NCBI GenBank assembly: GCA_049797655.1
Contig: JBARFX010000074.1
Coordinates: forward strand, 42,696 to 106,695
Reading direction: 5' to 3'
Length of the DNA: 64,000 nt
Source of the DNA: Candidatus Acidiferrales bacterium
GTDB taxonomy: Bacteria > Acidobacteriota > Terriglobia > Acidiferrales > UBA7541
This document shows, piece by piece, positions 1 through 64,000 of this stretch (positions within the stretch are counted from its first letter, which is position 1; every line of letters begins with the position of its first letter). Both the position numbers and the translations under genes were made by a program. The notes beneath the pieces are model-generated. The model was given only the letters and a program-made list of their open reading frames with translations. It was not told where the DNA came from and did no database searches.

Positions 1-394
1 CATCATGTCGATTGATCTCGGCGTGGGTAGCCGCCTACCCGCATTTTGCACTTCGATGGGACGCGCGATTCTGGCGAATTTGTCGCCGGAAGAAGTCGAG
101 TCATATCTGGAGCGCGCACAATTCAAGCGATTCACGGAACGGACAATCACCAGCCCGGCCAAATTGATGCAAGCGCTTCGACAAGTGCGCCGGGAGGGCT
201 ACTCGATCATCGACCAGGAACTCGAACACGGTTTGCGATCCATGGCTGTGCCCATTCAAAATCCCGCAGGCAAAGTGGTGGCGGCGCTGAACATCGGAGC
301 ACACGCGCAACGCGTCTCCATCCAAGAAATGCAGACCAAGTTCCTCCCGCATTTGCGTGCTGCAGCGCAAGAGCTGTGCCTACTTCTAAAATGA
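1..394 (+). CDS. IclR-family transcriptional regulator, C-terminal effector-binding part (5' end lies outside the window)
   Basis: The ORF is open to the window edge. The sequence ...LPAFCTSMGRAILANL...TITSPAKLMQALRQVRREGYSIIDQELEHGLRSMAVPI...AALNIG... resembles the PcaR/PcaU-type IclR ligand-binding domain. Confidence 0.8.
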   Translation, partial: IMSIDLGVGSRLPAFCTSMGRAILANLSPEEVESYLERAQFKRFTERTITSPAKLMQALRQVRREGYSIIDQELEHGLRSMAVPIQNPAGKVVAALNIGAHAQRVSIQEMQTKFLPHLRAAAQELCLLLK

Positions 395-399
395 CGGGC

Positions 400-726
400 T
401 TAGTTTCTCGCCCGGCCGTGACGGGCGCGATGCCGCCTGCCCCAGGCAGACATCAGCACGAGGATCGGTTTCAGGCTCTGTCCGTGCCGAGTGAGCGAAT
501 ATTCGACTCGAGGTGGCACTTGAGCGTATACCTTCCGGTGAATGATATCGTCGCGCTCGAGTTCTCGAAGTCGCTGCGTCAACATTTTCTTGGTCGTTCC
601 CGGAAGCATCTTCTGCAACTGGCCAAAACGGAGCGTTCCATCCTGGAGATAAAACAAGATCAACGGTTTCCATTTACCGCCGATGATTTCCGTCGTGATT
701 CGAACCGGGCAGTTGAAATCCTCCAT
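400..726 (-). CDS. HxlR-family winged-helix transcriptional regulator
   Basis: 108 aa. CPVRITTEIIGGKWKPLILFYL...RFGQLQKMLPGTTKKMLTQRLRELERDDIIHRKVY..PPRVEYSLT is the canonical HxlR pattern. It is divergent from the reductase gene at 897. Confidence 0.85.
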   Translation of the reverse strand: MEDFNCPVRITTEIIGGKWKPLILFYLQDGTLRFGQLQKMLPGTTKKMLTQRLRELERDDIIHRKVYAQVPPRVEYSLTRHGQSLKPILVLMSAWGRRHRARHGRARN

Positions 727-896
727 CGAGGGCTCTCCTTGGATACCGGGTTACAGAAAGGTGCCTACTGGCGCAAAAGAGACTTTAGCCTAATATTTCC
801 CGGCGGGCTACACGTAGCTGACGCGGATGGACGCAGCGCCTCAGGTCAAACCTGCAAGATTGCAGAGTCCGCATTCCGCGAGCGGGAGGATCGATC

Positions 897-2009
897 GTGA
901 CCAACAAGAGACCGGTCGTTTTGTATGGCGCCAGTGGATTTTCAGGCCGCCTCGTCGCTGAATTTCTTCGCGAGTACAACGTGCCCTTCACTGCGGCTGG
1001 CCGGAATCGCTCGAAGATCGAAGAGGTCTTGAGCCGCGTTCCAGGAATCGAGACGGCGGATTACGAAGTGGCCGAAACTGGAAACTCCACCGCTGAGCTC
1101 GTGAGTTTATTTTCCGGAGCCAAGGTGGTGTGCAATACCGTTGGCCCTTTTCTGTATCATGGTCCGCGCGTGGTTGACGCCAGTTTGCAGGCAGGCTGCC
1201 ATTATCTCGATATCAGCGGCGAACAAGCCTGGATTCGCAACGTCGCGGACAATTGGGGCACGAAATTCGCGCAGCGCGGGTTGCTGGTTGCTCCCGCGAC
1301 CGCATACATGTCCGCCACAAGCGATATCGCGGCGCATTTTTGCATCGAGGCCGGAGGGATCGACACACTTGAAATTCTTTCCATGTTCAAGGGCGTACCC
1401 ACGTTCGGCTCAACCCAGACCATTTTTGCGGTGATTCAAACGGAAGCACTCTATCTGGAGCAGAACCGGTATAAAGCGTGGCCGCGAGCCACCGGCCACG
1501 AGGCTACCGTGCCGGGCTCGATCGAAACGCAACTCGTCTTGCCTTGGGGCGGATTTCCGAATCCGGTCTGGTTCAAGAACCATCCTCAGGTGGCAAATGT
1601 GCGGACTCTCGGCGGAATTTTCGACCGCACACTGATGACAAATGTGCTGGCGACGGAAAAATACTACGAAGAACAGATTCGCCCGCTGCCGAAAGCAGAG
1701 CAGGAGCAGAAACTTGCGGAGATGGCGAACTCGGTGCAAGCTGGCACACCTCCACGGGAAAACACGCGAGAGCACCGTACGATCGACTTTGTAACGGGAC
1801 GCGGGACCACTGGATTTTCGCAATGCGCGATTTTTGGCGCTTGCGCCTACAGGCAAACGGGACTCATTCAAGCCTACGCAGCGCATCACCTGATACACGC
1901 GGAGCCGCGTAAGTTTGGCTTCGCCTCGCCCGCTGCCGCATTCGGACATCGCGAGCTCCTCCACGCCCTGGAAGGCTACGGGCTGGCGAAGGCGAAGATT
2001 TATTCGTAA
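897..2009 (+). CDS. Saccharopine-dehydrogenase-like NAD(P)-binding oxidoreductase
   Basis: GTG start with GGGAGGA upstream. N-terminal Rossmann motif VVLYGASGFSGRLVAEFL. The 370-aa size and layout resemble the saccharopine dehydrogenase / trans-acting enoyl reductase family. Confidence 0.6.
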   Translation: MTNKRPVVLYGASGFSGRLVAEFLREYNVPFTAAGRNRSKIEEVLSRVPGIETADYEVAETGNSTAELVSLFSGAKVVCNTVGPFLYHGPRVVDASLQAGCHYLDISGEQAWIRNVADNWGTKFAQRGLLVAPATAYMSATSDIAAHFCIEAGGIDTLEILSMFKGVPTFGSTQTIFAVIQTEALYLEQNRYKAWPRATGHEATVPGSIETQLVLPWGGFPNPVWFKNHPQVANVRTLGGIFDRTLMTNVLATEKYYEEQIRPLPKAEQEQKLAEMANSVQAGTPPRENTREHRTIDFVTGRGTTGFSQCAIFGACAYRQTGLIQAYAAHHLIHAEPRKFGFASPAAAFGHRELLHALEGYGLAKAKIYS

Positions 2010-2069
2010 TCGACGTTTGCCGCAGAATATGCAGACGGCTGGCGCGGTCTTAAGGGAGAGCCAGATCGA

Positions 2070-3638
2070 ATGCGGGCGATTGACTACTTCGATAAAGGCG
2101 CCGAAGCGTATGCGGATCGAACCGCCGTCATCGACGGCGATACGCGTTGCTCCTACCGCGAACTGAAGGAAGCAAGCGAGCGGATTGCCGACTCCATGTG
2201 GGCTGCGCACATTGAGCCCGAAGCGCCGGTAGCGATCTACGCGCCGAATGATGCGAGAGTTCTCTTTTGCATGCTGGGGCTTCTGCGGGCGGGCGGCGTT
2301 TGGGTGCCGATCAACTACAGGAACGCTTCGGCCGCCAACATCGAGTACATGAATTATGTCGAGACTTCCTGGCTCTTCTATCACAGCTCCTTCCGCCATT
2401 CTGTCCGTGAAATCAAGGAGCGAGTCCCGAGTTTGCGCCACTGCATTTGTCTCGATGCCGCGTGCGATGGTGATTCGTCGCTTGAGACGTTCATGAATCG
2501 AAGTTCGGCAGGCGACAGGAATGAGTTGGCGGACCCCTACGGAAATCCGGACGACCTGATGGGGCTCGTCCCTACCGGTGGCACTACGGGACCTGCAAAA
2601 GGCGTCATGGTGACGAATGGTTCATGGGGCACAATGGTTGAACTGGCTGGCCATTACTGGCGCTGCGAGGACATCGATCCGGTCTGTCTGAGCACCGCTC
2701 CACTTTCACACGCCGCCGGGACGGTGGCGTTTGCAATGTATCCACTAGGCGCGACTAACGTCGTTTTGCCGAAGTTCGATGCCCTTGAGGTTCTAAAAAG
2801 CATCGAACGCTTTCGAGTGACGCACATTTTCTTGCCGCCGACCGCTTTCTACGCGTTGCTCGCACATCCCGATCTCGGAAAGTATGATTACTCAAGCCTG
2901 CGCGTCTTTCTGCTCGCCGCCGCGCCCGTCTCTCCCGACAAACTCAAGAAAGGCATCGAAGTTTTCGGGCCCTGCATGTGCCAATGCTACGGACAGACCG
3001 AAGCGCCGATGCTTATGACTTGGCTTGATCAAAAGACTCTCGCCGCCGCGGCTGCAGGAAATCATCCCGAGCGATTGAAAAGCTGCGGGAGAGCCAGTGC
3101 CGCCGTTCGTCTGGCTGTGATGGATAACGACGGACGAATTCTACCTTCGAATCAGCCTGGAGAGATCGTCGCCCGCGGCTCGCTTGTCACGCGCGGCTAT
3201 TACAAATTGCCGGAAGCGACGAAGGAAATTCGCACCTACGGCTGGCACCACACTGGCGATGTAGGTTATCGAGACGACTTCGGTTATTTCTATATCGTCG
3301 ACAGAAAAAAGGACATGATCATCAGCGGTGGGTTCAACGTGTATTGCGCGGAAGTAGAGGCGGCGGTGATGGAGTTGTCACAAGTGCGCGAATGTGCGGT
3401 GATCGGCGTGCCGGATGAAAAGTGGGGCGAAGCGGTGAAGGCTATCGTGGTGGTCCGCGATGGCGAGGCTGTCACGGAAGAACACGTTATCGCGCACTGC
3501 AAAGCCAGGTTGGGAGGAGTAAAAGCGCCGAAGTCGGTGGAGTTTCGCGTGGAAATTCCGAAGACGGCAGCCGCGAAGACGGACAAGAAAGCGCTACGAA
3601 AACCCTACTGGTCGGATGCAGAGCGGAGTGTGAACTAG
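2070..3638 (+). CDS. AMP-dependent acyl-CoA synthetase/ligase
   Basis: AMP-binding motif PTGGTTGPAKGVMVT, GYYKLPEAT, HTGDVGYRDDFGYFYIVDRKKDMIISGGFNV, and the C-terminal KTDKKALR lysine motif. Confidence 0.9.
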   Translation: MRAIDYFDKGAEAYADRTAVIDGDTRCSYRELKEASERIADSMWAAHIEPEAPVAIYAPNDARVLFCMLGLLRAGGVWVPINYRNASAANIEYMNYVETSWLFYHSSFRHSVREIKERVPSLRHCICLDAACDGDSSLETFMNRSSAGDRNELADPYGNPDDLMGLVPTGGTTGPAKGVMVTNGSWGTMVELAGHYWRCEDIDPVCLSTAPLSHAAGTVAFAMYPLGATNVVLPKFDALEVLKSIERFRVTHIFLPPTAFYALLAHPDLGKYDYSSLRVFLLAAAPVSPDKLKKGIEVFGPCMCQCYGQTEAPMLMTWLDQKTLAAAAAGNHPERLKSCGRASAAVRLAVMDNDGRILPSNQPGEIVARGSLVTRGYYKLPEATKEIRTYGWHHTGDVGYRDDFGYFYIVDRKKDMIISGGFNVYCAEVEAAVMELSQVRECAVIGVPDEKWGEAVKAIVVVRDGEAVTEEHVIAHCKARLGGVKAPKSVEFRVEIPKTAAAKTDKKALRKPYWSDAERSVN

Positions 3639-3684
3639 CAGAAATGGGTATCGCAGACTCGAAGCCGAGCTGGTAAAGAACACA

Positions 3685-4941
3685 TTGGCGAGCGACGTAT
3701 ACATCATCGCGATCTTCAGCACGCCGGCGGGGCGCTTCCCGGAGAAGTCGCCGAAGAGCTTCGTTCGCGATGCGTGTCTTGGTGTTCTCAACGACGCGTC
3801 AATCGATGGCGCCGCAATCGGCCACATTTGGTTCAGCAACATGATGCTCGATTTTTGGGGCCAGCCGAACATCAAGGGGCAAGTTTGCCTGATGCCGTTG
3901 ATCGAGGAAGGGGTTCTGCCCGCTGGCGTGCCAACCACCAATGTCGAAGCCGCGTGCGCGAGCGCCAGCGTTGCCTTTAACGGAGCGTGGAAGGATATTC
4001 TCTCCGGTGAATGCGATCTCTCGCTCGCAATCGGAGTTGAGAAGATGTACGCGCCCGATCGTCGTGCCGAATTTTTTGTTCGGCTCGAAAAGGGCACAGA
4101 CTGGCTCGATCCCGAAAAGTGGCAGGAGCTGTACAGACAATCCGCGGCCAGCTGCGGCACAGAATTTGCACCGAGCCCTGACCGCTCGATCGCGATCGAT
4201 ATCTACGCCCTTTGGGCGAGGACGCACATGGCTCGTTACGGAACCACCGCCCGGCAGATCGCCTGCGCCGCTGCGAAGAACCACACGAACTCCGTCGGCA
4301 ATCCTCGCGCGCAGTATCGGTTCCCGATGGACACCGATTCCGTACTTAAGGACCGAATGGTGCGCGACCCGCTCACCCGCGCGATGTGCGCGCCGATAGG
4401 GGACGCAGCGGCCGCCGCGTTGCTCTGCTCGGGTGAATATCTTCGCGGCCTTCCAGCAGAAACGCGCCGTCGCGCGGTTCGCGTTCGCGCTCACGCCATC
4501 TCCGGGGGCCGATTCAATGCTACCTGGGAGGACGAGCGGGCTCCGGTGCGCGCAGCACGCCGCGCGTATCAGGCGGCCAAACTCGAACCGGACGAGGTCG
4601 ATGTTGTGGAGCTACACGACGCGACTTCGTTTGCGGAGATTCACCTGGTGGAAGATCTTGGCTTGTGCCCGCGCGGAGAGGGTGGCCCCTTCACTGCGTC
4701 AGGAGCCACAGCGCGCGGAGGACAGATTCCGGTGAATCCATCGGGAGGCCTCGTCTCACGAGGACACCCAATCGGAGCAACCGGCTTGATGATGTTGAAT
4801 GAGCTGTGTATCCAGCTTCGCGGCGAGGGCGGCGATATTCAGATACCCAAAGCTCGAATCGGAATGGCTGAAAACGGCGGCGGGATTCTTGGCAATGATC
4901 TCGCTGCGTGCGCGGTAACGATTCTTGAAGCGACAAACTGA
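3685..4941 (+). CDS. Thiolase-like protein, SCPx / lipid-transfer-protein type
   Basis: TTG start. Nucleophile region NVEAACASASVAF. C-terminal thiolase signatures NPSGGLVSRGHPIGATGL and GMAENGGG. Confidence 0.8.
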   Translation: MASDVYIIAIFSTPAGRFPEKSPKSFVRDACLGVLNDASIDGAAIGHIWFSNMMLDFWGQPNIKGQVCLMPLIEEGVLPAGVPTTNVEAACASASVAFNGAWKDILSGECDLSLAIGVEKMYAPDRRAEFFVRLEKGTDWLDPEKWQELYRQSAASCGTEFAPSPDRSIAIDIYALWARTHMARYGTTARQIACAAAKNHTNSVGNPRAQYRFPMDTDSVLKDRMVRDPLTRAMCAPIGDAAAAALLCSGEYLRGLPAETRRRAVRVRAHAISGGRFNATWEDERAPVRAARRAYQAAKLEPDEVDVVELHDATSFAEIHLVEDLGLCPRGEGGPFTASGATARGGQIPVNPSGGLVSRGHPIGATGLMMLNELCIQLRGEGGDIQIPKARIGMAENGGGILGNDLAACAVTILEATN

Positions 4942-6586
4942 TCTACCATTCGGGCGGTACACGGTTTCGGGAGGACATGTGGCAGCAAGGTGGTTGTGCA
5001 TCGCGGTCGGCACTGTCGCTCTGGCGCTGCCGTTGAAGGTGTTCGCGCAGACCGGTCCTCGGCAGCGTGAACTCAACGACGCCGCGAGCAGCAAGGAGAA
5101 CTGGATTCACTCGAATCACGATTACGCCGGCACGAGGTTCGTCGATGCAAAGCAGATTACCCCGGCGAACGTGGTGACCCTCCGTCCCGTATGCATGTAC
5201 CAGACGAAGGAGCGCGTGCCCTCTCAGACCAATCCGCTCGTCTATAACGGCGTTCTGTATTTCACGACAACGCACTACACGATCGCGATCGACGCGGCGG
5301 ATTGTCGGCTGCGCTGGGAACACTTATGGAAACCGCGTGCCAAAGAAATATTTCCGCCGAATCGTGGTGCTGCGATCAAAGACGGTAAAATCGTTCGAGG
5401 GACTTCCGACGGATATCTATTTGCGCTGAACTCTCAGACCGGCGAGCTCGTCTGGGCTCAGCAAATCGCCGATTCCAAGCAGGGATATTTTTTCAGCATG
5501 CCGCCGTTGATTTTCACGAATCTCGTTGTCATCGGAACTGCCGGCTCCGAATGGGCCGCAAAAGGCTGGGTTGGGGCGTTTCGTCTCTCCGATGGAGCTC
5601 CGGTTTGGAAATTCAATACGATTCCGGATCCCGGACAGCCCGGCTCGGAGACGTGGGGAAAAGATCCGCAGATTGCGGCGCACGGTGGCGGCAGCGTGTG
5701 GACGCCGCTCGCGTTCGATCTAGAGAGAGGCGAGGTGTATGTGCCTGTCGGGAACCCCGCTCCTGACTTTTACGACGAAGCACGGCCGGGCGCAAATTTG
5801 TACACGAGTTCGCTCGTCGTACTCGATGTTCTTACAGGAAAGATGAAATGGTATTTCCAGAGTGTGCCACACGATATTCACGACTGGGACTTGCCGCAAG
5901 TGAGCCCCACCTTTGCGACAACCGTGGACGGAAAGAAACACAACGTGATTGCCGCGTCCGGCAAAGACGGTTTGCTCAAGCTTCTCGACCGCGATTCGCA
6001 CGAACTACTTTATTCGGTACCTTTCGTAACTCGTGAAAACGCAGATGTGCCGCTCGGCGACGCGGTTCGCGTCTGTCCCGGTCCGCTCGGCGGGGCAGAG
6101 TGGAGCGGGCCGGCGTACAATCCCCTCACCAACACGCTTTTCGAGCCTGCGAATGACTGGTGCGCCATCATTCAGAAAGACAAGGAGCCTCCTCGCTTCG
6201 ACGCGGATTTTTATCTCGGGGGCTTGCCCCATTTCGACACGTGGGACAAGGCGCGCGGCCGACTCACCGCCTTCGACGCTTCCACGGGAAAAGAACGCTG
6301 GCGCTACGACGCATCGAAGCCGATGCTGGCAGGCGTGACTGCTACGTCCGGCGGCCTGCTCTTTACGGGCGAAAGCTCGGGCGACGTTATCGCGCTCGAT
6401 TCGGAGACCGGCAAGGTGTTGTTTCGGTTCAACGCCGGCGGACCTGTCGCGGGCGGCGTGATTACATACGAGATTCACGGCAAGCAGTACGTGGCCGCGG
6501 TATCGGGATTCATGTCCAAATTTTTTGAGTTGAACGGAGCTGATCAAGGCGGCACTCCGACCTTGGTTCTGTTTTCACTGCCATAG
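4925..6586 (+). CDS. PQQ-dependent dehydrogenase (quinoprotein alcohol dehydrogenase family), secreted
   Basis: Signal peptide ...WLCIAVGTVALALPLKVFAQT. NWIHSNHDYAGTRF start of the mature protein. Repeated W-containing propeller motifs and the HDIHDWDLP catalytic region. The true start may be GTG at 4979, which is preceded by GGGAGGA. Confidence 0.75.
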   Translation: MKRQTDLPFGRYTVSGGHVAARWLCIAVGTVALALPLKVFAQTGPRQRELNDAASSKENWIHSNHDYAGTRFVDAKQITPANVVTLRPVCMYQTKERVPSQTNPLVYNGVLYFTTTHYTIAIDAADCRLRWEHLWKPRAKEIFPPNRGAAIKDGKIVRGTSDGYLFALNSQTGELVWAQQIADSKQGYFFSMPPLIFTNLVVIGTAGSEWAAKGWVGAFRLSDGAPVWKFNTIPDPGQPGSETWGKDPQIAAHGGGSVWTPLAFDLERGEVYVPVGNPAPDFYDEARPGANLYTSSLVVLDVLTGKMKWYFQSVPHDIHDWDLPQVSPTFATTVDGKKHNVIAASGKDGLLKLLDRDSHELLYSVPFVTRENADVPLGDAVRVCPGPLGGAEWSGPAYNPLTNTLFEPANDWCAIIQKDKEPPRFDADFYLGGLPHFDTWDKARGRLTAFDASTGKERWRYDASKPMLAGVTATSGGLLFTGESSGDVIALDSETGKVLFRFNAGGPVAGGVITYEIHGKQYVAAVSGFMSKFFELNGADQGGTPTLVLFSLP

Positions 6587-6615
6587 GCGCTCGGCAGATG
6601 TGAAAGCACGGGACG

Positions 6616-6918
6616 TTGTTGAACATTTTTCGATCGAGGGTGGCACCCATCGTTACGATTCTGAGGGTTCCCAAATCCGGAGGCATCGGCACAACGAAAG
6701 TGAAGCTGGTCCGCTGGCTTAAACGGGAGGGGGAGATGGTGAAGCGAGGCGAGCCCGTTGTCGAGCTCGAGACGGAGAAGGTGAATTACGAACTCGATTC
6801 CCCGATCGAGGGAGTAGTGGGACGGATTCTCGCGCGGGAAGCAGACGAAGTGCCGGTTGGCGATCCGCTGTGCGAGATCGACCACTCGGCAGAAGCCGCG
6901 CCAATCGCGAGACAGTGA
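6616..6918 (+). CDS. Stand-alone lipoyl/biotinyl-attachment domain protein (E2-type lipoyl domain only)
   Basis: About 100 aa. ...VKLVRWLKREGEMVKRGEPVVELETEKVNYELDSPIEGVVGRILAREADEVPVGDPLCEI matches the PF00364-type fold with the modifiable Lys in ETEK. There is no catalytic E2 core. Confidence 0.75.
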   Translation: MLNIFRSRVAPIVTILRVPKSGGIGTTKVKLVRWLKREGEMVKRGEPVVELETEKVNYELDSPIEGVVGRILAREADEVPVGDPLCEIDHSAEAAPIARQ

Positions 6919-6929
6919 AGGAGCAAGCG

Positions 6930-7961
6930 ATGCAGAGGTCAATTGATCTCGGAAATGACCGGCTCATCTGGATGTACACGCAAATGGTCCGCATCCGCGA
7001 GTTCGAGGAACGCGTGAAACGCACGTTCGTCGAGCATCCCGGCGTGATCCGCGGACACACACACCTCGCTGATGGCGCTGAAGCCTCGATTGTCGGAGCG
7101 CTCGCGACACGGAACGAGAACGACCTTGTAATGCCGAGCTACCGTTGCCACGGATACCCGATCGTGCTCGGTACTTCTCCGAAAAAAATAATGGCCGAAA
7201 TTTACGGCCGAAAAGACGGCCTTTGTAAAGGCTTCGGCGGTTCGATGCATCTAGCGGACCCCTCGCATCATTTTCCCGGCACGTCAGCAATTATCGGCGC
7301 GAGTATTGCGCACGCCACCGGCGCCGCTCTGACTGCCCAAGTGAAACACCCCGGCCAGATCGTCTACTGTTTTTTTGGCGACGGCTCATCGAAGCAAGGC
7401 GCGTTTTACGAATCGTTGAATCTGGCGGCTGTCTGGAAGCTTCCGATCGTGTATGTCCTCGAGAACAACGAGTACCAGGCCTACACGCACATCAGTCTCG
7501 AGGATGCGAACTACGCCGCCGGTGACCCGCTGTCACGAAAGGCGCAAGCCTTCAGCATCCCCGGCGTCACCGTCGACGGCACCGATCCACTCAAAGTATT
7601 CGATGCGGTAGCAAAAGCCGCCGAACGCGCCCGAAACGGCCACGGCCCGAGCTTGATCGAATCGAAGTTCTACCGTTTGAGCGCGCACGGGAACGCAATC
7701 ACGGTTCCGCCGGTACCCACCCAGTTCCCTGAGCACGAAGCGATCGAGGTGTATGGCAAACGAACTGAGTATGAAGCTGCGCGTGCGAACGATCCGATCC
7801 CCAAATTCCGCGCGAAGTTGATCCATGACAATACGCTGACAGAACCCAATGCGGCGCGCATTGCTGAGGCAGCGCGTGTGGAGTTAGAGGAAGCAGTGCA
7901 ATTCGCGCTGGCGAGCCCGTTCCCTGCTCCTGAAGAAGCGCTGAATTACGTATACGCATAG
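6930..7961 (+). CDS. TPP-dependent 2-oxoacid/acetoin dehydrogenase E1 component, alpha subunit
   Basis: ATG at 6930 preceded by GAAGGAG. TPP motif GDGSSKQGAFYESLNLAAVWKLPIVYVLENNEY. The 5' part of the 6870 ORF overlaps the lipoyl gene and is unlikely to be translated. Confidence 0.9.
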   Translation: MQRSIDLGNDRLIWMYTQMVRIREFEERVKRTFVEHPGVIRGHTHLADGAEASIVGALATRNENDLVMPSYRCHGYPIVLGTSPKKIMAEIYGRKDGLCKGFGGSMHLADPSHHFPGTSAIIGASIAHATGAALTAQVKHPGQIVYCFFGDGSSKQGAFYESLNLAAVWKLPIVYVLENNEYQAYTHISLEDANYAAGDPLSRKAQAFSIPGVTVDGTDPLKVFDAVAKAAERARNGHGPSLIESKFYRLSAHGNAITVPPVPTQFPEHEAIEVYGKRTEYEAARANDPIPKFRAKLIHDNTLTEPNAARIAEAARVELEEAVQFALASPFPAPEEALNYVYA

Positions 7962-7971
7962 GAGGCGACCG

Positions 7972-8952
7972 ATGGCGCGCGAAATGGTATTCGGCGAGGC
8001 GATGGTCACGGCCATCATCGAGGAGATGCAGCGCGATTCTGACGTTGTGTTCTACGGACAGAACATGGCGATGACGGAACGCGATCCGATGTTGAAGAAA
8101 TTTGGCAAGAATCGCGTCCGAATCACGCCTATATCCGAGACAGCGGAACTCGGCGCTGCGGTCGGCGCGGCTATGACAGGTCTGCGCCCGATTGTCGAGC
8201 TGTATATGAGCGAATTCATGCTCGTAGCGTTCGATCAAGTGATCAACGAAGCGCCCAAGCTTCGTTACATGTCCGGTGGGCAGGTGAAAGTGCCGGTTGT
8301 ATTCAAAGCCGGGTTCGGCTTCGCCGCTGGTTGGGCCGGTCAGCATTCCAATTGTATTTACAATACGATGATGGGTTGTCCCGGTCTGAGGGTGGCGATT
8401 CCTTCCACGCCTGCGGACGCAAAAGGCCTGATGAAGTCAGCGATCCGCGACGATAATCCCGTGGTGTACCTACATCATTACATGCTGACTCTCGACAAGG
8501 GTGAAGTTCCGGACGGCGATTACCTGATCCCCTTCGGCGCCGCCGATGTCAAGCGGGCTGGCGAGGACGTCACGATTGTGGCTACGGCCTGGATGGTGAA
8601 GAAATCGCTTGCGGCCGCGGAGATCCTTGCGAAGGACGGCATCAGCGCCGAAGTAATCGATCCTCGCACGCTCGCTCCACTCGACGTAGGAACGATCATC
8701 GCCTCTGTTCGAAAGACCGGCAAACTCGTTCTAGTGGACCAAGCACCGCGGCACGCATCTGCGGCTGCTATTATTGCAGCGGAAATCGCCGAGCACGGCT
8801 TTCACGAATTGAAAGCGCCGATCAAATTGGTGACCGCGCTCGACACTCCGATACCCTACAGCGAGCCGCTTGAATCTTATGTTCTGCCGAACGAAGAAAG
8901 AATCGTGCAAGCCGTGAAACTTGTGCTGGCGAAACAGGCAGCCGCAGTCTGA
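7972..8952 (+). CDS. TPP-dependent dehydrogenase E1 component, beta subunit
   Basis: Transketolase-like pyrimidine-binding and C-terminal domains: ...PISETAELGAAVGAAMTGLRPIVELYMSEF..., DPRTLAPLD. RBS TAGGAGG. Confidence 0.9.
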   Translation: MAREMVFGEAMVTAIIEEMQRDSDVVFYGQNMAMTERDPMLKKFGKNRVRITPISETAELGAAVGAAMTGLRPIVELYMSEFMLVAFDQVINEAPKLRYMSGGQVKVPVVFKAGFGFAAGWAGQHSNCIYNTMMGCPGLRVAIPSTPADAKGLMKSAIRDDNPVVYLHHYMLTLDKGEVPDGDYLIPFGAADVKRAGEDVTIVATAWMVKKSLAAAEILAKDGISAEVIDPRTLAPLDVGTIIASVRKTGKLVLVDQAPRHASAAAIIAAEIAEHGFHELKAPIKLVTALDTPIPYSEPLESYVLPNEERIVQAVKLVLAKQAAAV

Positions 8953-8985
8953 GCCGCGAGAGGGGATGATTCAAGTTCGAGAGCC

Positions 8986-10437
8986 ATGATCCTGCAGATG
9001 AATCATCTCCAGAGCAAACAGGCCGCGGCGAGCGCGCAAGACGTGGTCGGCGCGGTCTATTCGCTTCTAGCGGAGGGCCATCTCGACGAGCGCCAATTCG
9101 CAAATCTCCGAGTGCATTTGGACTGGATTCAATACCGCCAGAATTTCCGCGAGGCAGTTACGGTGACTCAGTGCGTTACCGATCGAGGCGAAACTTTCCC
9201 CGTGATGGAAATTCACGTTGATACGCGCCAATTGGTGCCGGGCGCGCTTCGCGAGCAGATGCTTTGCGCGTTGGCTGCCGCGGATCCCACTTCACATCCC
9301 GAATCCGGGCGGATTTATCTGGAGGACTTCGCTTCGTTCCGTTCCAGCATCGCCTGGCAGTTCAACAGACTCTATTGGCACCGTCTCTCGGATTGGGAAA
9401 AGGCGACCGGCAAAGGTTACGAGCAGGCCCTTCCAGGGGGGAAATCAGACGCGAATCACCCCGAAGCCATCGCGGATTGCGTCGCCGATTTTTGGACGCT
9501 ATTGCGAGACCTCGAAAACAAGAACCAGCTTCCGCCGGAAATCTTTGCGCTCGAGATCGGCGTCGGTATGGGTACCCGCTCGCGGATCTGGCTCGACCGT
9601 TTCCGCGCGCTCGATGCAGAACGCGGCACGAAATACTATCCCCGAGTAAAGTTTCTCCTGGGCGACTATTCGCTCTCGACGCTCGATCGCTCTCGTCCGG
9701 CGCTCGGTGAACACCTCGATCTCTGTAGCTTCATCGTCCTCGACGCGCTCGACCCCGGAAAGACGCTCGCATTCCTTCGCCACAAGGTCCTCCATATCCA
9801 TCTGACCAACGTCTACGACAACCTGCCGGACGAAGAGTTCGCGCGCCGGGAAGGCCGCCTGTATCTGGTCCAAGTACGCGCGTTCATTCCGCGCGACGAA
9901 GCCGCACGAATCTCGAAGGCGTGTGACGTTCCGATCTCTCAGCTAAGTGCGACGATTCAGCGTTTGCTCGAGAGTGGTCCTGAATTCCTTGGCGATCGAG
10001 CTCGCGGCGTTTCGTTCTGGCAGGACATTTGGAGGGCCGTTCGTCTGGAAGACCGCCTCGTGTGCATTGAAGACTTGCCAGACGTGAGCCTCCCTGCCGG
10101 CTTGAATCCAGCGCATCTCGAAGAAATCCTCGAGGATGCTCCCAGCGATTTCCGTTTTCATCTGAGTTCCGGCGCGCTCGAAAGCTTTCGGAACACACTT
10201 CCGTTGCTGCACCCGCGCGGATTCCTGCAAGTGCAGGACATCTTCGTCACGAACCTCAACGACTACAGGCTCGGATTTCATGGACCCGGAAAGCTGGACG
10301 GCTCGATCGTGAACTGGGTGAACGGCGTTCTCCTACGGGAAGTGGGAGAACGAGCCGGCTACGACGTGCATTTCGCTCCGTTCCGCTACCGTGAAGGTTC
10401 GCGCACTTCGATTCTCTACACGACGCAACGGGAGTAA
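8986..10437 (+). CDS. Class I SAM-dependent methyltransferase-like protein (MidA/NDUFAF7, DUF185-like architecture)
   Basis: 483 aa. Motif I-like ALEIGVGMGTRS. The later HLTNVYDNLPDEE resembles the ANE..DALP motif of MidA-type enzymes. Otherwise uncharacterised. Confidence 0.45.
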   Translation: MILQMNHLQSKQAAASAQDVVGAVYSLLAEGHLDERQFANLRVHLDWIQYRQNFREAVTVTQCVTDRGETFPVMEIHVDTRQLVPGALREQMLCALAAADPTSHPESGRIYLEDFASFRSSIAWQFNRLYWHRLSDWEKATGKGYEQALPGGKSDANHPEAIADCVADFWTLLRDLENKNQLPPEIFALEIGVGMGTRSRIWLDRFRALDAERGTKYYPRVKFLLGDYSLSTLDRSRPALGEHLDLCSFIVLDALDPGKTLAFLRHKVLHIHLTNVYDNLPDEEFARREGRLYLVQVRAFIPRDEAARISKACDVPISQLSATIQRLLESGPEFLGDRARGVSFWQDIWRAVRLEDRLVCIEDLPDVSLPAGLNPAHLEEILEDAPSDFRFHLSSGALESFRNTLPLLHPRGFLQVQDIFVTNLNDYRLGFHGPGKLDGSIVNWVNGVLLREVGERAGYDVHFAPFRYREGSRTSILYTTQRE

Positions 10438-10442
10438 GCCCG

Positions 10443-11444
10443 ATGACTCTTCCAATTCTTCCGACGACCGTAGTTGGCAGCTACTCGATGCCGGGTTGGC
10501 TCGAGCGCCTCAAGACGGAATATTTCGCCCGGCGGATCAGCCGGCACGATCTCGATGAAGTCCATGATACGGCGGTGAAAGCCGCGATCAAGGATCAGGA
10601 GGTTGCCGGCCTCGATATCGTGACCGACGGCGAACTGCGCCGCGACAACCTCATCGACTATTTTGTTGAACGCTTACCGGGCGTCGAGATAGATCGCTCC
10701 TCAAAAAAATTCTATTACGACTTCTACGATAGCTCGGTCTCTGGAAAGCTACCCTTGGCGCCCCTTGGCTTGGCCGATGATTTCAGGTTCCTCCGCAAGT
10801 TCACCGAACGCGAAGCGAAGTTCTGCGTCACCGGCCCACACTCTCTCACGAAGCGCATCCGCAATGAGTTCTACCCGAGCGAAGAAGCCCTGGCCATGGA
10901 CATCGCGCGCGTGATGAATCTGGAGCTCAAAGAACTCGTAAAGGCTGGCGCAAGAATAATCCAAATCGACGAGCCGTACTTTTCAGGATTCCCGGATGAC
11001 ATTTCGTGGGGCGTGAATGCGCTGAACGCAATGGTGGAAGGTGTGGCAGCGACGATCGCCGTTCACATTTGCTACGGCAATCGTTACGGCAAACCTTCCT
11101 GGGAAGGAAGCTACCGCTATCTGTTTCCGAAAATTCTGGATGCGAAGGTTCAACAATTGACGCTGGAGTTCGCGCGTCGCGGCGGCGAGGATTTGGATAT
11201 TTTTAAGGAACTCCCCCCTCCGTTTCAATTGGGCGTCGGAGTGATCGATGTGAAGACGCAGGCAGTCGAGACTGCGGACGTTGTTGCAGAGCGAATACGA
11301 AAGGCGCTTGAAGTGGTCCCGGCCGAGCGAATGTTCATTCTTCCGGACTGCGGTTGCTTCCATTTGCCGCGGGACGTCGCGTTCGCAAAGCTGTGCGCGA
11401 TGGTGGAAGGAACGAAAACAATCCGGAAGGAATTGGGGAAATGA
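10443..11444 (+). CDS. Short (core) cobalamin-independent methionine-synthase-like protein (MetE C-terminal catalytic domain only)
   Basis: 333 aa. VVGSYSMPGWL, VTDGELRRDN, and zinc ligands in AVHICYGN and ILPDCGC. Confidence 0.85.
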   Translation: MTLPILPTTVVGSYSMPGWLERLKTEYFARRISRHDLDEVHDTAVKAAIKDQEVAGLDIVTDGELRRDNLIDYFVERLPGVEIDRSSKKFYYDFYDSSVSGKLPLAPLGLADDFRFLRKFTEREAKFCVTGPHSLTKRIRNEFYPSEEALAMDIARVMNLELKELVKAGARIIQIDEPYFSGFPDDISWGVNALNAMVEGVAATIAVHICYGNRYGKPSWEGSYRYLFPKILDAKVQQLTLEFARRGGEDLDIFKELPPPFQLGVGVIDVKTQAVETADVVAERIRKALEVVPAERMFILPDCGCFHLPRDVAFAKLCAMVEGTKTIRKELGK

Positions 11445-11445
11445 A

Positions 11446-13002
11446 ATGGCGTTGCCGAATCCGCTGCGCGAATCTCTGAGCAACGGAAAATTCTGCTACG
11501 TGGTGGAACTGGTGGCGAGCCGCCTGAAACGAGAGGCGCTCCTGCTGGATGTCGCCTCTCAATTGGCGCGCGTTCCTGGCGTGGTAGCGGGCAGCATCAC
11601 GAGCTATGCGGGCGGCGCGCTGGGACACGATCCGATCCGAGTAGGAACGGCGGCGCGCGCGCGCGGCCTTACGCCCAACATTCACGTCACCTGCGCAAGC
11701 CGCGACCGGATCGGAATCCAGAAATCGCTCGAAGACCTGAACGCGCTCGGCATCGAAAATGTGTTCGCGATCACTGGGGACTATCCGAAAAGCTCCGAGA
11801 CCAGCAGCTCGCCGCCTGTCTTCGATCTCGATTCGGTTCAGCTGGTATGCCTGATCGACGACATGCGCCAATCCGGTATGCCGTTTTGGATCGGAGTCGC
11901 AGTCTCTCCGTTTAAGTACATCGAAGCAGATTGCGCCTATCAGTATTTGAAGCTCGAGAAGAAGATCGCTGCCGGGGCGGATTACGCGGTTACGCAGCTC
12001 GGCTACGACGTTAAGAAATTCCGCGAATTGAAACGCTACCTCGATGAGCGAGGAGTCCGCACACCTGTCCTTGGAAATGTCTACGTTCTCGGGGCGAAAG
12101 CGGCGGAACGTATGAACAAGGGCGAACCTCCCGGCTGTTGGGTGGCTCCCGAACTGCTCGAACGAGTTCAAACAGAGAGCGTGGCTTCCGACAAAGGGCA
12201 AGCCCTGCGTCTGGAGCGCGCCGCGCGTATGGCCGCCATTCTTAAAGGGCTGGGCTATGCCGGCGTCTACATCGGTGGCGACCATCAGGCTGACCACGTC
12301 CGATGGATCATGAAGCGCGCCGAAGCACTGTCGCCGAAGTGGGAGGAATTTGCCGAAGAATTTGCGTATGCCCCTACGGGCGCGTTCTATCTCTACTCAA
12401 CCTCGCCCGCCCCTTCACAAAAACGCACGTTCGTCCCGCGGTTTCTCGATGCAATGGGACGGCTTTTCCCGGTCAACCGGGACGGAAGGCTCCGGCGTGC
12501 TCTCGCGGCGATCTTTCGCTCGGTCGACAGGCACCCTGTTGCGGCACGCACACTCGAGCGCGCCGAGTTCGCCATTAAGTCTCCTCTGTTCGGATGCCAG
12601 GCGTGTGGCAATTGCGTTCTGGGCCAGATGGAGTACGTATGCCCGCAGACCTGCCCGAAGAATTTACGAAATGGCCCTTGTGGCGGCACATCGAGCGGCC
12701 GATGCGAGGTGGTCGACAAGCCGTGCATCTGGGTGTCCGTGTACGACCGCGCAAAATCAGAGGGTCGAGTTGACGATTTGAGAACCTACATCCCTCCACC
12801 GAACCGCGCGTTGAAGGGTACGAGTTCTTGGATTAATTATTTTCTGAATCGCGACAGCCGCCCGGGAAATATCGGGCAGGCAATCCCGACCGCTGCCATT
12901 AGAAACACGGGAGTTCACAATAACTCGTCACCCGAGACGCAAGAGTGCGCTGCGGCTCGATCTGATTCTGCGCGGCAAGATACGAATGTGGGAGGCAAAT
13001 AG
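11446..13002 (+). CDS. metF: Methylenetetrahydrofolate reductase fused to a C-terminal MTHFR_C (MetV-like) Cys-rich domain
   Basis: The ATG lies 1 nt after the upstream TGA. The MTHFR core runs ...HVTCASRDRIGIQKSLEDLNALGIENVFAITGDYPK.... The C-terminal FGCQACGNCVLGQMEYVCPQTCPKNLRNGPCGG motif is typical of the MTHFR_C zinc-ribbon domain. The 5' 165 nt of the track ORF overlap the MetE-like gene and are not counted. Confidence 0.8.
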   Translation: MALPNPLRESLSNGKFCYVVELVASRLKREALLLDVASQLARVPGVVAGSITSYAGGALGHDPIRVGTAARARGLTPNIHVTCASRDRIGIQKSLEDLNALGIENVFAITGDYPKSSETSSSPPVFDLDSVQLVCLIDDMRQSGMPFWIGVAVSPFKYIEADCAYQYLKLEKKIAAGADYAVTQLGYDVKKFRELKRYLDERGVRTPVLGNVYVLGAKAAERMNKGEPPGCWVAPELLERVQTESVASDKGQALRLERAARMAAILKGLGYAGVYIGGDHQADHVRWIMKRAEALSPKWEEFAEEFAYAPTGAFYLYSTSPAPSQKRTFVPRFLDAMGRLFPVNRDGRLRRALAAIFRSVDRHPVAARTLERAEFAIKSPLFGCQACGNCVLGQMEYVCPQTCPKNLRNGPCGGTSSGRCEVVDKPCIWVSVYDRAKSEGRVDDLRTYIPPPNRALKGTSSWINYFLNRDSRPGNIGQAIPTAAIRNTGVHNNSSPETQECAAARSDSARQDTNVGGK

Positions 13003-13183
13003 AGACAGTAAATGAGCGGAAAACGAAGGTTTGATATCGGGCGATAAACGCACACTCGGACGATTAAAGGCTTGACAAAGAACACAGCAGGCGTTAGACC
13101 TTCTGCACAATCGGGTTATTTCGGGCTCACGCAATAGGATTCGAGACTGAGGGGTAGCGAATTCAGCCTGAAAGGGGTGGGTG

Positions 13184-16100
13184 ATGAGGGTACGAAATGG
13201 TCTTCTAGTCATTCTGGCCGTGGCTTGTTTCTTAGCGTATGTGAGCCCAGCCTATCCGCAAGGCAGCACTGCGGTGGCCCAGTTGAACGGCACCGTGCTC
13301 GACGAAAGCGGCGGCGCCGTCAAAGGAGCCGCAATTACTCTGCGTCAAACCGACACGAATCGTTCGTACTCGGCCACATCGAACGATTCCGGTTACTACG
13401 CCATCGCCAACCTTCCCCCGGGGCACTACGAATTAACAACCGCGTTTAAAGGCTTCGCTACGACTGTCCGCAAAGGCATCGAATTGACAGTCGGCCAGTC
13501 GGCCACGATTGACGTGACGCTGAAGGTCGCGACCGCCGCCGAGGAAGTTGTCGTCACCACCGAAGCGCCTGTCATCGAGCCCACGAAGACCGAAATCAGC
13601 CAGGTGATTAGTACGCAAGAAATCAATTCCCTCCCGATCAGCGGGCGCTTGTTCACAGATTTCGCACTGCTCACTCCCGGCGTCGCCACGGGGCGCACCA
13701 GTTTGCAGTCAACAATCACGGAATTTGAAGTCACTCGCGTATCCTTTGGCGGGATGCGCGATTTGAGCAACCTGGTAACAGTGGATGGCGCGGACAACGT
13801 CAATACAGCTACCGGTTCGCAGCGCTCCACTCCGCCGCAAGAATCGGTTGCTGAATTCCGGGTAGTGAACAGCAGCTTCGGTGCGGAGTATGGCCGGGCG
13901 CTTGGCGGGATCGTCAACATCGTGACCAAGTCCGGCGGCAATGATTTTCACGGATCGGTGTACGACTACTTGCAGAACAATTACTTTGACTCCCGCTCGA
14001 TCCTCCAGCAGAAACCGCAACAAGACACCTTGCGCCAAAATCAGTATGGCATAACCGCGGGCGGCCCAATCAAGAAAGACAAGACTTTCTTCTTCATGAA
14101 CTACGAAGGCCAGCGCCGCGGTGAGTCTCCCACATATCCGACTACATATCTCCAGCCCGTAGACTTGCTTGACGGGACCAGCACCACCAACGTGGACTTG
14201 ATCAACCGCGCCAAAGCGATGCTCGGGCTTGCTCCCGAAGGCTGCACCGTTCCGCTCGCGCAGTGCCCTTCGGTTTCCGGGACGGCGTTTCTGAATTCTG
14301 TTCTGAAAACGAAGGACAACGATTACGGCATTATCAAACTCGATCACCAGTTCAACGCCGACAATCACTTGTCTCTTCGCTACAACGTCGAAGATGGCCG
14401 CGACCTCAATCAACTGGTCGGCAGCACGCTCGACGGCGGCGGCATCGGCGCGCCCAGTAGCGGTCACGACGTCTTCCTCCGCGATCAGTCTCTCGTCGGT
14501 ACTGTCGCCACCACGATCAGTCCCAACCTGGTGAACAGCGTTCTCGTCCAATATGCCCGCCGCCACTACAATTTCCCCGGAGTTACCGGCGAACCGAACC
14601 TCGACATTCCGAACACTCTTTTGTTCGGACACAATTTCGGCGTCCTCGACGCGATTTACGAAAGCCGGTTCCAGGTTTCCGATTCTCTTTCCTGGGTCAA
14701 GGGAAATCATGTCGCGAAATTCGGAGCCGACTTCAACTACGTCGATAACTTTGTAATCTGGCCTGGCTTCACTCCGATGCGAATCGTGCTGCCAGGCATC
14801 AACTGTCTCGTGGACTTCGCCAACTTCGTGAATAGCGGCTCTCCGGAACCGCTTCCGGCGCTCGCATCTGCGCCTGCCGACGGCCCATGTCCGCTTGCGA
14901 ACCCTCCGTTCTTCCCGGCAACTCCGGGCGTCAACCCGAACGACGGGTTGCAAGGAACTCCGATCGTGTTCTGGGGCGCCCCGGTCGGCACGGCGCAGCC
15001 AGATATCAACGGCCAGCTTCCCACGCCGCCCCCGATTCCGACCGACTGGTCGAATGCTTACCTGCCGTCTCAAACCAAGAATTTTTCTGAAACGCTCGCT
15101 CACAAGTATTACGGGTTTTTCGCGCAGGATCAGTGGCGCCTTCGTCACAATCTAACGCTGAACTACGGCCTGCGTTGGGACTTCGAGGAGGGCTTGTGGA
15201 AGCAGATCAATCCTCATTATAAGGGCTTTCAGCCCCGCGTCGGCCTGGCCTGGTCGCCCGACAGCAAGACTGTTGTCCGCACCGGCTTCGGACTGTTCGA
15301 TGATCGCTACAATCTCTCATTCTTGTTCATCACCCAGCCGCAACGCCCGGTTATCCTTCCTGGCGATCCTCCCGGCGAACTCGTCAATGGCATTCGCAAA
15401 CGCTCCGAAGTTGCCACATGGATTCTCAACCAACTCACGCCTGGGCCTGGAGGATTCCCGGCTGCCGCCGCCGCTACGTTGATCACCACTGGCCAAGTTC
15501 CCGATCAGTTCATCACGGGCCCGTGCCCTCCGTCCTGCACCGCTGGCGACGGTCTGGTCGATCCCCGCAGCAAGATCCCGTACTCGGAGCAAGCGAACCT
15601 TGAGATTGACCGGGAAATCGGGCACGGCCTCACCGTTAGCGCGGGCTATATGTTCGTTGCCGCGCACCACTTGGTCCGCGCAGAGAATTTGAACGTCTGC
15701 CCGTTCTTCGGCGCTCCGGCTGGCACCACCGTGCCGGAAGTGAGTCCAGGTAATCTTTTCAATTGCGCACCGACGCCGGCACCGCCAGACAACTACCCGG
15801 TTGGAAAGGATTTCTTTGGCTATCCGGCCGCTCCCGGCAACCCGGTGGGCGGTGGCCCGGCTTATAACAACGCAGGATTGCTGTATTTCACGGACAACAG
15901 CGGCAATTCCGTTTACCACGGGCTCACGCTGCAGGTGATCGAGCGATTTAGCAAAATCTTTAGCCTGGACGCCAACTATACGTACTCGCACACCCTTGAC
16001 GACGGCACGTTTACAACTTTCGTCAGTACGCCGCAGGATCTCTATGACCGGTCGCTTGAGCGCGCCAATTCTAACCAGGACGTCCGCCACCGCTTCATCA

Positions 16101-16636
16101 CGAACTTCACGTTAACTGCTCCTGAGGACAGCTTCCTTCGCCACTTCGCTCTCAGCAGCATCGTCACCGCTCAATCCGGCCGCCCTTTCACGATGTTCGT
16201 TGGATTCGACGCCAACGGCGATACCAACCCCGTCACCGACCGCGTTGCCAACCTTGGTCGAAACACCTACTACGGCGACCATCTGTACTCCTGGGATCTG
16301 CGTGTTTCTCGTTATTTCCAGATTCGAGAGCACCTGAGGCTCGATCTAATTATGGATGCGTTCAATTTGCTTAACCGGACCAACGTTGACGAAGTTACTT
16401 CCGTATATGGCGCGTCTGTGATCTGCGGCAACACCGCCACACCGAAGAATTACAAGGATGCCGCAACGCTGGCTACTCAAGCTCAGGCTCTCGCATTTGA
16501 CACCGGAGCCGGAGGTCCGACATGTCCGAGCCTGGTGCCTATGCCGAGCCCACCGGTTCCAAATGGTCTCTTCGGTACCCCGAGGACCGTACTAAACCCG
16601 CGGCAGTTCCAGTTCGCGGCTAAGTTCTCGTTCTAA
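13184..16636 (+). CDS. TonB-dependent outer-membrane receptor with N-terminal carboxypeptidase-regulatory-like domain
   Basis: Signal peptide LLVILAVACFLAYVSPAYPQ. CarboxypepD_reg-like GTVLDESGGAVKGAAITL...SGYYAIANLPPGHYEL. A plug domain, then a long beta-barrel ending in the terminal ...FAAKFSF. Confidence 0.85.
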   Translation: MRVRNGLLVILAVACFLAYVSPAYPQGSTAVAQLNGTVLDESGGAVKGAAITLRQTDTNRSYSATSNDSGYYAIANLPPGHYELTTAFKGFATTVRKGIELTVGQSATIDVTLKVATAAEEVVVTTEAPVIEPTKTEISQVISTQEINSLPISGRLFTDFALLTPGVATGRTSLQSTITEFEVTRVSFGGMRDLSNLVTVDGADNVNTATGSQRSTPPQESVAEFRVVNSSFGAEYGRALGGIVNIVTKSGGNDFHGSVYDYLQNNYFDSRSILQQKPQQDTLRQNQYGITAGGPIKKDKTFFFMNYEGQRRGESPTYPTTYLQPVDLLDGTSTTNVDLINRAKAMLGLAPEGCTVPLAQCPSVSGTAFLNSVLKTKDNDYGIIKLDHQFNADNHLSLRYNVEDGRDLNQLVGSTLDGGGIGAPSSGHDVFLRDQSLVGTVATTISPNLVNSVLVQYARRHYNFPGVTGEPNLDIPNTLLFGHNFGVLDAIYESRFQVSDSLSWVKGNHVAKFGADFNYVDNFVIWPGFTPMRIVLPGINCLVDFANFVNSGSPEPLPALASAPADGPCPLANPPFFPATPGVNPNDGLQGTPIVFWGAPVGTAQPDINGQLPTPPPIPTDWSNAYLPSQTKNFSETLAHKYYGFFAQDQWRLRHNLTLNYGLRWDFEEGLWKQINPHYKGFQPRVGLAWSPDSKTVVRTGFGLFDDRYNLSFLFITQPQRPVILPGDPPGELVNGIRKRSEVATWILNQLTPGPGGFPAAAAATLITTGQVPDQFITGPCPPSCTAGDGLVDPRSKIPYSEQANLEIDREIGHGLTVSAGYMFVAAHHLVRAENLNVCPFFGAPAGTTVPEVSPGNLFNCAPTPAPPDNYPVGKDFFGYPAAPGNPVGGGPAYNNAGLLYFTDNSGNSVYHGLTLQVIERFSKIFSLDANYTYSHTLDDGTFTTFVSTPQDLYDRSLERANSNQDVRHRFITNFTLTAPEDSFLRHFALSSIVTAQSGRPFTMFVGFDANGDTNPVTDRVANLGRNTYYGDHLYSWDLRVSRYFQIREHLRLDLIMDAFNLLNRTNVDEVTSVYGASVICGNTATPKNYKDAATLATQAQALAFDTGAGGPTCPSLVPMPSPPVPNGLFGTPRTVLNPRQFQFAAKFSF

Positions 16637-16649
16637 GACTTGAGCCGAG

Positions 16650-16680
16650 GCCGGCCGTGGAACGTGATTTCGCGGCCGGC
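16650..16680 (+). terminator. GC-rich hairpin downstream of the TonB-receptor gene (terminator-like, no T-tract)
   Basis: GCCGGCCG, a 15-nt loop, then CGGCCGGC. It starts 14 nt after the stop. Confidence 0.4.
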
Positions 16681-16829
16681 GCGGCGAAATTGCAGAGCAT
16701 CGGGCCCGCATTGTCCTTCCGTTACTGAAAGCGTGGCCGTTGTCCTTCAGCCGTCATCGGGAGTGCGCGAATCCGGCTCGCAGGGCTTGAATCTACCGCG
16801 GCCTCGCAAACCCCTCAGGAGATCCTGTC

Positions 16830-17555
16830 GTGGAGACGTTCGTATTGATACACGGTTCCTGGCATGACGGCTCAGCATGGGACGCGACGATTCGCGCATT
16901 GGAAGAAAATGGACACGCGGCGCACGCTCCCACTATTGCCGGACACGGCGAAGACGTCGACAAGCGCGTGAATCATGCCGACTGCACCAAATCTGTCGTC
17001 GACTACATCGTAGGCAAGAACCTCACAGGTCTTGTCCTCGTCGGACACAGTTTCGGCGGTACTGTAATCTCCAAGGTGGCGGAAGCGATTCCGGAGCGCA
17101 TCAAACGCCTCGTCTATGTGAATGGCTTTGTCCTTCGCGACGGCCACAGCCTGACTGACGAAGCGCCTCCGCATTACGGTGCGCTTTTCGACAAACTCGC
17201 AAGCGAATCGTCGGACGACACGGTGATGATTCCATTTTCAATCTGGCGTGAAGCCTTCGTAAACGACGCTGATCTCGAAATGGCAAAGTGGACCTACTCG
17301 CGCCTTTCGCCGGAACCGTATCAGCCGTGCAAAGACAAGCTTGACCTGAAAAAGTTCTATTCGCTGCCTATCCCGAAGAGTTATATCAATTGCACCGAGG
17401 ATACCGCCTTGCCTCCGGGTGAGTGGGGCTGGCATCCGCGAATGTCGAGCCGACTGGGCCTTTATCGCCTGGTGCAAATGCCAGGAGGCCACGAGGTGAT
17501 CTACACAAATCCCAAAGGTCTGGCAGAAAAAATAATCGAAGCGGGACGCGACTAG
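16830..17555 (+). CDS. Alpha/beta-fold hydrolase (methylesterase/SABP2-like)
   Basis: GTG start with AGGAG 8 nt upstream. FVLIHGSWHDGSAW and the nucleophile elbow LVGHSFGG. Confidence 0.75.
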   Translation: METFVLIHGSWHDGSAWDATIRALEENGHAAHAPTIAGHGEDVDKRVNHADCTKSVVDYIVGKNLTGLVLVGHSFGGTVISKVAEAIPERIKRLVYVNGFVLRDGHSLTDEAPPHYGALFDKLASESSDDTVMIPFSIWREAFVNDADLEMAKWTYSRLSPEPYQPCKDKLDLKKFYSLPIPKSYINCTEDTALPPGEWGWHPRMSSRLGLYRLVQMPGGHEVIYTNPKGLAEKIIEAGRD

Positions 17556-17563
17556 AAATCAGC

Positions 17564-18232
17564 ATGCTTAAGTTAGATGCAAGACCAAATTCGCTTGAAG
17601 TCGATTTCAAAAAGTCGGCGATCGTCGTGGTGGACATGCAGAACGCTTTTGCAAGCAAGGGCGGAATGCTCGACATCGCGGGCGCCGATATCACCGACGC
17701 GCCGCGCGTGATCTGCGTAATTCGCTCCGTTCTGGATGCCGCTCGCCGCACGGCAGTGCCGGTCGTCTACCTGCGCATGGCCTATAAGCCGGACCTGAGC
17801 GACAGCGGCGGTCCAAGCTCACCCAACTGGCACAAGGAATTGGCGATGACGCTTATGTGCTCGCGACCCGAACTGAAAGGCAAAGTCCTCACCGAGGGAA
17901 CATGGGACGGCGAAATCGTCGAAGACCTCGCGCCTCAGCCAGGCGATCTCGTCATCACCAAGACGCGATATAGCGGCTTCGCAGGCACATCGCTCGATTC
18001 CCAGCTTCGCATGCGCGGCGTCCAGTATCTCTTTTTCGCTGGCATCGCCACAAATGTTTGTGTCGAATCCACGCTTCGCGATGCTTATTTTCACGACTAC
18101 TGGCCGATATTGCTCTCCGACGCTGCCATGCCCGCCGGTCCCGCGGCAGCCCACGACGCGACGCTGTTCAACGTAGAATCATTCTTCGGCTGGACCATGA
18201 CATCGCAGAAGCTCGTAGAACATTTGAGGTGA
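17564..18232 (+). CDS. Isochorismatase-family cysteine hydrolase, RutB-like (ureidoacrylate-type amidohydrolase)
   Basis: Appears alignable by eye along its length with E. coli RutB as I recall it: SAIVVVDMQNAF..KGGMLD, GGPSSPNWHK, QPGDLVITKTRYSGF, and GIATNVCVESTLRD with the catalytic Cys. Confidence 0.8.
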   Translation: MLKLDARPNSLEVDFKKSAIVVVDMQNAFASKGGMLDIAGADITDAPRVICVIRSVLDAARRTAVPVVYLRMAYKPDLSDSGGPSSPNWHKELAMTLMCSRPELKGKVLTEGTWDGEIVEDLAPQPGDLVITKTRYSGFAGTSLDSQLRMRGVQYLFFAGIATNVCVESTLRDAYFHDYWPILLSDAAMPAGPAAAHDATLFNVESFFGWTMTSQKLVEHLR

Positions 18233-20262
18233 AGAACGCTGTGTGGACGGTTGACATAGACGTCGGCGGGACTCTCACCGATGGCATTTTCACAAATGGC
18301 GAGCAACTCTTCTCGGCAAAGGTCGACACGACTCCGCATGACCTTACCGTCTGCCTCTTCGATTGTCTGGCGCAAGGCGCTTCGAAGCTCGGCTTTGCTG
18401 ATACGCCCGATTTTCTCGAGCACATCGAGCTGATTCGCTGGTCCACCACTATTACCTCTAACGTTCTCGCAGAGCTTCGCGGTCCGAGAATTGGCCTGCT
18501 CGTTTCGAAAGGGCACGAGAAAGACCTCTACGGCAAAGATCCGCGCAGCTCGGTGCTGAATCGCCTTCTCGCTGAAAAAGACGTCATCGGCGTTAACGGT
18601 TCCTCCAACGAGAACGAGGTCACGACCGCTGCTCGCGCGCTTCTCGAAGGAGGCGTTCGACGAATTTGCGTCAGCTTGCAAGGCAGCCAGCGGAATTCCG
18701 CCCCTGAACTCGCGGTAAAATCAGCGATTGATTTGCAGTATCCGGATCATTTTCTCGGTTCGGTTCCGGTGTTGGCGGGGAGCGACATCTCGAAGAGCGC
18801 CGACGATCGCACGCGCACCTACTGCGCTGTCATCAATGCCTATACTCACGGGGCTCTCGCCGCCACATTATTCAAAGCTGAGGACGAGCTGCGCCAAACC
18901 TCACAGTATGCGGGAACGTTCCTCGTTAGCCACATCAATGGCGGAGTTGCCGGCATTGCCAAGACCAAAGCGATCGACACAATCGAATCCGGCCCGATTC
19001 TCGGCATTCATGCCAGCGTTTTTTTCGCCCAACTTTATGGCCTTAAGGACGTCGTCGCCATGGACATCGGCGGCACCACCGCTAAAATCAGCGTCTTGAA
19101 CGATGGTTTGCCGATCAATCGCAGACCTTCCGACTTCTTCGGCATCCCCGTCGAAATTTCGCTGCCTGACTTGCGTTCGATCGCACTTGGCGGCGGTAGT
19201 GTCGTAAAGCCCTTGGGTTCTCAAGGAAATCCAAGAATCGAATTGGGTCCGGAGAGCATGGGCTCCTTTCCGGGGCCGGCCTGCTACGGCCTCGGCGGCG
19301 ATCAACCCACGCTCACCGACGCCTTCGTTACCGCCGGCCTCATCAATCCGGAATTTTTCCTTGGCGGCGCAAAGCCTCTCGACGGCGATCTGGCGAAATC
19401 CGTGATCGAGGAACAAGTAGCGAAACCAATGAACGTTACCGTAGAGGAAGCGTGCCGGCTGGTCATCAGCCGCGCCTTCGAATTGGTTGCGGACCTGCTC
19501 GCCGCATCTGCGAAGGGATTGAAAAAGAACCTCTCTCAACACACGCTCTTTGCCTACGGCGGCAACGGCAGCCTTTTTGCCTGCGGCGTCGCCGAAAAAG
19601 CCGGCCTCAACAAAGTCCAGTTGTTCGCGCTCGGCCCTGTCTTCAGCGCCTTCGGCTCGTCCGTGTCGGACATCTGCCATGTCTACGAACACGGGCTCGC
19701 CAGTATCGCGATTTCGAACGAGGGTGGAAGTAGTTGCCGCAAAACCCTCGAAATAATGAAAGCCGAAGCCACGAAAGATTTGCTCGGCGAGGGAATTCGA
19801 CCGGAGGGACTCACGTACGAGATCGAACTGGAGGTATCTTGCTCCGGCAGCCAGTCAATCCTGGTTCCGTGCTCTGAATCAGATCTCGCAGACACGGTTA
19901 AATTGCAGGCTGCTGTCGCATTGGCACTCGGTGCTTCTCCGGCTGGTCAAGCGGGAAACATCGCATTGGAATTGATGCGCGTCCGCGTGAAGAAAGCGAT
20001 GTCGAAGCCGCACGTCACGCAGCGTACTCTGAAAGGACCCGATCCCTCGCACGCGCACACAGGGAGCCGCAAACTTTTCTGGGGTAGCCGGAGCGGCGAA
20101 GCTCAGATTTACAGCTGGGAATCACTCGAGCCCGGCAATCGCCTCGAAGGTCCAGCCGTGCTCGAAGGTCTCAATACCACTTATTTCGTCCCCGAGGGCT
20201 GGAGCTTGTCCGTTGATCGATTCGGGAACGCAGCCCTCATGCGAGAAGGAAGAGGCGCGTAG
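18229..20262 (+). CDS. Hydantoinase A / oxoprolinase-family subunit (acetone/acetophenone-carboxylase-type), paralog 1
   Basis: The GTG start overlaps the upstream stop (GTGA). N-terminal VDIDVGGTLTDG and MDIGGTTAKISV actin-fold ATPase motifs. Confidence 0.85.
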   Translation: MKNAVWTVDIDVGGTLTDGIFTNGEQLFSAKVDTTPHDLTVCLFDCLAQGASKLGFADTPDFLEHIELIRWSTTITSNVLAELRGPRIGLLVSKGHEKDLYGKDPRSSVLNRLLAEKDVIGVNGSSNENEVTTAARALLEGGVRRICVSLQGSQRNSAPELAVKSAIDLQYPDHFLGSVPVLAGSDISKSADDRTRTYCAVINAYTHGALAATLFKAEDELRQTSQYAGTFLVSHINGGVAGIAKTKAIDTIESGPILGIHASVFFAQLYGLKDVVAMDIGGTTAKISVLNDGLPINRRPSDFFGIPVEISLPDLRSIALGGGSVVKPLGSQGNPRIELGPESMGSFPGPACYGLGGDQPTLTDAFVTAGLINPEFFLGGAKPLDGDLAKSVIEEQVAKPMNVTVEEACRLVISRAFELVADLLAASAKGLKKNLSQHTLFAYGGNGSLFACGVAEKAGLNKVQLFALGPVFSAFGSSVSDICHVYEHGLASIAISNEGGSSCRKTLEIMKAEATKDLLGEGIRPEGLTYEIELEVSCSGSQSILVPCSESDLADTVKLQAAVALALGASPAGQAGNIALELMRVRVKKAMSKPHVTQRTLKGPDPSHAHTGSRKLFWGSRSGEAQIYSWESLEPGNRLEGPAVLEGLNTTYFVPEGWSLSVDRFGNAALMREGRGA

Positions 20263-20278
20263 TAAGAATTCTATTTGT

Positions 20279-20301
20279 CGGGCGGGTTTTAGACCCGCCC
20301 G
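20279..20301 (+). promoter_or_regulatory. Strong intercistronic hairpin between HyuA-like 1 and the gamma subunit gene
   Basis: CGGGCGGGT TTTAG ACCCGCCCG gives a 9-bp stem and a 5-nt loop. It follows the tandem stops TAG TAA, and no U-tract follows it. Confidence 0.6.
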
Positions 20302-20333
20302 CTTGCGCGAATGCCGTGCCAGGAGAATTGCAC

Positions 20334-20720
20334 ATGCCGTCCGATCACAGAAACCGCCTCCGCATCACCGAATATCTCGATCTCGATCTCGACCGCGAGC
20401 AATGGCTCTGCAATCGTTGCGGCCATGTAATCGGTCCCGCGCGAGAGAACTACAAGCGAGGCTGCCTCCTTTACGATCGTGACCCGCGCGAAATTCACCC
20501 GCCGCTCGTGCCCGGCGCGTTCAGCTTTTCTCCCGACCCGCTCTGGGTTCGCATCGTCGAGTTTTACTGCCCCGGTTGCGGCACGCAGGTCGAAACCGAA
20601 TACCTGCCTCCGGGCCATCCCCTCACGCACGATATCGAAATTGATTTGGACAGCCTGAAAGAACGCTTGCGGAACGGCGAATTCGTAATCCGCGACCAGA
20701 GGCTCGAGGCAACTGAATGA
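20334..20720 (+). CDS. Acetone-carboxylase gamma-subunit-like zinc-binding small subunit
   Basis: ATG at 20334 preceded by AGGAG. CNRCGH...YCPGCGT gives a Cys4 arrangement. The size and the ...VEFYCPGCGTQVETEYLPPGHPLTHDIE... sequence fit the Acetone_carb_G family. Confidence 0.75.
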   Translation: MPSDHRNRLRITEYLDLDLDREQWLCNRCGHVIGPARENYKRGCLLYDRDPREIHPPLVPGAFSFSPDPLWVRIVEFYCPGCGTQVETEYLPPGHPLTHDIEIDLDSLKERLRNGEFVIRDQRLEATE

Positions 20721-22837
20721 ATTCGATCGATATCGACGTCGGCGGCACTTTCACCGACCTCGTACTCAATTTTAACGGGAAAGCTTTGATCAAAAAGGTG
20801 CCGACGACGCCTTACGATCTTTCTGTCTGCTTCTCTCGCGTTATCGAAGAAGGCGCCGGCGCGCTTGGAATGAAGATCGAAGACCTGCTCCCTGCGATCG
20901 ACATGATCCGTTACTCGACCACGATCGCCATGAATCGCCTCATCGAGAAAAAAGGCCCGCGTCTTGGACTGATCACCACCGAGGGCCACGAAGATGTTGT
21001 TCTCATTGGTCGCGGCGCGCAGTGGATCGACGGCACGCGCGTCCAGGAACGCCGTAACCTCGCAATCCAGAAAAAACCAGACCCGTTGATTCCGCGCGAC
21101 ATGATTGTCGGCGTCAAGGAACGCGTTGACTCCCGCGGCACAATCATCCGTCCGCTCGATGAAAATGACGTCCGCGAAAAAGTCCGTCACCTCGTTAGCC
21201 GGGGCGCGCGCGGCTTCGTCGTTTCCCTTCTCTGGGGCTTTCTAAACTCCGCTCACGAACGCCGCGTGAAGGAAATTATCCGCGACGAATACAAAGAGTT
21301 CCACATCGGCTACCTCCCCGTAGTGCTTGCGGGACAAGTGGTCGGCAAGCTCGGTGAATACGAGCGCACGCTCGCGGCAATTCTCGACGCCTACCTCCAG
21401 CGTTCGATGCAGATCGAACTTTCCGCGATGTGGGACAAATTGCGCGAGCGCGGGTATAAGAAACCCCTGTTGATGATTCAAAGCTCTGGAGGCATCGCCG
21501 AGGTCTTCCGGACCACCGCGTGCCGCACCTTCAACAGCGGCCCGGTTTCAGGCTTGATGGGCGCGCATCACGTTGCGAAATCGCTTGGATATCAAAATGT
21601 CGTGATGACGGACATGGGCGGCACGAGTTTCGACGTCGGCCTCGTGGTGAAAGACAGCGTCCGCAGCTACGACTTCCGCCCAATCATTGACCACTGGATG
21701 GTCGGTATCACGATGATCAAGACGCTTTCCGTTGGCGCCGGCGGCGGATCGATCGCTTCCATCAATCCTTTGCTCCAGAATCAGCTTCAGGTCGGCCCGC
21801 GCAGCGCCGGCTCGATGCCCGGCCCCGCGTGTTTTAGCCTTGGCGGCACGGAGCCCACCGTCACGGACGCTGATGTCGTCCTCGGTTACATCAATCCCGG
21901 CTACTACTCCGGCGGCCGCATGAAACTCGACAAGAATCGCTCCATCGCCGCCATCCGCGACAAAATTGCCAAGCCCTTCGGTATTTCTGTTGAAGAGGCC
22001 GCCACGCTCATCCGCAAAATCGTCAATGGCAATATGGCCTCGGCCATCATGAAAGAGGTTCACCTGCGCGGTTACAGCCCCGAGGACTTTATCCTTTTCG
22101 TCGGAGGCGGCGCCGGCGCCACGCACGCGGAAGGCTACAAGGCCGATATCAAGAAGGCCGTCACGTTTCCCTTTTCTCCCGTCTTCTGCGCGTTCGGCTC
22201 GTCCACCATGGATATCATGCACGTCTACGAAGTTTCGAAAAAGCTCACGCTGATGTCTCCCGGCACTCAGGAGCTAACCGGCGAATTCGCCGTGTTCAAT
22301 AGCACCGTCGAGGAGTTGCTCGAGCAAGCGCGCAAAGATCTCGTCGCCGATGGCCTCGATTCGAATTCTGCCTCCTTCGTCCTCGAACTCGACATGCTAT
22401 ACGGCGGCCAGTTCCACGTGAAGCGCGCCCTCTCGCCGCGGCTTGCGCTTCATTCCACCAAAGATGTCGCCGCAATTTGCGAAGCATTCAAGAAAGAATT
22501 CAGCGAGGCGTTTAGCCCGTTTGTAGTGAATCCCGAAGGAGGCGTATTCGTCGACAGCTTCATCTTGAAAGCGATCGTTCCCGTGCAGCAGATCACTCTC
22601 CCTAAGATGACGCTTGAAGGTCACGACCCGTCCGCGGCGCGCAAAGGTGAGCGGCCCGCTTATTGGCCTGAAGCGAAAGATTATCTCCCCACGCCCATCT
22701 ACGCGTACGAATCGCTCCGGCCTGGGAACATGCTCGAAGGTCCCGCAATTCTCGAAGGCGAGTACACGACGGTAGTGGTTCCGCCGTCGATGAAATTTTC
22801 GATCGATGAACGCGGTCTCGGCATTCTAGAAAGCTGA
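20717..22837 (+). CDS. Hydantoinase A / oxoprolinase-family subunit, paralog 2
   Basis: ATGA overlap with the gamma gene. IDIDVGGTFTDL and TDMGGTSFDVGLV motifs. 706 aa. Confidence 0.9.
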   Translation: MNSIDIDVGGTFTDLVLNFNGKALIKKVPTTPYDLSVCFSRVIEEGAGALGMKIEDLLPAIDMIRYSTTIAMNRLIEKKGPRLGLITTEGHEDVVLIGRGAQWIDGTRVQERRNLAIQKKPDPLIPRDMIVGVKERVDSRGTIIRPLDENDVREKVRHLVSRGARGFVVSLLWGFLNSAHERRVKEIIRDEYKEFHIGYLPVVLAGQVVGKLGEYERTLAAILDAYLQRSMQIELSAMWDKLRERGYKKPLLMIQSSGGIAEVFRTTACRTFNSGPVSGLMGAHHVAKSLGYQNVVMTDMGGTSFDVGLVVKDSVRSYDFRPIIDHWMVGITMIKTLSVGAGGGSIASINPLLQNQLQVGPRSAGSMPGPACFSLGGTEPTVTDADVVLGYINPGYYSGGRMKLDKNRSIAAIRDKIAKPFGISVEEAATLIRKIVNGNMASAIMKEVHLRGYSPEDFILFVGGGAGATHAEGYKADIKKAVTFPFSPVFCAFGSSTMDIMHVYEVSKKLTLMSPGTQELTGEFAVFNSTVEELLEQARKDLVADGLDSNSASFVLELDMLYGGQFHVKRALSPRLALHSTKDVAAICEAFKKEFSEAFSPFVVNPEGGVFVDSFILKAIVPVQQITLPKMTLEGHDPSAARKGERPAYWPEAKDYLPTPIYAYESLRPGNMLEGPAILEGEYTTVVVPPSMKFSIDERGLGILES

Positions 22838-22862
22838 GCCCAGGCAGATTTGAAGGAGGCAC

Positions 22863-24923
22863 ATGCCCATCCCAACAACGGCTGAAAAACTCGCGTGGTT
22901 AAAACCTGCGCCCGCGACGCCATTCGAAAAAGAATGTGCCGCCAAGGTCCGCGCCGGCGACTACGAAATCGGCGTCCAGATCACCAACGACATCCTCGAC
23001 GAAGCAATGGAAGTCTTCGTCCGTTCGTCACGCAGCTACTTTGGAGTCTCCGGCGATTCGATGGTCGCAATTTTCACTGCCAATGGAGATCTGGTGAACG
23101 CGTCCTGCGGAACGTACCTCCACGCTATCATTCAACCGATCGTCATTAAGTTCATTCAGAAATATTACGCGGAAAATCCCGGCATTCGCGAAGGAGACAT
23201 CTGGTACACCAACGACGCACTCTATGGCGGCATCCACAATCCCGATCAGGTGGCGCTGATGCCGATTTTCCACAAAGGTACGCTGATCGCCTGGTCTACG
23301 GCTGCGCTTCACACCACGGAAACCGGCGCCATCGAGCCGGGCGGCATGCCCGTCAGCGCGAAATCGCGATTCGATGAGGGCCTCAACATGCCGCCGATCA
23401 AAATCGGCGAGAACTATGAACTTCGCAACGATTTCCTTGAGTTTTACGCAGTCTACGGACTGCGCGCCCCGGCCATGTTCATCTCCGATCTTCGCGCTCG
23501 CTGCACAACTGCTGACCGTGTCCGCGTCCGCCTTCTCGAGCTCGCCGACAAGCGCGGCGGCGAGTTTGTCGTCGGCCTCCTCCGCAAGATGTCGGACACT
23601 GCCGAAGTTGCCGCGCGCCAGAAAATAAAGGCGCTCCCCGACGGCAAATTCCGCGCGGTTGTCTTCAATGATGCAATCGGCTGGACGCCCGCGCTCGTCC
23701 GCGCCTGCTATCTCACACTGATCAAAAAAGGCGGCACGCTCACTTTCAACTTCGAAGGCACTTCCCCCGAAAACCCGTCGTCGTACAACGTCCACCCGCA
23801 AGCCGTCGTCGGTCACATCGCCAATTTCATGTACGAATATGTTTTCCACGATCTGCCCATTTGCAGCTCCACTTTCGCGCCCATCGATTTTGTTTTCCCG
23901 GAAGGCATCATTTTGAATCCCGGGCGGATGGCTGCGACAAGTTGTTGCGTCTATATCGGCATGCAGTGCCGCTGCGCCACGCACAACAGTTTCGCGAAGA
24001 TGACTTTTTCGAGCGCCGGCCTTTGGCGCCAAGTCGCAGCTTCTCCCGGCAGCCAGCACACCGCGCAGATCTGCGCCGGCCATTCGCAATGGAATCTCGC
24101 GGTGTCAGACGTGCTGTCGTTCTCACTCAACACGCAGGGGCAGGGCGGCCGCGCTTCTACGGACGGGATGGACGCGTACGGTTTCGCGTGGTGCGCCTTC
24201 GGACGCGCCCCTGACTCCGAGCAGGTTGAAAGCGAGCTGCCCGTCACCGTCACCCTCTCGCAACACTGGAAGGATTCGTGCGGTCCCGGGCGCCATCGCG
24301 GGGGCTCCGGCGGAGTCCAGCAGTGGATGATTCACAAGGTTCCTAACCTGGTCTCACTCTGCATGGGCAATGGCAGCAAAGTTCCGCTAGGTCAGCCCCT
24401 TTTCGGGGGCTACGCTTCGGCGCCGATTCCTGGCATCAGCGTTCGCAAGGCGGATTTGCTGAAACAAATGCGTGACGGAAACCCGAAACTCTCGATGGAC
24501 AGCCGTGACATCCTTGAAAACACCACGGTACACGGCGACTGGACCTTCGAGCTGATCGCGCGCACTCCGAAGCTCTACGACGAGGGCGATCTGCTCTTCG
24601 GTTTTAGCGGCGGTGGACCCGGCTATGGTGACCCTCTCGAACGCGAGCCGGTTGAGGTCCTCGAGGACCTCAAAAAGAAAATTGTCTCCGATTGGACGGC
24701 CCGGAACATCTACCACATTGTGTACGACCCTGAGCGCCAGAAGCTCGATGTTGAAAAAACAAAGGAGCAGCGCGACAACGAACGCAAGAGCCGCCTCGCC
24801 CGCGGCAAATCCTTCGACGAGTTTCACAAGGAGTGGAATAAAACGAGCCCTCCGGCTGACATTTTGCAATTCTACGGCCGCTGGCCCGACGCCCAATCCC
24901 TGGGTCCCGTTTTCCGTCAGTAG
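22863..24923 (+). CDS. Hydantoinase B / oxoprolinase-family subunit
   Basis: RBS GAAGGAGG. 686 aa. C-terminal HyuB-type motif GFSGGGPGYGDPLEREPVEVLEDL...IYHIVYD. Confidence 0.85.
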   Translation: MPIPTTAEKLAWLKPAPATPFEKECAAKVRAGDYEIGVQITNDILDEAMEVFVRSSRSYFGVSGDSMVAIFTANGDLVNASCGTYLHAIIQPIVIKFIQKYYAENPGIREGDIWYTNDALYGGIHNPDQVALMPIFHKGTLIAWSTAALHTTETGAIEPGGMPVSAKSRFDEGLNMPPIKIGENYELRNDFLEFYAVYGLRAPAMFISDLRARCTTADRVRVRLLELADKRGGEFVVGLLRKMSDTAEVAARQKIKALPDGKFRAVVFNDAIGWTPALVRACYLTLIKKGGTLTFNFEGTSPENPSSYNVHPQAVVGHIANFMYEYVFHDLPICSSTFAPIDFVFPEGIILNPGRMAATSCCVYIGMQCRCATHNSFAKMTFSSAGLWRQVAASPGSQHTAQICAGHSQWNLAVSDVLSFSLNTQGQGGRASTDGMDAYGFAWCAFGRAPDSEQVESELPVTVTLSQHWKDSCGPGRHRGGSGGVQQWMIHKVPNLVSLCMGNGSKVPLGQPLFGGYASAPIPGISVRKADLLKQMRDGNPKLSMDSRDILENTTVHGDWTFELIARTPKLYDEGDLLFGFSGGGPGYGDPLEREPVEVLEDLKKKIVSDWTARNIYHIVYDPERQKLDVEKTKEQRDNERKSRLARGKSFDEFHKEWNKTSPPADILQFYGRWPDAQSLGPVFRQ

Positions 24924-25028
24924 AGCAACGATGCGCGTTACGTCTCGGCCGTTTCGACATTGGCCCCGGGGAGAGGCTCAGATCCGTCCGAGGCAGACTT
25001 CGCAGATCCAAAGAGTGTGGCACCACGA

Positions 25029-26036
25029 ATGACTGACCAACTCACTTCCCGCCAGCTGGTGAAGGGCCTGCTGCAAGGAATTCCGCAACCGCGTCCGCTG
25101 ATCGTCCCGATCGTATTTTCTCTAGGCGCAAAAATCGAAAATCTCTCGCTTCGCGCCTTCCTCGAAAACCCCACTAAAATCTCCAACGCTCTTCGCCAAA
25201 TCCGCTCGCAGCTCCGCACCGATGGCGTCTCCTGCTATTTCGATCCGCTCCTGGAGCTGGAAGCGCTGGGGGGCACAGTTCGATGGGACTCGGCAAATCA
25301 AACTCGCACGATTCATTGGCTCGAAACCGCCCGGAAAGGCGACGTGCCCCCGGGCCTGCGTTCACCAGAAGAAGCTGCGAACAGTCCCCGCGTAAACGCC
25401 GCCGTCGAGGTGATTCGCCGGCTCAATTCCCTTTTCCGCGATGAGCCGCTCCTCATGGCGGGCGTCTCCGGACCTTTCACAGTGGCTGCCCGTCTGACCC
25501 AACTCGACGCCGAAAAAAACCTGCGCGCGGAAGACTTGCAGGAACCCGCCCTCGAAGCAGCCGCAGCCACAATCACAAAAATCGCATCGTCTCTCGTCGA
25601 AGCCGGCGCCAATTTGATTTTCATCCGCGAGGATGTGTTGCCGCCACTATCCGCTGACAATTGCCAGTCTTGGGCTTCTCTCCTCGCGCCTGTTTTCAAC
25701 ATCGTCCGGTTCTACGGTGCTCTCCCCGTTCTCCAGCTCGCACGCGGTACGGCAACTGCAAGCAACTGTGAATTGATCCTGCAGCAGCCATGGGATGCAA
25801 TTCTTTGCTCGACGTCTCCTGATTTTGTCATGCGGGCAGCAAACAATCCCGAAACCTCCGCATACGGACTTGCATTCCCGATGGAAGCTATCCAAAGTGG
25901 CGATTCTTCTAGCGCACCGAACCCGGTTTCCTCTAAGTTCAAAGCCGCGCTTTTGACAACCGACGGTGACATCCCCGTTACGACCAACCTAAAGCTACTA
26001 ATGAAGACTTTCGACCTACTCGCTCGTCAAGCCTAG
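25029..26036 (+). CDS. Uroporphyrinogen-decarboxylase (URO-D)-like family protein
   Basis: The overall pattern resembles URO-D/MtaA-like TIM-barrel proteins (N-terminal ...RPLIVPIVFSLGAKI..., ELEALGGTVRW, GPFTVAARL, and an IFIREDV acidic segment). The assignment is weak. The start is uncertain, with no clear RBS, and could be as early as 24960. Confidence 0.4.
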   Translation: MTDQLTSRQLVKGLLQGIPQPRPLIVPIVFSLGAKIENLSLRAFLENPTKISNALRQIRSQLRTDGVSCYFDPLLELEALGGTVRWDSANQTRTIHWLETARKGDVPPGLRSPEEAANSPRVNAAVEVIRRLNSLFRDEPLLMAGVSGPFTVAARLTQLDAEKNLRAEDLQEPALEAAAATITKIASSLVEAGANLIFIREDVLPPLSADNCQSWASLLAPVFNIVRFYGALPVLQLARGTATASNCELILQQPWDAILCSTSPDFVMRAANNPETSAYGLAFPMEAIQSGDSSSAPNPVSSKFKAALLTTDGDIPVTTNLKLLMKTFDLLARQA

Positions 26037-26053
26037 CCGAATAGGAGGAATCA

Positions 26054-27547
26054 ATGTTGAATCCCAAGACGGCCCCAAAAATCCGAAAGCCCGAACCCGA
26101 ACACGGTTGGACCCGGAAATGTGAACTCGACGAGTACCTTGATCGCAATTTGCCGATCCCCACCCAGGGGGTGTCAAACGAAGAATTTATTCCGATGCCG
26201 CAAACGCCGGCGCAGAAGGCCGTCGAACACGAACTCTTGCGATCCGCCACGCTCAACGCGCACAAGCTCGGAATCGACCGCCGCCAGTTCTTCCGCACCG
26301 CCTGCGGAATGGCCGCCGGTTTCGCCGCGCTCAACTCTGTATTCGGCAACTTCTTCACTGTCGAAGCCGCGGAGCTCCTCGAGCCCGGCGCCGTGGATGC
26401 TGCGAAAACTACCTATTTCATATTCGACGTTCAGAATCACCACGTCTCCGCCGGCCACCGCATGCTCTACGGGATGGATCTCGTCGGAATGCGCAACGCC
26501 GCGGCTGCCGTCAATCCCGCCCTCAGCAAAAAGAGGCAGGAACAAACCGATCTCTATTTCGAGAATTACATCAAGGAAGTATTCCTCGATAGCGACACGA
26601 CCATGGCCTGCATCAGCGGCGTGCCGGGACTAACTGAAGAAGAAACGATTATTTCTCCGGATCAGATGGTTCGAACCCGTTTCCTCATCAACGAACTCAC
26701 CAATTCCCAGCGCATGGTTAGTCACGGACTGTTCTCGCCCGATCTCGGCGCGCGCAACATGGAATCCATGCATCGCCAGGCGGAAGTCTTGAAAATCAAC
26801 GCGTGGAAGGGCTACACCGGCCAAGGGCTCGGCTCCAATAAAGACGGCTGGTGGGCTGACGACGAAAAAGTCGCCTACCCTGCGCTTGAACTGAGCCGCA
26901 AGCTACGTGTGAAAAATATCTGCCTGCACAAGGGTCTCGCAATCGGCATTTTCAACGAAGCGCACTGCCACCCGAAAGACCTCGTACGAGTCTCTAAGGA
27001 TTTTCCAGACCTGAATTTCCTCATCTATCATTCCGGGTTCAAGGCTCTCGAGGACGCTCTCCCCGCTGCCGAAAATGGATTTAAGAAGACTGCCTACGTC
27101 CCATGGGTGTCCGACCTGTGTGAATACCGCAAGAATAATCCCCACATGACGAACGTTTACATGGAGCTCGGTACTACTTTCGCGCTGATGGCCACCACAC
27201 ACCCGCTCCTTTGCACGCACGTCCTCGGGATGATCATTCAGCCGTTTGGCGATGACCATGTCCTCTGGGGCACCGATTCCATCTGGTGGGGTTCACCGCA
27301 GTGGCAAATTGAAGCGATGCGCCGCATCGAGATGCCGGATTCTCTCCAAAAACAATTCGGATACGCTCCGCTCACCTCAGAAGTGAAAGCCAAAATATTC
27401 GGTTTGAACGCAGCCCGCATCTACGGCGTCGATCCGACTGCCAAGCGAAATCCGGTGCCTGGGAACTACATCGACCGCCTCAAAGAAATGTACAAACAAA
27501 CCGGAGCACAGCCCAGCAACACCCAATATGGTTGGGTCCGCGCGTGA
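26054..27547 (+). CDS. Amidohydrolase_2-type metal-dependent hydrolase/decarboxylase with an internal twin-arginine motif
   Basis: Strong RBS (AGGAGG then 5 nt then ATG). Tat-like IDRRQFFRTACGMAAGFAAL at residues 74-93. FDVQNHH, CLHKGL, IYHSGF and LWGTDSIW metal-ligand-like motifs. Confidence 0.65.
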   Translation: MLNPKTAPKIRKPEPEHGWTRKCELDEYLDRNLPIPTQGVSNEEFIPMPQTPAQKAVEHELLRSATLNAHKLGIDRRQFFRTACGMAAGFAALNSVFGNFFTVEAAELLEPGAVDAAKTTYFIFDVQNHHVSAGHRMLYGMDLVGMRNAAAAVNPALSKKRQEQTDLYFENYIKEVFLDSDTTMACISGVPGLTEEETIISPDQMVRTRFLINELTNSQRMVSHGLFSPDLGARNMESMHRQAEVLKINAWKGYTGQGLGSNKDGWWADDEKVAYPALELSRKLRVKNICLHKGLAIGIFNEAHCHPKDLVRVSKDFPDLNFLIYHSGFKALEDALPAAENGFKKTAYVPWVSDLCEYRKNNPHMTNVYMELGTTFALMATTHPLLCTHVLGMIIQPFGDDHVLWGTDSIWWGSPQWQIEAMRRIEMPDSLQKQFGYAPLTSEVKAKIFGLNAARIYGVDPTAKRNPVPGNYIDRLKEMYKQTGAQPSNTQYGWVRA

Positions 27548-27657
27548 CACAGAGTGGACCCAGTGAGTTGTAGCGCGCTTTTCCACGCCACTTTGACTGC
27601 TTACACCGCTTGCGGGCAAGTCCTTGCGTATTAGAATTAAGGTGATGGCATTATCGA

Positions 27658-29562
27658 ATGACTGATCCAGCCGCAGCCACTAGCCACATGCCCGTGCGTG
27701 GGGCGAACAACCCGGGCGGGCGGGTACGCAATGTACGCCTCCGCACTTCCGGCGCATCCGTCGAACGCCGCACAGACGGGTCCATTCTCGTTCGCCCGGA
27801 CGAACCTCTCGGTCCATATCCAACGGTTCTGACCGATCGCCTCGCGCACTGGGCGAAAATCGCGCCCGCAAGGATCTGCGTAGCGAAACGTGACACCGAC
27901 GGAAACTGGCGTTCGCTCACCTATGCGCAGGTTTACGCCGCCGTGCAAGGGATTGGCCAGGCTCTCCTCGATCGAGGCCTCACCGCTGATCACCCCGTTG
28001 CCATACTTTCGGAAAACGACATTGAACATCTGCTTCTAATGCTTGCAGGTCAGCACGCCGGAATCCCCACGGCACATCTCTCTCCGGTTTATTCCCTTGT
28101 GTCGAAGGATCTCGCACAACTCCGGCACTGCCTCGGACTTCTAACGCCTGGAATGGTCTTCGTCTCAAACGGCGAAAAATATCGCCGGGCTGTTGAAGTA
28201 GCCGTCACCGACGAGATGGAACTCGTGGTCGCCACTGCGCCGCCCGAGTTTCGAAAGGCAACTCCATTCGCAGATCTCCTGGCTACACGACCGACGAGTA
28301 CCCTCGATGCGGTCCACGCACGAATCGATCCGGATAGCCCCGCGAAGTTCCTCTTCACCTCCGGTTCAACCGGCATGCCGAAAGCCGTGATCAATACGCA
28401 CCGCATGATCTGCTGTAACCAGCAGATGATCGCCCAGGTGTTTGGCTTCTTGCAGGACGAGCCTCCTGCTCTAATCGACTGGCTCCCGTGGAATCACACT
28501 TTCGGTAGCAATCACAATATCGGCATCGCTCTCTACAATGGCGGCAGCCTCTACATTGACGAAGGAAAGCCCGGGCCATCGTTCATCGAAGAAACCATTC
28601 GCAACCTCCGTGAGATCGCTCCGACGGTCTATTTCAACGTCCCAAAGGGCTACGAGGACTTGCTGCCGTCTCTGCGTGCCGATCGCCGGCTGTGCGAAAA
28701 TTTCTTCAGCCGGCTAAAACTGCTCTTCTACGCCGGCGCCGGTTTGTCGCAACCCGTGTGGGACGCCTACCGTAACCTCGCGCTCGAAACTTGCGGCGAG
28801 CGAGTTGTGATGGTCACGGGACTCGGCTCCACCGAAACCGCTCCGATGGCGATCCAAACCACCTGGGAAACGGATCGCGCCGGGGTAATTGGAATCCCTA
28901 TTCCTGGCGTTGAGGCCAAACTGATTCCACAGGGAAGCAAACTCGAAGTCCGGGTGCGTGGCCCAAATATTACCCCCGGCTACTGGCGCCAACCGGAACT
29001 CACTAAGAAGGCTTTCGACGACGAAGGCTTCTACCGATTCGGCGACGCCGTCCGCTTCGTTGATGCTTCCGACGTTAATAAGGGTTTTCTGTTTGATGGC
29101 CGCTTTTCCGAAGACTTCAAGCTGGCGACCGGCACATGGGTGAGCGTGGGCCCGCTGCGGGCAAGAATTCTGAGTTACTTCGCTCCATTCGCGCGAGACG
29201 TCGTCATTGCGGGACACGACCGCGACGAAATCGGCATGATGATTTTTGCCGACCTGGAGGCGTGTTGCTCCCTCTCTTCGGACCTCTCGCTCCGTTCGCC
29301 GATTGCAGAAGTCCTGCGTCACGAAGCCGTACGCGACCGCTTTCAAACGTTGCTGTCAGCCTTCGCTGCGGAATCCACCGGCAGTTCGAATCGAGTTAGC
29401 CGCGCGATTCTTCTCGAAGAACCACCTTCCCTCGACGCTCGCGAAATGACCGACAAAGGCTCGTTGAATCAGCGCGCCGTACTCGATCACCGCGCGGCAC
29501 TCGTCGAACAGCTGTACAGCTCGCAACCCTCACACCTCATTTTTCGCATCAAGGGAAAATAA
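27658..29562 (+). CDS. AMP-dependent CoA ligase, feruloyl-CoA-synthase-like
   Basis: LFTSGSTGMPKAV AMP motif. The N-terminus ...VERRTDGSILVRPDEPLGPYPTVLTDRLAHWAKIAP... resembles Fcs-type hydroxycinnamate-CoA ligases. Confidence 0.8.
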   Translation: MTDPAAATSHMPVRGANNPGGRVRNVRLRTSGASVERRTDGSILVRPDEPLGPYPTVLTDRLAHWAKIAPARICVAKRDTDGNWRSLTYAQVYAAVQGIGQALLDRGLTADHPVAILSENDIEHLLLMLAGQHAGIPTAHLSPVYSLVSKDLAQLRHCLGLLTPGMVFVSNGEKYRRAVEVAVTDEMELVVATAPPEFRKATPFADLLATRPTSTLDAVHARIDPDSPAKFLFTSGSTGMPKAVINTHRMICCNQQMIAQVFGFLQDEPPALIDWLPWNHTFGSNHNIGIALYNGGSLYIDEGKPGPSFIEETIRNLREIAPTVYFNVPKGYEDLLPSLRADRRLCENFFSRLKLLFYAGAGLSQPVWDAYRNLALETCGERVVMVTGLGSTETAPMAIQTTWETDRAGVIGIPIPGVEAKLIPQGSKLEVRVRGPNITPGYWRQPELTKKAFDDEGFYRFGDAVRFVDASDVNKGFLFDGRFSEDFKLATGTWVSVGPLRARILSYFAPFARDVVIAGHDRDEIGMMIFADLEACCSLSSDLSLRSPIAEVLRHEAVRDRFQTLLSAFAAESTGSSNRVSRAILLEEPPSLDAREMTDKGSLNQRAVLDHRAALVEQLYSSQPSHLIFRIKGK

Positions 29563-30809
29563 TGACGGCAAACGATAAGAACGGTCTCTTCATCGCCTAC
29601 GAAGACATTTGGCTTCTCGATGGCGTGCGCACGCCATTCGTCGATTACAGCGGCCCGCTCGGCCTTGTCTCTCCAATCGACCTCGGCATCAAAGTCGCGC
29701 GCGCCATTTTCGAGCGCACGAAGGTTTCGCCCGCGGACGTTGGCTCCGTTATCGCCGGCAGCGTCGCGCAGGCCAGTTTCGATGCTTACCTACTTCCGCG
29801 GCACATTGGCCTCTACTCCGGCGTTCCGCTCGATCGTCCCGCGCTGCTCGTTCAGCGAGTATGCGGCACAGGCATCGAAGCCATCGGACAAGCTGCCGAC
29901 GCGATCACTCTAAAGAAAATCCACCTCGGCCTCTGCGTTGGAACGGAATCCATGAGCCGCAATCCAATTGCCGCGTATACCCATCGCGGCGGCTTCCGGA
30001 TGGGACAAGTCGAGTTCAAGGACTTCCTCTGGGAGGCGCTGCTTGATCCTGCTGCCAATGTGACGATGGGAGACACTGCCGAGAAAATAGCGCGCGAATA
30101 CAAGATTGCGCGCGAGGAAGTGGACTGTTTTGCGGAATTGAGTTTTTCTCGCGCCGTCACCGCGCAGAAGAGCTGCTTCCTTTCCGGCGAAATCGTTCCA
30201 GTCGTCACCGAAGCGTTTGAACTGAAAGATTACAAGCCGCGCGGAATTCGTCTTCCAAAGGGTGTAGAAACTCTTGCAGCAGATACGCACATCCGCCCGT
30301 CTTCTTACGAAACCCTCGCGAAAATCCGCCCGGCATTCGGCGGCGTTCAAACCGGAGGAAACAGCTCAGCAATTGTCGACGGTGCCGCGGCCGCGCTCGT
30401 CGCTTCGGGGGCTTACACCAAGTCCAGAAACACCCGGCCGCTCGCCCGGATTGCCGCCGTTGCGACTGTGGGCGTCCCGCCGGAAATCATGAGCATTGGC
30501 CCGGCCCCGGCCATCCGGAAACTCCTCGACGGTGTTGGACTTTCACTCGATGCAATTGATCGCTTTGAAATCAACGAAGCCTTCGCGGCGCAGGTGATCG
30601 GCGTCGAACGCGAACTAAACCTCGATCGCAGTAAGCTCAATGTAAACGGCGGGGCAATCGCCATCGGCCACCCGCTTGCCGCCACCGGCGTCCGTCTTGC
30701 CGTCACGCTCGGCCGCGAGCTACGGCGTTCGCAAATGCGCTACGGCATCGCGTCCGCCTGCATTGGCGGCGGCCAGGGCATTGCGCTGCTTATCGAGAAT
30801 CCTCGGTGA
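29562..30809 (+). CDS. Acetyl-CoA C-acyltransferase (degradative thiolase)
   Basis: TAATG overlap with the ligase gene. VQRVCGTGIEAI with the nucleophile Cys, NVNGGAIAIGHPLAATG, and ASACIGGGQGIALLIE. Confidence 0.9.
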   Translation: MTANDKNGLFIAYEDIWLLDGVRTPFVDYSGPLGLVSPIDLGIKVARAIFERTKVSPADVGSVIAGSVAQASFDAYLLPRHIGLYSGVPLDRPALLVQRVCGTGIEAIGQAADAITLKKIHLGLCVGTESMSRNPIAAYTHRGGFRMGQVEFKDFLWEALLDPAANVTMGDTAEKIAREYKIAREEVDCFAELSFSRAVTAQKSCFLSGEIVPVVTEAFELKDYKPRGIRLPKGVETLAADTHIRPSSYETLAKIRPAFGGVQTGGNSSAIVDGAAAALVASGAYTKSRNTRPLARIAAVATVGVPPEIMSIGPAPAIRKLLDGVGLSLDAIDRFEINEAFAAQVIGVERELNLDRSKLNVNGGAIAIGHPLAATGVRLAVTLGRELRRSQMRYGIASACIGGGQGIALLIENPR

Positions 30810-30848
30810 AATGGGTTCGCGACGGCACTGCGGACAGCGCAGAACGGT

Positions 30849-33371
30849 TCAGTGGCCGCGATAGAGCTCGAAGGGTGCCCAATAGAATGGCTTTTGGTAA
30901 ACCGTCCCGGAGTGAAGCAGCTTCAGTTTCGCGTGGCGCAGGGCAACGTCCGGCGCGGATCCTTTCTTAATCTCACCATAGAGATCATCCATCAATGCCG
31001 GCGTGGAGTTGTCGTTGACCTCCCACAATGCCGCGATCACTCCATGCGCGCCTGCGCGCAAGAACGCCCACGTCAGCCCGACGAGACCTTCGCCGGAGTA
31101 CGTGCGCTCCCCCGCCCCGTGACATGCCGAAATCGTCACCAAATCTGCGTTCAACGGCTGCAACACAATATCTCGCGCATACAGTTTGTAGGAATCGCCT
31201 TCCTTCGTGAGAATCACAGCAGAATCAAGCGGGCTCGCGCGGCTCGCAGTGCCGTGCGCCACAAAATGGATGAACGAATATTGCGCCGGCCTGCTGCTCA
31301 GATAAGCGGCCGCCGTCGCTCGCTGCCGCGATAGGACAGTGCGATCCGGCGCCGCAAAATATCGCTCTACATCGCCCATTTCGGCAGCCGCCTGCGGCAG
31401 GTCTGGAAACTCCGCGTTCGGCGAGAGCGGGTCGCCAATCAATAACAGCTTTTTCAACCTTGCCGGCCGCTCGTTCGCGGACGCAGCCAGCAAGACCAGT
31501 GAATTCGCGTTTGCGACAACCGCATCTTCGATCCAGTAGTGAAGCGTGGGCGTCGGAACAAGCAGTGTCTCGAAATTCAAGTCGTACAAACCGCCGTCCG
31601 GTAGCACAATCACGCGCGAGCCGGGCGGGATCAACTTCTGCGCCGGTGCAACTAACAGCTCGTACAGTTTAATTCCCTGTGCATTCGCAGTTTCCAGCAA
31701 GTTTCTAGGCCCAAGCAGCGCTTCGCGGTACGGCTTGATCAACGCTTCGATTTCGGAAGCAGGTGGCAGCGTAAAAAGCCTTACGCCAGATCGCGTCGCT
31801 GCCCAAAAATACGAATGCTTCTCGCCCAGCCAGTAAAACAGCAGCGTCGCGCCAAATCGCTGCGCAATCGACTGTGGCTGAAAGTTCGGAAGCGGAAACG
31901 AGATCTTTGAGCTGAGTCCGAGCCCCTCGGCAAGTGTCTGCGCCCTGCTCACCTCGGCAACTTGCAACGCGTCCTCAGTCCTGCCCTGCGAAATCAGGAA
32001 ATCGACGTAGTCATCGTAGAATGCGATCGCGCTCGTGAGAAACGGCAGGCGCAATTCTTCACGATCAATCGACGACCTGGCCTTTTCAATCGTTGCAATC
32101 GACTGTCGAAACTCATTCTCGGCATTTTTTGGGCGACCTTCGGCGACATACACTTCCGCCAGCCGCGCTGCGGCTTCCCAACGCAGCGAAGCTCCGGCGT
32201 TGGGGTCATGCACGACGTGCTGAAACGATTGTTCCGCCTGTGCGTATTCCCTTCTTATTTGGGCGATGCGGCCCCCGATGATCAGAGCGTTCAACTCAAC
32301 GTAAGGGTCGGGATATGCGCGCACAAACTGCACAACGGAATCATAGAAGTGCTGCGCTGACTCGGTCTGCCCCGTTTCCAAAGCTACCAGCGCAAGGTTC
32401 TCAAGACCTTCCGCCGTGGATTTTTCATCTCCAAGATTTTTTGCGAAATCGAGTGCTTTCTCGTAGGCGAGCCTTGCGGAAGCGTAATTGCGTTGTGCGA
32501 GGTTTACGTTGCCGATGTTCATCCGCCAGTAGACTCGATCCCCCGCAAGACCTACCTTTGCAGCCGCCTCTTCAGCCTGTTGATAGAGCACGAGGGCGTT
32601 CTCGAAATCTCCCATCTCGAAATAGCTCCAACCCAGGTTCCCGTAGATTTTTGATATCGAGCTCTCCGCATGCACGGATCTCGATAATTGCAAGGCCTGG
32701 CGATTCCAATCGATTGATTCGTCGTAATGGCCCCTCTTCGTCGCAACGACAGCCAGGCTACCGAGAGCCGCGATTTCCAGAAATGAATCATTTTGTTGGC
32801 GCGCGATTCGGAGAGTGTCGCGGTAGTTCGATTCTGCAACACCAAAATCGTCGCTCAAGTTGGCGAGAGTGCCCTTTCTTAAGTAGACCTCGCCCAACAG
32901 ATTCGGACAGTGGGCTTTTGCTGTTTCTTCTGCCTCGCCAAGATACCGGTCAGCATCCTTGTATTGGAGCAAGTGAGTCTTCGCAGAGCCCTGGGTCAAT
33001 TTGCGCCATACGACAAGGTCGCAGTTCGCAACTGAGGAGGGAATTTCCTGCTCGAGGATGGCCAAAGAATCGCGGTCACGTCGTTCTTGGACGAGTACTT
33101 TTGCCTTCAGCAGAAGAAAACGCCAGTGCCACTCATTTTCGGCGGAGGTGAATTTGTGGAGTCCGGACTCAGTTTCGGACAATGCTCCGCTCAAGTCGCC
33201 GTGCTGGAGTTTGAGTGAAGCGTCTTCGTAGGCTCGTTCCGGAGAAAATGGAGCGGGACGCTTGCACCCCGCTCCGCACAATATAAATCCCAGGCAAACC
33301 AGGCGTCCTATGGCCAGGTAGTGCCGTTGCCAACGCCTTGCGCTGCTGACATCGCACCGGCAACCGGGCAA
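30849..33371 (-). CDS. TPR-repeat / CHAT-domain (caspase-like) protease, probably exported or membrane-anchored
   Basis: C-terminal CHAT domain with His in FIHFVAHG and Cys in LVTISACHGAG, then GLTWAFLRAGAHGVIAALWEVND. Multiple TPR units occupy the middle. N-terminal hydrophobic segment LAIGRLVCLGFILCGAGC. The start is uncertain: the track ORF runs to 33524 (TTG), and other in-frame candidates are GTG 33494 and TTG 33371. Confidence 0.8.
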   Translation of the reverse strand: MPGCRCDVSSARRWQRHYLAIGRLVCLGFILCGAGCKRPAPFSPERAYEDASLKLQHGDLSGALSETESGLHKFTSAENEWHWRFLLLKAKVLVQERRDRDSLAILEQEIPSSVANCDLVVWRKLTQGSAKTHLLQYKDADRYLGEAEETAKAHCPNLLGEVYLRKGTLANLSDDFGVAESNYRDTLRIARQQNDSFLEIAALGSLAVVATKRGHYDESIDWNRQALQLSRSVHAESSISKIYGNLGWSYFEMGDFENALVLYQQAEEAAAKVGLAGDRVYWRMNIGNVNLAQRNYASARLAYEKALDFAKNLGDEKSTAEGLENLALVALETGQTESAQHFYDSVVQFVRAYPDPYVELNALIIGGRIAQIRREYAQAEQSFQHVVHDPNAGASLRWEAAARLAEVYVAEGRPKNAENEFRQSIATIEKARSSIDREELRLPFLTSAIAFYDDYVDFLISQGRTEDALQVAEVSRAQTLAEGLGLSSKISFPLPNFQPQSIAQRFGATLLFYWLGEKHSYFWAATRSGVRLFTLPPASEIEALIKPYREALLGPRNLLETANAQGIKLYELLVAPAQKLIPPGSRVIVLPDGGLYDLNFETLLVPTPTLHYWIEDAVVANANSLVLLAASANERPARLKKLLLIGDPLSPNAEFPDLPQAAAEMGDVERYFAAPDRTVLSRQRATAAAYLSSRPAQYSFIHFVAHGTASRASPLDSAVILTKEGDSYKLYARDIVLQPLNADLVTISACHGAGERTYSGEGLVGLTWAFLRAGAHGVIAALWEVNDNSTPALMDDLYGEIKKGSAPDVALRHAKLKLLHSGTVYQKPFYWAPFELYRGH

Positions 33372-34084
33372 CCAAGCTCGAAGCGAAGCATCGTCACGGT
33401 TCGTTTGCTGTGCTGAGCAAAGACTTCTCCGACAAAAACTCTCCCGAACTCGGGAATGTCGAAGGCATGGCCTTGCCGCTTGACTCCCGGGCACGTCGTC
33501 TTCATGTCTTTGACGAGGGAGCAAAGCATCACTCCATGAGCTTGGATCGTTTTTGGTGTCTGACCCGGTTGAAACGGATCGCCAGCCATTTTGCGGAATC
33601 CAGCGTTAGATTCAAACTCTTTTCTCAAGGCTTCGAACGTGTTCAGCCGCAGAAAGAGTTCGTCGTCGAATTCCACATGAACTTTGCACCCCGCGATCGT
33701 CAGATTGTCAATCTTGCTTCCCAGCACGGTAATTTTCGCTTCCGCATCCTCCAGCTTGTGATTGCTTGCGATCCGAGTCACAAGCCGGTCCGCTGTCACT
33801 ACGTCAAGCACATTCAAACCCTCCACCGCGGAGGTAACCAGAGTCGTATGGCTTCCATCTTCCTCGCTCTTGCTTCCGGAAACCGTCGTGTGCCCACACT
33901 TGAACGAAACGAATTGATTGAACCGGAAGTTTTCCACTCGCGAGCTGCCGTGGCCTCCGATCGCTGGAAGCGACATTCCGGCTTGTACTTCGATGAGTTG
34001 ATCGAGCGGTCTCTTAATGTGGCCGCTCAGAGCATGTCCGTGCGCGTTGTAGATGTACGTCTTGCGAGGGTTTTCCTTTTGCAT
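33308..34084 (-). CDS. Uncharacterised conserved-looking protein (258 aa) encoded between the anti-sigma and CHAT genes
   Basis: ATG at 34084 preceded by AGGAGG 9 nt upstream. No signal peptide and no motif I can assign. Ends ...MLRFELGCPVAGAMSAAQGVGNGTTWP. Confidence 0.6.
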   Translation of the reverse strand: MQKENPRKTYIYNAHGHALSGHIKRPLDQLIEVQAGMSLPAIGGHGSSRVENFRFNQFVSFKCGHTTVSGSKSEEDGSHTTLVTSAVEGLNVLDVVTADRLVTRIASNHKLEDAEAKITVLGSKIDNLTIAGCKVHVEFDDELFLRLNTFEALRKEFESNAGFRKMAGDPFQPGQTPKTIQAHGVMLCSLVKDMKTTCPGVKRQGHAFDIPEFGRVFVGEVFAQHSKRTVTMLRFELGCPVAGAMSAAQGVGNGTTWP

Positions 34085-34112
34085 TGGCGCTGCCTCCTGC
34101 GTCAATATCAAG

Positions 34113-34814
34113 CTACTTGGTGTATTCGAGAGAGAACGGATAACGAACGACGCCTATCTTATCCGCATCGGTCTTTTCAGGCGAGCCCAATCCTCGCACA
34201 ACGAGGACATGCTTTCCCGATGCCAGGCGTCCGGCAGGTATCAACAACTGGACGGTTTGCTTCGCTTCTTGCGCGGATACATTCAACGCCAATTCAGGCG
34301 TTCCGGATTCGCTCTGAAACTCGCACACATAGGAAGAAAACTGGCTCTGCGGCGGAATATCAATGAACATGCTGAAGAACTTGTCAGACGGCACCGAGAT
34401 CGTCAGCGGAGCTGCGCCTCGCGAATTCTGCCCGATCAACGAAAATGACGGAAGTGTCTGCGGAGCTTCCGATTGCGACAGCGCCGTCTTCAAATGTGGA
34501 ATCGTCACCGCGTTCTGATACGCAGCGACCATCAATAGCAGTGCCAGCGCAGGAGCGGCAAAAGCCGGACGCATCAGCACTCCCCACCAACGGCCAACTC
34601 GCTTTCCCGCCGGCCGCACTGATGCTTCCGCGACCGTTCCGGCGCTCCAAACATCCCGCGCATTGTCGACGAACACCGCGCCAGCTCGAACATCCTGCGC
34701 GCACTCCATACATCCGAAATAATGGTCCTCGTACTGGTCGCGCAATTCAGCGCTCAATTCGCCCAGGAGGTATTTCTCAGCGGCTTTTAGCCGTATCGCT
34801 TCGGAATGGTTCAT
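34113..34814 (-). CDS. Anti-sigma factor (zf-HC2 type), single-pass membrane protein
   Basis: MNHSEAIRLKAAEKYLLGEL...EDHYFGCMECA carries the H-x3-C-x2-C motif. TM segment AFAAPALALLLMVAAY. GGGAGG lies 9 nt upstream of ATG 34814. The track ORF begins at TTG 34850. Confidence 0.75.
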   Translation of the reverse strand: MNHSEAIRLKAAEKYLLGELSAELRDQYEDHYFGCMECAQDVRAGAVFVDNARDVWSAGTVAEASVRPAGKRVGRWWGVLMRPAFAAPALALLLMVAAYQNAVTIPHLKTALSQSEAPQTLPSFSLIGQNSRGAAPLTISVPSDKFFSMFIDIPPQSQFSSYVCEFQSESGTPELALNVSAQEAKQTVQLLIPAGRLASGKHVLVVRGLGSPEKTDADKIGVVRYPFSLEYTK

Positions 34815-34856
34815 TGTGTTCATCCTCCCAGTAGTGACGTGGGAGCGCAAATCGTT

Positions 34857-35543
34857 TCATCTGTGGCCCGATTCGCCCGCAGGTAGGCGGGCCGGCGGTT
34901 CCGCTTGCTCATAAAGCGTCCTAAAGCTCTGTTTGGCCCGGTGCAACAGCACTCTCAGATAGTCGCGATCGACCCCAAAGTCTACGCAAATCTCGTCCTT
35001 ATCCTTATCCTCAAAGAACATGGCACGCAGCAGCCGCCTCTCTTTCTCGGAAAGTTTTGAAAGCGTTAGCTTTACGTGTTCCTGAGTCTGTTTTGCCACG
35101 AGTATCCCATCCAAATCAATGCTCTCATCAGGAGGATCAAGCGGAGTCTCGTCCGATGGTACACCGCGCGCGGCGGAACGGTAGTATTCCTGCAACACAT
35201 TGTTACATATAGAGTTAACGAAAGACCCAAGCCCTTCCGCACTCCGGATCCCGCCCTGCATTCGCATAGCTTTCAGTACGCGGACGAATGTCTCCTGACG
35301 GATATCTTCAACGGCTTGCGAAGAACGAAGGCGGGACCGCAGCTTAATCAGCAAGAGCTGGCTGAAATAGCTGACAAAATGCTGCTCCGTCGGAAAGTCC
35401 CGGTCTCGGAGCCTCTGAAGATAGGCCTCATCGAACGAGAAGAATTCCACATGCCCCTCATGAGGGCACGAAGTATATCCCCCTATGAAATCAAGCGCAA
35501 TGACGCTTCCCGCGCACTGAAGAAGACACCTCCACTTAGCCAT
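34857..35543 (-). CDS. ECF-type RNA polymerase sigma-70 factor with a Cys/His-containing N-terminal extension
   Basis: Region 2 ...VEDIRQETFVRVL.... Region 4 LSEKERRLLRAMFFEDKDKDEICVDFGVDRDYLRVLLHRAKQSF. ATG 35543 is preceded by AGGAG 6 nt upstream. Confidence 0.85.
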   Translation of the reverse strand: MAKWRCLLQCAGSVIALDFIGGYTSCPHEGHVEFFSFDEAYLQRLRDRDFPTEQHFVSYFSQLLLIKLRSRLRSSQAVEDIRQETFVRVLKAMRMQGGIRSAEGLGSFVNSICNNVLQEYYRSAARGVPSDETPLDPPDESIDLDGILVAKQTQEHVKLTLSKLSEKERRLLRAMFFEDKDKDEICVDFGVDRDYLRVLLHRAKQSFRTLYEQAEPPARLPAGESGHR

Positions 35544-35634
35544 ATCGAACTCCTGACTCAAAAAAGAAACAAAAAAACTTTCCCAAACTGAAACGATTCA
35601 CGCCCTGAGCGCACTATTTCCAGGTAATGGCCGA

Positions 35635-35660
35635 TACGTTGGCAGTGCAATTCGAGGTTC
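35635..35660 (-). promoter_or_regulatory. Candidate ECF-type promoter upstream of the sigma gene
   Basis: The minus strand reads GAACC-tcgaattgcactgcca-ACGTA. This is an AAC ... CGT arrangement with an 18-nt gap, slightly longer than the 16-17 nt typical for ECF promoters. Confidence 0.3.
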
Positions 35661-35788
35661 TGAGTCAGAAGGATGGCAATGCTCGAACTCCTCACGCCCC
35701 AGGCGCATCCCGGTCGTCCCTACCCCGAGCGAACCGGGGTGCGCTTCCCCGCCATTCCGACGAGGACCGAAAGAGGAGAACTAAAAAC

Positions 35789-36238
35789 ATGAGCCATCCG
35801 ATCGAAACTGAAGCCACACGAATTGAGGACGTCGTTTTCAATTCTGATCCATGGGAAGCGAGAACCACATTGGCGCCAAACGGTAGCTTGGGATTCCGAA
35901 CCTTGAATGTGCGGTCCGTAGAATTCATCGCTCAGCCCGGGAGAATTCGCGAATTGCGGAATTGCGTCCAGGGGCCTTTGATGGACCACCTGAAAAAACA
36001 GCGAGGCTTCGCTGGCGCGATCGTGCTCAGTTCCCATAAGGAGCCGCGGCTGATCCTCGTCATGAGTCTGTGGAAAGCCGAGAAGGACGCGACCGGAAAC
36101 CGATGGGAGACCTCGGCGGCGATTCTCAAAATGATTTCGCCCCTGATCGATGTCTGCTCGAGAGTTCATACCTACGAAGCAGCTCTGCCAAATCTCGTGG
36201 ACACTCCTGCGGCCATCATTGCCGCCCCGGTTTGCTGA
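35789..36238 (+). CDS. Hypothetical protein (possibly ABM/ferredoxin-like fold)
   Basis: ATG with AGAGGAG upstream. ...GFAGAIVLSSHKEPRLILVMSLWKAEKDA... is reminiscent of antibiotic-biosynthesis-monooxygenase-like domains. This is weak. Confidence 0.4.
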   Translation: MSHPIETEATRIEDVVFNSDPWEARTTLAPNGSLGFRTLNVRSVEFIAQPGRIRELRNCVQGPLMDHLKKQRGFAGAIVLSSHKEPRLILVMSLWKAEKDATGNRWETSAAILKMISPLIDVCSRVHTYEAALPNLVDTPAAIIAAPVC

Positions 36239-36324
36239 TGCGAGCGCTTATCGCTGAATTCCAACACGCCGAACCGACGGGTCGTCACTTGCCCGGATAC
36301 AGACCATTCGAGGAAACGAGGGCT

Positions 36325-36777
36325 ATGAAAGAAGATTCCGTGGAGCAAATCAAACCAGCGGAAGGAACCGAGCTATCCGCGAGGAAGTGGATTCGATGCG
36401 ACACGCAGCACTGCGGAAACCCCGCGGTCGGCCTGCTCGCGCTTCGTTTTTACTGTACCGGGCACTTCATAACGCACTGCTACGAGAAGTTGGATCGATG
36501 CAACTCCAATCCGCTAAGCGACGCAGACGTCGTTACCTCCGTCGCAGTCGATCGCTTTCTTCAACAGTGCATGGCACAGGCGGGAGAGCTCGTCCGTCCC
36601 ACTCACGGCTTTGACAACCTCGACCGCGCACGGCTCTTCGACATTTTCCTCTGGGCGTCGGATCTAGTCGCTAAGAGAAGCGTGTTCAGAATTGACAATG
36701 CGCTCGTACCGGAAAACAGTTTTGATTCCACCAGTGGGGATGCCACAAATCAGTTCAAGAAGGCCGCTGGCGAATAG
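36325..36777 (+). CDS. Hypothetical Cys/His-rich protein
   Basis: ATG preceded by GAGGAAACGAGGG. N-terminal CDTQHCGNP...FYCTGHFITHCYEKLDRC. An alternative coupled start exists at 36238 (TGATG overlap with the upstream gene). Confidence 0.4.
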   Translation: MKEDSVEQIKPAEGTELSARKWIRCDTQHCGNPAVGLLALRFYCTGHFITHCYEKLDRCNSNPLSDADVVTSVAVDRFLQQCMAQAGELVRPTHGFDNLDRARLFDIFLWASDLVAKRSVFRIDNALVPENSFDSTSGDATNQFKKAAGE

Positions 36778-36783
36778 TCTGAT

Positions 36784-37701
36784 CTACAGCGTCTTCACTT
36801 GCTTCACGGCCCGGTCAAGCGATTGGCGGCTTTGGAAAAAATCTCTCCACGGGTCTGTTTGCTTGGCACGTTGCGCGAAGTTCCCGATATTGAATTTCGA
36901 AGGAACAATCCCGGGCTTCACCTCCGCCCAGGAAAGCGGGGTCGACACGGGAGCTTTCGGTTTCCGCCGCACCGAGTAAGGCATCACGACCGTCTGCCCA
37001 AATCCGTTCCGGAATGGATCGAGATAGACGCGCCCCTTCCGCGCCGCGATCGAATGCTCCACAGTCAGCTCATTTGAGTGTGCTGCCGCCACCCGGCCAA
37101 CGACTGCCTGCGCGAACGACAGCACGTCGCTCGCATCCGGTCCCACGCGAATCGGCACGAACACATGCATTCCGCGGCTGCCCGATGTTTTCGGAAACGA
37201 CACAAGCTTCAGGGCATCAAGCCCTTCCTTTATGTGAAGCGCCGCTCTCGCAGCATCGGCAAATTCCCCGGATTCAGGATCGAGGTCGAAGCACACCCAG
37301 TCGGGCTGTCGCGGAGAACTCGCGCGCCCGCCCATCGCGTGAACGGCAATGCATCCGAGATTCACAAGGGCAATTTGCGTCTCAAGGGTTCCTCCAACCA
37401 CATAGTTCGTGAACCGCCGCCGTCCTCCCTCGTTCTCAATTCGCTTTGAAGGCGTCCCGGCCGGCATGCCCTTCGGCATTTCCTTCTGATAAAAACATTC
37501 CCCGGCCAGTCCATCCGGGCACCGTTCCATAGTTAACAGGCGATCCCTCACGTACGGCGCAAGCTTGGGGAATATCGCTTGATAAAACTCCGCCAGATCG
37601 ATTTTAGTGTAGCCCTCGTCAGCCCAGAAAATTTTGTCGGGGTTCGAAATGTTCACCGGCAATCTCGCCGTGCCCTTCGCTTCCTTCTTCGTCTTCTTCA
37701 T
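36784..37701 (-). CDS. ligD: NHEJ polymerase/primase (LigD Pol domain) as a separate ORF
   Basis: ISNPDKIFW..., DLDP, KTSGSRGMHVFVPI, and YSVRRKP..VSTPLSWAE are LigD-Pol/AEP primase motifs. ATGA overlap with the ligase stop. Confidence 0.9.
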   Translation of the reverse strand: MKKTKKEAKGTARLPVNISNPDKIFWADEGYTKIDLAEFYQAIFPKLAPYVRDRLLTMERCPDGLAGECFYQKEMPKGMPAGTPSKRIENEGGRRRFTNYVVGGTLETQIALVNLGCIAVHAMGGRASSPRQPDWVCFDLDPESGEFADAARAALHIKEGLDALKLVSFPKTSGSRGMHVFVPIRVGPDASDVLSFAQAVVGRVAAAHSNELTVEHSIAARKGRVYLDPFRNGFGQTVVMPYSVRRKPKAPVSTPLSWAEVKPGIVPSKFNIGNFAQRAKQTDPWRDFFQSRQSLDRAVKQVKTL

Positions 37702-38621
37702 TTTTGCGGCTCCGGCAGCACAACTTCCTTTGGCTTCTTGTCGTCGCGCAAACCGAGAAAAACAGGCTGGCGCAATTTCATATCCGCCGTCCATTCTTGA
37801 AACGAAATCTGCGCCACAAATTTCGGAGCAAGGAACATTGCGCCCTTCTCCCTTGGTGGATCCACAAACGCCGGGCGGTCGCTTACGAAAGGCCGAAACT
37901 TCTTGTACAAGGAACTCAGCGAGGTCTCGTCGAATCCGGTGCCCACCTTTCCGACGAAGTGCAATTTCCCGTCCTGATACGCTCCCAGCAACAGCGCACC
38001 AAAATGTTTTCGCGCTCCTGCTGGTTTCGTAAATCCGCCGATCACAAACTCATCCTCCTGGTGCGCTTTCACCTTCAGCCAATCTCTCGATCGTCCCTCC
38101 GCATAGCGAGCAGAAAGATCCTTTGCTACCAGTCCCTCAAATCCCCGCCGCTTCGCCTCCCGGAACGCTTCCAATCCGTTCTTCGCAAGCCGTCGCGAGG
38201 GGATCAGAATGCCGCCGGCTCCAAGCGATTTCTCCATCGCCTCGCGCCGCACCGAAAGCCCCTCTCGCCGCAGATCCTTCCCGTCGCGATACAGGCAATC
38301 GAAAACGGCATACGCAGCCTCGCCTTTCCCTTGTTGCAACAACTGAAACCGGGAAACTTTCTTGCGATCGAACACCACAACCTCGCCATCCAGCAGCAGC
38401 GTCGCGGGCTTCAGCGCGCGCACCGCATCCGCGATCCGTGGAAATCCGCTCGTCCGGTCGATTTTGTTCCTCGAGATCAATCGAACGCGGCTCCCTTCCT
38501 TGTACGCGAGCATCCGAATCCCGTCGTACTTCTCCTCGTAGGCCCATCCGGGCTTGTCGAACGGCTCGCGAACAAGAGTCGCCAGCATCGGTTGAACGCG
38601 AAATGGAATTCGATCGCTCAC
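37698..38621 (-). CDS. ligD: ATP-dependent DNA ligase (LigD ligase domain) as a separate ORF
   Basis: VQPMLATLV, adenylation motif I EEKYDGIR, LLLDGEVVVFD, and EGLVAKD. Confidence 0.9.
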   Translation of the reverse strand: MSDRIPFRVQPMLATLVREPFDKPGWAYEEKYDGIRMLAYKEGSRVRLISRNKIDRTSGFPRIADAVRALKPATLLLDGEVVVFDRKKVSRFQLLQQGKGEAAYAVFDCLYRDGKDLRREGLSVRREAMEKSLGAGGILIPSRRLAKNGLEAFREAKRRGFEGLVAKDLSARYAEGRSRDWLKVKAHQEDEFVIGGFTKPAGARKHFGALLLGAYQDGKLHFVGKVGTGFDETSLSSLYKKFRPFVSDRPAFVDPPREKGAMFLAPKFVAQISFQEWTADMKLRQPVFLGLRDDKKPKEVVLPEPQK

Positions 38622-38662
38622 GTGGCGTGCTTGCTCCTCGACCGCAGTACGAACAAACGAAC

Positions 38663-39352
38663 TTAAGCTCGCCGCTTACGGGGACGCGCCGCGGCTGCCG
38701 GCTTTGTTCTTTTTGAAGTTGTCTTGGACAGTGCCTTGCCTGTGGGGTCGCCCGTTGCGGCCACTTCCACGTCGCCTCCACCGTCTCGCGCAATATCTGC
38801 GAGAAGACGGTTACTCAGCGCCGACCTCGGTTCTGTTATCGTCAGGTTTTTCGACGATGCGAACTTGTCGCGGTGTTTTATCAATAGCCACGAAGGTTTA
38901 CTGCTTCCCCCGAAGCCTCGCGTCCGCACTAGCACCCACGATCCTTTCAACTTCCTGCCGTGGAGCGTGAACTTCAAATCGCCCTTCTCGAGCGCCACAC
39001 TCGGGTCCGGCTGCTCCGGCTCCCAAGTTCCTGTGTCCCACACCATCACCGTTCCCCCGCCGTACTCGCCCTCCGGTATCACGCCCTCAAAACTCGCGTA
39101 TTCAATCGGATGATCTTCCACCTGCATCGCCAGTCGTTTGACCGCCGGATCGGTCGACGGGCCCTTCGGCACGGCCCAGGAGAGCAGTGTTCCCTTCCAC
39201 TCCAATCGAAAATCGTAGTGCAAACGCGAGGCGCGGTGCTTCTGTACGACGAAAATCAGCGACGGATCCTTTCGATTGTTCGCTTCGCCCTTACCCGCCG
39301 GCTCCGGTGTCACTCCAAACCGCCGTTTCTTCCGATATTCTTTTAAAGTCAT
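38663..39352 (-). CDS. ligD: LigD 3'-phosphoesterase (PE) domain protein with a basic C-terminal tail
   Basis: LKEYRKKRRFGVTPEP, FVVQKHRASRLHYDFRLE, LLSWAVPKGPS, and EDHPIEY. The tail is ...KRTKPAAAARPRKRRA. Confidence 0.9.
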   Translation of the reverse strand: MTLKEYRKKRRFGVTPEPAGKGEANNRKDPSLIFVVQKHRASRLHYDFRLEWKGTLLSWAVPKGPSTDPAVKRLAMQVEDHPIEYASFEGVIPEGEYGGGTVMVWDTGTWEPEQPDPSVALEKGDLKFTLHGRKLKGSWVLVRTRGFGGSSKPSWLLIKHRDKFASSKNLTITEPRSALSNRLLADIARDGGGDVEVAATGDPTGKALSKTTSKRTKPAAAARPRKRRA

Positions 39353-39476
39353 GCTCGCTCATTTCTTGAAAATAGTTATCCAATAATTCTTCGCACCGTT
39401 CGCTGAATCAAGTCAACGGCATTCTTCACCTACATGTAACGTCGAACTCGCGTACAGGATTTCCGGTATCGATCTC

Positions 39477-40841
39477 CTAGTCCGCAGGGCTTCGCTGCAT
39501 CATCCCGTCTTTCATCCACTGAAATACCGGCACGCCCGCTAGCACCACCGCGCTCCCGAGCAGCGCCTGGCGGGGACTATGTAACGCAAGCAGCACAAGC
39601 ATCACCACGCTTAGCAGCAAGAACGCGAGCGGCGTCACCGGATACCCCGGCGTCGCCATCGCGCCCTCAAGCGGTTGTTGCCGCCGGCGCAGGACGAACA
39701 ACCCCGCCACCGCCAACCCGATGAACGCCACCGCGACAAAAATAAAATACGACACGATCTCCTCAAAACTCCCCAGCGCCACGAGCACCGATGCCAGAAT
39801 CCCCTGGACAGCAACCGCTCGAGCCGGCGTTCCAAAACGCGGATGCGTCTTCGCGACTGCGGGAATAAAAAGACCGTCCTTCGCCATCGCGTAGTAAACC
39901 CGCGGCGACGACATAATCACTGCCGCGAGGCTGCCCAACACGCACGTCACCACAATCGCCGAAAATACGATCCCGCCGGCGGGCCCAAACAGCACGGCCC
40001 CAGCTTTCGCGACGAAAGCTTCGTCCGACGTCACTTTCTCGAACGGAATCAAATACCAGAATACCCCGCTCACCAGCACGTAAATCACCGTCACCGATAC
40101 AACCCCCAGCGCCAGCGCTCGCGGTAGCGTCTTCGCGGGATCGCGGACCTCTCCTGCGATCTTGGTCGCGTCCCACCACCCCCCAAACGAAAAAAATGCA
40201 GATACAATCGCAATGCCCAACGCGGGCGCCAACGGCAAAGCCCCCTGCCGCTGCGCTACGAATGGCACAAAATTCGACCACGTTCCCAGCCGGCGTGCGA
40301 TCGCCCAGATCACCAGCGTACCAAGCACCGCGAATTTCAACCACGTCACCCAGCGCAGAAATCCGGCGCTGATCTTCGTGCTAACCATGTTCAAGATGCA
40401 CAGCCCCCAAATCGCTGCCACCGCCCCAACCTTTATCCCCAGCCGCGACCAGTGAAAGATATACGCTGCATATCCAGCTAACCCTGTCGCGAATGCTGCC
40501 GTCAGGCCCGGCTCCATCACAAGCAAACTCATCCACCCGAACAGAAATGCTATCCTCGCTCCGAAGCACTCCCAAAGAAATACGTAAGTGCCCCCGGCTC
40601 TCGGAAACCGCCCCGCCAGTTCTCCGTAGCACAACGCCCCGCTCAGCGTCATTGCGCCCACTACAACCCACACGATCAGCAACCACATCGGCGACCCGAC
40701 CGCCTTTGCCATCCCCGCGGGCGTAAGAAATATTCCCACAGCGATCACTTCGCCGGCGACAGCCGCAGTCGCCGAGCCGAACCCCAGCTCGCGCTTCAAC
40801 CCGTGCATAGCTCTTTGCGCCTTGAGTTTGTCGGTCGTCAT
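39477..40841 (-). CDS. APC-superfamily amino-acid permease
   Basis: 454 aa with about 12 hydrophobic segments. GSATAAVAGEVIAVGIFLTP and CYGELAGRFPRAGGTYVF are typical AA-permease motifs. Confidence 0.85.
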   Translation of the reverse strand: MTTDKLKAQRAMHGLKRELGFGSATAAVAGEVIAVGIFLTPAGMAKAVGSPMWLLIVWVVVGAMTLSGALCYGELAGRFPRAGGTYVFLWECFGARIAFLFGWMSLLVMEPGLTAAFATGLAGYAAYIFHWSRLGIKVGAVAAIWGLCILNMVSTKISAGFLRWVTWLKFAVLGTLVIWAIARRLGTWSNFVPFVAQRQGALPLAPALGIAIVSAFFSFGGWWDATKIAGEVRDPAKTLPRALALGVVSVTVIYVLVSGVFWYLIPFEKVTSDEAFVAKAGAVLFGPAGGIVFSAIVVTCVLGSLAAVIMSSPRVYYAMAKDGLFIPAVAKTHPRFGTPARAVAVQGILASVLVALGSFEEIVSYFIFVAVAFIGLAVAGLFVLRRRQQPLEGAMATPGYPVTPLAFLLLSVVMLVLLALHSPRQALLGSAVVLAGVPVFQWMKDGMMQRSPAD

Positions 40842-41118
40842 GTCTTGGGAAAAACTCCTCCGGAATCCGGCGGCATAGTATCACCAGGCCCATTGCAAGC
40901 CGCGGTATCATTGTGAAACCACACCCCATGCGGGACCGTCTGTTGAGTAGAAGGGTTTCCCGGTGAAAGTACACGGAGAATTCAGTAAGCAACTGGTGGC
41001 AATTTCCGATGCGAGCTGAAAGGCTAACACGATAGGATTGGAAAAATCCCACGTGCGCGTTCGAAGGATTTCAGAAATAGAACGAACCTATCCGGTTTGA
41101 CAGAGACCTCGAAACCTA

Positions 41119-41745
41119 ATGTTCGCTCACCGTGCCGTCGAACTCGCCAAGCCCGTACATCAGTTCTTTCACTGGGTCCACCACCTGGGCGGCCCGGGCT
41201 TGATCCTTCTCGGCTTGATCGACAGCTCCGTAATCCCAGTCCCCGGCAGCATGGACGCCCTCACTATCATCCTGGCCGCAAAGCAACGCACTCTCTGGCC
41301 CTACTTCGCGGTGATGGCAACGATCGGCTCCGTGATCGGAGGTTATGTCACGTATCATTTCGCGCGGCGACAGGGCAAGAGTTCCATGGAGCACAGGATT
41401 TCCCGCCGCCAAATGAACAAAGTAACGAAAGCTTTCGAGAAGTGGGGATTCGGCGCCGTTGTGATTCCCGCGATCCTGCCGCCTCCCTCCCCCATGGTCC
41501 CATTCCTGATCGCTGCAGGCGCCCTGCAGTATTCCCGCAACAGATTTCTCGTCGCGCTATCGATCGGCCGCGCCATCCGCTTCACCATCCTCGCCTACCT
41601 CGGGGCATTCTACGGTCGCCAGATTCTCACCCTCATCACCAGCCACGCAAAACCGATCCTCATCACTTTCATCGTCGCCTCGATAGCCATCAGCGTCTTC
41701 ATCCTTTTCCGCTACAAGAAAAGTAAATCACACCAACGCGCATAA
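41119..41745 (+). CDS. DedA/YqaA-family (VTT/SNARE-associated domain) membrane protein
   Basis: GGPGLILLGLIDSSVIPVPGSMDAL..., and the ...VIPAILPPPSPMVPFLIAAGAL re-entrant loop motif. Confidence 0.7.
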   Translation: MFAHRAVELAKPVHQFFHWVHHLGGPGLILLGLIDSSVIPVPGSMDALTIILAAKQRTLWPYFAVMATIGSVIGGYVTYHFARRQGKSSMEHRISRRQMNKVTKAFEKWGFGAVVIPAILPPPSPMVPFLIAAGALQYSRNRFLVALSIGRAIRFTILAYLGAFYGRQILTLITSHAKPILITFIVASIAISVFILFRYKKSKSHQRA

Positions 41746-41922
41746 AATTGTCTCCTCTTCCGAATTTTTCCCGTATGGTCAGACCACGCCATGGCCAACC
41801 AAGATGCGGATCAGCCGTAATCATTCTTACTGCCATTTATCTGTCACGTTTTAGGGATACCCGGGAGAACCATTGAGGAATGCACCGAGACAACTTCCTA
41901 GCCTGTAAAAAAGAAAACCCGC

Positions 41923-42882
41923 CTATAACCCCTTCCACGCCACAAACGCCGCCCCTATCAGCGGGCACTCCTCATTCAGCACCACCACCACAGGAATCGG
42001 CGCTAAAAAGTCTCCCATCTTTTCCTTGTCTCTCACCGCGGCAATAAATCGCCCGTTCGTCATCTTCGGCAGAATCTTCACCGCAATCCCGCCCGTGACA
42101 AAAATTCCGCCCCGAGCCAGCGAGCGCACCGCCAAATTCCCCGCCTCTGACCCGTATATATCTACCCACAAATCGAGCGTCGCCGCACACACGGGGCATT
42201 CCCCAGAAAGCCCGCGCTGCGTAATTCCAGGGGCCGGATCGACTCCGTGCTCGTCGAAATCGTGCCGGATGGAGATATTCAAAAATTCGTGCACTCGCTT
42301 GAATCCGCCCCCCGACAAAATTATCTCGTTGCTCACGTACTCTTCTCGGTCCTTCAAAAATTTCCATAGGTCTGCTTGCTGCTCTGTGTGTGGAGCAAAA
42401 TCCGCATGACCTCCCTCTGTCGCCATCGGTAAATGCCGCGTACCGTCCCAGAAGAGAATCGCCTCCCCCAATCCCGTTCCCGCCGCAATCACTACGCGAT
42501 TCGATTCGGGAACCGGCACCCCCTCATGAATCATTTCCAGATCCGCCGGCTCCATTGCGGTGGTCCCGAACGCCGCCGCTTCCAAATCGTTCAGCAGTCG
42601 CACGCGGCTTATTCCCAGATGTTGCGCCACTGCCGCTCCATCCACAATCCACGGAAAATTCGTCGCGTGCACACGGTTTTGTACCACCGGACCCGCAATC
42701 CCGAACGAAGCAGCGGTCACTTTCCCGCCCATCTCGCCGAGAAAATCAGTCACAACCGCTTCCAGCCCGCCGAATTCCGCGGTCGCATATCGTTTGTGCG
42801 CGATCCGTGCGAGCTTTCCCGCCTTCACGTCGAACAACCCGAGATTCGCTTTCGTTCCGCCCAGGTCGCCCGCAAGAATCAT
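41923..42882 (-). CDS. glk: Glucokinase
   Basis: MILAGDLGGTKANLGLF, RLLNDLEAAA, and IAAGTGLGEA. It lies downstream of zwf on the same strand. Confidence 0.85.
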   Translation of the reverse strand: MILAGDLGGTKANLGLFDVKAGKLARIAHKRYATAEFGGLEAVVTDFLGEMGGKVTAASFGIAGPVVQNRVHATNFPWIVDGAAVAQHLGISRVRLLNDLEAAAFGTTAMEPADLEMIHEGVPVPESNRVVIAAGTGLGEAILFWDGTRHLPMATEGGHADFAPHTEQQADLWKFLKDREEYVSNEIILSGGGFKRVHEFLNISIRHDFDEHGVDPAPGITQRGLSGECPVCAATLDLWVDIYGSEAGNLAVRSLARGGIFVTGGIAVKILPKMTNGRFIAAVRDKEKMGDFLAPIPVVVVLNEECPLIGAAFVAWKGL

Positions 42883-42939
42883 AGAAATTCCTCCACGCCA
42901 ATTGCCAGTATTCGGCGCCTTCGAGTTCGGATCGCTGCT

Positions 42940-44478
42940 TCAGATCGGGCGCCAGTGCCGTCCATCGGTGACCGTCAAATCGTCCGCAGCCTTCGGCCCC
43001 TGGCTGCCCGCCGGATAATTGGGGAACGGCGGCGGAGAAGCGTCTCGCCACGCATCGAGGATCGGGTCCACCAGCGCCCATGCAGCCTCGACGCTGTCTG
43101 CGCGGTCGAACAGCGTCGCATCGCCGCGTATGCAATCATTGATCAACGTGGCGTACGCGTCGCGCGATCCCCCGCCAAACGCCTGCTTGTACCTGAAATC
43201 CATCGTCACCGGACGTATCTGCATGTGCCCGCCCGGCGCCTTCGCTCCGAATGAAAGTGAAATTCCCTCGTCCGGCTGAATGTTCAACACCAACGAATTC
43301 GATTCCACACTTTCGCCTTGAAAAACCATATGCGGCGCTTTCTTGAATTCAATCGCCACTTCCGTTCCGGGCCGCGCCAACCGCTTTCCCGTCCGCAAAT
43401 AAAACGGCACGCCGCTCCATCGCCAATTATCAACATGCAGCTTCAGCGCAACAAAAGTCTCCGTTGCCGAATCTGGTTTCACCCCTGGCTCCTGCCGGTA
43501 CCCCGGCACCGCTTTCCCTCCGACGGTCCCCGGCCCATACTGGCCGCGCACAACCGACTTCCAAATCGACTCAGCGGTAAACGGCCGAATCGACTGCAGC
43601 ACTTTAATCTTTTCGTTTCGCACGGCCGTCGCGTCGAATGTCGCTGGCGCTTCCATCGCCACCAGTGACGTTAACTGCAATACGTGACTCTGAATCATGT
43701 CCCGCAATGCGCCCGTGTTCTCGTAAAATCCCCCGCGCCGCTCCACTCCCAGCGATTCCCCCGCCGTAATCTGCACGTGGTCAACGTAGTTCCGGTTCCA
43801 CAGCGGCTCAAAAATTCCGTTGCCGAATCGGAACACCAACATGTTTTGCACCGTCTCTTTGCCGAGGTAGTGATCGATCCGGTACACCTGCGACTCGCTG
43901 AAAACGTTCAGCACTTTCGCATTCAAATCGCATGCTGACGCTTTGTCGTGCCCGAACGGCTTCTCAATAATTACGCGAGTCCATGACCTTTCGCTTTTCG
44001 GTTTCGCCAGTCCCGCCGCGCCGATCTGCTCTACAATTTTCAGATAAACATCCGGAGGCGTAGCGAGATAAAAAAGCCGGTTGCCATTCAGATTCCCCTC
44101 GCGATCCACTTCATCCAATCGCTGCGCCAGCCGCTGGAATGCTCCCGGGTCGTCATAATCGCCGCTGAAATAGTGCAAATGCTTCAAAAAATCGTCGAGC
44201 TTGCCTTCTCCTCCCGCATCCGCTCCCTTCGGCAGGAATTCGCCCGCGCGTTTCCGAAAGTCGCCGTCGCTCATTTCCGTCCGCGCATACCCCAGCAAAC
44301 GAAACCGCGGCGCCAAACACGCATGCACCGCCAGGTCGTAGAGTGCCGGCAGAAGTTTCCGTCGCGCCAAATCGCCCGAGGCGCCAAACATCACGATCGT
44401 GCAAGGATCGTTCGGAACTTCGCAGTAATACGAATCCGCCTGGGGCGCTTCAGCCATATCCGTCGCGCGGGTATTCAT
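42940..44478 (-). CDS. zwf: Glucose-6-phosphate 1-dehydrogenase
   Basis: FGASGDLARRKLLPAL NADP motif, the RIDHYLGKE signature, and EKPFG. Confidence 0.95.
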   Translation of the reverse strand: MNTRATDMAEAPQADSYYCEVPNDPCTIVMFGASGDLARRKLLPALYDLAVHACLAPRFRLLGYARTEMSDGDFRKRAGEFLPKGADAGGEGKLDDFLKHLHYFSGDYDDPGAFQRLAQRLDEVDREGNLNGNRLFYLATPPDVYLKIVEQIGAAGLAKPKSERSWTRVIIEKPFGHDKASACDLNAKVLNVFSESQVYRIDHYLGKETVQNMLVFRFGNGIFEPLWNRNYVDHVQITAGESLGVERRGGFYENTGALRDMIQSHVLQLTSLVAMEAPATFDATAVRNEKIKVLQSIRPFTAESIWKSVVRGQYGPGTVGGKAVPGYRQEPGVKPDSATETFVALKLHVDNWRWSGVPFYLRTGKRLARPGTEVAIEFKKAPHMVFQGESVESNSLVLNIQPDEGISLSFGAKAPGGHMQIRPVTMDFRYKQAFGGGSRDAYATLINDCIRGDATLFDRADSVEAAWALVDPILDAWRDASPPPFPNYPAGSQGPKAADDLTVTDGRHWRPI

Positions 44479-44680
44479 CAGTGGTCTCCGGAAGCCTCGA
44501 TAGCGTGGACCTGCGAGTCTATCTTTCTCTCAAAATCACGCCCCTACCGCAAGAGGCAATCACAGCTGTATCGGATGATTTCAATACCCCGGTAGTCTCA
44601 TTCCGGCGCTGGCTGGAAATTCAACTGTTATTCAAGTATCTTGGAACTGCAGCATTCCAATACGCTTTCAGGAGGCCCAA

Positions 44681-45022
44681 ATGGCCGACGACAAATGTGC
44701 GGACAACACACCGGCAGCGCCGTCTCCGCAACCCGCCGGCCAAACCCTCCGCATGGTCAAATGTGTGAAGTATGGGCGCGAACTACCCGGCCTCGATCGC
44801 ATTCCCTGGAAGGGTGAAATCGGCAAACGTGTCTACGAAAACGTTTCCAAAGACGCGTGGAAGCTCTGGCTCGAGCACTCCAAAATGATCATGAACGAAT
44901 ACCGCCTAAACCCTCTCGACCCGAACTCTCAAAAAATCATGGAAGAGCAACTCGAACAATTCTTTTTCGGCGAAGGCGCCAAGCTTCCTGAAGGATACGT
45001 CCCCCAGAAATCCAAAGGCTAA
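44681..45022 (+). CDS. YggX-like Fe(2+)-trafficking / oxidative-damage-protection protein with a short N-terminal extension
   Basis: AGGAGG 6 nt upstream of ATG 44681. The core [54 protein letters not shown] aligns by eye with YggX. Confidence 0.7.
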
Positions 45023-45044
45023 ATTCCAGGAAGCCTTTTGTACC

Positions 45045-45061
45045 GCCGGCTTCGAGCCGGC
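45045..45061 (+). terminator. Short hairpin downstream of the YggX-like gene (weak terminator candidate)
   Basis: GCCGGCT TCG AGCCGGC gives a 7-bp stem. No clear T-tract. Confidence 0.3.
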
Positions 45062-45169
45062 TCCTCGTGTCCGGTGGACTCCACCAGAATCTTGAAATCG
45101 GACTAGGCGGCTCCTTTGAATTCGAGACAAACTGGGCCCTTGGCGGCGCCATCACCGCTGTCGCCGCTT

Positions 45170-46504
45170 TCAATTTTCAATTTTCCGCGTCACCGGATGC
45201 TCCACGGGCAACCGAGGTGAAAAGCTGAATTCCAGCTTCGCGTGCGCTGTCCTCAGCGCCTTCTCCACAAATGCAGCCGACTTTCCCCGTGCGAAAATAA
45301 ATCCCAGATAGCTCGCGCCTTCCGGCCAAGCCGCCACGTAATCCCTCAACCGCGCCGTAATCCGAATCTCCGTCACGCCCGCAGTTTGCTCTGCATCCTC
45401 GATCCCGTTGACGCCCTCAAGAATCCCGCTCCGCGGCACTGGGATCATCATTACGCCAGACGCTGCTTCCTCCCGTGCCGAGTCGCTCTCCGGAAGCCCC
45501 AGCGCATGACGCAATACAAGTTCCTCGAGCGAAATCAGCTCTGCTCCAAACCGCAGCGCCCGCGAACATAACCCGCCGATCGGCCGCGGTGCCACTTCGA
45601 GCACCCACGGTCCATCCTCATTCACACGAAACTCTGCATGAGCCGGGCCAGTCGTCAATCCGAGTGCCCCAATGGCCCGGGCAGCACATTCCGAGATCGC
45701 CGCCTGCACGTCAGCAGGCATGCGCGAAGGTGTCACGTAAATTGTCTCCTCGAAATACGGCCCCTCAAGCGGGTCGGGTTTGTCGAAAATCGCCAGCACT
45801 CGCAATCGTCCGCCGTCGATCAGCCCCTCCACCGCCACCTCGCGCCCCGGAACGTAAGTCTCGACCAAAAGACGGTCCAACCCCGGCTCGCGCAACACTC
45901 GAATTTCCGGAGAATCGAGTAGCATGCGAATTCGCCGCACCGCACCCGCAAATTCTTCCGCGTCGTTCGCCCGAATTACGCCCTGGCTAGCCGCCAGCGA
46001 CAACGGCTTCACCACGCACGGAAATTTCACGCGCGCAAGTACGCCGCTCAAATCATCCGACGGCGAAAACGCAAAAAAGTCCGGCACCCGAACCCCGGCC
46101 GCCCGCAATACCTCTCGTTGCCGAAGTTTACTCCGGCAAATCTCCGCCGCCTCTGGCGGATTCCCCGCGATCCCAAGCGCTTCGGCTGCATATGCCGCCG
46201 TCGGCGTCGGCCGGTCCCCCAGCGCGATTACAGCACCTACCGCATTCCCTCGATCCGCCTTCGTGCCCAGCGCCCGCACAATTTCCTCAGCCGCCTCCCG
46301 TGGCTTTTCAAAGTGCAGCGCCAACGCCTCATCCCCCCAGGGATTCTCCATCTGATGGCACCGGTCAGTTCCAAACACTACCGCCACTCCCAATTTGTCC
46401 GCCGCCTCCCCAAACCCCCGTGTCTGATACCCCATCTTGCTCGCCAGTATCAGCACTCGCTTTGTTTCGTTCTGTTCGACTTGCGCTGTTTTATCTGCCG
46501 TCAT
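45170..46504 (-). CDS. ATP-grasp domain protein (ligase of unknown specificity)
   Basis: VVKPLSLAASQGVIRA, LVETYVPGREVAVEG, and GPAHAEFRVNEDGPWVLEVAPRPIGG. It starts 35 nt downstream of the extended radical SAM ORF. Confidence 0.75.
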   Translation of the reverse strand: MTADKTAQVEQNETKRVLILASKMGYQTRGFGEAADKLGVAVVFGTDRCHQMENPWGDEALALHFEKPREAAEEIVRALGTKADRGNAVGAVIALGDRPTPTAAYAAEALGIAGNPPEAAEICRSKLRQREVLRAAGVRVPDFFAFSPSDDLSGVLARVKFPCVVKPLSLAASQGVIRANDAEEFAGAVRRIRMLLDSPEIRVLREPGLDRLLVETYVPGREVAVEGLIDGGRLRVLAIFDKPDPLEGPYFEETIYVTPSRMPADVQAAISECAARAIGALGLTTGPAHAEFRVNEDGPWVLEVAPRPIGGLCSRALRFGAELISLEELVLRHALGLPESDSAREEAASGVMMIPVPRSGILEGVNGIEDAEQTAGVTEIRITARLRDYVAAWPEGASYLGFIFARGKSAAFVEKALRTAHAKLEFSFSPRLPVEHPVTRKIEN

Positions 46505-46539
46505 CAGTGTTTATCTGCGGTCCCCGGGATTCTACACAC

Positions 46540-48015
46540 CTAAACAAAGGTGTCCGCCTGCTTCAACTTCTTCCTGGCCTCCGCGATGGGAACCAACTGG
46601 TCCCCGGTCGGTTCCGCTCAACAATACCAGGGCTCATTCAAGTACGGGATCGCTGCCCGCGCCACGAGTGCGGGTAGAGCGCTCCGCGTAATCCCTCCAC
46701 CTGCCGCCGCAAACGCCGCATCCTCCACTCGCTCGAAAATCCGCGCCCGCGCACGCCCCGTCTTCTCCCCCGAATGCACAATCCCCTGAATCTCCTCGCA
46801 CAACCGGTCCACGCGCGGATCCGCGTGCTTCCACGGATATACAAGCGCCGCTTCGTCAAAATCCCCCACGCCTCGCCGAATCTCCTCCAGCTCCAAAAGC
46901 CGCGACCCGGCTGGAATCAACAACCGGATCGCAAGCTGTATCGGCGCCACATTCTCAACCAGCTCCTGCTCCCGCAACACCGCGAGCAATTCGCAATATC
47001 CTTCCAGCGTAGTCCACGGCGTAAACGGAACAAAAGTGGGCTGCAGCGCGAGCCCTGCCTCTCGAAACAATTCCACGGCTCGCAAAAAGTCCGGCCGCGT
47101 ATGATTCTTCTCGAACTTTCCAAGCACCGCGTCATCCACGCTCTCGATCGCGCTTGTCACAAACAAGCACCCTGTCGCGCGCAACCTCGCAACGCAATCC
47201 GAATGCTTCAATAAATGCTCCACCTTGATCGTCACGTCGTACGTGAGCCGTGGAAATTCGCGGTGCAATTCTTCGACCAATGGCATCGCGTGCCCCACGC
47301 CATTAAAGAAATCCGGATCGCCAAACGTGATGTGCTCCGCGCCTGCCGCTACCTGCTGCCGAATATCCGCCAGCACCACCTCCCGCTCCACCACGCGAAA
47401 CGTCCCGTTGTAAACCGGCACAATCGGACAATGCCGGCACAAATGTTTGCACCCCCGGCTCGCCTCCGTGTACCCAACCGTCCGCTTTTCGCCGCCGGGC
47501 ATTACCAGCCGCGCATACTGTTCGAGCAGCACCATCCCGCTGCGGTCCGGCGTCAAAAATTTCTGTCGCGAAAGTGAAACCACCGGCTCTGCCTGCTTAT
47601 CGCCATCACCACTCGCGCCGCTCGCAGCGTTCGAATCCTTCGCCCCAATCCCGCCCAATCGCTCTGCAAGCGACCGCAGCCCTTCCTCGAATTCCCCGCC
47701 AAGAATCGTCCCCACTCCCAATTCGCGCAAATAAGCCTCATTCACCGGCGCATACAACCCGTAAAAACACACATGGGCCCGAGGGTTAAGTTCTCGAAGC
47801 GCAGGCACCAGCGCCGCGGCCAACCGTGTCGCCGTATGCATCGGCACGTAAAACGCAATCAAACCCGCCGCTCGCACCACATCTTCTGGCAAAGTCTCAC
47901 GCGACAGGTCGCAACACGTCACGGTGGCTCCGCCCGCTCTCAGCCACGCCGCCGGCGACGCCAACCCAAACGGCTGCCTCCCCAGCTCGTACGTTGAAAT
48001 CAGAACGACATTCAT
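46540..48015 (-). CDS. B12-binding-domain radical SAM protein, probable selenoprotein (in-frame UGA at 46620..46618 read as Sec; the track ORF stops there)
   Basis: ATG 48015 preceded by AAGGGG. N-terminal B12-binding-like domain [18 protein letters not shown].... Radical SAM cluster motif [13 protein letters not shown]. The 3' end reads ...[36 protein letters not shown], with a hairpin 2 nt after the UGA. Confidence in the radical SAM call is high. Confidence in the Sec extension is about 0.55. Confidence 0.8.
46589..46615 (-). promoter_or_regulatory. Candidate bacterial SECIS hairpin downstream of the in-frame UGA
   Basis: On the minus strand: UGA GC GGAACCGAC CGGGGACCA GUUGGUUCC. This gives a 9-bp stem (8 Watson-Crick pairs plus one G-U) and a 9-nt G-rich loop, starting 2 nt after the UGA. 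Confidence 0.5.
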
Positions 48016-48163
48016 CAATTGCCCCTTCGCGAAATTATCCCACGCTTTCGCCCCGCCTCGGCATACGCGTCTCTCATCGCTCGTCACCACTTTCCTACTC
48101 TACGGAACGGGCTACCCTTGCGGCATTTCACGCGGACGGACGTTCACACTCTGTTCGTCCCGG

Positions 48164-48192
48164 TTACCTTCCCCTTCCGCCTGCGCTACAAT
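48164..48192 (+). promoter_or_regulatory. Candidate sigma-70 promoter for acnA
   Basis: TTACCT, 17 nt, then TACAAT. The -10 element ends 35 nt upstream of the acnA ATG. Confidence 0.3.
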
Positions 48193-48226
48193 AACCTGTG
48201 ACGCATACAGGAGCCTTGATTCGCGC

Positions 48227-50908
48227 ATGAGCCCATCACCCAAGAATTCCTTCGGCACCCGCGCCGCCCTCAAAGTCGGCAGCGACTCCTTCGAAATCTA
48301 CCGCCTCGACGCCCTCGAGCGCTCCGGTACCGCTAAGCCATCTCGCTTGCCCTTCTCGCTCAAAGTCCTCCTCGAAAATCTTCTCCGTCACGAAGATGAT
48401 CGCTTCGTCCGCGCGGAAGACATCCGCGCCCTCGCCACTTGGGATCCCACCAGTGCGGCAGGCGCTTCCGAAAAAGAAATTTCCTTCATGCCCGCACGTG
48501 TCCTGCTCCAGGATTTTACGGGCGTTCCCGCTGTCGTTGATCTCGCCGCCATGCGCGACGCAATGCGCCATCTTGGCGGCGACCCCAAAAAAATCAATCC
48601 GTTGCTTCCGGCCGAGCTTGTCATCGACCATTCCGTGCAAGTAGATAAATCGGGCGCCGCAAACGCCTTTCTCTTCAACGCCGACCTCGAAATGAAACGC
48701 AATATCGAGCGCTACGCTTTCCTGCGCTGGGGCCAAAAAGGTTTTCAGAATTTCAAAGTTGTTCCGCCGGACACCGGCATATGCCACCAGGTGAATCTCG
48801 AGTATTTAGCTCGCGTCGTTTTCAAGAAACAGGAAAACGGCGTCTGGACTGCTTTCCCCGATTCGCTCGTCGGCACCGATTCGCACACCACAATGGTCAA
48901 CGGCCTCGGTGTTTTTGGCTGGGGCGTTGGCGGCATCGAAGCCGAAGCCGCGATGCTCGGCCAGCCTCTCTCGATGCTGATTCCCGCTGTCGTCGGTTTC
49001 AAACTCCACGGACGCCTTCCTGAAGGCGCCACCGCGACCGACCTCGTTCTCACTGTCACGGAAATTTTGCGTAAGAAAGGCGTCGTCGGAAAATTTGTCG
49101 AATTCTACGGCACAGGACTCTCGAGCCTCACTCTTCCCGACCGCGCCACTATCGCGAACATGGCGCCCGAATACGGCGCGACAATGGGTTTCTTCCCCGT
49201 TGATTCCGAAACGCTTTCCTATCTGCGTTTCACCAGCCGCAGCGAGGATCAAGTGCGCCTCGTCGAATCCTATACGAAAGAACAGGGACTCTTCCGCACC
49301 GACCAGACTCCCGATCCCATTTTCTCCGATCGCCTCGAGCTCGATCTCGCGACCGTCGTTCCTACGATGGCTGGACCAAAGCGCCCACAGGACAGCGTCC
49401 CGCTCACCCAGGCAAAAACCTCCTTCGAAAAATCGCTCGCTGGCGCCGCGCCCAAGCACGTCAGCGTGAAAAGCAACGGTGACAATTTCGAACTCGCCGA
49501 CGGCTCCGTCGTCATCGCTGCCATCACCAGCTGCACCAACACCTCGAATCCATCCCTTATGCTCGGCGCTGGACTGCTCGCGAAAAAAGCCGTCGAGCGC
49601 GGCCTCACTTCCAAGCCCTGGGTGAAAACCAGCTTCGCGCCCGGCTCGAAAGTCGTCACTGACTACATCGAAAAAGCCGGCCTCTGGCCTTATCTCGAAA
49701 CCCTGCGGTTCCATCTCGTCGGCTACGGCTGCACCACCTGTATAGGCAATAGCGGGCCGCTTCCCGATTCCATCGCCGCCGCGATCAAGGACAACAATCT
49801 CGTCGCTGTCTCCGTTCTCAGCGGCAATCGCAATTTCGAAGGTCGCATCAACGCTCTCTGCCGTGCGAACTATCTCGCGTCGCCTCCGCTCGTCGTCGCC
49901 TACGCCCTCGCCGGACGCATGGACATCGACATCGTCAACGAGTCGCTTGGCAACGACAAATCCGGCAAGCCCGTATACCTGCGCGACATATGGCCCACGC
50001 CGCAGGAAGTAGAAACCACGATGCGCGCATCGGTTACGAGCGAAATGTTCCGCAAAGAGTATGCCGACGTCTTCACCGGTGACGCACACTGGCGCGCCCT
50101 GCCAATTCCCGAAGGCGATCTCTACGCCTGGGATTCGAAATCCACCTACATCAAGAACCCGCCGTATTTCGAAGGCATGTCGAAAAACCCATCCGTGCTC
50201 GCCGATCTCCACGGCCTTCGCGCTCTCGCCGTTCTCGGCGATAGCGTCACCACCGATCACATCTCCCCCGCCGGCTCGATTCCCGCAGACACGCCGGCCG
50301 GGAAATATCTGATCGCGAACGGAGTGCAGCCGAAAGATTTCAATTCCTACGGAGCGCGCCGCGGCAATCATGAAGTGATGATGCGCGGCACTTTCGCCAA
50401 CATCCGCTTGAAGAACATGCTCGCGCCCGGCACCGAGGGTGGCTGGACGATTCACCAGCCCAGCGGTGAACAAATGAGCATCTACGACGCCGCCATGAAG
50501 TACCGCGACGAGCACGTTCCGCTGATCGTAGTCGCTGGAAAAGAATACGGCTCGGGCTCTTCGCGCGACTGGGCCGCCAAAGGAACGATTCTTCTCGGCG
50601 TCCGCGCCGTGCTCGCTGAAAGTTTCGAGCGCATCCATCGCTCGAACCTCGTAGGCATGGGCGTCCTCCCGCTTGAGTTCCTGCCGGGCGAAACTCCCAA
50701 GACGCTCGGCCTCACCGGCCTTGAAATCTTCGAGATTGGCGGCCTCGCCCACAATTTCGAGCCGCGCAAAACAATGAAAGTCCGCGCCCGCGACGCCGCC
50801 GGCAAGGAAAAACATTTCAACGCCGTCGCGCGCGTCGACACCCCGTTCGAAGTCGCCTATTACCAGCACGGCGGAATCCTGCAGTACGTCCTCCGCCAAA
50901 TGCTCTAG
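48227..50908 (+). CDS. acnA: Aconitate hydratase A
   Basis: [74 protein letters not shown], and SGNRNFEGR. The track ORF start at 47924 is a 5' artefact that overlaps the divergent gene. Confidence 0.95.
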
Positions 50909-51029
50909 CGCGCCGGTCAGATCATGAAGTGGCCGCGAAAGCGCGGCGAAGAACCATCGGTTTATCTCATCCTTATTTTAATACTTGATTTAAACTATAA
51001 GCTTGTTGTAAACAATCCCCCGCACCAGA

Positions 51030-51046
51030 CCTATTGCTAGCATAGG
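51030..51046. promoter_or_regulatory. Near-perfect 17-nt palindrome overlapping the RBS of the S53 gene
   Basis: CCTAT-T-GCTAGC-ATAGG, followed by tgaaca then ATG. It sits at the end of an AT-rich upstream region. Confidence 0.3.
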
Positions 51047-51052
51047 TGAACA

Positions 51053-54000
51053 ATGAGGCCCCCAACCCCAGCCCAGAAGTGCAGTGGTGTCTTCCCGGTT
51101 TTTTGCAAGCCCGTCCGCCGCATCTCCTTGATTCTGCTACTCGTGGCCATGTGTCCCGTCTTCGCCTCGGCGCAGACGGTTCCGAAGCGAGCGCTCGTTA
51201 CGCAGCCCGTCGAGGACACAAAGCTGACGGTTCTCCGCGGCAACACGTATCCGCTGGCTCGCGCCGAGTTCGATCGCGGCGCGGCTCCGCCCAGTCTGCC
51301 GATGCAGCGCATGCTCCTTGTTCTGAAGCGTGCCCCTGAGCTAGAAACAGCGCTCGAAGCGCTGCTCGACCAGCAGCAGGACAAATCGTCTCCGAGCTAT
51401 CATGCGTGGCTCACACCTGAGCAATTCGGTCAGCAATTCGGCCCCGCCGATCAAGACATCCAGGCCGTCACATCGTGGCTCCAGCTACAGGGCTTCGAGA
51501 TCGCGCAAGTGTCGAACGGGCGCACGGTGATCGAGTTCTCCGGCACTGCGGCACAAGTGCAGCGCGCATTCCATACGGAAATTCATAAATTCTCTGTCAA
51601 CAACGAAGACCACTGGGCCAACGCCAGCGACCCGCAAATCCCGACGGCGCTCGTGCCTGCTGTCGCGGGAGTGCTTACGCTGCACAACTTTCCTCGGCAT
51701 GCGATGAATCACATGGTCGGTACGTTTAAGAGAACCAAAGGAACGAGCGCGTTAACTCCGGCGGGTCCGCTCTTTACGCTGCCGAATTTTTTTGGTCAAG
51801 ATACAGCTTATGGCGTGGGACCCTTCGATTTCGCAACCATCTACAATGTGTCGCCACTCTGGAATGCTACTCCGCGCGTCGTCGGCACAGGACAAACGAT
51901 CGCGATCGTCGGTGAAACGGATGTCGATTTCGTCGATTTGCAGAAGTTTCGAACGCTTTTCGGAATCACGTCGAATGATCCCGTGATGATCGTGGACGGT
52001 CCCGATCCGGGATTGCAGCCTGACGAGATCGAGTCGGATCTGGATTTGGAGTGGTCGAGCGCGGTGGCGCCAGGTGCGGCGATTAAGTTCGTAGTTGCCG
52101 CGACAACGGACACGACGCTGGGTGTGGATCTCGCCGCGCAATACATCGTGGACCACAATCTTGCACCCGTGGTCAGCGAGAGTTACGGAATCTGCGAGGC
52201 CGCGCTGGGAACCGCGGGCAATCAATTCTTCAATCTGCTCTGGCAGCAGGCGGCCGCGCAGGGGATGTCCGTCTTTCTTGCGAGCGGAGACAGCGGCTCG
52301 GCCGGCTGCGATCGTGACAATCCCGCTCAATTCGGTCTGCAGGTTAGCGGTTTCGCGTCGACACCGTACACCGTAGCTGTAGGCGGGACTGATTTCAACG
52401 ATCTTACCAATCCCACGAACTACTTCAATCCGACGAACGACGCGCATCAAGCCTCGGCCAAATCGTACATTCCGGAAATGACCTGGAACGACTCGTGCAC
52501 GAATGCCGAATTCTCGATGTTGACGGGAACTTCAAATGCAGAATCCAATTGCAACAATCCTGGGTTATCAGGTGCAGTTGCGGCAACGGGAGGCAGCGGG
52601 GGCAAGAGTTCGTGCACGACGGGGGATGGACAGGACATCGTTAGTTGCTCGGGCGGATATGTCAAGCCGATCTGGCAGACCGGTACCGGAGTACCGAATG
52701 ACGGGAAACGCGATATCCCCGACGTTTCGCTTTTCGCGAGCAATGGGTTTAATGGCAACTTCTACGTGATCTGCTCCAAGAACATTACGGGTTCCTACTG
52801 TGACAGCTCCGACCCGAATGGCACGGTTGTCGGCATCGGAGGCACGTCTGCTTCCGCTCCTGCGTTTGCGGGAATCATGGCGCTTATAGATCAGAAAACG
52901 AATTCGCGGCAGGGGAATCCGAACTACCTTCTGTACAAGCTGGCGGCACAGCAGCCGGCAAGCGGCTGTAATTCGAGCACGCCTCCAACGGGTACCTGTG
53001 TGTTCAACGACGTGACCAACGGCACGATTGCGATGCCGTGCTTTACGGGAAGCACGATCGATTGCCGTACGAATATCAACGGCGATCAATTCGGAGTGCT
53101 GACCGGCTATGCCACGGGAGTCGGGTACGATCGCGCGACCGGGCTGGGAACGGTGAACGCGGCGAATCTGGTAAGCGCGTGGGTTACGGCGGCTGGAGCC
53201 TCGAAAGGGAGCGCTACGACACTTTCGATCACACCGGCGCCGATGAACATCACGCATGGAGCGACTTCCAACGTAGTGATCTCGGTAGCTCCGGCTCCCG
53301 GCGGCACGGGAACACCGGGCGGAGAAGTATCGCTGGTGACGAGTACGGGAATGGGAGCGGGCAGCTTCCTTCTTACTGATGGGAGCGCGACGGGCAGCAT
53401 CGTTGACTTGCCCGGCGGCACGTACACCGTGACCGCGCACTATCCGGGGGATGCTACTTTCGGAGCAAGCGATTCGACGGCAGTTTCCGTGAAAGTGACG
53501 CCGGAAGCGAGCAAGGCGACGGTCGCGTATGAGCTTTTCGATCCCATCTCAGGGAATCTGACGAATCCGAACGCTACAACGGCGACGTTTGGCGTCTCTC
53601 CATCGTTGCTGCGGATCAACGTGACGAGCCAGGCGGGTGACGCCTGCGCGGGTAACACGCAGGGCACCACGGGATGTCCGACGGGAACTGTGACTCTGAC
53701 AGACAACACGAAACCGCTGGACGGCGGGACGTTTGCGCTCAACAGCAACGGGTACGCGGAAGATCAACTAATCGATCTTCCCGGCGGCGTGCACAATCTA
53801 AAGGTTATATACCCTGGCGACAATAGTTACAGCGCCCCCACTCCAGCCACCGACGTGATAACGATCACTCCGGCGGCTACGACCCTCAGCGGCGATAATA
53901 GTCAAGTCACATTCTCAGGCGCAGAAACCCTACTAGGTGCAGCCATAACTGCCCAAAATATCTATTCAGATATCGTTCCGACGGGTACAGTAACAATGTC

Positions 54001-55339
54001 GCTGGGTTCGACTGTTATCGGAAGTTCTTCGATTTTCATAAATTCATTTACTTCGCATCAAGTCGACGCAGGGGCGAACGTTCTCGCACCGGCCGGCACT
54101 TTCAAGCAAGGCCAGAATAACTACGCGATAAAGTATTCCGGTGATCCGAGTTATTCCTCTTCTACCGGAACCGCCACCATCACATTGCTCTACATTACAA
54201 CCACGACAATGGTCTCCTCCAATACAACGATTCAGGCTGGCCAGAGCGTTACATTCACCGCAACTATGGCCGCTACGCCCACAGGAGGAGCGCCGGTCAC
54301 AGGAACAGTACAATTTCTGTTGGACGCTTCCAATCTAGGCGCTCCGGTGACCGTTGTGGGCGGGCAAGCCACACTCACTACCTCGGCGCTACCATTCGGC
54401 ATTCATGTAATCGGAGCACATTACTCGGGCGACGCAAACAACAATCAATCCAATAGCGAAGGCTTATTGGAAACCATAAATTCACTTAGTTCAATGACAT
54501 CGGTCACGGCTTCGAGCTCGTCAATCCAGCAGGGGCAACTAGTGACTTTTACGATAAAGGTCGCTGGCGTGCAGCCAGGAGGCCCGGTTCCAACCGGATC
54601 TTTAACGGTCCAAACCACTGCGAATGTAGGCGTCCCTGCGCTTAATCTCGATGCTAGTGGACAGAGCAGTTTTGGGGTTATCAATTTTCCCGCCGGCATT
54701 TTCACCGTCACGGTTGTTTATGGTGGAGATAAGTTTTATACGGGTTCCTCGGGAAATACTTCGATTACAGTTGTTGCGAGCCCTGATTTCAGCGTGGTTG
54801 CGAATCCGAACTCAATCACAATTACAAGACCCGGCCAATCCGGGAGCACGATGCTGACGCTTACGGCGATGAACGGCCTTACCGGAACATTTGCCCTCGC
54901 GCCTCAATGTACAGGGTTGCCGTCGGAGAGCACGTGCAGCGTGTCGCCTTCGAGCGTGACGTTTAGTCCGAGCACGATGACGGCGAACGTGATGCTCACG
55001 GTTGCAACGATGGCGCCGTCGAGAGTTGCGCCGGGGCGTAGGGTGCACCCGACCATAACGGGACCAGGGCTCGCGATCACGTTCAGTGTGCTGGCGCTTG
55101 TCGCGATGTTTGGTTTTCTGCGGAAGCGGCGCGGACTTGAATTCGCGCTGAGCCTAGTCGTGTTTGCGGCGCTGCTTTCGATTGCTGCGTGCGGAGGCGG
55201 CGGTGGTGGTGGAGGTGGCGGAGGCGGGGGCGGCGGGGGGAATCCCGGCACGCCGGTGGGTTTGGACAACAATGCGCGAGTTTCGTTTACGATCGGATCC
55301 GCATCGCACTCGGTGGGATTGTCAGTGAACGTCGAGTAG
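51053..55339 (+). CDS. Secreted S53 (sedolisin/kumamolisin-type) serine peptidase fused to multiple bacterial Ig-like repeats and a C-terminal double hydrophobic segment
   Basis: Signal peptide RRISLILLLVAMCPVFASAQ. Pro-kumamolisin activation-domain-like region ...YHAWLTPEQFGQQFGP..DIQAVTSWLQ.... Catalytic-domain motifs ESDLDLEW, SESYG, ASGDSGSAGC and GGTSASAPAFAG. About 6-7 Ig-like repeats with the ...YPGD/YSGD/YGGD... pattern. See findings for the C-terminus. Confidence 0.8.
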   Translation: MRPPTPAQKCSGVFPVFCKPVRRISLILLLVAMCPVFASAQTVPKRALVTQPVEDTKLTVLRGNTYPLARAEFDRGAAPPSLPMQRMLLVLKRAPELETALEALLDQQQDKSSPSYHAWLTPEQFGQQFGPADQDIQAVTSWLQLQGFEIAQVSNGRTVIEFSGTAAQVQRAFHTEIHKFSVNNEDHWANASDPQIPTALVPAVAGVLTLHNFPRHAMNHMVGTFKRTKGTSALTPAGPLFTLPNFFGQDTAYGVGPFDFATIYNVSPLWNATPRVVGTGQTIAIVGETDVDFVDLQKFRTLFGITSNDPVMIVDGPDPGLQPDEIESDLDLEWSSAVAPGAAIKFVVAATTDTTLGVDLAAQYIVDHNLAPVVSESYGICEAALGTAGNQFFNLLWQQAAAQGMSVFLASGDSGSAGCDRDNPAQFGLQVSGFASTPYTVAVGGTDFNDLTNPTNYFNPTNDAHQASAKSYIPEMTWNDSCTNAEFSMLTGTSNAESNCNNPGLSGAVAATGGSGGKSSCTTGDGQDIVSCSGGYVKPIWQTGTGVPNDGKRDIPDVSLFASNGFNGNFYVICSKNITGSYCDSSDPNGTVVGIGGTSASAPAFAGIMALIDQKTNSRQGNPNYLLYKLAAQQPASGCNSSTPPTGTCVFNDVTNGTIAMPCFTGSTIDCRTNINGDQFGVLTGYATGVGYDRATGLGTVNAANLVSAWVTAAGASKGSATTLSITPAPMNITHGATSNVVISVAPAPGGTGTPGGEVSLVTSTGMGAGSFLLTDGSATGSIVDLPGGTYTVTAHYPGDATFGASDSTAVSVKVTPEASKATVAYELFDPISGNLTNPNATTATFGVSPSLLRINVTSQAGDACAGNTQGTTGCPTGTVTLTDNTKPLDGGTFALNSNGYAEDQLIDLPGGVHNLKVIYPGDNSYSAPTPATDVITITPAATTLSGDNSQVTFSGAETLLGAAITAQNIYSDIVPTGTVTMSLGSTVIGSSSIFINSFTSHQVDAGANVLAPAGTFKQGQNNYAIKYSGDPSYSSSTGTATITLLYITTTTMVSSNTTIQAGQSVTFTATMAATPTGGAPVTGTVQFLLDASNLGAPVTVVGGQATLTTSALPFGIHVIGAHYSGDANNNQSNSEGLLETINSLSSMTSVTASSSSIQQGQLVTFTIKVAGVQPGGPVPTGSLTVQTTANVGVPALNLDASGQSSFGVINFPAGIFTVTVVYGGDKFYTGSSGNTSITVVASPDFSVVANPNSITITRPGQSGSTMLTLTAMNGLTGTFALAPQCTGLPSESTCSVSPSSVTFSPSTMTANVMLTVATMAPSRVAPGRRVHPTITGPGLAITFSVLALVAMFGFLRKRRGLEFALSLVVFAALLSIAACGGGGGGGGGGGGGGGGNPGTPVGLDNNARVSFTIGSASHSVGLSVNVE
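55193..55240 (+). repeat. (GGN)16 tract encoding a run of 16 glycines
   Basis: gga ggc ggc ggt ggt ggt gga ggt ggc gga ggc ggg ggc ggc ggg ggg, immediately after the ...LSIAAC codons. Confidence 0.95.
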
Positions 55340-55395
55340 GCGAAACGCGGCTGCGCTCCGGCGGCTGAGGATTTAAACGCGGCGTTGCCGGGTGC

Positions 55396-56652
55396 TTATT
55401 TTCTGGCGGGCTGCATGGTCTGGCCGGATTCGCGCTTGGCACCGCCGCGCATTTCGATGGCGGCGGTTTCTGCAAATTCCTTCCACGATGAAATTTGATC
55501 GGTGAGGCCGAGGTTTTCGAGATAATCGGGCTCGGGCGCGGCGTAGACGTGCGATTCGGGGTCCACAACCTGGTGAACGGGATGTTCGTGCGCCAGGAAG
55601 TTCGCCAGGTGAACGACTGTGACCGCATCGAGCGTGCCTTGCGGAACGCGCTGCGGATGATGATGATGCGCCACCGCTTCCACAACGGGGCACGGCAATC
55701 CCCAGATTCCAAGTAGATATGCGCCGACTTCGGCGTGCGATACTCCCATCAAATCCTGCTCGACGGCGAACAACGGCCGCTTTTCTTCTTCTGCTCCCGC
55801 CAGTGCGCGAGCGAAATGTTTCGGCGACCGCGTGGCCAGAACCAGCTTTCCGACATCGTGAAGCAATCCCGCGACGACGGCGGCGCTATGGACCGCCGCC
55901 GACACTGGAATGTGCGACGCTATTTTCGCCGTGAGCTGCGAATGCTCGTGCAGCTCCTCAAATGAAAACCCCGGAAGCGCGGCTGCATTTTCGAAAACGC
56001 GAAATACCTCCGCGGACAGAACGAGATTCTGGAGCATTTCGATTCCCAAATAGCTCACGGCGGTGTTCATCGTGGAGATTTCACGCGGCAGCCCGAAAAA
56101 CGCGGAATTGACTAGCTGAAGAATCTTCGCGGATATCGCAACGTCTTGTTCGACGAGCTTTACGACCTCCTTCACCGATGCGTCCGGGTCAGCGAGTTTC
56201 TCCCGAAGCGCCAGGAACGTCCGGGGTAGCACCGGAAGATCCTTCACAGATCCAATGATGCTCGCGAGCATCTTGTTGGCCAGCACATCCGAAAGACTCG
56301 TCGCGCGTTCCACCGCCACGCGTAGCATGTGAGGATCGCAGGGCTTCACCAGGAACTGATGCGCCACCGGAACGGCGCGGAGAGCTCCGTTCATCTCTTC
56401 CTGGCTGCATACGATGACCCGCACAACACCTGGAAACCGTTCGCAAACGATCTGGAGCAGCGCCGCGCCGTCCATTTCCGGCATGCGAATATCCGAGATA
56501 ATGACGTCAAAGGAAGTTCCGGCAAGCAAATCGAGCGCTGATTTCCCGCTTGGCGCGAATGCTGTATCCCATTGAAGTTCTTGCGGCTCCAGCATAAATC
56601 TGAGCGCCTCAAGAACCTGCGGCTCATCATCGACGAACAGCACCCGTTTCAT
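55396..56652 (-). CDS. Response-regulator receiver domain fused to an HDOD domain
   Basis: REC: KRVLFVDDEPQVLEAL...VIISDIRMPEMDG...FLVKP. HDOD: LPVLPRTFLALREKL..., VEQDVAISAKILQLVNSAFFG, and LLHDVGKLVL. Confidence 0.8.
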   Translation of the reverse strand: MKRVLFVDDEPQVLEALRFMLEPQELQWDTAFAPSGKSALDLLAGTSFDVIISDIRMPEMDGAALLQIVCERFPGVVRVIVCSQEEMNGALRAVPVAHQFLVKPCDPHMLRVAVERATSLSDVLANKMLASIIGSVKDLPVLPRTFLALREKLADPDASVKEVVKLVEQDVAISAKILQLVNSAFFGLPREISTMNTAVSYLGIEMLQNLVLSAEVFRVFENAAALPGFSFEELHEHSQLTAKIASHIPVSAAVHSAAVVAGLLHDVGKLVLATRSPKHFARALAGAEEEKRPLFAVEQDLMGVSHAEVGAYLLGIWGLPCPVVEAVAHHHHPQRVPQGTLDAVTVVHLANFLAHEHPVHQVVDPESHVYAAPEPDYLENLGLTDQISSWKEFAETAAIEMRGGAKRESGQTMQPARK

Positions 56653-56994
56653 TCGCGTCTCCTATTGCTACGGTTATGTTGAGCACCTGCGACGGAGAAA
56701 AGCTCGCCGCGCAGCTCGACGAAAAAATCGAGTGACAAGCGCGAATCCGCTCGCACCGGGCAAATATAGAAAGGGGTTGCGAATCTAATGAGAGGATGAC
56801 GCTTCGCGCGAAGTCAACCGCGCAAGCCCAAGTACAGAGTGCATTATAGTGCATAATTCCGTCTGGTGCCCGCCGCCGGTGTCCCAAGAGTCAAAGGTAA
56901 CGGGTGACTGCTGGCGCCGCAGCGCGACGGCCGGCGGATACCCGCTGACGATTCGGCTGCGGTCGCGCTCCGAGCGTACAAATCGGATATCAGA

Positions 56995-57648
56995 ATGAAC
57001 GCTTCCCTGCTCTCGCCTTTCGTCCCGACTGGCGACACGCTGTCGGCCCTGCTCATCGTGGTTTGCTTTTCATCAGGACTAAACGTGTACGCAACGGTCG
57101 CGATGCTCGGCCTGTTGGTGCGCACGGACGTCGTGGCCCTCCCGCCTTCCCTCGACGCTGTTCAGAACTGGTATGTGATCGGCGCTTGCGTGGTGTTATT
57201 TCTGGTGGAATTTATTGGCGACAAAATTCCGGTGTTCGATCTTCTCTGGAATGCGCTGCAGACATTTGTTCGAGTTCCAGTGGCAGCCTTGATCACATAT
57301 GCTGCCACTTCACAATTGCCTACCTGGGAACAGCTTTTGGCTACGTTGGCCGGATCGTTGATCGCGCTGGCCGCACATGGCGGTAAGACGGCGGCTCGAG
57401 CGGCGGTGATTCACTCGCCCGAGCCAATCTCAAATATCGCGCTGAGCCTCAGCGAAGATGGAGCAGTCGTATTCCTAATCTGGTTTGCGACGCGCCATCC
57501 CTACGCCGCGGCAATAGTCGTACTGGTTGCGACCGTCGCGATCGTGATCATGATGCGCGTTGTTGTACGCGCACTGCGGAATTTATTCGCTGACTCGGAA
57601 AAGGCCCTCACCTCAACCGCAGGTTCCGGCCCTCGCTCGAAACTTTAA
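56995..57648 (+). CDS. DUF4126-family integral membrane protein
   Basis: SGLNVYATVAMLGL..., EFIGDKIPVFDLLWNALQTFVRVP, and multiple TM segments. Confidence 0.6.
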   Translation: MNASLLSPFVPTGDTLSALLIVVCFSSGLNVYATVAMLGLLVRTDVVALPPSLDAVQNWYVIGACVVLFLVEFIGDKIPVFDLLWNALQTFVRVPVAALITYAATSQLPTWEQLLATLAGSLIALAAHGGKTAARAAVIHSPEPISNIALSLSEDGAVVFLIWFATRHPYAAAIVVLVATVAIVIMMRVVVRALRNLFADSEKALTSTAGSGPRSKL

Positions 57649-57672
57649 AGCGAACACAACGACCTGCGCCGG

Positions 57673-59349
57673 CTACTGTTTCTTTTTCTTTCCAAAAAGT
57701 CCGCCGAGCGCTCCCGCCGCCGCACCGCCGCCCTTTTGGCCCCCGCCGAGAACCGATCCTGCGGCCCCTTTCGCAAGTCCTCCTGCCATTCCCGCAACGT
57801 CGGGCACAAAGACGGGATTCGAAGTGGTGCCGGTAATTGAAAATGGTATGCCGCCGCTGTCGCCGCTCTTGTTTCCTCCGCCACCGAATGGCAACGACGC
57901 TACTTGCGAGATGCCGCCCATCGCCCCGGCCAGGTGCGCCACCATCTTGCAGTTCAACTGACCGCCCGCAGCGACGTTCGCATCGCCGGTGATGGTGCCG
58001 ATTCCCTGCACCACCACTTTCAAGTCCTGGGCGTGCGTTCCGGCAGGCTCCACTCGGACGTTTGTGCTAAGACTCTGAATGACGGTATCCGAACTTTTGC
58101 TTCCACCTCCGAGGCCGGCAAAGGACCCGAGTGCGCCGAGCTTGGAGCCTAGGCTGAATCCCGCAAGCGTCCCGTTCGTCAAATTGACCGGGCCAGTAAT
58201 TACCAGTTTGTCGACAGGACCATTAATCGCGAGATTCGCATCGAGCGTGCCTGTCTTCAGCGCTGCACCGGATGGAAGCACGACGCCGACGGCAGGCAAT
58301 ACTCCTTCGAGATCGGCAACGGGCATCGCCTGTCCATTCAGTTTCATCCCCACGGACGCAGTGTCGCCCGCAACGTTAAACGTGCCGGTCAATCGCGCGA
58401 AAGCCTTGCCGACATGAATGTCTCCCTGCTTGAGCGTCCCCGACTGCTGCTTCAATTGATAATCGGCGTCGTAATCTACGTTCACCGGTACAGTCGAAGG
58501 AGAACCGCTGGCAGACATCTTGAGCTTCGTGGTCTTCACCGTTCCTTTCGAACTCATCTGTCGGCCATCAGAAGTAAGTGTGCCGTTGAAATCGGCGAGG
58601 CCTCCGATTCCGGCCGACGGGCTGAGAAATCCGCCGGACGCGCCAAGATCAAGATGTTGCACGTCGATCTTTGCGTCAAGCGGCGTGAGCGAAGCATCTG
58701 CTTGATCGATTGGGCCGGCCTTGCCTTCAACCTTGAGCGCGCCGTTAGCCGGGTCTTTCGCCGAGAGTTTGAATGGAAACTGAGTGGTGTAGGAGAGATC
58801 GCTGGCTGTGAGGTTCACGTCCTGATAAATCAATGGTGCCCCGCGCGATCCCGCGGTGCCCACACTGATTTTCCCGTCCGAAATCTCGATCTTTCCCACT
58901 GAAAGACTTCCAGACGCCGATTTTGGTTCATTCGCAGGTTTTGCAGCGGCCTTCGACGCGGTCCCGCCCATGCTCGAGTAGTTCCACACCCCGGCGGAAT
59001 TGCGGAGCAGCGAGACTTCCGGCTTCGACACTGTGATCGATTCCACCTCAAGCTGCTTCGAAAAAATGAGAGGGATCAGATGCACTCCAACGGTTAATTC
59101 TTTGGCCGTTAGAAACTGCGACTTGCTAAAGGCAGGATCGTCGGAAATGGAGACGTCGTTCACCACGACGCCGCCCGAAAAAATTGAAAGTTTGATGTTG
59201 CCAATCTGGACGTTGCGGCCGAGCGCCGTCCCAAGCTGGCCCTGGATCTCGGGCTTAAAACGATTCGCGTCAATCAGCGACGGCAGGATGAGAATCACGA
59301 TTAACAGTAGGGCGACAACAGCGCCAACTATAATCAGGATTTTCTTCAT
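57673..59349 (-). CDS. AsmA-family outer-membrane-biogenesis protein
   Basis: N-terminal anchor MKKILIIVGAVVALLLIVILILPSLIDANRFKPEIQ..., typical of the AsmA N-domain. Long beta-rich body and a Gly-rich C-terminal tail. Confidence 0.7.
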   Translation of the reverse strand: MKKILIIVGAVVALLLIVILILPSLIDANRFKPEIQGQLGTALGRNVQIGNIKLSIFSGGVVVNDVSISDDPAFSKSQFLTAKELTVGVHLIPLIFSKQLEVESITVSKPEVSLLRNSAGVWNYSSMGGTASKAAAKPANEPKSASGSLSVGKIEISDGKISVGTAGSRGAPLIYQDVNLTASDLSYTTQFPFKLSAKDPANGALKVEGKAGPIDQADASLTPLDAKIDVQHLDLGASGGFLSPSAGIGGLADFNGTLTSDGRQMSSKGTVKTTKLKMSASGSPSTVPVNVDYDADYQLKQQSGTLKQGDIHVGKAFARLTGTFNVAGDTASVGMKLNGQAMPVADLEGVLPAVGVVLPSGAALKTGTLDANLAINGPVDKLVITGPVNLTNGTLAGFSLGSKLGALGSFAGLGGGSKSSDTVIQSLSTNVRVEPAGTHAQDLKVVVQGIGTITGDANVAAGGQLNCKMVAHLAGAMGGISQVASLPFGGGGNKSGDSGGIPFSITGTTSNPVFVPDVAGMAGGLAKGAAGSVLGGGQKGGGAAAGALGGLFGKKKKQ

Positions 59350-59780
59350 GCTGAACCTCCGGAGAGAAATGCTTGAGTCGCGTGAGGGTCGCTTCTCGAG
59401 GAGAGAAATATCATATTTGGGCCAGAATTACTCTTGAAAACGAGTGCGCGAGTAGAGCCACATCCGGTGGCTCCACGATAAATCCACCGCGCGCCAGGAG
59501 AAGGTCGGCGCCAACCATGCACTTGCGGCCCACTTGCGAGCGAACGTGTTGAATCCCGCGGCTCGGAGGGAGTAACTGTCTCACTGACCGCTCGGTGGAT
59601 CAGCCAAGATTTCGCTAGGCTAAAGGCGCGAAGCATGCTATGTTTTGTCTGCGTTTGTTGCTCTTGTAACACCTTTAGATTCGATTGAAGGGGCTGCAAG
59701 TTCACACTTGCGGCCTCTTTTGCTTTACGGCTGGAGGCGGTCGAGAAGCACAAATAGCTTAAAAAGAAGGAAGTACATCA

Positions 59781-59984
59781 GTGAGAGAACAAGGAACAGT
59801 GAAGTGGTTTAATGCCAGCAAGGGTTTTGGGTTCATCCAGCGCCAGTCCGGCGAGGACGTTTTCGTCCACTTTTCCGCCATTCAGGCGGAGGGTTACAAG
59901 TCGCTGAACGAAGGCCAGGCGGTTGAATTCGAAGTTACCCGCGGCCCCAAGGGTCTGCAGGCAGCCAACGTCACTAGCCTCTAG
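59781..59984 (+). CDS. cspA: Cold-shock protein (CspA family)
   Basis: [15 protein letters not shown] (RNP1) and DVFVHFSAI (RNP2). 67 aa. GTG start with AAGAAGGAAG upstream. Confidence 0.95.
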
Positions 59985-59993
59985 TCGAGAAAA

Positions 59994-60026
59994 GGCGGGT
60001 CGGCTTACGCTGACCCGCCTTTTTTT
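59994..60026 (+). terminator. Rho-independent terminator of the csp gene
   Basis: GGCGGGTC, a 10-nt loop, GACCCGCC, then TTTTTTT. It starts 10 nt after the stop codon. Confidence 0.9.
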
Positions 60027-60101
60027 GTGTCTAGATAGCGAATACAAAGCGATACAGCACCGAGAAAAGGTCTAAGCAGAGGCACTCGCACCCGGCCCAG
60101 G

Positions 60102-60437
60102 ATGAAAGAACCCCACATCATCGTTCAGTTCGTCGGCTTCCAATCCAAGAATCATGTGCGCGAATATACTTTCACCGTTCGTGAACCGGCGATCGAGCCT
60201 CGCGAATTTACGATTTCGATTCCGAATGAAGCGTTTGATTCGCGCCGCGTTCGATACCAGGACGCTCCGGATATCTGCTCCCACAAACTTCACCGCGAGC
60301 TCGCTGCATCGGAAAATCATCCCGAAGCCAGCCACTTCAGCCTTTCAAACGCGGAGTTAGACGACTACCGTACGACGCACATGCCGAAACCGCCGAAGTA
60401 TCCCTACGCGCCAAAGCCTGTCGAAGAAGACGCCTAG
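60102..60437 (+). CDS. Hypothetical protein (111 aa)
   Basis: Clean ORF with no recognisable motifs. Pro/Lys-rich tail ...HMPKPPKYPYAPKPVEEDA. Confidence 0.4.
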   Translation: MKEPHIIVQFVGFQSKNHVREYTFTVREPAIEPREFTISIPNEAFDSRRVRYQDAPDICSHKLHRELAASENHPEASHFSLSNAELDDYRTTHMPKPPKYPYAPKPVEEDA

Positions 60438-60496
60438 TTCTCCCCTATCGAGGAAATAAAACAAAACTGTGGAATTCCTGTCGTGGTCCGATGGAT

Positions 60497-61324
60497 CTAA
60501 CTTTCGAGAAGTTTCTCGAGTCCCGCTCGATCCCGAATCACGAGCGTCGAACCCTTCACTTGCAGGAGCTGCTTCTTCTTGAAATCCGCGAATAGTCGCG
60601 TGACCGTTTCGCGGGACGCGCCGATCATTTGCGCGATCTCCTCATGCGTGAGCGTCAGCTTTACTCTGATCTCGCCGTTGCCCTCATGATGCTCGGCGAT
60701 CCAGTCCAGCAGGAACCGGGCGAGTTTCTCACCCGCCGAATGCGAAAGACCGATCGTCCGCATTTCGCTCAGGGCATGGTGATAGTTCTCCGCAAGCTGT
60801 TGCGCGACGCGCAGCGCGGCCTCGCCGTCTTGGCGCAGAAACCCGAGAAAATCGTCACGGCTTATGAAATTGGCCTGCGTTGGCTCCAAAACGTCGGCCG
60901 TTGCTTGAAATGCCTTGCCGGACACCACCGCAGCCAACCCCAGCACTTCGCCGATCTCCGCGATACGGAGAATTAGTGTTTTTCCGTCCGCAGAAGACGT
61001 GGAAAGCTTCACTTTTCCGCTGCAGAGAATAAACACGCCTCGCGGCGTCTGCCCCTCCACGAAAAGAGTGGCACCCTTTGGATAGGTTGAAGGCGACGTG
61101 ATGGCGGCGAGCCTCTGCACCGACGCGGGGGACAAATTGCAAAATAGTCGATCTTCTCTGTGCGGGCAGTTCATACAGCTCTCGATAATTTCAAGACCAT
61201 ACGGAGAGCGCGCCTTTGGTCTCCGAGTGCTCAAGTTCAAGTTCTCATCCGGAACACGTCGTACGTACCAGAATTTCTTAGTCAGCATTGTCGTTGAGGC
61301 TTCCGCAGCCGGCTTATGCTTCAT
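60497..61324 (-). CDS. Crp/Fnr-family transcriptional regulator with an N-terminal Cys motif
   Basis: cNMP-binding-like beta-roll ...YPKGATLFVEGQTPRGVFILCSGKVKL.... C-terminal HTH LTHEEIAQMIGASRETVTRLFADFKK. ATG 61324 is preceded by GAGGA. The track ORF extends to 61369. Confidence 0.85.
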   Translation of the reverse strand: MKHKPAAEASTTMLTKKFWYVRRVPDENLNLSTRRPKARSPYGLEIIESCMNCPHREDRLFCNLSPASVQRLAAITSPSTYPKGATLFVEGQTPRGVFILCSGKVKLSTSSADGKTLILRIAEIGEVLGLAAVVSGKAFQATADVLEPTQANFISRDDFLGFLRQDGEAALRVAQQLAENYHHALSEMRTIGLSHSAGEKLARFLLDWIAEHHEGNGEIRVKLTLTHEEIAQMIGASRETVTRLFADFKKKQLLQVKGSTLVIRDRAGLEKLLES

Positions 61325-61452
61325 ATAATTATCCTCGATCCGGCCTCGCCGTTCCGTGATTGTGGTCACTCGACTTCGTGATTCCCGTCACAGCAAACGC
61401 TTGGAGCGCGCTCCCTCGTTGCGCCCGCGCTTCTCGAGCCGAAACCGGCGCC

Positions 61453-62553
61453 TTATGGCCGGATCGCCACCTTGAGTACGCCATCCCGCCGCTCGCCAAA
61501 AACCTTGTACGCTTCCGTGATTCGGTCGAGTGAATAGGTGTGCGTGAGAAACGGCACAAGATCCAATTTGCCGTGCCGGACCAATTCCATCAGTCTCCTC
61601 ATCCTTTCTTTTCCGCCGGGGCAAAGCGTGGTGACGATCTTGTGATCGCCGAGCCCTGCAGCGAATGGCTCGAGGGGTACGGAGAGCTTGCCGGAGTACA
61701 CCCCCAGGCTCGAGAGAGTTCCGCCCGCTCGCAGCACTCGGAGCGCGGATTCGAACGTCGCCTGCGTGCCCAGCGCTTCGATCGCCACGTCGACGCCCTT
61801 GCCCCCCGTGAGCCTTTTGATCTCCGCCACAGCATCCTGTTCGAGATGGTTCACCACAATATCCGCCCCCATTTTCTTTGCCATCTTTGCGCGTATCGGA
61901 TCGGATTCGACGGCGATGATTAGGCTTGCCCCTTTCAGCTTGGCGCCTGCTGTGGCGCACAGCCCGATTGGTCCTTGCGCAAACACCGCCACCGTGTCCC
62001 CGATTTGCAGGTCGGCGCTCTCGGCCGCGGATATTCCCGTAGATGCGATGTCTGACAACAGGACAACCTGCTCGTCTTTCAAATCGTCTGGGATCTTCGC
62101 CAGGTTAGCCTGCGCGAACGGGACTAACACGTATTCAGCCTGCGCGCCGTTGATCGTGTTTCCGAATCGCCAACCGCCGATAGGCCCGCCGCATTGGGAA
62201 AGGTTGCCGCGAAGGCAATCGTTGCATTGACCGCATGGCGTGATAGCGCCGACCAGCACTCGGTCGCCAACCTCATAACCGGTCACACCTACGCCGAGTT
62301 CGTGGATCACTCCCACTGGCTCGTGCCCGATCACGAGCCCCGGCTTCACCGGATACTCGCCCTTCAGGATGTGAAGATCGGTGCCGCAAATCGTGGTAAG
62401 CGTCACACGTATTACGGCTTCGCCCGGCCCAGGCTTTGGAACCGGAACCTGCTCGAGCACGACCTGATTAGGCCCGCGAAATACGAGCGCTTTCATCAAC
62501 CCCGCAGGAGTTGTACCGACGGTATTCTTCACGTCGTGCAAAGCGGTTGCCAT
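61453..62553 (-). CDS. Zn-dependent NAD(P)-alcohol dehydrogenase (secondary-ADH / TbADH-like)
   Basis: AAGGAGGA RBS before ATG 62553. ICGTDLH, GHEPVG, FAQGPIGL Rossmann motif, and LCPGGKERM. Appears alignable by eye with Thermoanaerobacter/Clostridium secondary ADHs as I recall them. Confidence 0.9.
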   Translation of the reverse strand: MATALHDVKNTVGTTPAGLMKALVFRGPNQVVLEQVPVPKPGPGEAVIRVTLTTICGTDLHILKGEYPVKPGLVIGHEPVGVIHELGVGVTGYEVGDRVLVGAITPCGQCNDCLRGNLSQCGGPIGGWRFGNTINGAQAEYVLVPFAQANLAKIPDDLKDEQVVLLSDIASTGISAAESADLQIGDTVAVFAQGPIGLCATAGAKLKGASLIIAVESDPIRAKMAKKMGADIVVNHLEQDAVAEIKRLTGGKGVDVAIEALGTQATFESALRVLRAGGTLSSLGVYSGKLSVPLEPFAAGLGDHKIVTTLCPGGKERMRRLMELVRHGKLDLVPFLTHTYSLDRITEAYKVFGERRDGVLKVAIRP

Positions 62554-62665
62554 TGAATCCTCCTTCTTTGTTCTTGTCATCTGACTCTAGGCCCCTGCTG
62601 ACGGCAGTCGCGTGACACCAATCACTTCTCGTTGTGACGGAGGTCACCACGGACGGGGAGGCGAA

Positions 62666-64000
62666 CTACACGTTCAGGACTGCCACAACCACAGTGGGAT
62701 CGGCACTTTCACGAATGCTGAACTGGAAGTGTTTGGCGAGCGCCATCATTCCGTAATTCTCGGGCAGGATAACCGCAACGATACGCTCTAATTTTTCATC
62801 GCGCGCCACTCGGATCAGACGCCCCACCAGCTCACTTCCCAACCCTTGTTTCTGCGCCTTGTCGCTCACAAGTACTGCCACTTCCGCCTCAGAAGAGCCG
62901 GGAGCCTTCGTCAGCCGGCCTACGGCGAGAATTTCGTGCTCGCCTGTCTGCGGATCCTGCCGGTCGGCGACGAGCGCCATCTCGCGGTCATAGTCGATGA
63001 AGCATTTCTGAAGCAAGCGGTCGTGCGCCACTCTTGAGTCTAGCTTTTCCATGTGGAAATACCGCAGATACACAGACTGCTCTGAAAGCGTCCCGTGGAA
63101 TTTCACCATCAGCGGCTCGTCTTCCGGCCGAATGGGACGAATCATCACCGGGGTTCCGTCTCTCGTTGTCCATCGCCCGATGTACTGCGTCGGATAGGGC
63201 CGAATCGCTGGCCTGGGGAGCATCGCCTCAGCGGTATCGCCCGGGTAAGTAACAATTCTGGCGTCGAGCGCGATAATCATCTCTGGGGCCGCGAGCAGAG
63301 GGTTGATATCGATCTCCTTGATCCACGGCTGCTCGACAAGCAGTTGGCTGAAGCGCACTAAAATTTTCTGCAAGGCTTCTACGTCAACCGATGCGCGGCC
63401 CCGCACGCCCTTAAGACCCGTGAAGATGCGCGTTTGCTCCATCAGTCGCTCGGCAAGCGTGGCGTTAAGCGGCGGTAAAGCCAGCGCCCGATCCCTGTAG
63501 ACCTCCACTAGCTGCCCGCCCGACCCGAACAGGATGACCGGCCCAAATTGCGGGTCCACGCTGCTGCCAAGAATGAGCTCATAGCCCTGAAGGGTCACCA
63601 TCGACTGAACCGTCACACCTTGAAATAGCCCGGTTCCCGCCTTCTTGGCCACCGACGCTTCGATCTTTCGATATGCCCGTTTCACCGTCTCTTCGTCGGC
63701 CAGGTTCAACAGCACTCCCCCGACGTCGGTCTTATGCGTAATCGATTCGCTGTAAACCTTTAGTACTACCGGGAAGCCAATTTCGCGAGCCAGCGATGCT
63801 GCTTCCTCGTCCGTCCGGGCCACGCGCGTATCGACGACGGATATTCCATAGTCTGCAAGAATTTGTTTCGATTCCACTTCGTTCAAAATCGTGCGCCCGC
63901 TTCGGCGCGCGTTCGCCAAAATCGCTTCCACTTTCGCGCGCGAACTGTTTCCTTCTTCCACCTCCAACGCTAAGCTCGGCGTTTCATAAAGCCCGCGCAG
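62666..64000 (-). CDS. Pat-like protein: ADP-forming acyl-CoA synthetase ATP-grasp part plus C-terminal GNAT acetyltransferase (5' end lies outside the window)
   Basis: The reading frame stays open through 64000. ATP-grasp_5-like LNEVESKQILADYGISVV...GFPVVLKV. GNAT motif ...VLVSDKAQKQGLGSELVGRLI.... Confidence 0.75.
   Translation of the reverse strand: MRGLYETPSLALEVEEGNSSRAKVEAILANARRSGRTILNEVESKQILADYGISVVDTRVARTDEEAASLAREIGFPVVLKVYSESITHKTDVGGVLLNLADEETVKRAYRKIEASVAKKAGTGLFQGVTVQSMVTLQGYELILGSSVDPQFGPVILFGSGGQLVEVYRDRALALPPLNATLAERLMEQTRIFTGLKGVRGRASVDVEALQKILVRFSQLLVEQPWIKEIDINPLLAAPEMIIALDARIVTYPGDTAEAMLPRPAIRPYPTQYIGRWTTRDGTPVMIRPIRPEDEPLMVKFHGTLSEQSVYLRYFHMEKLDSRVAHDRLLQKCFIDYDREMALVADRQDPQTGEHEILAVGRLTKAPGSSEAEVAVLVSDKAQKQGLGSELVGRLIRVARDEKLERIVAVILPENYGMMALAKHFQFSIRESADPTVVVAVLNV

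What the first reader, a model, noticed from the sequence alone, without database searches (positions are those of the whole stretch)
30849..35660. Four-gene operon: ECF sigma, zf-HC2 anti-sigma, unknown protein, TPR-CHAT caspase-like protease
All four ORFs lie on the minus strand, separated by short gaps or overlapping: sigma 35543..34857, anti-sigma 34814..34113, unknown 34084..33308, and TPR-CHAT from about 33371 to 30849. The CHAT domain keeps the caspase-like His (FIHFVAHG) and Cys (ISACHG).

CHAT proteases are effectors or signal processors in several recently described conflict and signalling systems. Here one is hard-wired to an ECF sigma/anti-sigma pair plus an unassignable protein. 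A plausible model is a proteolytic switch in which the TPR sensor activates CHAT, CHAT cleaves the anti-sigma factor or the unknown protein, and sigma is released. The mechanism is undescribed as far as I know.
Basis: partly seen in the sequence, partly recalled or inferred. Interest (0 to 1): 0.65.

Follow-up and report, generated by a model that had tools for sequence, protein, structure and literature searches.

The report
Split DdvA-like sigma/anti-sigma protease cassette
A six-gene switch conserved across soil Acidobacteria pairs a stress sigma factor and its membrane inhibitor with a separately encoded, exported caspase-like protease and an unknown-fold protein, which should allow a direct test of whether such proteases release sigma factors.

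Summary
The four ORFs are real. They are co-linear in all 76 species-level loci long enough to show all four. The unit is larger than reported: two divergent genes bring it to 30849-36777.

Two gene starts need correcting. Sigma starts at GTG 35450. The CHAT gene starts at TTG 33524, inside the upstream gene, giving a 217-nt out-of-frame overlap that is under selection.

The "unknown" protein is DUF8256. It has no signal peptide and no structural match. Elsewhere it is fused to CHAT-core proteins in the position where relatives carry TIR or caspase domains.

The TPR-CHAT protein has a lipoprotein-type leader and an invariant His/Cys dyad. Its best PDB structural match is the periplasmic domain of the Myxococcus anti-sigma DdvA.

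A motif, TGAAACG-N16-CACTA, occurs exactly twice in the window: upstream of the anti-sigma gene and upstream of the divergent pair. It is conserved at both positions family-wide. Sigma has its own housekeeping-like promoter.

Best reading: a split DdvA-type switch in which the exported CHAT protease cuts the anti-sigma's periplasmic domain. This step is inferred, not shown.

The idea is not undescribed; DdvA/DdvS and Craspase Csx29-Csx30-sigma are precedents. I rate it a new variant of a known kind.

The parts
36325..36777 (+). Second gene of the divergent pair: a 150-aa Cys/His-rich protein (CDTQHC...CTGHFITHC...C) with no family assignment
   Evidence: tblastn finds it next to the ABM-like gene in most of the 65 related loci that hit at least one gene of the divergent pair. 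NCBI calls a 150-aa gene at this position. No Pfam, NCBIfam, PADLOC or PDB sequence hit.
35789..36238 (+). First gene of the divergent pair: a 149-aa protein with only a faint ABM (dimeric alpha+beta barrel) resemblance
   Evidence: Most of the 65 related loci with a divergent-pair hit carry it. Pfam ABM E 0.089, far below cutoff. A 149-aa gene with a 'faint' ABM mark is called in L001-L004.
35589..35616 (+). ECF-type promoter motif TGAAACGATTCACGCCCTGAGCGCACTA, pointing at the divergent pair
   Evidence: One of only two exact matches in the 64-kb window, where 0.16 are expected. At the same relative position, 62 of 77 non-redundant loci match exactly and 7 more have one mismatch. The motif moves with the ABM-like gene in loci where that gene is displaced.
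35472..35500 (-). Housekeeping-like promoter of the sigma gene: TTGCGC, 17-nt spacer, TATACT
   Evidence: TTGCNN-N16-18-TA[TG]A[ACG]T lies 19-29 nt upstream of the conserved sigma start in 59 of 73 loci. The background rate is 0.004 per 90 nt. The generic sigma-70 scanner does not call it, because the -35 matches only 3 of 6 positions.
34857..35450 (-). ECF sigma factor, 197 aa, GTG start
   Evidence: TIGR02937 54.9 bits, above cutoff. The start is conserved immediately before EFFSFDEAYLQRLR in 79 loci, often with a stop codon just upstream. NCBI aa.
34832..34859 (-). Internal ECF-type promoter motif TGAAACGATTTGCGCTCCCACGTCACTA, overlapping the sigma stop codon and lying 17 nt upstream of the anti-sigma ATG
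   Evidence: The second exact match in the window. At this position 49 loci match exactly and 22 have one mismatch. A Shine-Dalgarno-like GGGAGG follows, and the distance to the MNH/MDH start is about 8-17 nt.
34113..34814 (-). Single-pass ZAS-type anti-sigma factor, 233 aa: cytoplasmic HxxxCxxC domain, transmembrane helix (about residues 83-103), periplasmic domain of about 125 aa
   Evidence: Pfam zf-HC2 E 0.0037, sub-threshold. The motif and transmembrane segment are conserved in 80 sequences. The best PDB sequence hit is the ZAS anti-sigma RslA, 3hug_B, E 0.26.
33308..34084 (-). DUF8256 (PF26784) protein, 258 aa, no signal peptide, beta-rich fold without a structural match
   Evidence: 559 homologues, and 1604 clusters at 50% identity. 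The AlphaFold2 model has pLDDT 78 and pTM 0.77. Foldseek finds no match in PDB or BFVD: best E 0.07-0.1, TM below 0.2. None of 140 representatives has a hydrophobic N-terminus.
30849..33524 (-). TPR-CHAT caspase-like protease precursor, 891 aa: a 65-aa basic overprinted leader, an 18-aa hydrophobic segment, Cys87 (33264-33266), TPR/helical repeats, and a CHAT domain with His757 (31254-31256) and Cys801 (31122-31124)
   Evidence: Pfam CHAT 2e-48 plus TPRs. The dyad is invariant and the Cys after the hydrophobic run is at least 90% conserved. Homologues carry lipoprotein-type leaders. The AlphaFold2 model has pLDDT 84, and its top Foldseek PDB hits are DdvA 8rw5/8rot (E 4.5e-17, TM 0.55-0.56).
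33308..33524 (-). 217-nt out-of-frame overlap between the DUF8256 3' end and the CHAT 5' end; the CHAT gene is in the -1/+2 frame
   Evidence: In 73 of 80 loci the last 75 DUF8256 codons have no -1-frame stop. Synonymous shuffles expect 2.1 stops, with a mean P(0) of 0.12. The codon before Cys188 always creates TTG, GTG or ATG in loci with overlapping genes, but CTG where the genes are separate.

Best explanation
This is a self-contained six-gene envelope-signalling cassette of Acidobacteriota (class Terriglobia). It works as a 'split DdvA' switch.

Shown:
- Strict co-linearity of the genes.
- An intact His/Cys dyad.
- Conservation of the export signal.
- Fold similarity to the periplasmic domain of DdvA.
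- Conservation of the promoter-like motifs at fixed positions.

Inferred, in order:
1. The ECF sigma is made from its own housekeeping-like promoter. It is held at the membrane by the single-pass ZAS anti-sigma.
2. The TPR-CHAT protein is exported, either as a lipoprotein or as an N-terminally anchored protein. It is the counterpart of the periplasmic TPR-CHAT domain that DdvA carries in one polypeptide.
3. On binding a periplasmic (probably protein or peptide) cue through its TPR superhelix, it acts as a dedicated site-1 protease on the anti-sigma's periplasmic or juxtamembrane part.
4. An RseP-type site-2 protease and cytoplasmic proteases then free the sigma.
5. Free sigma reads the two TGAAACG-N16-CACTA promoters. 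It raises expression of anti-sigma, DUF8256 and TPR-CHAT, which provides feedback, and of the divergent ABM-like and Cys-rich pair.
6. DUF8256 is a cytoplasmic sigma-induced partner or effector. Its production is locked to that of the protease by a selected 217-nt gene overlap.
For: - Co-linearity: sigma, anti-sigma, DUF8256 and TPR-CHAT are in the same order in 76 of 76 informative species-level loci, despite different flanking genes.
- Catalytic site: His and Cys are invariant.
- Export: a hydrophobic run followed by [GAS]-Cys is conserved. Classic lipoprotein leaders with their own ATG occur in Acidobacteriaceae loci.
- Anti-sigma topology: ZAS motif, one transmembrane segment, then a periplasmic domain.
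- Fold: the full-length CHAT model matches DdvA best in the whole PDB (TM 0.55-0.56 over 866 columns). Csx29 scores TM 0.37/0.41 and separase lower still.
- Precedent: the DdvA papers propose the same protease-then-RseP logic, and show RseP-dependent degradation once the TPR-CHAT domain is removed (PMC11506125).
- Promoters: the motif occurs exactly twice in the window, where 0.16 matches are expected, and sits at both conserved positions in about 70 loci. Sigma has a separate conserved promoter.
Against: - No cleavage, binding or transcription was measured.
- Even for DdvA, the CHAT-as-site-1-protease step is unproven, and dyad mutants had no phenotype without the unknown signal.
- The model gives DUF8256 no necessary role, yet DUF8256 is inseparable from CHAT. 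Elsewhere it is fused to cytoplasmic CHAT-core proteins, which points to a direct DUF8256-CHAT partnership across what should be a membrane barrier.
- Assigning the motif to this sigma rests on position and its TGAAAC -35 element only.
- The 86-aa leader is very long for a lipoprotein signal.
- Similarity to DdvA is structural only; sequence searches do not find it.
Confidence: 0.45

Rival explanations
1. Output-only model. The sigma/anti-sigma pair senses something else, such as thiol or oxidative stress through the ZAS motif, or envelope stress through generic proteases. TPR-CHAT, DUF8256 and the divergent pair are simply the regulon it switches on. CHAT does not act on the anti-sigma.
For: - The ECF-type motif lies upstream of anti-sigma, DUF8256 and CHAT, so these genes look like sigma targets.
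- The HxxxCxxC motif is conserved, and such motifs are redox sensors in some anti-sigmas (RsrA and ChrR types; general knowledge).
- In some genomes the motif also precedes other secreted or phosphoesterase genes.
Against: - Regulon members usually vary between genomes. Here CHAT and DUF8256 never separate from the sigma/anti-sigma pair in 76 loci.
- The only characterised relative by fold is itself part of an anti-sigma.
- Most ZAS-motif anti-sigmas are not redox sensors.
Confidence: 0.25
2. Protease-effector model. DUF8256 is the direct partner or substrate of the CHAT protease, as in conflict systems where a caspase-like protease controls an effector. Contact would be through a non-exported CHAT isoform or through the 65-aa cytoplasmic leader. 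The sigma/anti-sigma pair only sets expression.
For: - DUF8256 is fused to the N-terminus of a CHAT-core protein family in at least 6 clusters. It occupies the position where homologues carry TIR_2, Peptidase_C14, HEAT or HTH domains. One such gene sits beside T4SS and SSB genes.
- The two genes overlap by 217 nt under selection, which locks their expression together.
Against: - The export signal on CHAT is conserved, and DUF8256 has none.
- The model does not explain why a membrane anti-sigma with a periplasmic domain is always present.
- No PADLOC defence model matches any cassette protein beyond generic TPR.
- DUF8256 does not resemble gasdermins or any solved effector.
Confidence: 0.15
3. 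Frameshift-fusion model. Ribosomes translating DUF8256 slip by -1 in its last third and produce one DUF8256-TM-TPR-CHAT polypeptide. That would be a DdvA-like transmembrane protein whose cytoplasmic domain is DUF8256.
For: - The CHAT frame is always -1 relative to DUF8256 and is kept free of stops for at least 75 codons.
- About half of the loci lack a canonical start close to the hydrophobic segment.
- Natural DUF8256-CHAT fusions exist.
Against: - A canonical start codon is maintained at a fixed internal position, sometimes through rare Leu codons. It is lost exactly in the loci where the genes are separate. An SD-like GGAG or GGGG lies 4-14 nt upstream of it in 54 of 77 loci.
- No slippery heptamer is conserved.
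- A downstream hairpin is not conserved: mean z -0.9.
- Four loci have 220-280-nt gaps with stop codons between the two genes.
Confidence: 0.03

Closest known systems
[quoted passage not shown]
   Same: - An ECF sigma encoded next to a ZAS-type single-pass anti-sigma.
- A large extracytoplasmic TPR-CHAT module with a conserved His/Cys dyad.
- The window's CHAT model matches DdvA best in the whole PDB, over its whole length.
- The proposed logic is the same: CHAT as site-1 protease, followed by RseP.
   Different: - Here the anti-sigma and the TPR-CHAT are two proteins, each with its own membrane or export signal, separated by the DUF8256 gene.
- The anti-sigma has its own periplasmic domain of about 125 aa.
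- No sequence-level similarity to DdvA is detectable.
- The regulon holds no CBASS or CRISPR genes.
- The cassette is in Acidobacteriota, whereas the authors found fused DdvA-like proteins only in Myxococcota and one Comamonas.
- Sigma is not preceded by its own ECF-type promoter.
Type III-E CRISPR Craspase module: Csx29 (TPR-CHAT), Csx30, Csx31 and CASP-sigma (PMC10028731)
   Same: - A TPR-CHAT protease genetically linked to an ECF-like sigma, a sigma inhibitor and a further conserved protein of unknown role.
- Cleavage of the inhibitor by the protease is the proposed route to sigma activity.
- Csx29 is the second-best structural match.
   Different: - Csx29 is cytoplasmic and is activated by RNA-bound Cas7-11. 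No Cas genes lie around the cassette (gene calls).
- The NCBIfam Csx29 model scores 13.7 bits against a cutoff of 300.
- The inhibitor here is a membrane ZAS anti-sigma, not Csx30.
- DUF8256 shows no structural similarity to any PDB chain, and the PDB includes Csx30.
Classical regulated intramembrane proteolysis of anti-sigma factors (RseA/DegS/RseP, RsiW/PrsW/RasP)
   Same: - A single-pass anti-sigma with a cytoplasmic sigma-binding domain and an extracytoplasmic domain.
- A signal-activated extracytoplasmic protease is proposed to make the first cut.
   Different: - The candidate site-1 protease is a caspase-fold cysteine protease with a TPR sensor, encoded in the same operon. It is not a PDZ serine protease or a PrsW-type metalloprotease.
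- An extra cytoplasmic protein, DUF8256, is part of the unit.
ECF group ECF54 (sigma factors with CHAT, subtilase or carboxypeptidase genes in their neighbourhood; PMC8999054, citing Casas-Pastor 2021)
   Same: An ECF sigma with a conserved CHAT-domain neighbour, taken to suggest proteolytic control.
   Different: - ECF54 is described as lacking an anti-sigma factor; this cassette always has one.
- Membership could not be tested, because the ECF group HMMs were not available.
CHAT-core proteins with variable N-terminal domains (the P0128 family found here)
   Same: DUF8256 and a CHAT protease are functionally tied. DUF8256 sits where relatives carry TIR_2 or Peptidase_C14 domains.
   Different: - These are single cytoplasmic polypeptides without TPR, a transmembrane segment or a signal peptide.
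- They have no sigma/anti-sigma pair nearby.
- One lies next to conjugation genes.

Membership tests
ECF (group IV) sigma-70 factors | [quoted passage not shown] | tested here: met
   TIGR02937 54.9 bits (cutoff 42.9), covering residues 60-213 of the long ORF. Pfam r2 (23.1 against 24) and r4_2 (22.2 against 25.7) fall just below cutoff. The conserved-start product is 197 aa.
ECF (group IV) sigma-70 factors | A cognate anti-sigma gene directly downstream | tested here: met
   The ZAS anti-sigma starts 43 nt after the sigma stop in the window. The same arrangement holds in all informative loci.
ECF (group IV) sigma-70 factors | Assignment to a numbered ECF group and to that group's known mechanism | not testable with these tools
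   The ECF Hub group HMMs are not in any library here. The supplement of PMC7826278 is not held. No specific NCBIfam equivalog reaches its cutoff.
ECF (group IV) sigma-70 factors | A group-specific promoter with an AAC-containing -35 element, found at its own locus | tested here: inconclusive
   TGAAACG-N16-CACTA is conserved at two fixed positions in the cassette. It lies upstream of the anti-sigma and the divergent pair, not upstream of sigma. Recognition by this sigma is inferred, not measured.
Class I zinc-binding (ZAS) anti-sigma factors | An N-terminal anti-sigma domain with the HxxxCxxC motif | tested here: met
   DHYFGCMEC is conserved as EEHYFxCxEC in 80 sequences. The Pfam zf-HC2 hit is only E 0.0037, below cutoff. 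The segment aligns to RslA 3hug_B.
Class I zinc-binding (ZAS) anti-sigma factors | Binds and inhibits its sigma | not testable with these tools
   No binding assay or complex prediction was available.
CHAT domain (PF12770) caspase-fold cysteine proteases | Pfam CHAT above the gathering score, with a conserved His-Cys dyad | tested here: met
   165.7 bits against a cutoff of 24. His757 and Cys801 are invariant in 25 sequences.
CHAT domain (PF12770) caspase-fold cysteine proteases | Proteolytic activity | not testable with these tools
   Requires biochemistry.
DdvA-type TPR-CHAT anti-sigma factors | One polypeptide: cytoplasmic ZAS domain, transmembrane helix and periplasmic TPR-CHAT | tested here: not met
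   The ZAS-TM part (34113-34814) and the TPR-CHAT part (30849-33524) are separate genes, with DUF8256 between them, in all loci.
DdvA-type TPR-CHAT anti-sigma factors | Overall fold of the periplasmic scaffold-TPR-CHAT domain | tested here: met
   The top two Foldseek PDB hits are 8rw5 and 8rot_A: E 4.5e-17 and 4.2e-16, TM 0.53-0.56, 866-878 aligned columns.
DdvA-type TPR-CHAT anti-sigma factors | Extracytoplasmic location of the TPR-CHAT domain | tested here: inconclusive
   A conserved hydrophobic run plus [GAS]-Cys leader, and a positively charged N-terminal flank, predict export. No signal-peptide predictor or experiment was available.
DdvA-type TPR-CHAT anti-sigma factors | Controls a CBASS/CRISPR defence island | tested here: not met
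   The neighbours are LigD, thiolase and acyl-CoA synthetase genes. No PADLOC defence model matches beyond generic TPR.
Type III-E Craspase (Csx29/Csx30/Csx31/CASP-sigma) | Csx29 family membership and association with Cas7-11 | tested here: not met
   NF041237 Csx29 scores 13.7 bits against a cutoff of 300. No Cas genes appear among the called neighbours. The structural match to Csx29 is weaker than to DdvA.
Bacterial gasdermin-protease systems | A gasdermin-fold protein of about 250-300 aa next to a caspase-like protease | tested here: not met
   The DUF8256 model has no Foldseek hit to any PDB chain at E < 0.1, and TM is below 0.2.
DUF8256 (PF26784) | Match to the Pfam model | tested here: met
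   PF26784 is pre-computed for the window's own protein (P0001) and for all 120 listed homologues. The local Pfam copy lacks the model. NCBIfam choice_anch_P scores 25.4 bits, just under its cutoff of 27.

The most novel reading that the evidence does not exclude
The cassette is an Acidobacteria-wide, CRISPR-independent, envelope-triggered caspase-like signalling or immune module. In this reading the TPR-CHAT protein keeps its 65-aa overprinted cytoplasmic tail, and that tail docks DUF8256. DUF8256 would be a novel-fold effector domain, the same one that elsewhere replaces TIR or caspase effectors on CHAT-core proteins. One transmembrane protease complex would then both release an ECF sigma in the periplasm and control a cytoplasmic effector. 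The long selected gene overlap would enforce the stoichiometry of protease and effector.
Probability: 0.12. Interest if true: 0.85.

Novelty: new variant of a known kind. Interest (0 to 1): 0.6.

Why it matters
**A direct test of a stalled hypothesis.** The idea that a caspase-fold TPR-CHAT domain is the site-1 protease of an anti-sigma factor is currently stuck. In DdvA the protease and its substrate are one chain, and the activating signal is unknown. Here they are separate proteins, so cleavage in trans can be tested with purified parts and catalytic mutants.

**Wider distribution.** The cassette extends this kind of switch from a few Myxococcota to a large, ecologically dominant soil phylum.

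**A context for DUF8256.** It ties an unstudied family with an unmatched predicted fold (1604 clusters at 50% identity) to CHAT proteases in two independent architectures.

**A predicted promoter and regulon.** It provides a clean, testable sigma promoter motif and a minimal regulon.

**A selected gene overlap.** It gives a statistically supported bacterial case of a 217-nt out-of-frame gene overlap that gene callers miss. They placed the CHAT start anywhere between 588 and 908 aa of product length.

Tried and rejected
- **DUF8256 as gasdermin, pore-former or any solved fold.** Foldseek against PDB and BFVD gave nothing (best E 0.07-0.1, TM below 0.2). Rejected.
- **Known defence system.** PADLOC matched only a generic TPR model. 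The neighbouring genes are housekeeping genes.
- **Riboswitch or other RNA in the leaders.** Rfam found nothing at E <= 0.1.
- **Programmed -1 frameshift between DUF8256 and CHAT.** No slippery heptamer is conserved. The hairpin over the lipobox codon (33250-33275) is not generally conserved: mean z -0.9, with 20% of loci below -2. The start-codon evidence favours internal initiation.
- **Sigma start at ATG 35543.** Not conserved; stop codons lie between it and the GTG in many loci.
- **Sequence-level link to DdvA or DdvS.** phmmer and hmmsearch of PDB found only TPR proteins for CHAT and a single unrelated ECF sigma.
- **ECF group classification.** Not possible; the supplement is not held.
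- **hhalign of the CHAT alignment against P0128.** Weak (E 0.017). The link was established through P0128's own homologues, which carry PF12770.
- **Generic sigma-70 scanner.** It did not call the sigma promoter. Its conservation was shown separately.
- **Context of P0211.** No DNA was available for that sample.

Full report
**1. Observation**

- **Sigma.** It passes the NCBIfam ECF model: TIGR02937, 54.9 bits against a cutoff of 42.9. The Pfam region-2 and region-4 hits fall just under their cutoffs.
- **Anti-sigma.** The Pfam zf-HC2 hit is sub-threshold (E 0.0037). The protein shows the HxxxCxxC motif (DHYFGCMEC), one hydrophobic transmembrane segment and a C-terminal domain of about 125 aa. 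All three are conserved in 80 homologues.
- **Third ORF.** It has no hit in the local Pfam copy. The database marks it as PF26784, DUF8256.
- **Fourth ORF.** It has strong TPR hits and a strong CHAT hit (2e-48). The His of FIHFVAHG and the Cys of ISACHG are invariant across a 25-sequence alignment.

**2. Co-conservation**

DUF8256 was used as bait against one genome per GTDB species. It returned 211 confirmed stretches, of which the best 80 were fetched. tblastn with the four window proteins gave these results:
- Sigma, anti-sigma, DUF8256 and TPR-CHAT lie in the same order and on the same strand in 76 of the 80 loci.
- The other four loci are cut by contig ends and keep the order of whatever is present.
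- This holds down to 33% DUF8256 identity.

The flanking genes differ between genomes. Examples are mannosidase and epimerase genes in L001, and LigD and thiolase genes in the window. The genes therefore travel as a cassette.

Nearly all loci come from Acidobacteriota: Acidoferrales/"Acidiferrales", Sulfotelmatobacter, Acidobacteriaceae and one Bryobacteraceae. Some MAGs hold two copies (L008/L009, L057/L062).

**3. Corrected anatomy**

*Sigma start.* All homologues begin at a GTG, TTG or ATG directly before EFFSFDEAYLQRLR, often with a stop codon just upstream. The window's sigma therefore starts at GTG 35450 and is 197 aa, as NCBI also calls it for this genome. It does not start at ATG 35543.

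*CHAT start.* The CHAT ORF is always in the -1/+2 frame relative to DUF8256. The DUF8256 stop lies 29-56 nt, mostly 38 or 41 nt, upstream of a conserved Cys that follows a hydrophobic run. About half of the loci have no ATG, GTG or TTG between 14 and 60 codons upstream of that Cys. Two tests then place the real start inside DUF8256.
- **Stop-codon depletion.**
  - In 73 of 80 loci the -1 frame has no stop codon over the last 75 DUF8256 codons.
  - Synonymous-codon shuffles predict 2.1 stops, with a mean probability of zero stops of 0.12.
  - The -1-frame stop density is 0.030 per codon earlier in the gene and 0.0017 in the last 75 codons.
- **A maintained start codon.**
  - The third base of the codon before invariant Cys188, joined to the TG of the Cys codon, forms a codon in the CHAT frame. 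That codon is TTG in 40 loci, GTG in 16 and ATG in 12. The ATG is made with the rare Leu codons CTA or TTA.
  - The non-start CTG appears in 9 loci. Four are the loci where the two genes are separated and CHAT has its own ATG. One is L050. Four are L039-L043, where a TTG lies one codon upstream.
  - An SD-like GGAG or GGGG lies 4-14 nt upstream in 54 of 77 loci.

The loci are related, so these counts are not independent events. However, the start codon changes among T, G and A while avoiding C, and it is lost exactly where it is not needed.

The window's CHAT gene is therefore 30849..33524 (891 aa, TTG). It overlaps DUF8256 by 217 nt. I found no conserved slippery heptamer. The hairpin over the Cys codon is not generally conserved. 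A frameshift fusion is therefore unlikely.

**4. Location of the proteins**

- **CHAT precursor.** It has three parts:
  - a basic 65-aa stretch with 15 K/R and 7 D/E;
  - an 18-aa hydrophobic segment;
  - Cys87.
- **Leaders in other loci.** Acidobacteriaceae loci have short classical lipoprotein leaders with their own ATG, for example MSGLRSQRLALLVLALSLALLWQGC. The Cys is at least 90% conserved.
- **Inference.** The TPR-CHAT part should be extracytoplasmic, either as a lipoprotein or N-terminally anchored. This is predicted from sequence, not measured.
- **Anti-sigma.** It is predicted N-in, C-out.
- **DUF8256.** None of 140 family representatives has a hydrophobic N-terminus, so it should be cytoplasmic.

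**5. What the CHAT protein resembles**

An AlphaFold2 model (pLDDT 83.9, pTM 0.77) was searched against the PDB with Foldseek.

| Target | E-value | TM |
|---|---|---|
| DdvA, M. xanthus transmembrane anti-sigma (8rw5, 8rot_A), 866-878 columns | 4.5e-17 and 4.2e-16 | 0.53-0.56 |
| Craspase Csx29 (best entry, 8eey_B) | 1.7e-14 | 0.37/0.41 |
| Separase (best entry) | 1.0e-11 | lower |

Sequence searches do not detect DdvA, so the relationship is remote.

DdvA carries a cytoplasmic zinc-binding anti-sigma domain, a transmembrane helix and a periplasmic TPR-CHAT domain in one chain. Its authors propose that the CHAT domain clips the juxtamembrane linker in trans, after which RseP releases DdvS. 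They showed RseP-dependent loss of DdvA once the TPR-CHAT is removed. They did not find the signal or show CHAT activity (PMC11506125). They report fused DdvA-like proteins only in Myxococcota and one Comamonas.

The window's cassette is therefore a split version in another phylum.

**6. Regulatory elements**

*Sigma promoter.* Upstream of the conserved sigma start, 59 of 73 loci carry TTGCNN-N16-18-TA[TG]A[ACG]T, ending 19-29 nt before the start codon. In the window this is TTGCGC-17-TATACT at 35500..35472. The background rate is 0.004 per 90 nt. The element resembles a housekeeping-type promoter, although its -35 matches TTGACA at only 3 of 6 positions.

*ECF-type motif.* TGAAACG-N16-CACTA has the TGAAAC -35 typical of many ECF promoters (general knowledge). 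It occurs exactly twice in the 64-kb window, where 0.16 matches are expected:
- at 34832-34859 on the minus strand, overlapping the sigma stop and 17 nt upstream of the anti-sigma ATG;
- at 35589-35616 on the plus strand, pointing at two divergent genes.

Counts in 77 non-redundant loci, 1.1 Mb in total:

| Position | Exact | One mismatch |
|---|---|---|
| Between sigma and anti-sigma | 49 | 22 |
| Divergent, upstream of sigma | 62 | 7 |
| Elsewhere | 14 | not tabulated here |

Several of the 14 other exact copies precede a displaced copy of the divergent gene (L033, L035, L036). Others precede extra neighbours: a Phosphoesterase-family gene in L060, L074 and L075, and a secreted protein in L070 and L072.

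*The divergent pair.* The two genes are a 149-aa protein with only a faint ABM resemblance and a 150-aa Cys/His-rich protein. At least one of them is detected in 65 related loci, and most of these carry both.

I infer that this motif is the cassette sigma's own promoter. On that reading the sigma is made constitutively, while anti-sigma, DUF8256, CHAT and the divergent pair are sigma-induced. No transcription data exist.

**7. DUF8256**

- The family is large: 1604 clusters at 50% identity with E <= 1e-3.
- The AlphaFold2 model (pLDDT 78, pTM 0.77) is mostly long beta strands with three helices and a disordered C-terminal tail.
- It matches nothing in PDB or BFVD.
- No paper in the library mentions it.
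- One representative, P0128 (889 aa), has DUF8256 fused to a C-terminal part with YCHGE and NACHS motifs. It sits beside T4SS and SSB genes, with no sigma nearby.
- Homologues of that C-terminal part mostly carry Pfam CHAT. Their N-terminal domains vary: DUF8256 in at least six clusters, and otherwise TIR_2, Peptidase_C14, HEAT, HTH and HU.

DUF8256 is therefore linked to CHAT proteases in two independent architectures. In the fused one it occupies a slot often filled by effector-type domains. This is the main observation that the simple 'site-1 protease' model does not explain.

**8. Mechanism and rivals**

- **Best-supported reading (confidence 0.45).** A split DdvA-type switch. The exported TPR-CHAT senses a periplasmic cue and cuts the anti-sigma's periplasmic or juxtamembrane part. 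Site-2 proteolysis frees sigma, and sigma then drives the two motif-bearing promoters.
  - *Shown:* co-linearity, the catalytic dyad, conservation of the export signal, fold similarity to DdvA, and motif conservation.
  - *Inferred:* export, cleavage, RseP involvement and the sigma-motif pairing.
- **Rival 1 (0.25).** CHAT and DUF8256 are only outputs of a sigma/anti-sigma pair that senses something else, for example through its ZAS motif.
- **Rival 2 (0.15).** DUF8256 is the direct partner or substrate of CHAT, through the cytoplasmic leader or a non-exported isoform.
- **Rival 3 (0.03).** A frameshift fusion product.
- **Chance adjacency.** Excluded by the co-linearity in 76 loci.

**9. Comparison with the known, and novelty**

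In Craspase, Csx29 cleaves Csx30, which inhibits CASP-sigma (PMC10028731). ECF54 has been noted for CHAT neighbours without an anti-sigma (PMC8999054).

- The cassette fails the defining single-polypeptide feature of DdvA and has no defence-island regulon.
- It fails Craspase membership: Csx29 scores 13.7 bits against a cutoff of 300, and there are no Cas genes.
- No PADLOC system matches.

I file it as a new variant of a known kind. It works like DdvA and like classical regulated intramembrane proteolysis, but it has a separate protease gene, an obligatory DUF8256 partner, a different promoter layout and a different phylum.

Its value is practical as well as conceptual. Protease and substrate can be tested in trans, DUF8256 gains a functional context, and the selected 217-nt overlap is an unusual, well-supported feature that gene callers miss.

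Interest: 0.6.

Noticed in passing
window 33308-33524 (minus strand): The CHAT gene starts inside DUF8256, giving a 217-nt out-of-frame overlap. The -1 frame is depleted of stops (73 of 80 loci have none, where 2.1 are expected). A start codon is maintained at a fixed site, sometimes through rare Leu codons, and is lost only where the genes are separate. Gene callers place the start anywhere, giving products of 588-908 aa.
   Followed up: yes
window 35472-35500 (minus strand): A conserved TTGCGC-N17-TATACT element lies upstream of the true sigma start in 59 of 73 loci. Sigma therefore seems to have a housekeeping-like promoter rather than an auto-regulated ECF promoter.
   Followed up: yes
L060 13514, L074 13363 and L075 11781 (plus strand); L070 2528 and L072 10560: Extra exact copies of TGAAACG-N16/17-CACTA precede a Phosphoesterase-family (PF04185) gene in three loci. 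In two Acidobacteriaceae loci they precede a secreted protein with a GGTSVASP serine-peptidase-like motif. These are possible lineage-specific regulon members.
   Followed up: partly
L085-L088, gene at 8001-10670 in L085-L087 (1861-4530 in L088) (P0128); homologues P0391-P0509: This is a CHAT-core protein family with swappable N-terminal domains: DUF8256, TIR_2, Peptidase_C14, HEAT, HTH, HU and CARDB. The DUF8256 version lies next to VirB3, VirB4, TrbC and SSB genes, which suggests a mobile-element conflict system.
   Followed up: partly
window 33250-33275 (minus strand): An 11-bp, GC-rich hairpin followed by ATTTTCTCC lies exactly over the lipobox Cys codon of the CHAT gene. Similar hairpins occur in about 20% of loci (z < -2) but are not general. 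Their role is unknown.
   Followed up: partly
window 36784-39352 (minus strand): Three separate genes for the LigD modules (Prim-Pol 336 aa, ATP-dependent ligase 307 aa, phosphoesterase 229 aa) lie directly beside the cassette. This is a split NHEJ ligase D rather than the fused form.
   Followed up: no
L014, L016, L018, L025, L032, L066: Cassettes with DUF8256 57-60% (44% in L066) identical to the window's sit in MAGs labelled Verrucomicrobiia, Dormibacterota, Binatia, Baltobacteraceae, Limnocylindrales or Eisenbacteria. All come from one SMAG series. This could be mis-binning or horizontal transfer.
   Followed up: no
L008/L009 (MAG MFD00731.bin.3.247) and L057/L062 (MAG SMAG_U9581): Two copies of the cassette occur in the same MAG, so paralogous cassettes may coexist in one genome.
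   Followed up: no
window 35616-35789 (plus strand): The divergent ABM-like gene would have a leader of about 130-175 nt downstream of the ECF-type motif in most loci. Rfam finds nothing there. In close relatives an upstream ATG (35627 in the window) would instead give a 203-aa product with an almost leaderless mRNA.
   Followed up: partly

Follow-up and report, generated by a model that had tools for sequence, protein, structure and literature searches.

The window, by which we mean the whole 64-kb stretch of DNA analyzed here, carries on its minus strand a radical SAM gene in which an in-frame UGA occupies codon 466 of a reading frame of 491 codons plus a TAG, starting from an ATG at 48015. 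An L-amino-acid-ligase-type ATP-grasp gene begins 35 nt downstream of that TAG, and a YggX-type gene lies convergent with the ligase gene. The locus comprises the following elements:

46540..48015, minus strand: gene for a predicted full-length CUAEP-tail radical SAM selenoprotein (translation, NF040546, Radical_SAM)
47428..47451, minus strand: radical SAM cluster motif C189-x3-C193-x2-C196, read from the sequence
46621..46623, minus strand: TGT codon of Cys465, an invariant Cys and the partner of the predicted Sec466 in the C-U dyad
46618..46620, minus strand: in-frame UGA, probable selenocysteine (Sec) codon, residue 466 (TGA/Cys alignment)
46543..46617, minus strand: post-UGA tail of 25 codons, in open frame to the TAG at 46542..46540
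46588..46605, minus strand: SECIS-type hairpin with a 7-bp stem and an AGUU loop (covariation, bSECIS consensus)
46589..46615, minus strand: 9-bp hairpin of a preliminary description of this DNA, a mutually exclusive alternative fold that is not conserved (-12.7 kcal/mol)
45170..46504, minus strand: L-amino-acid-ligase-type ATP-grasp gene (ATP-grasp_4, LAL_C2, PDB 3VOT)
44681..45022, plus strand: gene for a YggX / Iron_traffic-type 'oxidative damage protection protein' (NF003817, 125.8 bits, cutoff 74)

Family membership and fold

The full-length protein matches the NCBIfam profile NF040546 with 638.1 bits (cutoff 500, E=7.8e-192), and the alignment of profile positions 1-466 of 468 to residues 3-474 runs past the position of the UGA. 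The preliminary description had put forward the name 'CUAEP/CCAEP-tail radical SAM (seleno)protein' and had proposed this very search; the name exists, as that of NF040546, the window gene is a member, and the match extends through and beyond the UGA. Membership is indicated alike by the profile score, the C-[U/C]-A-E-P motif and the CxxxCxxC core, whose three columns (C189, C193 and C196) are invariant in alignments A1/A3; Pfam Radical_SAM (PF04055) adds a match of 41.5 bits (cutoff 29.5). The window gene and the family share the motif W-[YF]-C-[U/C]-A-E-P-T-x-x-Q in addition to the core and do not differ in kind, the window copy belonging to a subgroup with a longer, 25-residue tail that ends in D[TA]FV. 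The C-[U/C]-A-E-P motif is carried by homologs down to ~35% identity, among those whose C-termini were read, and the family is large: a minimum of 579 matches come from species-representative genomes, and grouping at 50% identity gives 629 clusters. Thermomicrobium roseum DSM 5159 has a Sec form (TRD_RS12835), and Mesorhizobium sp. M1380 has a Cys form (WP_353046314.1).

The ATG at 48015 agrees both with the start of the profile and with the start of an identical GenBank protein, P0001, from a Candidatus Acidiferrales metagenome-assembled genome, which is filed under the NF040546 name. That record is 465 aa long and ends at Cys465, so that, unlike the window gene when its UGA is read as Sec, it contains neither Sec nor the tail. 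The selenoprotein family had already been named by NCBI, and the recoding is known at the database level; because the family is already curated, the main practical value of the finding lies in annotation. The latest catalogue of prokaryotic selenoproteins does not list NF040546. The family's function is uncharacterized, as the preliminary description had supposed, and one preprint alone mentions it (Haft 2022, bioRxiv 10.1101/2022.07.06.499078).

The same description had called the enzyme B12-binding, which our analysis does not establish: the Pfam domain PF02310 reaches 18.4 bits where the cutoff is 32.1, and an ArsL-family protein likewise stays below threshold at 29.3 bits. No PDB entry matched the radical SAM protein in a sequence search. 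A structure model of a natural Cys-form homolog (pTM 0.81), compared with the PDB, finds AprD4 as the best match (E=2e-15), followed by OxsB, CysS and TsrM. OxsB, CysS and TsrM bind cobalamin; AprD4, to our knowledge, works without it. The ArsL papers make no mention of cobalamin for ArsL. The C-terminal arm of the model is of low confidence, which is consistent with a flexible arm.

The UGA codon, its tail and its hairpin

The open reading frame ends ...NEPWYC at a TGA (46620..46618), which is followed by gcg gaa ccg (A-E-P) and by a frame that stays open for 25 codons to the TAG, exactly as first described. Among 80 related genome loci the same codon is TGA in 72 and TGC or TGT in 8. Behind each of the 72 TGA codons the frame stays open, almost without exception for 25 codons; this length is found in 68 of the 71 loci whose tail lies fully inside the contig, one locus (L070) being left out because the contig end cuts its tail. 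The complete tails share an AEPTxxQ start and most end in D/E-x-F-V, and codons +1 to +4 after the UGA differ at third positions only, that is, synonymously. Cys-containing orthologs, which the preliminary description had suggested as a check, read WYCCAEPTGDQ…D[AT]FV and align through the UGA position and along the whole length of the tail. The codons around the UGA are themselves unusually uniform: in 67 of 67 Sec-form loci Cys465, a residue invariant in alignments A1/A3, is encoded by TGT (background use 25%), Leu +8 by TTG (background 18%) and Gln +7 by CAG. Such a pattern of TGA at one codon is far beyond chance.

Gene callers truncate the gene, as had been anticipated: 107 of the best 120 database proteins, P0001 included, stop exactly at ...WYC, and 10 have Cys in place of the UGA (CC). 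In the GenBank entry, and in roughly 90% of the proteins closely related to it, the last 26 residues are missing and with them the complete Cys-Sec pair that we consider catalytic. Across the family as a whole, representatives at 50% identity divide into 39 of Sec type and 38 of Cys type.

Downstream of the UGA, a hairpin is formed by the arms GGGGACC (46605..46599) and GGUUCCC (46594..46588), which enclose the loop AGUU (46598..46595). It starts 12 nt after the UGA, places the loop 19 nt from it, and is part of the minimum free energy structure of a 57-nt segment of the window sequence. Across relatives 90.5% of its cells are paired, three pairs show compensatory changes, both partners being altered (18 cells), and none of 500 shuffles equals the observed values. 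Among 80 Sec-form metagenome genes the stem is built from 43 distinct arms, while the loop begins at nt 23-24 in 74 of them; a stem of at least 6 bp occurs in 95% of Sec forms and in 4.8% after synonymous recoding. Cys forms lack the hairpin, with 1-3 bp only. The element recurs in T. roseum and in four distant clades, and these comparisons indicate that a UGA-linked hairpin is selected at the RNA level, with UGA forms in several phyla.

The bacterial SECIS (bSECIS) consensus of Zhang and Gladyshev, as summarized in PMC13188914, calls for a loop of 3-9 nt on a stem of 4-16 bp, a G as the first or second base of the loop with G or U after it, and 16-37 nt between UGA and loop. The hairpin agrees with it throughout (AGUU, 7 bp, 19 nt) and, like bacterial SECIS elements, is situated in coding sequence shortly past the UGA, its 4-nt loop having G as the second base and U as the third. 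On the other side, no Rfam model matches it, and half of the relatives have an A-C mismatch in mid-stem. Rfam returned no SECIS or other family from the whole window at gathering thresholds and no SECIS from 46450..46750 at permissive thresholds; the sole match, Hammerhead_II with 13.8 bits and E=3.9, we treat as chance.

The preliminary description had placed its SECIS element in a different stem, GGAACCGAC/GUUGGUUCC (46615..46607 with 46597..46589, 9-nt loop), two nucleotides after the UGA. This stem can indeed form, with nine canonical pairs and -12.7 kcal/mol, but it does not lie at the expected SECIS position, its loop being 11 nt from the UGA as against the 16-37 nt of the consensus. Nor is it conserved: 79% of its cells are paired over 65 relatives, a value that 402 of 500 shuffles match. 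The absence of covariation and the 11-nt spacing rule it out as the SECIS, so that the idea of a SECIS-type hairpin downstream of the UGA survives, transferred to the overlapping 7-bp stem at 46605..46588.

Taken as a true stop, the UGA would leave a protein ending at Cys465, and the hairpin and the conservation around it would belong to a regulatory or terminator-like element ahead of the ligase gene. The database gene calls, which terminate at the UGA, agree with such a stop, as does the failure to find Sec machinery in the 64-kb window: ARAGORN finds no tRNA, and hence no tRNA-Sec, within it, and NCBIfam scans of ~40 of its ORFs reveal no sel genes. Nor does local tblastn with SelA, SelB and SelD of E. 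coli find any, in the window or in 2.3 Mb of further loci. Among the 40 matches listed from a SelD tblastn that covered plasmids, none belongs to Thermomicrobium, a result that is uninformative for the chromosome of T. roseum. Yet a stop codon does not account for a 25-codon tail kept open in nearly all complete-tail TGA loci with synonymous variation, for tails that match those of Cys-form homologs residue for residue down to the terminal D[TA]FV, for a family profile that itself continues beyond the UGA, or for a hairpin that vanishes exactly where TGC or TGT replaces TGA; we regard it as extremely improbable. Readthrough without Sec, by a suppressor tRNA or by reassignment of UGA, can appeal to one paper according to which tRNA-Sec-like allo-tRNAs occur in Acidobacteria and may act as nonsense suppressors. 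But most of the tails themselves terminate in TGA, and UGA therefore remains an ordinary stop in these genomes; moreover, a position-fixed bSECIS-type hairpin accompanies every UGA form in several phyla, and the alternative residue is always Cys, the classic Sec/Cys signature. Such readthrough is thus very improbable as well.

We conclude that the UGA at 46620..46618 is very probably recoded to Sec through the hairpin at 46605..46588, yielding a 491-residue member of NF040546. The original suggestion of a probable Sec codon is strongly supported by the family profile, the Sec/Cys column, the conservation of the tail and the hairpin. SelB, the Sec-specific elongation factor, would bind this hairpin, and the product is predicted to have a flexible C-terminal arm bearing the pair Cys465-Sec466, with the 25-residue tail after it.

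The ligase gene and its neighborhood

The gene at 45170..46504 is likely the operon partner of the radical SAM gene. Its product scores 112.4 bits with ATP-grasp_4 and 51.6 bits with LAL_C2 (cutoff 29.4), aligns over its full length with the L-amino acid ligase BL00235 (PDB 3VOT, E=2.6e-43, residues 33-410), and has no equivalog-level match in NCBIfam; the combination of ATP-grasp_4 and LAL_C2 is the architecture of BL00235 and of the BacD type. In 70 of 74 genome loci the ligase gene comes after the radical SAM gene in the same orientation; among 39 metagenome loci it is downstream in 25, and in 23 of these the two genes share a strand. It adjoins in other arrangements in Mesorhizobium and Dehalococcoidia. 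Across at least three phyla the CUAEP family is paired with an LAL gene, in three different gene orders; in T. roseum and in roughly one in three of the diverse metagenome loci the ligase gene is not adjacent. The gene pair is chromosomal; the soil Acidobacteriota species that carry it number in the hundreds, and several further phyla have it as well.

The YggX-type gene, convergent with the ligase gene in the window, lies downstream in 67 of 72 genome loci and also in L087 and L088; the association is conserved, and we offer no explanation for it.

The surroundings are otherwise those of housekeeping genes (acnA, zwf, glk). Among the ORFs scanned in the 64-kb window there are no arsenic or mercury genes, and specifically no ArsM, ArsR, ArsN or arsenite channel, and no sulfur- or selenium-transfer gene adjoins the radical SAM gene. 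Elsewhere the neighbors vary. In two loci the radical SAM gene is followed by one for an HgcAB-like corrinoid fusion protein, a rare association (2-3 of the loci sampled); a pyridine-nucleotide disulfide oxidoreductase gene lies 20 nt upstream in one Sec-form locus; and NifU or Fe-S biogenesis genes are neighbors in some clades. HgcAB-like, MbnB/TglH-like, disulfide-reductase, NifU and SDR neighbors are each clade-specific and were rejected as the main partner, as were CofD/CofC, which occur in a few loci only.

Kinship with ArsL and the candidate chemistry

The second-best family for the window protein is the ArsL family, NF040542, with 278.8 bits over profile positions 2-407 of 423; the score lies below the cutoff of 450 and places the protein outside that family. 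Against an RCCLKC-tail protein it has 34% identity over 420 residues (E=2e-81). At the level of sequence, ArsL is the closest characterized homolog across the whole catalytic core. ArsL forms an arsenic–carbon bond and generates from SAM a 3-amino-3-carboxypropyl (ACP) radical, not 5'-deoxyadenosine (5'-dA), and its Cys-rich tail binds As(III). Sequence does not distinguish ACP-radical from 5'-deoxyadenosyl-radical cleavage. The two kinds of locus also have a partner in common: in ArsL-family clusters from four genera, ATP-grasp_4 is encoded in all four and LAL_C2 in three. BL00235 is a better match to the window ligase (E=2.6e-43) than is the ArsL-cluster ATP-grasp protein (E=3e-21), and a literature search on ATP-grasp in arsinothricin clusters found nothing relevant.

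By analogy, we tentatively propose that the enzyme works like ArsL, with an ACP radical, a Cys-Sec tail that holds the substrate, and a product that is subsequently ligated. The [4Fe-4S] cluster bound by C189, C193 and C196 would reductively cleave SAM to the ACP radical; the Cys-Sec dyad, in the role of the ArsL RCCLKC tail, would keep a thiophilic substrate (metalloid, soft metal or chalcogen) in the active site; there a carbon-heteroatom bond would form, giving a non-proteinogenic amino acid; and the downstream L-amino-acid ligase would join this amino acid to another. In favor of the scheme are the ArsL homology, the ATP-grasp/LAL partner common to both families, the apparently flexible arm, the HgcAB-like fusion gene of two loci and the clustering of CU motifs in heavy-metal-handling proteins; against it are the sub-threshold ArsL score, the different tail motif, the housekeeping surroundings, the loci with no ligase gene adjacent and the greater closeness of the window ligase to BL00235.

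The dyad could serve other ends. The window protein could be a conventional 5'-deoxyadenosyl-radical enzyme in which the Cys-Sec pair, instead of binding a metalloid substrate, forms a redox-active selenenylsulfide arm comparable to the GCUG tail of mammalian thioredoxin reductase and delivers electrons or a hydrogen atom or resolves a radical intermediate. According to the ArsL literature, most PF04055 enzymes make the 5'-dA radical, and the disulfide oxidoreductase upstream of one Sec form, the NifU or Fe-S biogenesis neighbors at other loci and the absence of metal-resistance genes from the window all fit a redox arm, which is nevertheless somewhat doubtful, given that the closest characterized homolog does not make 5'-dA and that ArsL clusters have a ligase partner of the same kind. 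Alternatively, the tail could be a sacrificial or carrier site, with a persulfide or selenosulfide on C-U from which the chalcogen is inserted as C-S or C-Se. Interchange of Sec and Cys across the family and the Fe-S and NifU-type neighbors of some clades are compatible with a carrier, as is ACP-radical chemistry itself; but no sulfur- or selenium-transfer gene stands beside the window gene, and the analogy with ArsL favors a bound external substrate, making a chalcogen carrier unlikely.

For the family at large, the ArsL-like reading suggests, as a possibility rather than a probability, that CUAEP/CCAEP proteins are a selenium-using sister of ArsL in which a Cys-Sec arm captures a thiophilic element, ACP is attached to it, and the ligase converts the product into a dipeptide. 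If this is true, the family would mark a widespread and undescribed pathway for organo-metalloid or organo-chalcogen amino acids, and the chromosomal housekeeping setting, together with the many species and phyla, would set it apart from a rare antibiotic cluster. Judging by the ATP-grasp partner that true ArsL clusters also have, arsinothricin-type compounds would then be produced or kept in peptide form. Function could matter more than annotation here, with a testable scheme of ArsL-like bond formation on the Cys-Sec arm followed by peptide ligation.

The comparison with known systems brings out both sides of the analogy. The window protein and ArsL share the CxxxCxxC motif and a sub-threshold, B12-like N-terminal domain, and CUAEP loci share with ArsL clusters an ATP-grasp/LAL-type gene. 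Their tails differ: that of ArsL is the Cys-rich RCCLKC (an Alicyclobacillus ArsL-family protein ends ...MKRCCLKC), which follows directly upon the core and offers three thiols, whereas the window protein carries its C-U-A-E-P, with two chalcogen ligands, on a linker of ~45 residues. Their settings differ too, ArsL residing in plasmid-borne arsenic islands and the window gene among chromosomal housekeeping genes, and the ArsM, ArsR, ArsN and aquaporin genes of the ArsL clusters examined have no counterparts near the latter. Beyond ArsL, Haft (2022, bioRxiv 10.1101/2022.07.06.499078) noted that CU motifs cluster in heavy-metal-handling proteins and proposed that adjacent Cys and Sec contact a heavy-metal atom; the window protein would have such a pair in common with Sec forms of HgcA, with MerT-family proteins and with KCU-star proteins, whose folds are unrelated to its own.

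Probable read-through of the in-frame UGA

The preliminary description of the radical SAM gene (46540..48015), with an in-frame UGA after a cysteine and a 25-codon extension, is borne out as written by translation:

48015, minus strand: ATG start of the radical SAM ORF, supported by homology
46623..46621, minus strand: TGT codon of Cys465, read from the window sequence
46620..46618, minus strand: in-frame TGA (inferred Sec466), then GCG GAA CCG
to 46542..46540, minus strand: 25 open codons after the UGA, by translation, ending at TAG

The mechanical ORF list extends an aconitase ORF (47924..50908, plus strand) ~280 nt upstream, over the start of this gene; the overlap is an ORF-calling artefact, since the AcnA profile starts to match only well within the ORF. 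With C substituted for U, the full-length protein matches NCBIfam NF040546 with 638.1 bits (E=7.8e-192, cutoff 500), profile positions 1-466 of 468 aligning to residues 3-474, through and past the UGA; the family name given earlier is indeed "CUAEP/CCAEP-tail radical SAM (seleno)protein". The Pfam Radical_SAM domain scores 41.5 bits.

Exactly at …PW[YF]C end 107 of the 120 closest database proteins, while 10 run on as …WYCCAEPTG[DE]Q…D[AT]FV, with a tail as long as the window read-through peptide. Of 80 genome loci, nearly all from Acidobacteriota MAGs, 72 have TGA directly after …EPW[YF]C, six have TGC, and two have TGT; representatives of 50% identity clusters, which diverge to ~35% identity with the query, comprise 39 Sec-type truncations versus 38 Cys forms. 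The 25-codon tail is open in 68 of 71 TGA loci (the 72 minus one cut by a contig end), its start AEPTxxQL is conserved, and D/E-x-F-V ends it in most; codons +1 to +4 vary freely, in third positions only (GCN, GAR, CCN, ACN). Because most tails themselves terminate in TGA, UGA has not been reassigned. The Cys codon before the UGA is TGT in 67/67 unique Sec-form genome loci (background 25%) as well as in five distant loci and Thermomicrobium roseum, and mostly TGC in Cys-form loci; Sec insertion may require this codon context. The window and 2.3 Mb of fetched flanking sequence contained no tRNA-Sec, selA, selB, or selD gene.

Sec in a CUAEP-tail radical SAM protein, as posed, is already known, because the curated NCBIfam model names it and a deposit of this protein, still truncated, already bears that name. 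Haft's 2022 preprint is the only mention of the family in the searchable literature; a 2026 review that catalogues selenoprotein families of prokaryotes leaves it out. The present analysis adds a corrected SECIS element strongly backed by covariation; figures for the family's spread and its even Sec/Cys split; a cultured Sec-form carrier, T. roseum DSM 5159; and a sister relationship to ArsL that, together with a common ligase partner, yields a testable mechanistic hypothesis.

The SECIS element

Two overlapping and mutually exclusive hairpins, nearly isoenergetic in isolation (A, -12.7 kcal/mol; B, -12.3 kcal/mol), can form after the UGA:

46615..46607 (GGAACCGAC) with 46597..46589 (GUUGGUUCC), minus strand: hairpin A, 9-bp stem and 9-nt loop
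46605..46599 (GGGGACC) with 46594..46588 (GGUUCCC), minus strand: hairpin B, 7-bp stem, loop AGUU at 46598..46595

A SECIS had been drawn as hairpin A. That stem can form and an element does follow the UGA, but the register was wrong, because hairpin B covaries and fits the consensus and hairpin A does neither. The published bSECIS consensus (Zhang and Gladyshev, summarised in PMC13188914) has a 4-16 bp stem, a 3-9 nt loop with G within the first two positions and then G or U, and 16-37 nt from UGA to loop. Hairpin B agrees on every count, with a spacing of 19 nt, and forms part of the MFE structure of the 57-nt region. In 65 distinct Sec-form relatives it is 90.5% paired, with both-sided changes at three pairs, one of which goes from G-C to A-U ten times and to C-G five times; in these two-sided changes, synonymous substitutions in Gly codons go together with Pro-to-Ser and Pro-to-Ala replacements, and this covariation is equalled by none of 500 shuffles. 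Hairpin A, in the same relatives, is 79% paired and does not stand out from shuffles (402/500), and its UGA-loop spacing is only 11 nt versus the published 16-37 nt. Where codons overlap the loop and closing pairs of hairpin B, synonymous variation is absent: Gln +7 is CAG and Leu +8 is TTG in 67/67 loci (in window genes, TTG accounts for 17.6% of all Leu codons), and other codons stand there in the eight Cys-form loci.

In distant Sec-form genes the position of the hairpin is kept while the stems are unrelated (AAGAGUC, AGAAGC, GGAGAGC, UGAGC), and a Cys-form Dehalococcoidia gene has none at that position. Scanning metagenomes at the nucleotide level for W-[FY]-C-UGA-A-E-P gave >120 loci; among the 80 unique sequences analysed, the 5' stem arm takes 43 distinct forms, the stem reaches 5 bp or more in 79, the loop starts at nt 23-24 in 74, and the loop consensus is A-G-[G/U]-U. 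Stems of at least 6 bp form in 95% of real sequences versus 4.8% of synonymous recodings, and Cys-form loci reach 1-3 bp. The cultured carrier likewise has a hairpin, GGACCC-GUC-GGGUCC, where a SECIS is expected:

L209 8935-10440, on megaplasmid NC_011961.1: TRD_RS12835 (WP_012643191.1), UGA-form member of T. roseum DSM 5159

Its RefSeq version is truncated at ...ESWFC, and its neighbours encode a PLP aminotransferase and an MFS transporter.

Neighbouring genes

The genes that accompany family members, in the window and at fetched loci (L numbers), include:

45170..46504, minus strand: L-amino-acid-ligase gene (ATP-grasp_4 + LAL_C2), starting 35 nt past the radical SAM TAG
44681..45022, plus strand: YggX/Iron_traffic 'oxidative damage protection protein' gene
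L141:3785-5338, plus strand: HgcAB-like fusion directly downstream of a Sec-form gene, NF043039 above cutoff
L145:8510-10414, minus strand: HgcAB-like fusion directly downstream of a Sec-form gene, NF043039 above cutoff
L081 (Mesorhizobium sp. M1380) 4991-9419: 289-aa protein and MbnB_TglH_ChrH (PF05114) directly upstream of the ligase/radical SAM pair
L086:5644-6981: pyridine-nucleotide disulfide oxidoreductase (Pyr_redox_2 + Pyr_redox_dim), ending 20 nt upstream of a Sec-form gene

The ligase, which resembles BL00235 (PDB 3VOT, E=2.6e-43), lies downstream on the same strand in 70/74 genome loci and downstream in 25 of the 39 metagenome loci with enough flank (23 same-strand); it also adjoins the radical SAM gene upstream in Mesorhizobium and convergently in marine Dehalococcoidia, so that the pair occurs in three arrangements in three phyla. 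Its absence next to the T. roseum gene means that the partner is not universal. The YggX/Iron_traffic gene accompanies the pair in 67/72 genome loci and in distant L087 and L088, and NifU or Fe-S biogenesis genes lie near the family gene in other loci. Other clade-specific associates are the HgcAB-like corrinoid/ferredoxin fusions (rare, 2-3 loci; 339 and 332 bits in two, cutoff 285), that of L145 being fused to the corrinoid-associated methyltransferase CpaM (NF043040), and DUF169, which adjoins the radical SAM gene in about six loci (L081 and about five from metagenomes). The L086 oxidoreductase might serve specifically to reduce the Cys-Sec pair.

Elsewhere in the window, a five-gene cluster (18058..26036, plus strand) resembles acetophenone carboxylase subunits ApcA-E; because all scores fall below equivalog cutoffs, it appears by sequence to be a related hydantoinase/carboxylase-type complex. 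Polymerase and 3'-phosphoesterase domains of LigD, the non-homologous end-joining ligase, are separate genes (36784..37794 and 38663..39352, both minus strand), and a 1428-residue protein (51053..55339, plus strand) has as its sole recognisable feature a 'lipo-invert' C-terminal anchoring domain (NF058595).

Relation to ArsL

Among NCBIfam models, ArsL scores second (NF040542; 279 bits, profile positions 2-407 of 423, below the cutoff of 450), and an RCCLKC-tail protein shares 34% identity over 420 residues (E=2e-81), making ArsL the nearest characterised relative. Four ArsL-family clusters (Alicyclobacillus pAACI01, Priestia, Pantoea, and B. cereus pAH820_272; L210-L213) all contain an ATP-grasp_4 protein, with LAL_C2 detected in three; that of Alicyclobacillus is homologous to the window ligase (26% identity over 348 residues, E=3e-21). 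A literature search found no published role for the ArsL-cluster ATP-grasp in arsinothricin biosynthesis. Each of these clusters also holds a GTP-binding protein, three an aquaporin/MIP channel gene, and three (not Pantoea) a small AhpD-like 'carboxymuconolactone decarboxylase family' gene.

The enzyme had been called B12-binding, a label that we do not consider established: its Pfam B12-binding match is sub-threshold (18.4 bits, cutoff 32.1), as is that of an ArsL-family protein. In the AlphaFold model of the natural Cys-form homolog P0085 (pLDDT 78.9, pTM 0.81), a Rossmann-like N-terminal domain accompanies a radical SAM barrel; among PDB structures the model most resembles AprD4 (E=2e-15), with OxsB, CysS, and TsrM ranking next. 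AprD4 has such an N-terminal domain but is not known to use cobalamin. Cobalamin goes unmentioned for ArsL in the ArsL papers, which reconstituted its activity in vitro. Cobalamin dependence is thus unproven.

ArsL generates a 3-amino-3-carboxypropyl (ACP) radical from SAM and attaches it to As(III). By analogy, the window enzyme might follow an ArsL-like mechanism; we advance this tentatively, because the window holds no arsenic or mercury genes, the ligase is missing beside the T. roseum gene, and no sequence feature separates ACP-radical from 5'-dA-radical chemistry. The location of the radical SAM/ligase pair among acnA, zwf, and glk also counts against it. The main alternative, that the radical SAM chemistry is conventional and the arm a redox-active selenenylsulfide, seems to us nearly as likely.

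The tail region has low model confidence, consistent with a mobile arm. In ArsL, three cysteines of the C-terminal RCCLKC tail hold As(III), and an enzyme lacking the tail still cleaves SAM but forms no product; in the window protein, this tail is replaced by a variable ~45-residue linker and then E-P-W-Y-C-U-A-E-P-T-x-x-Q, a motif that is invariant in the alignment.
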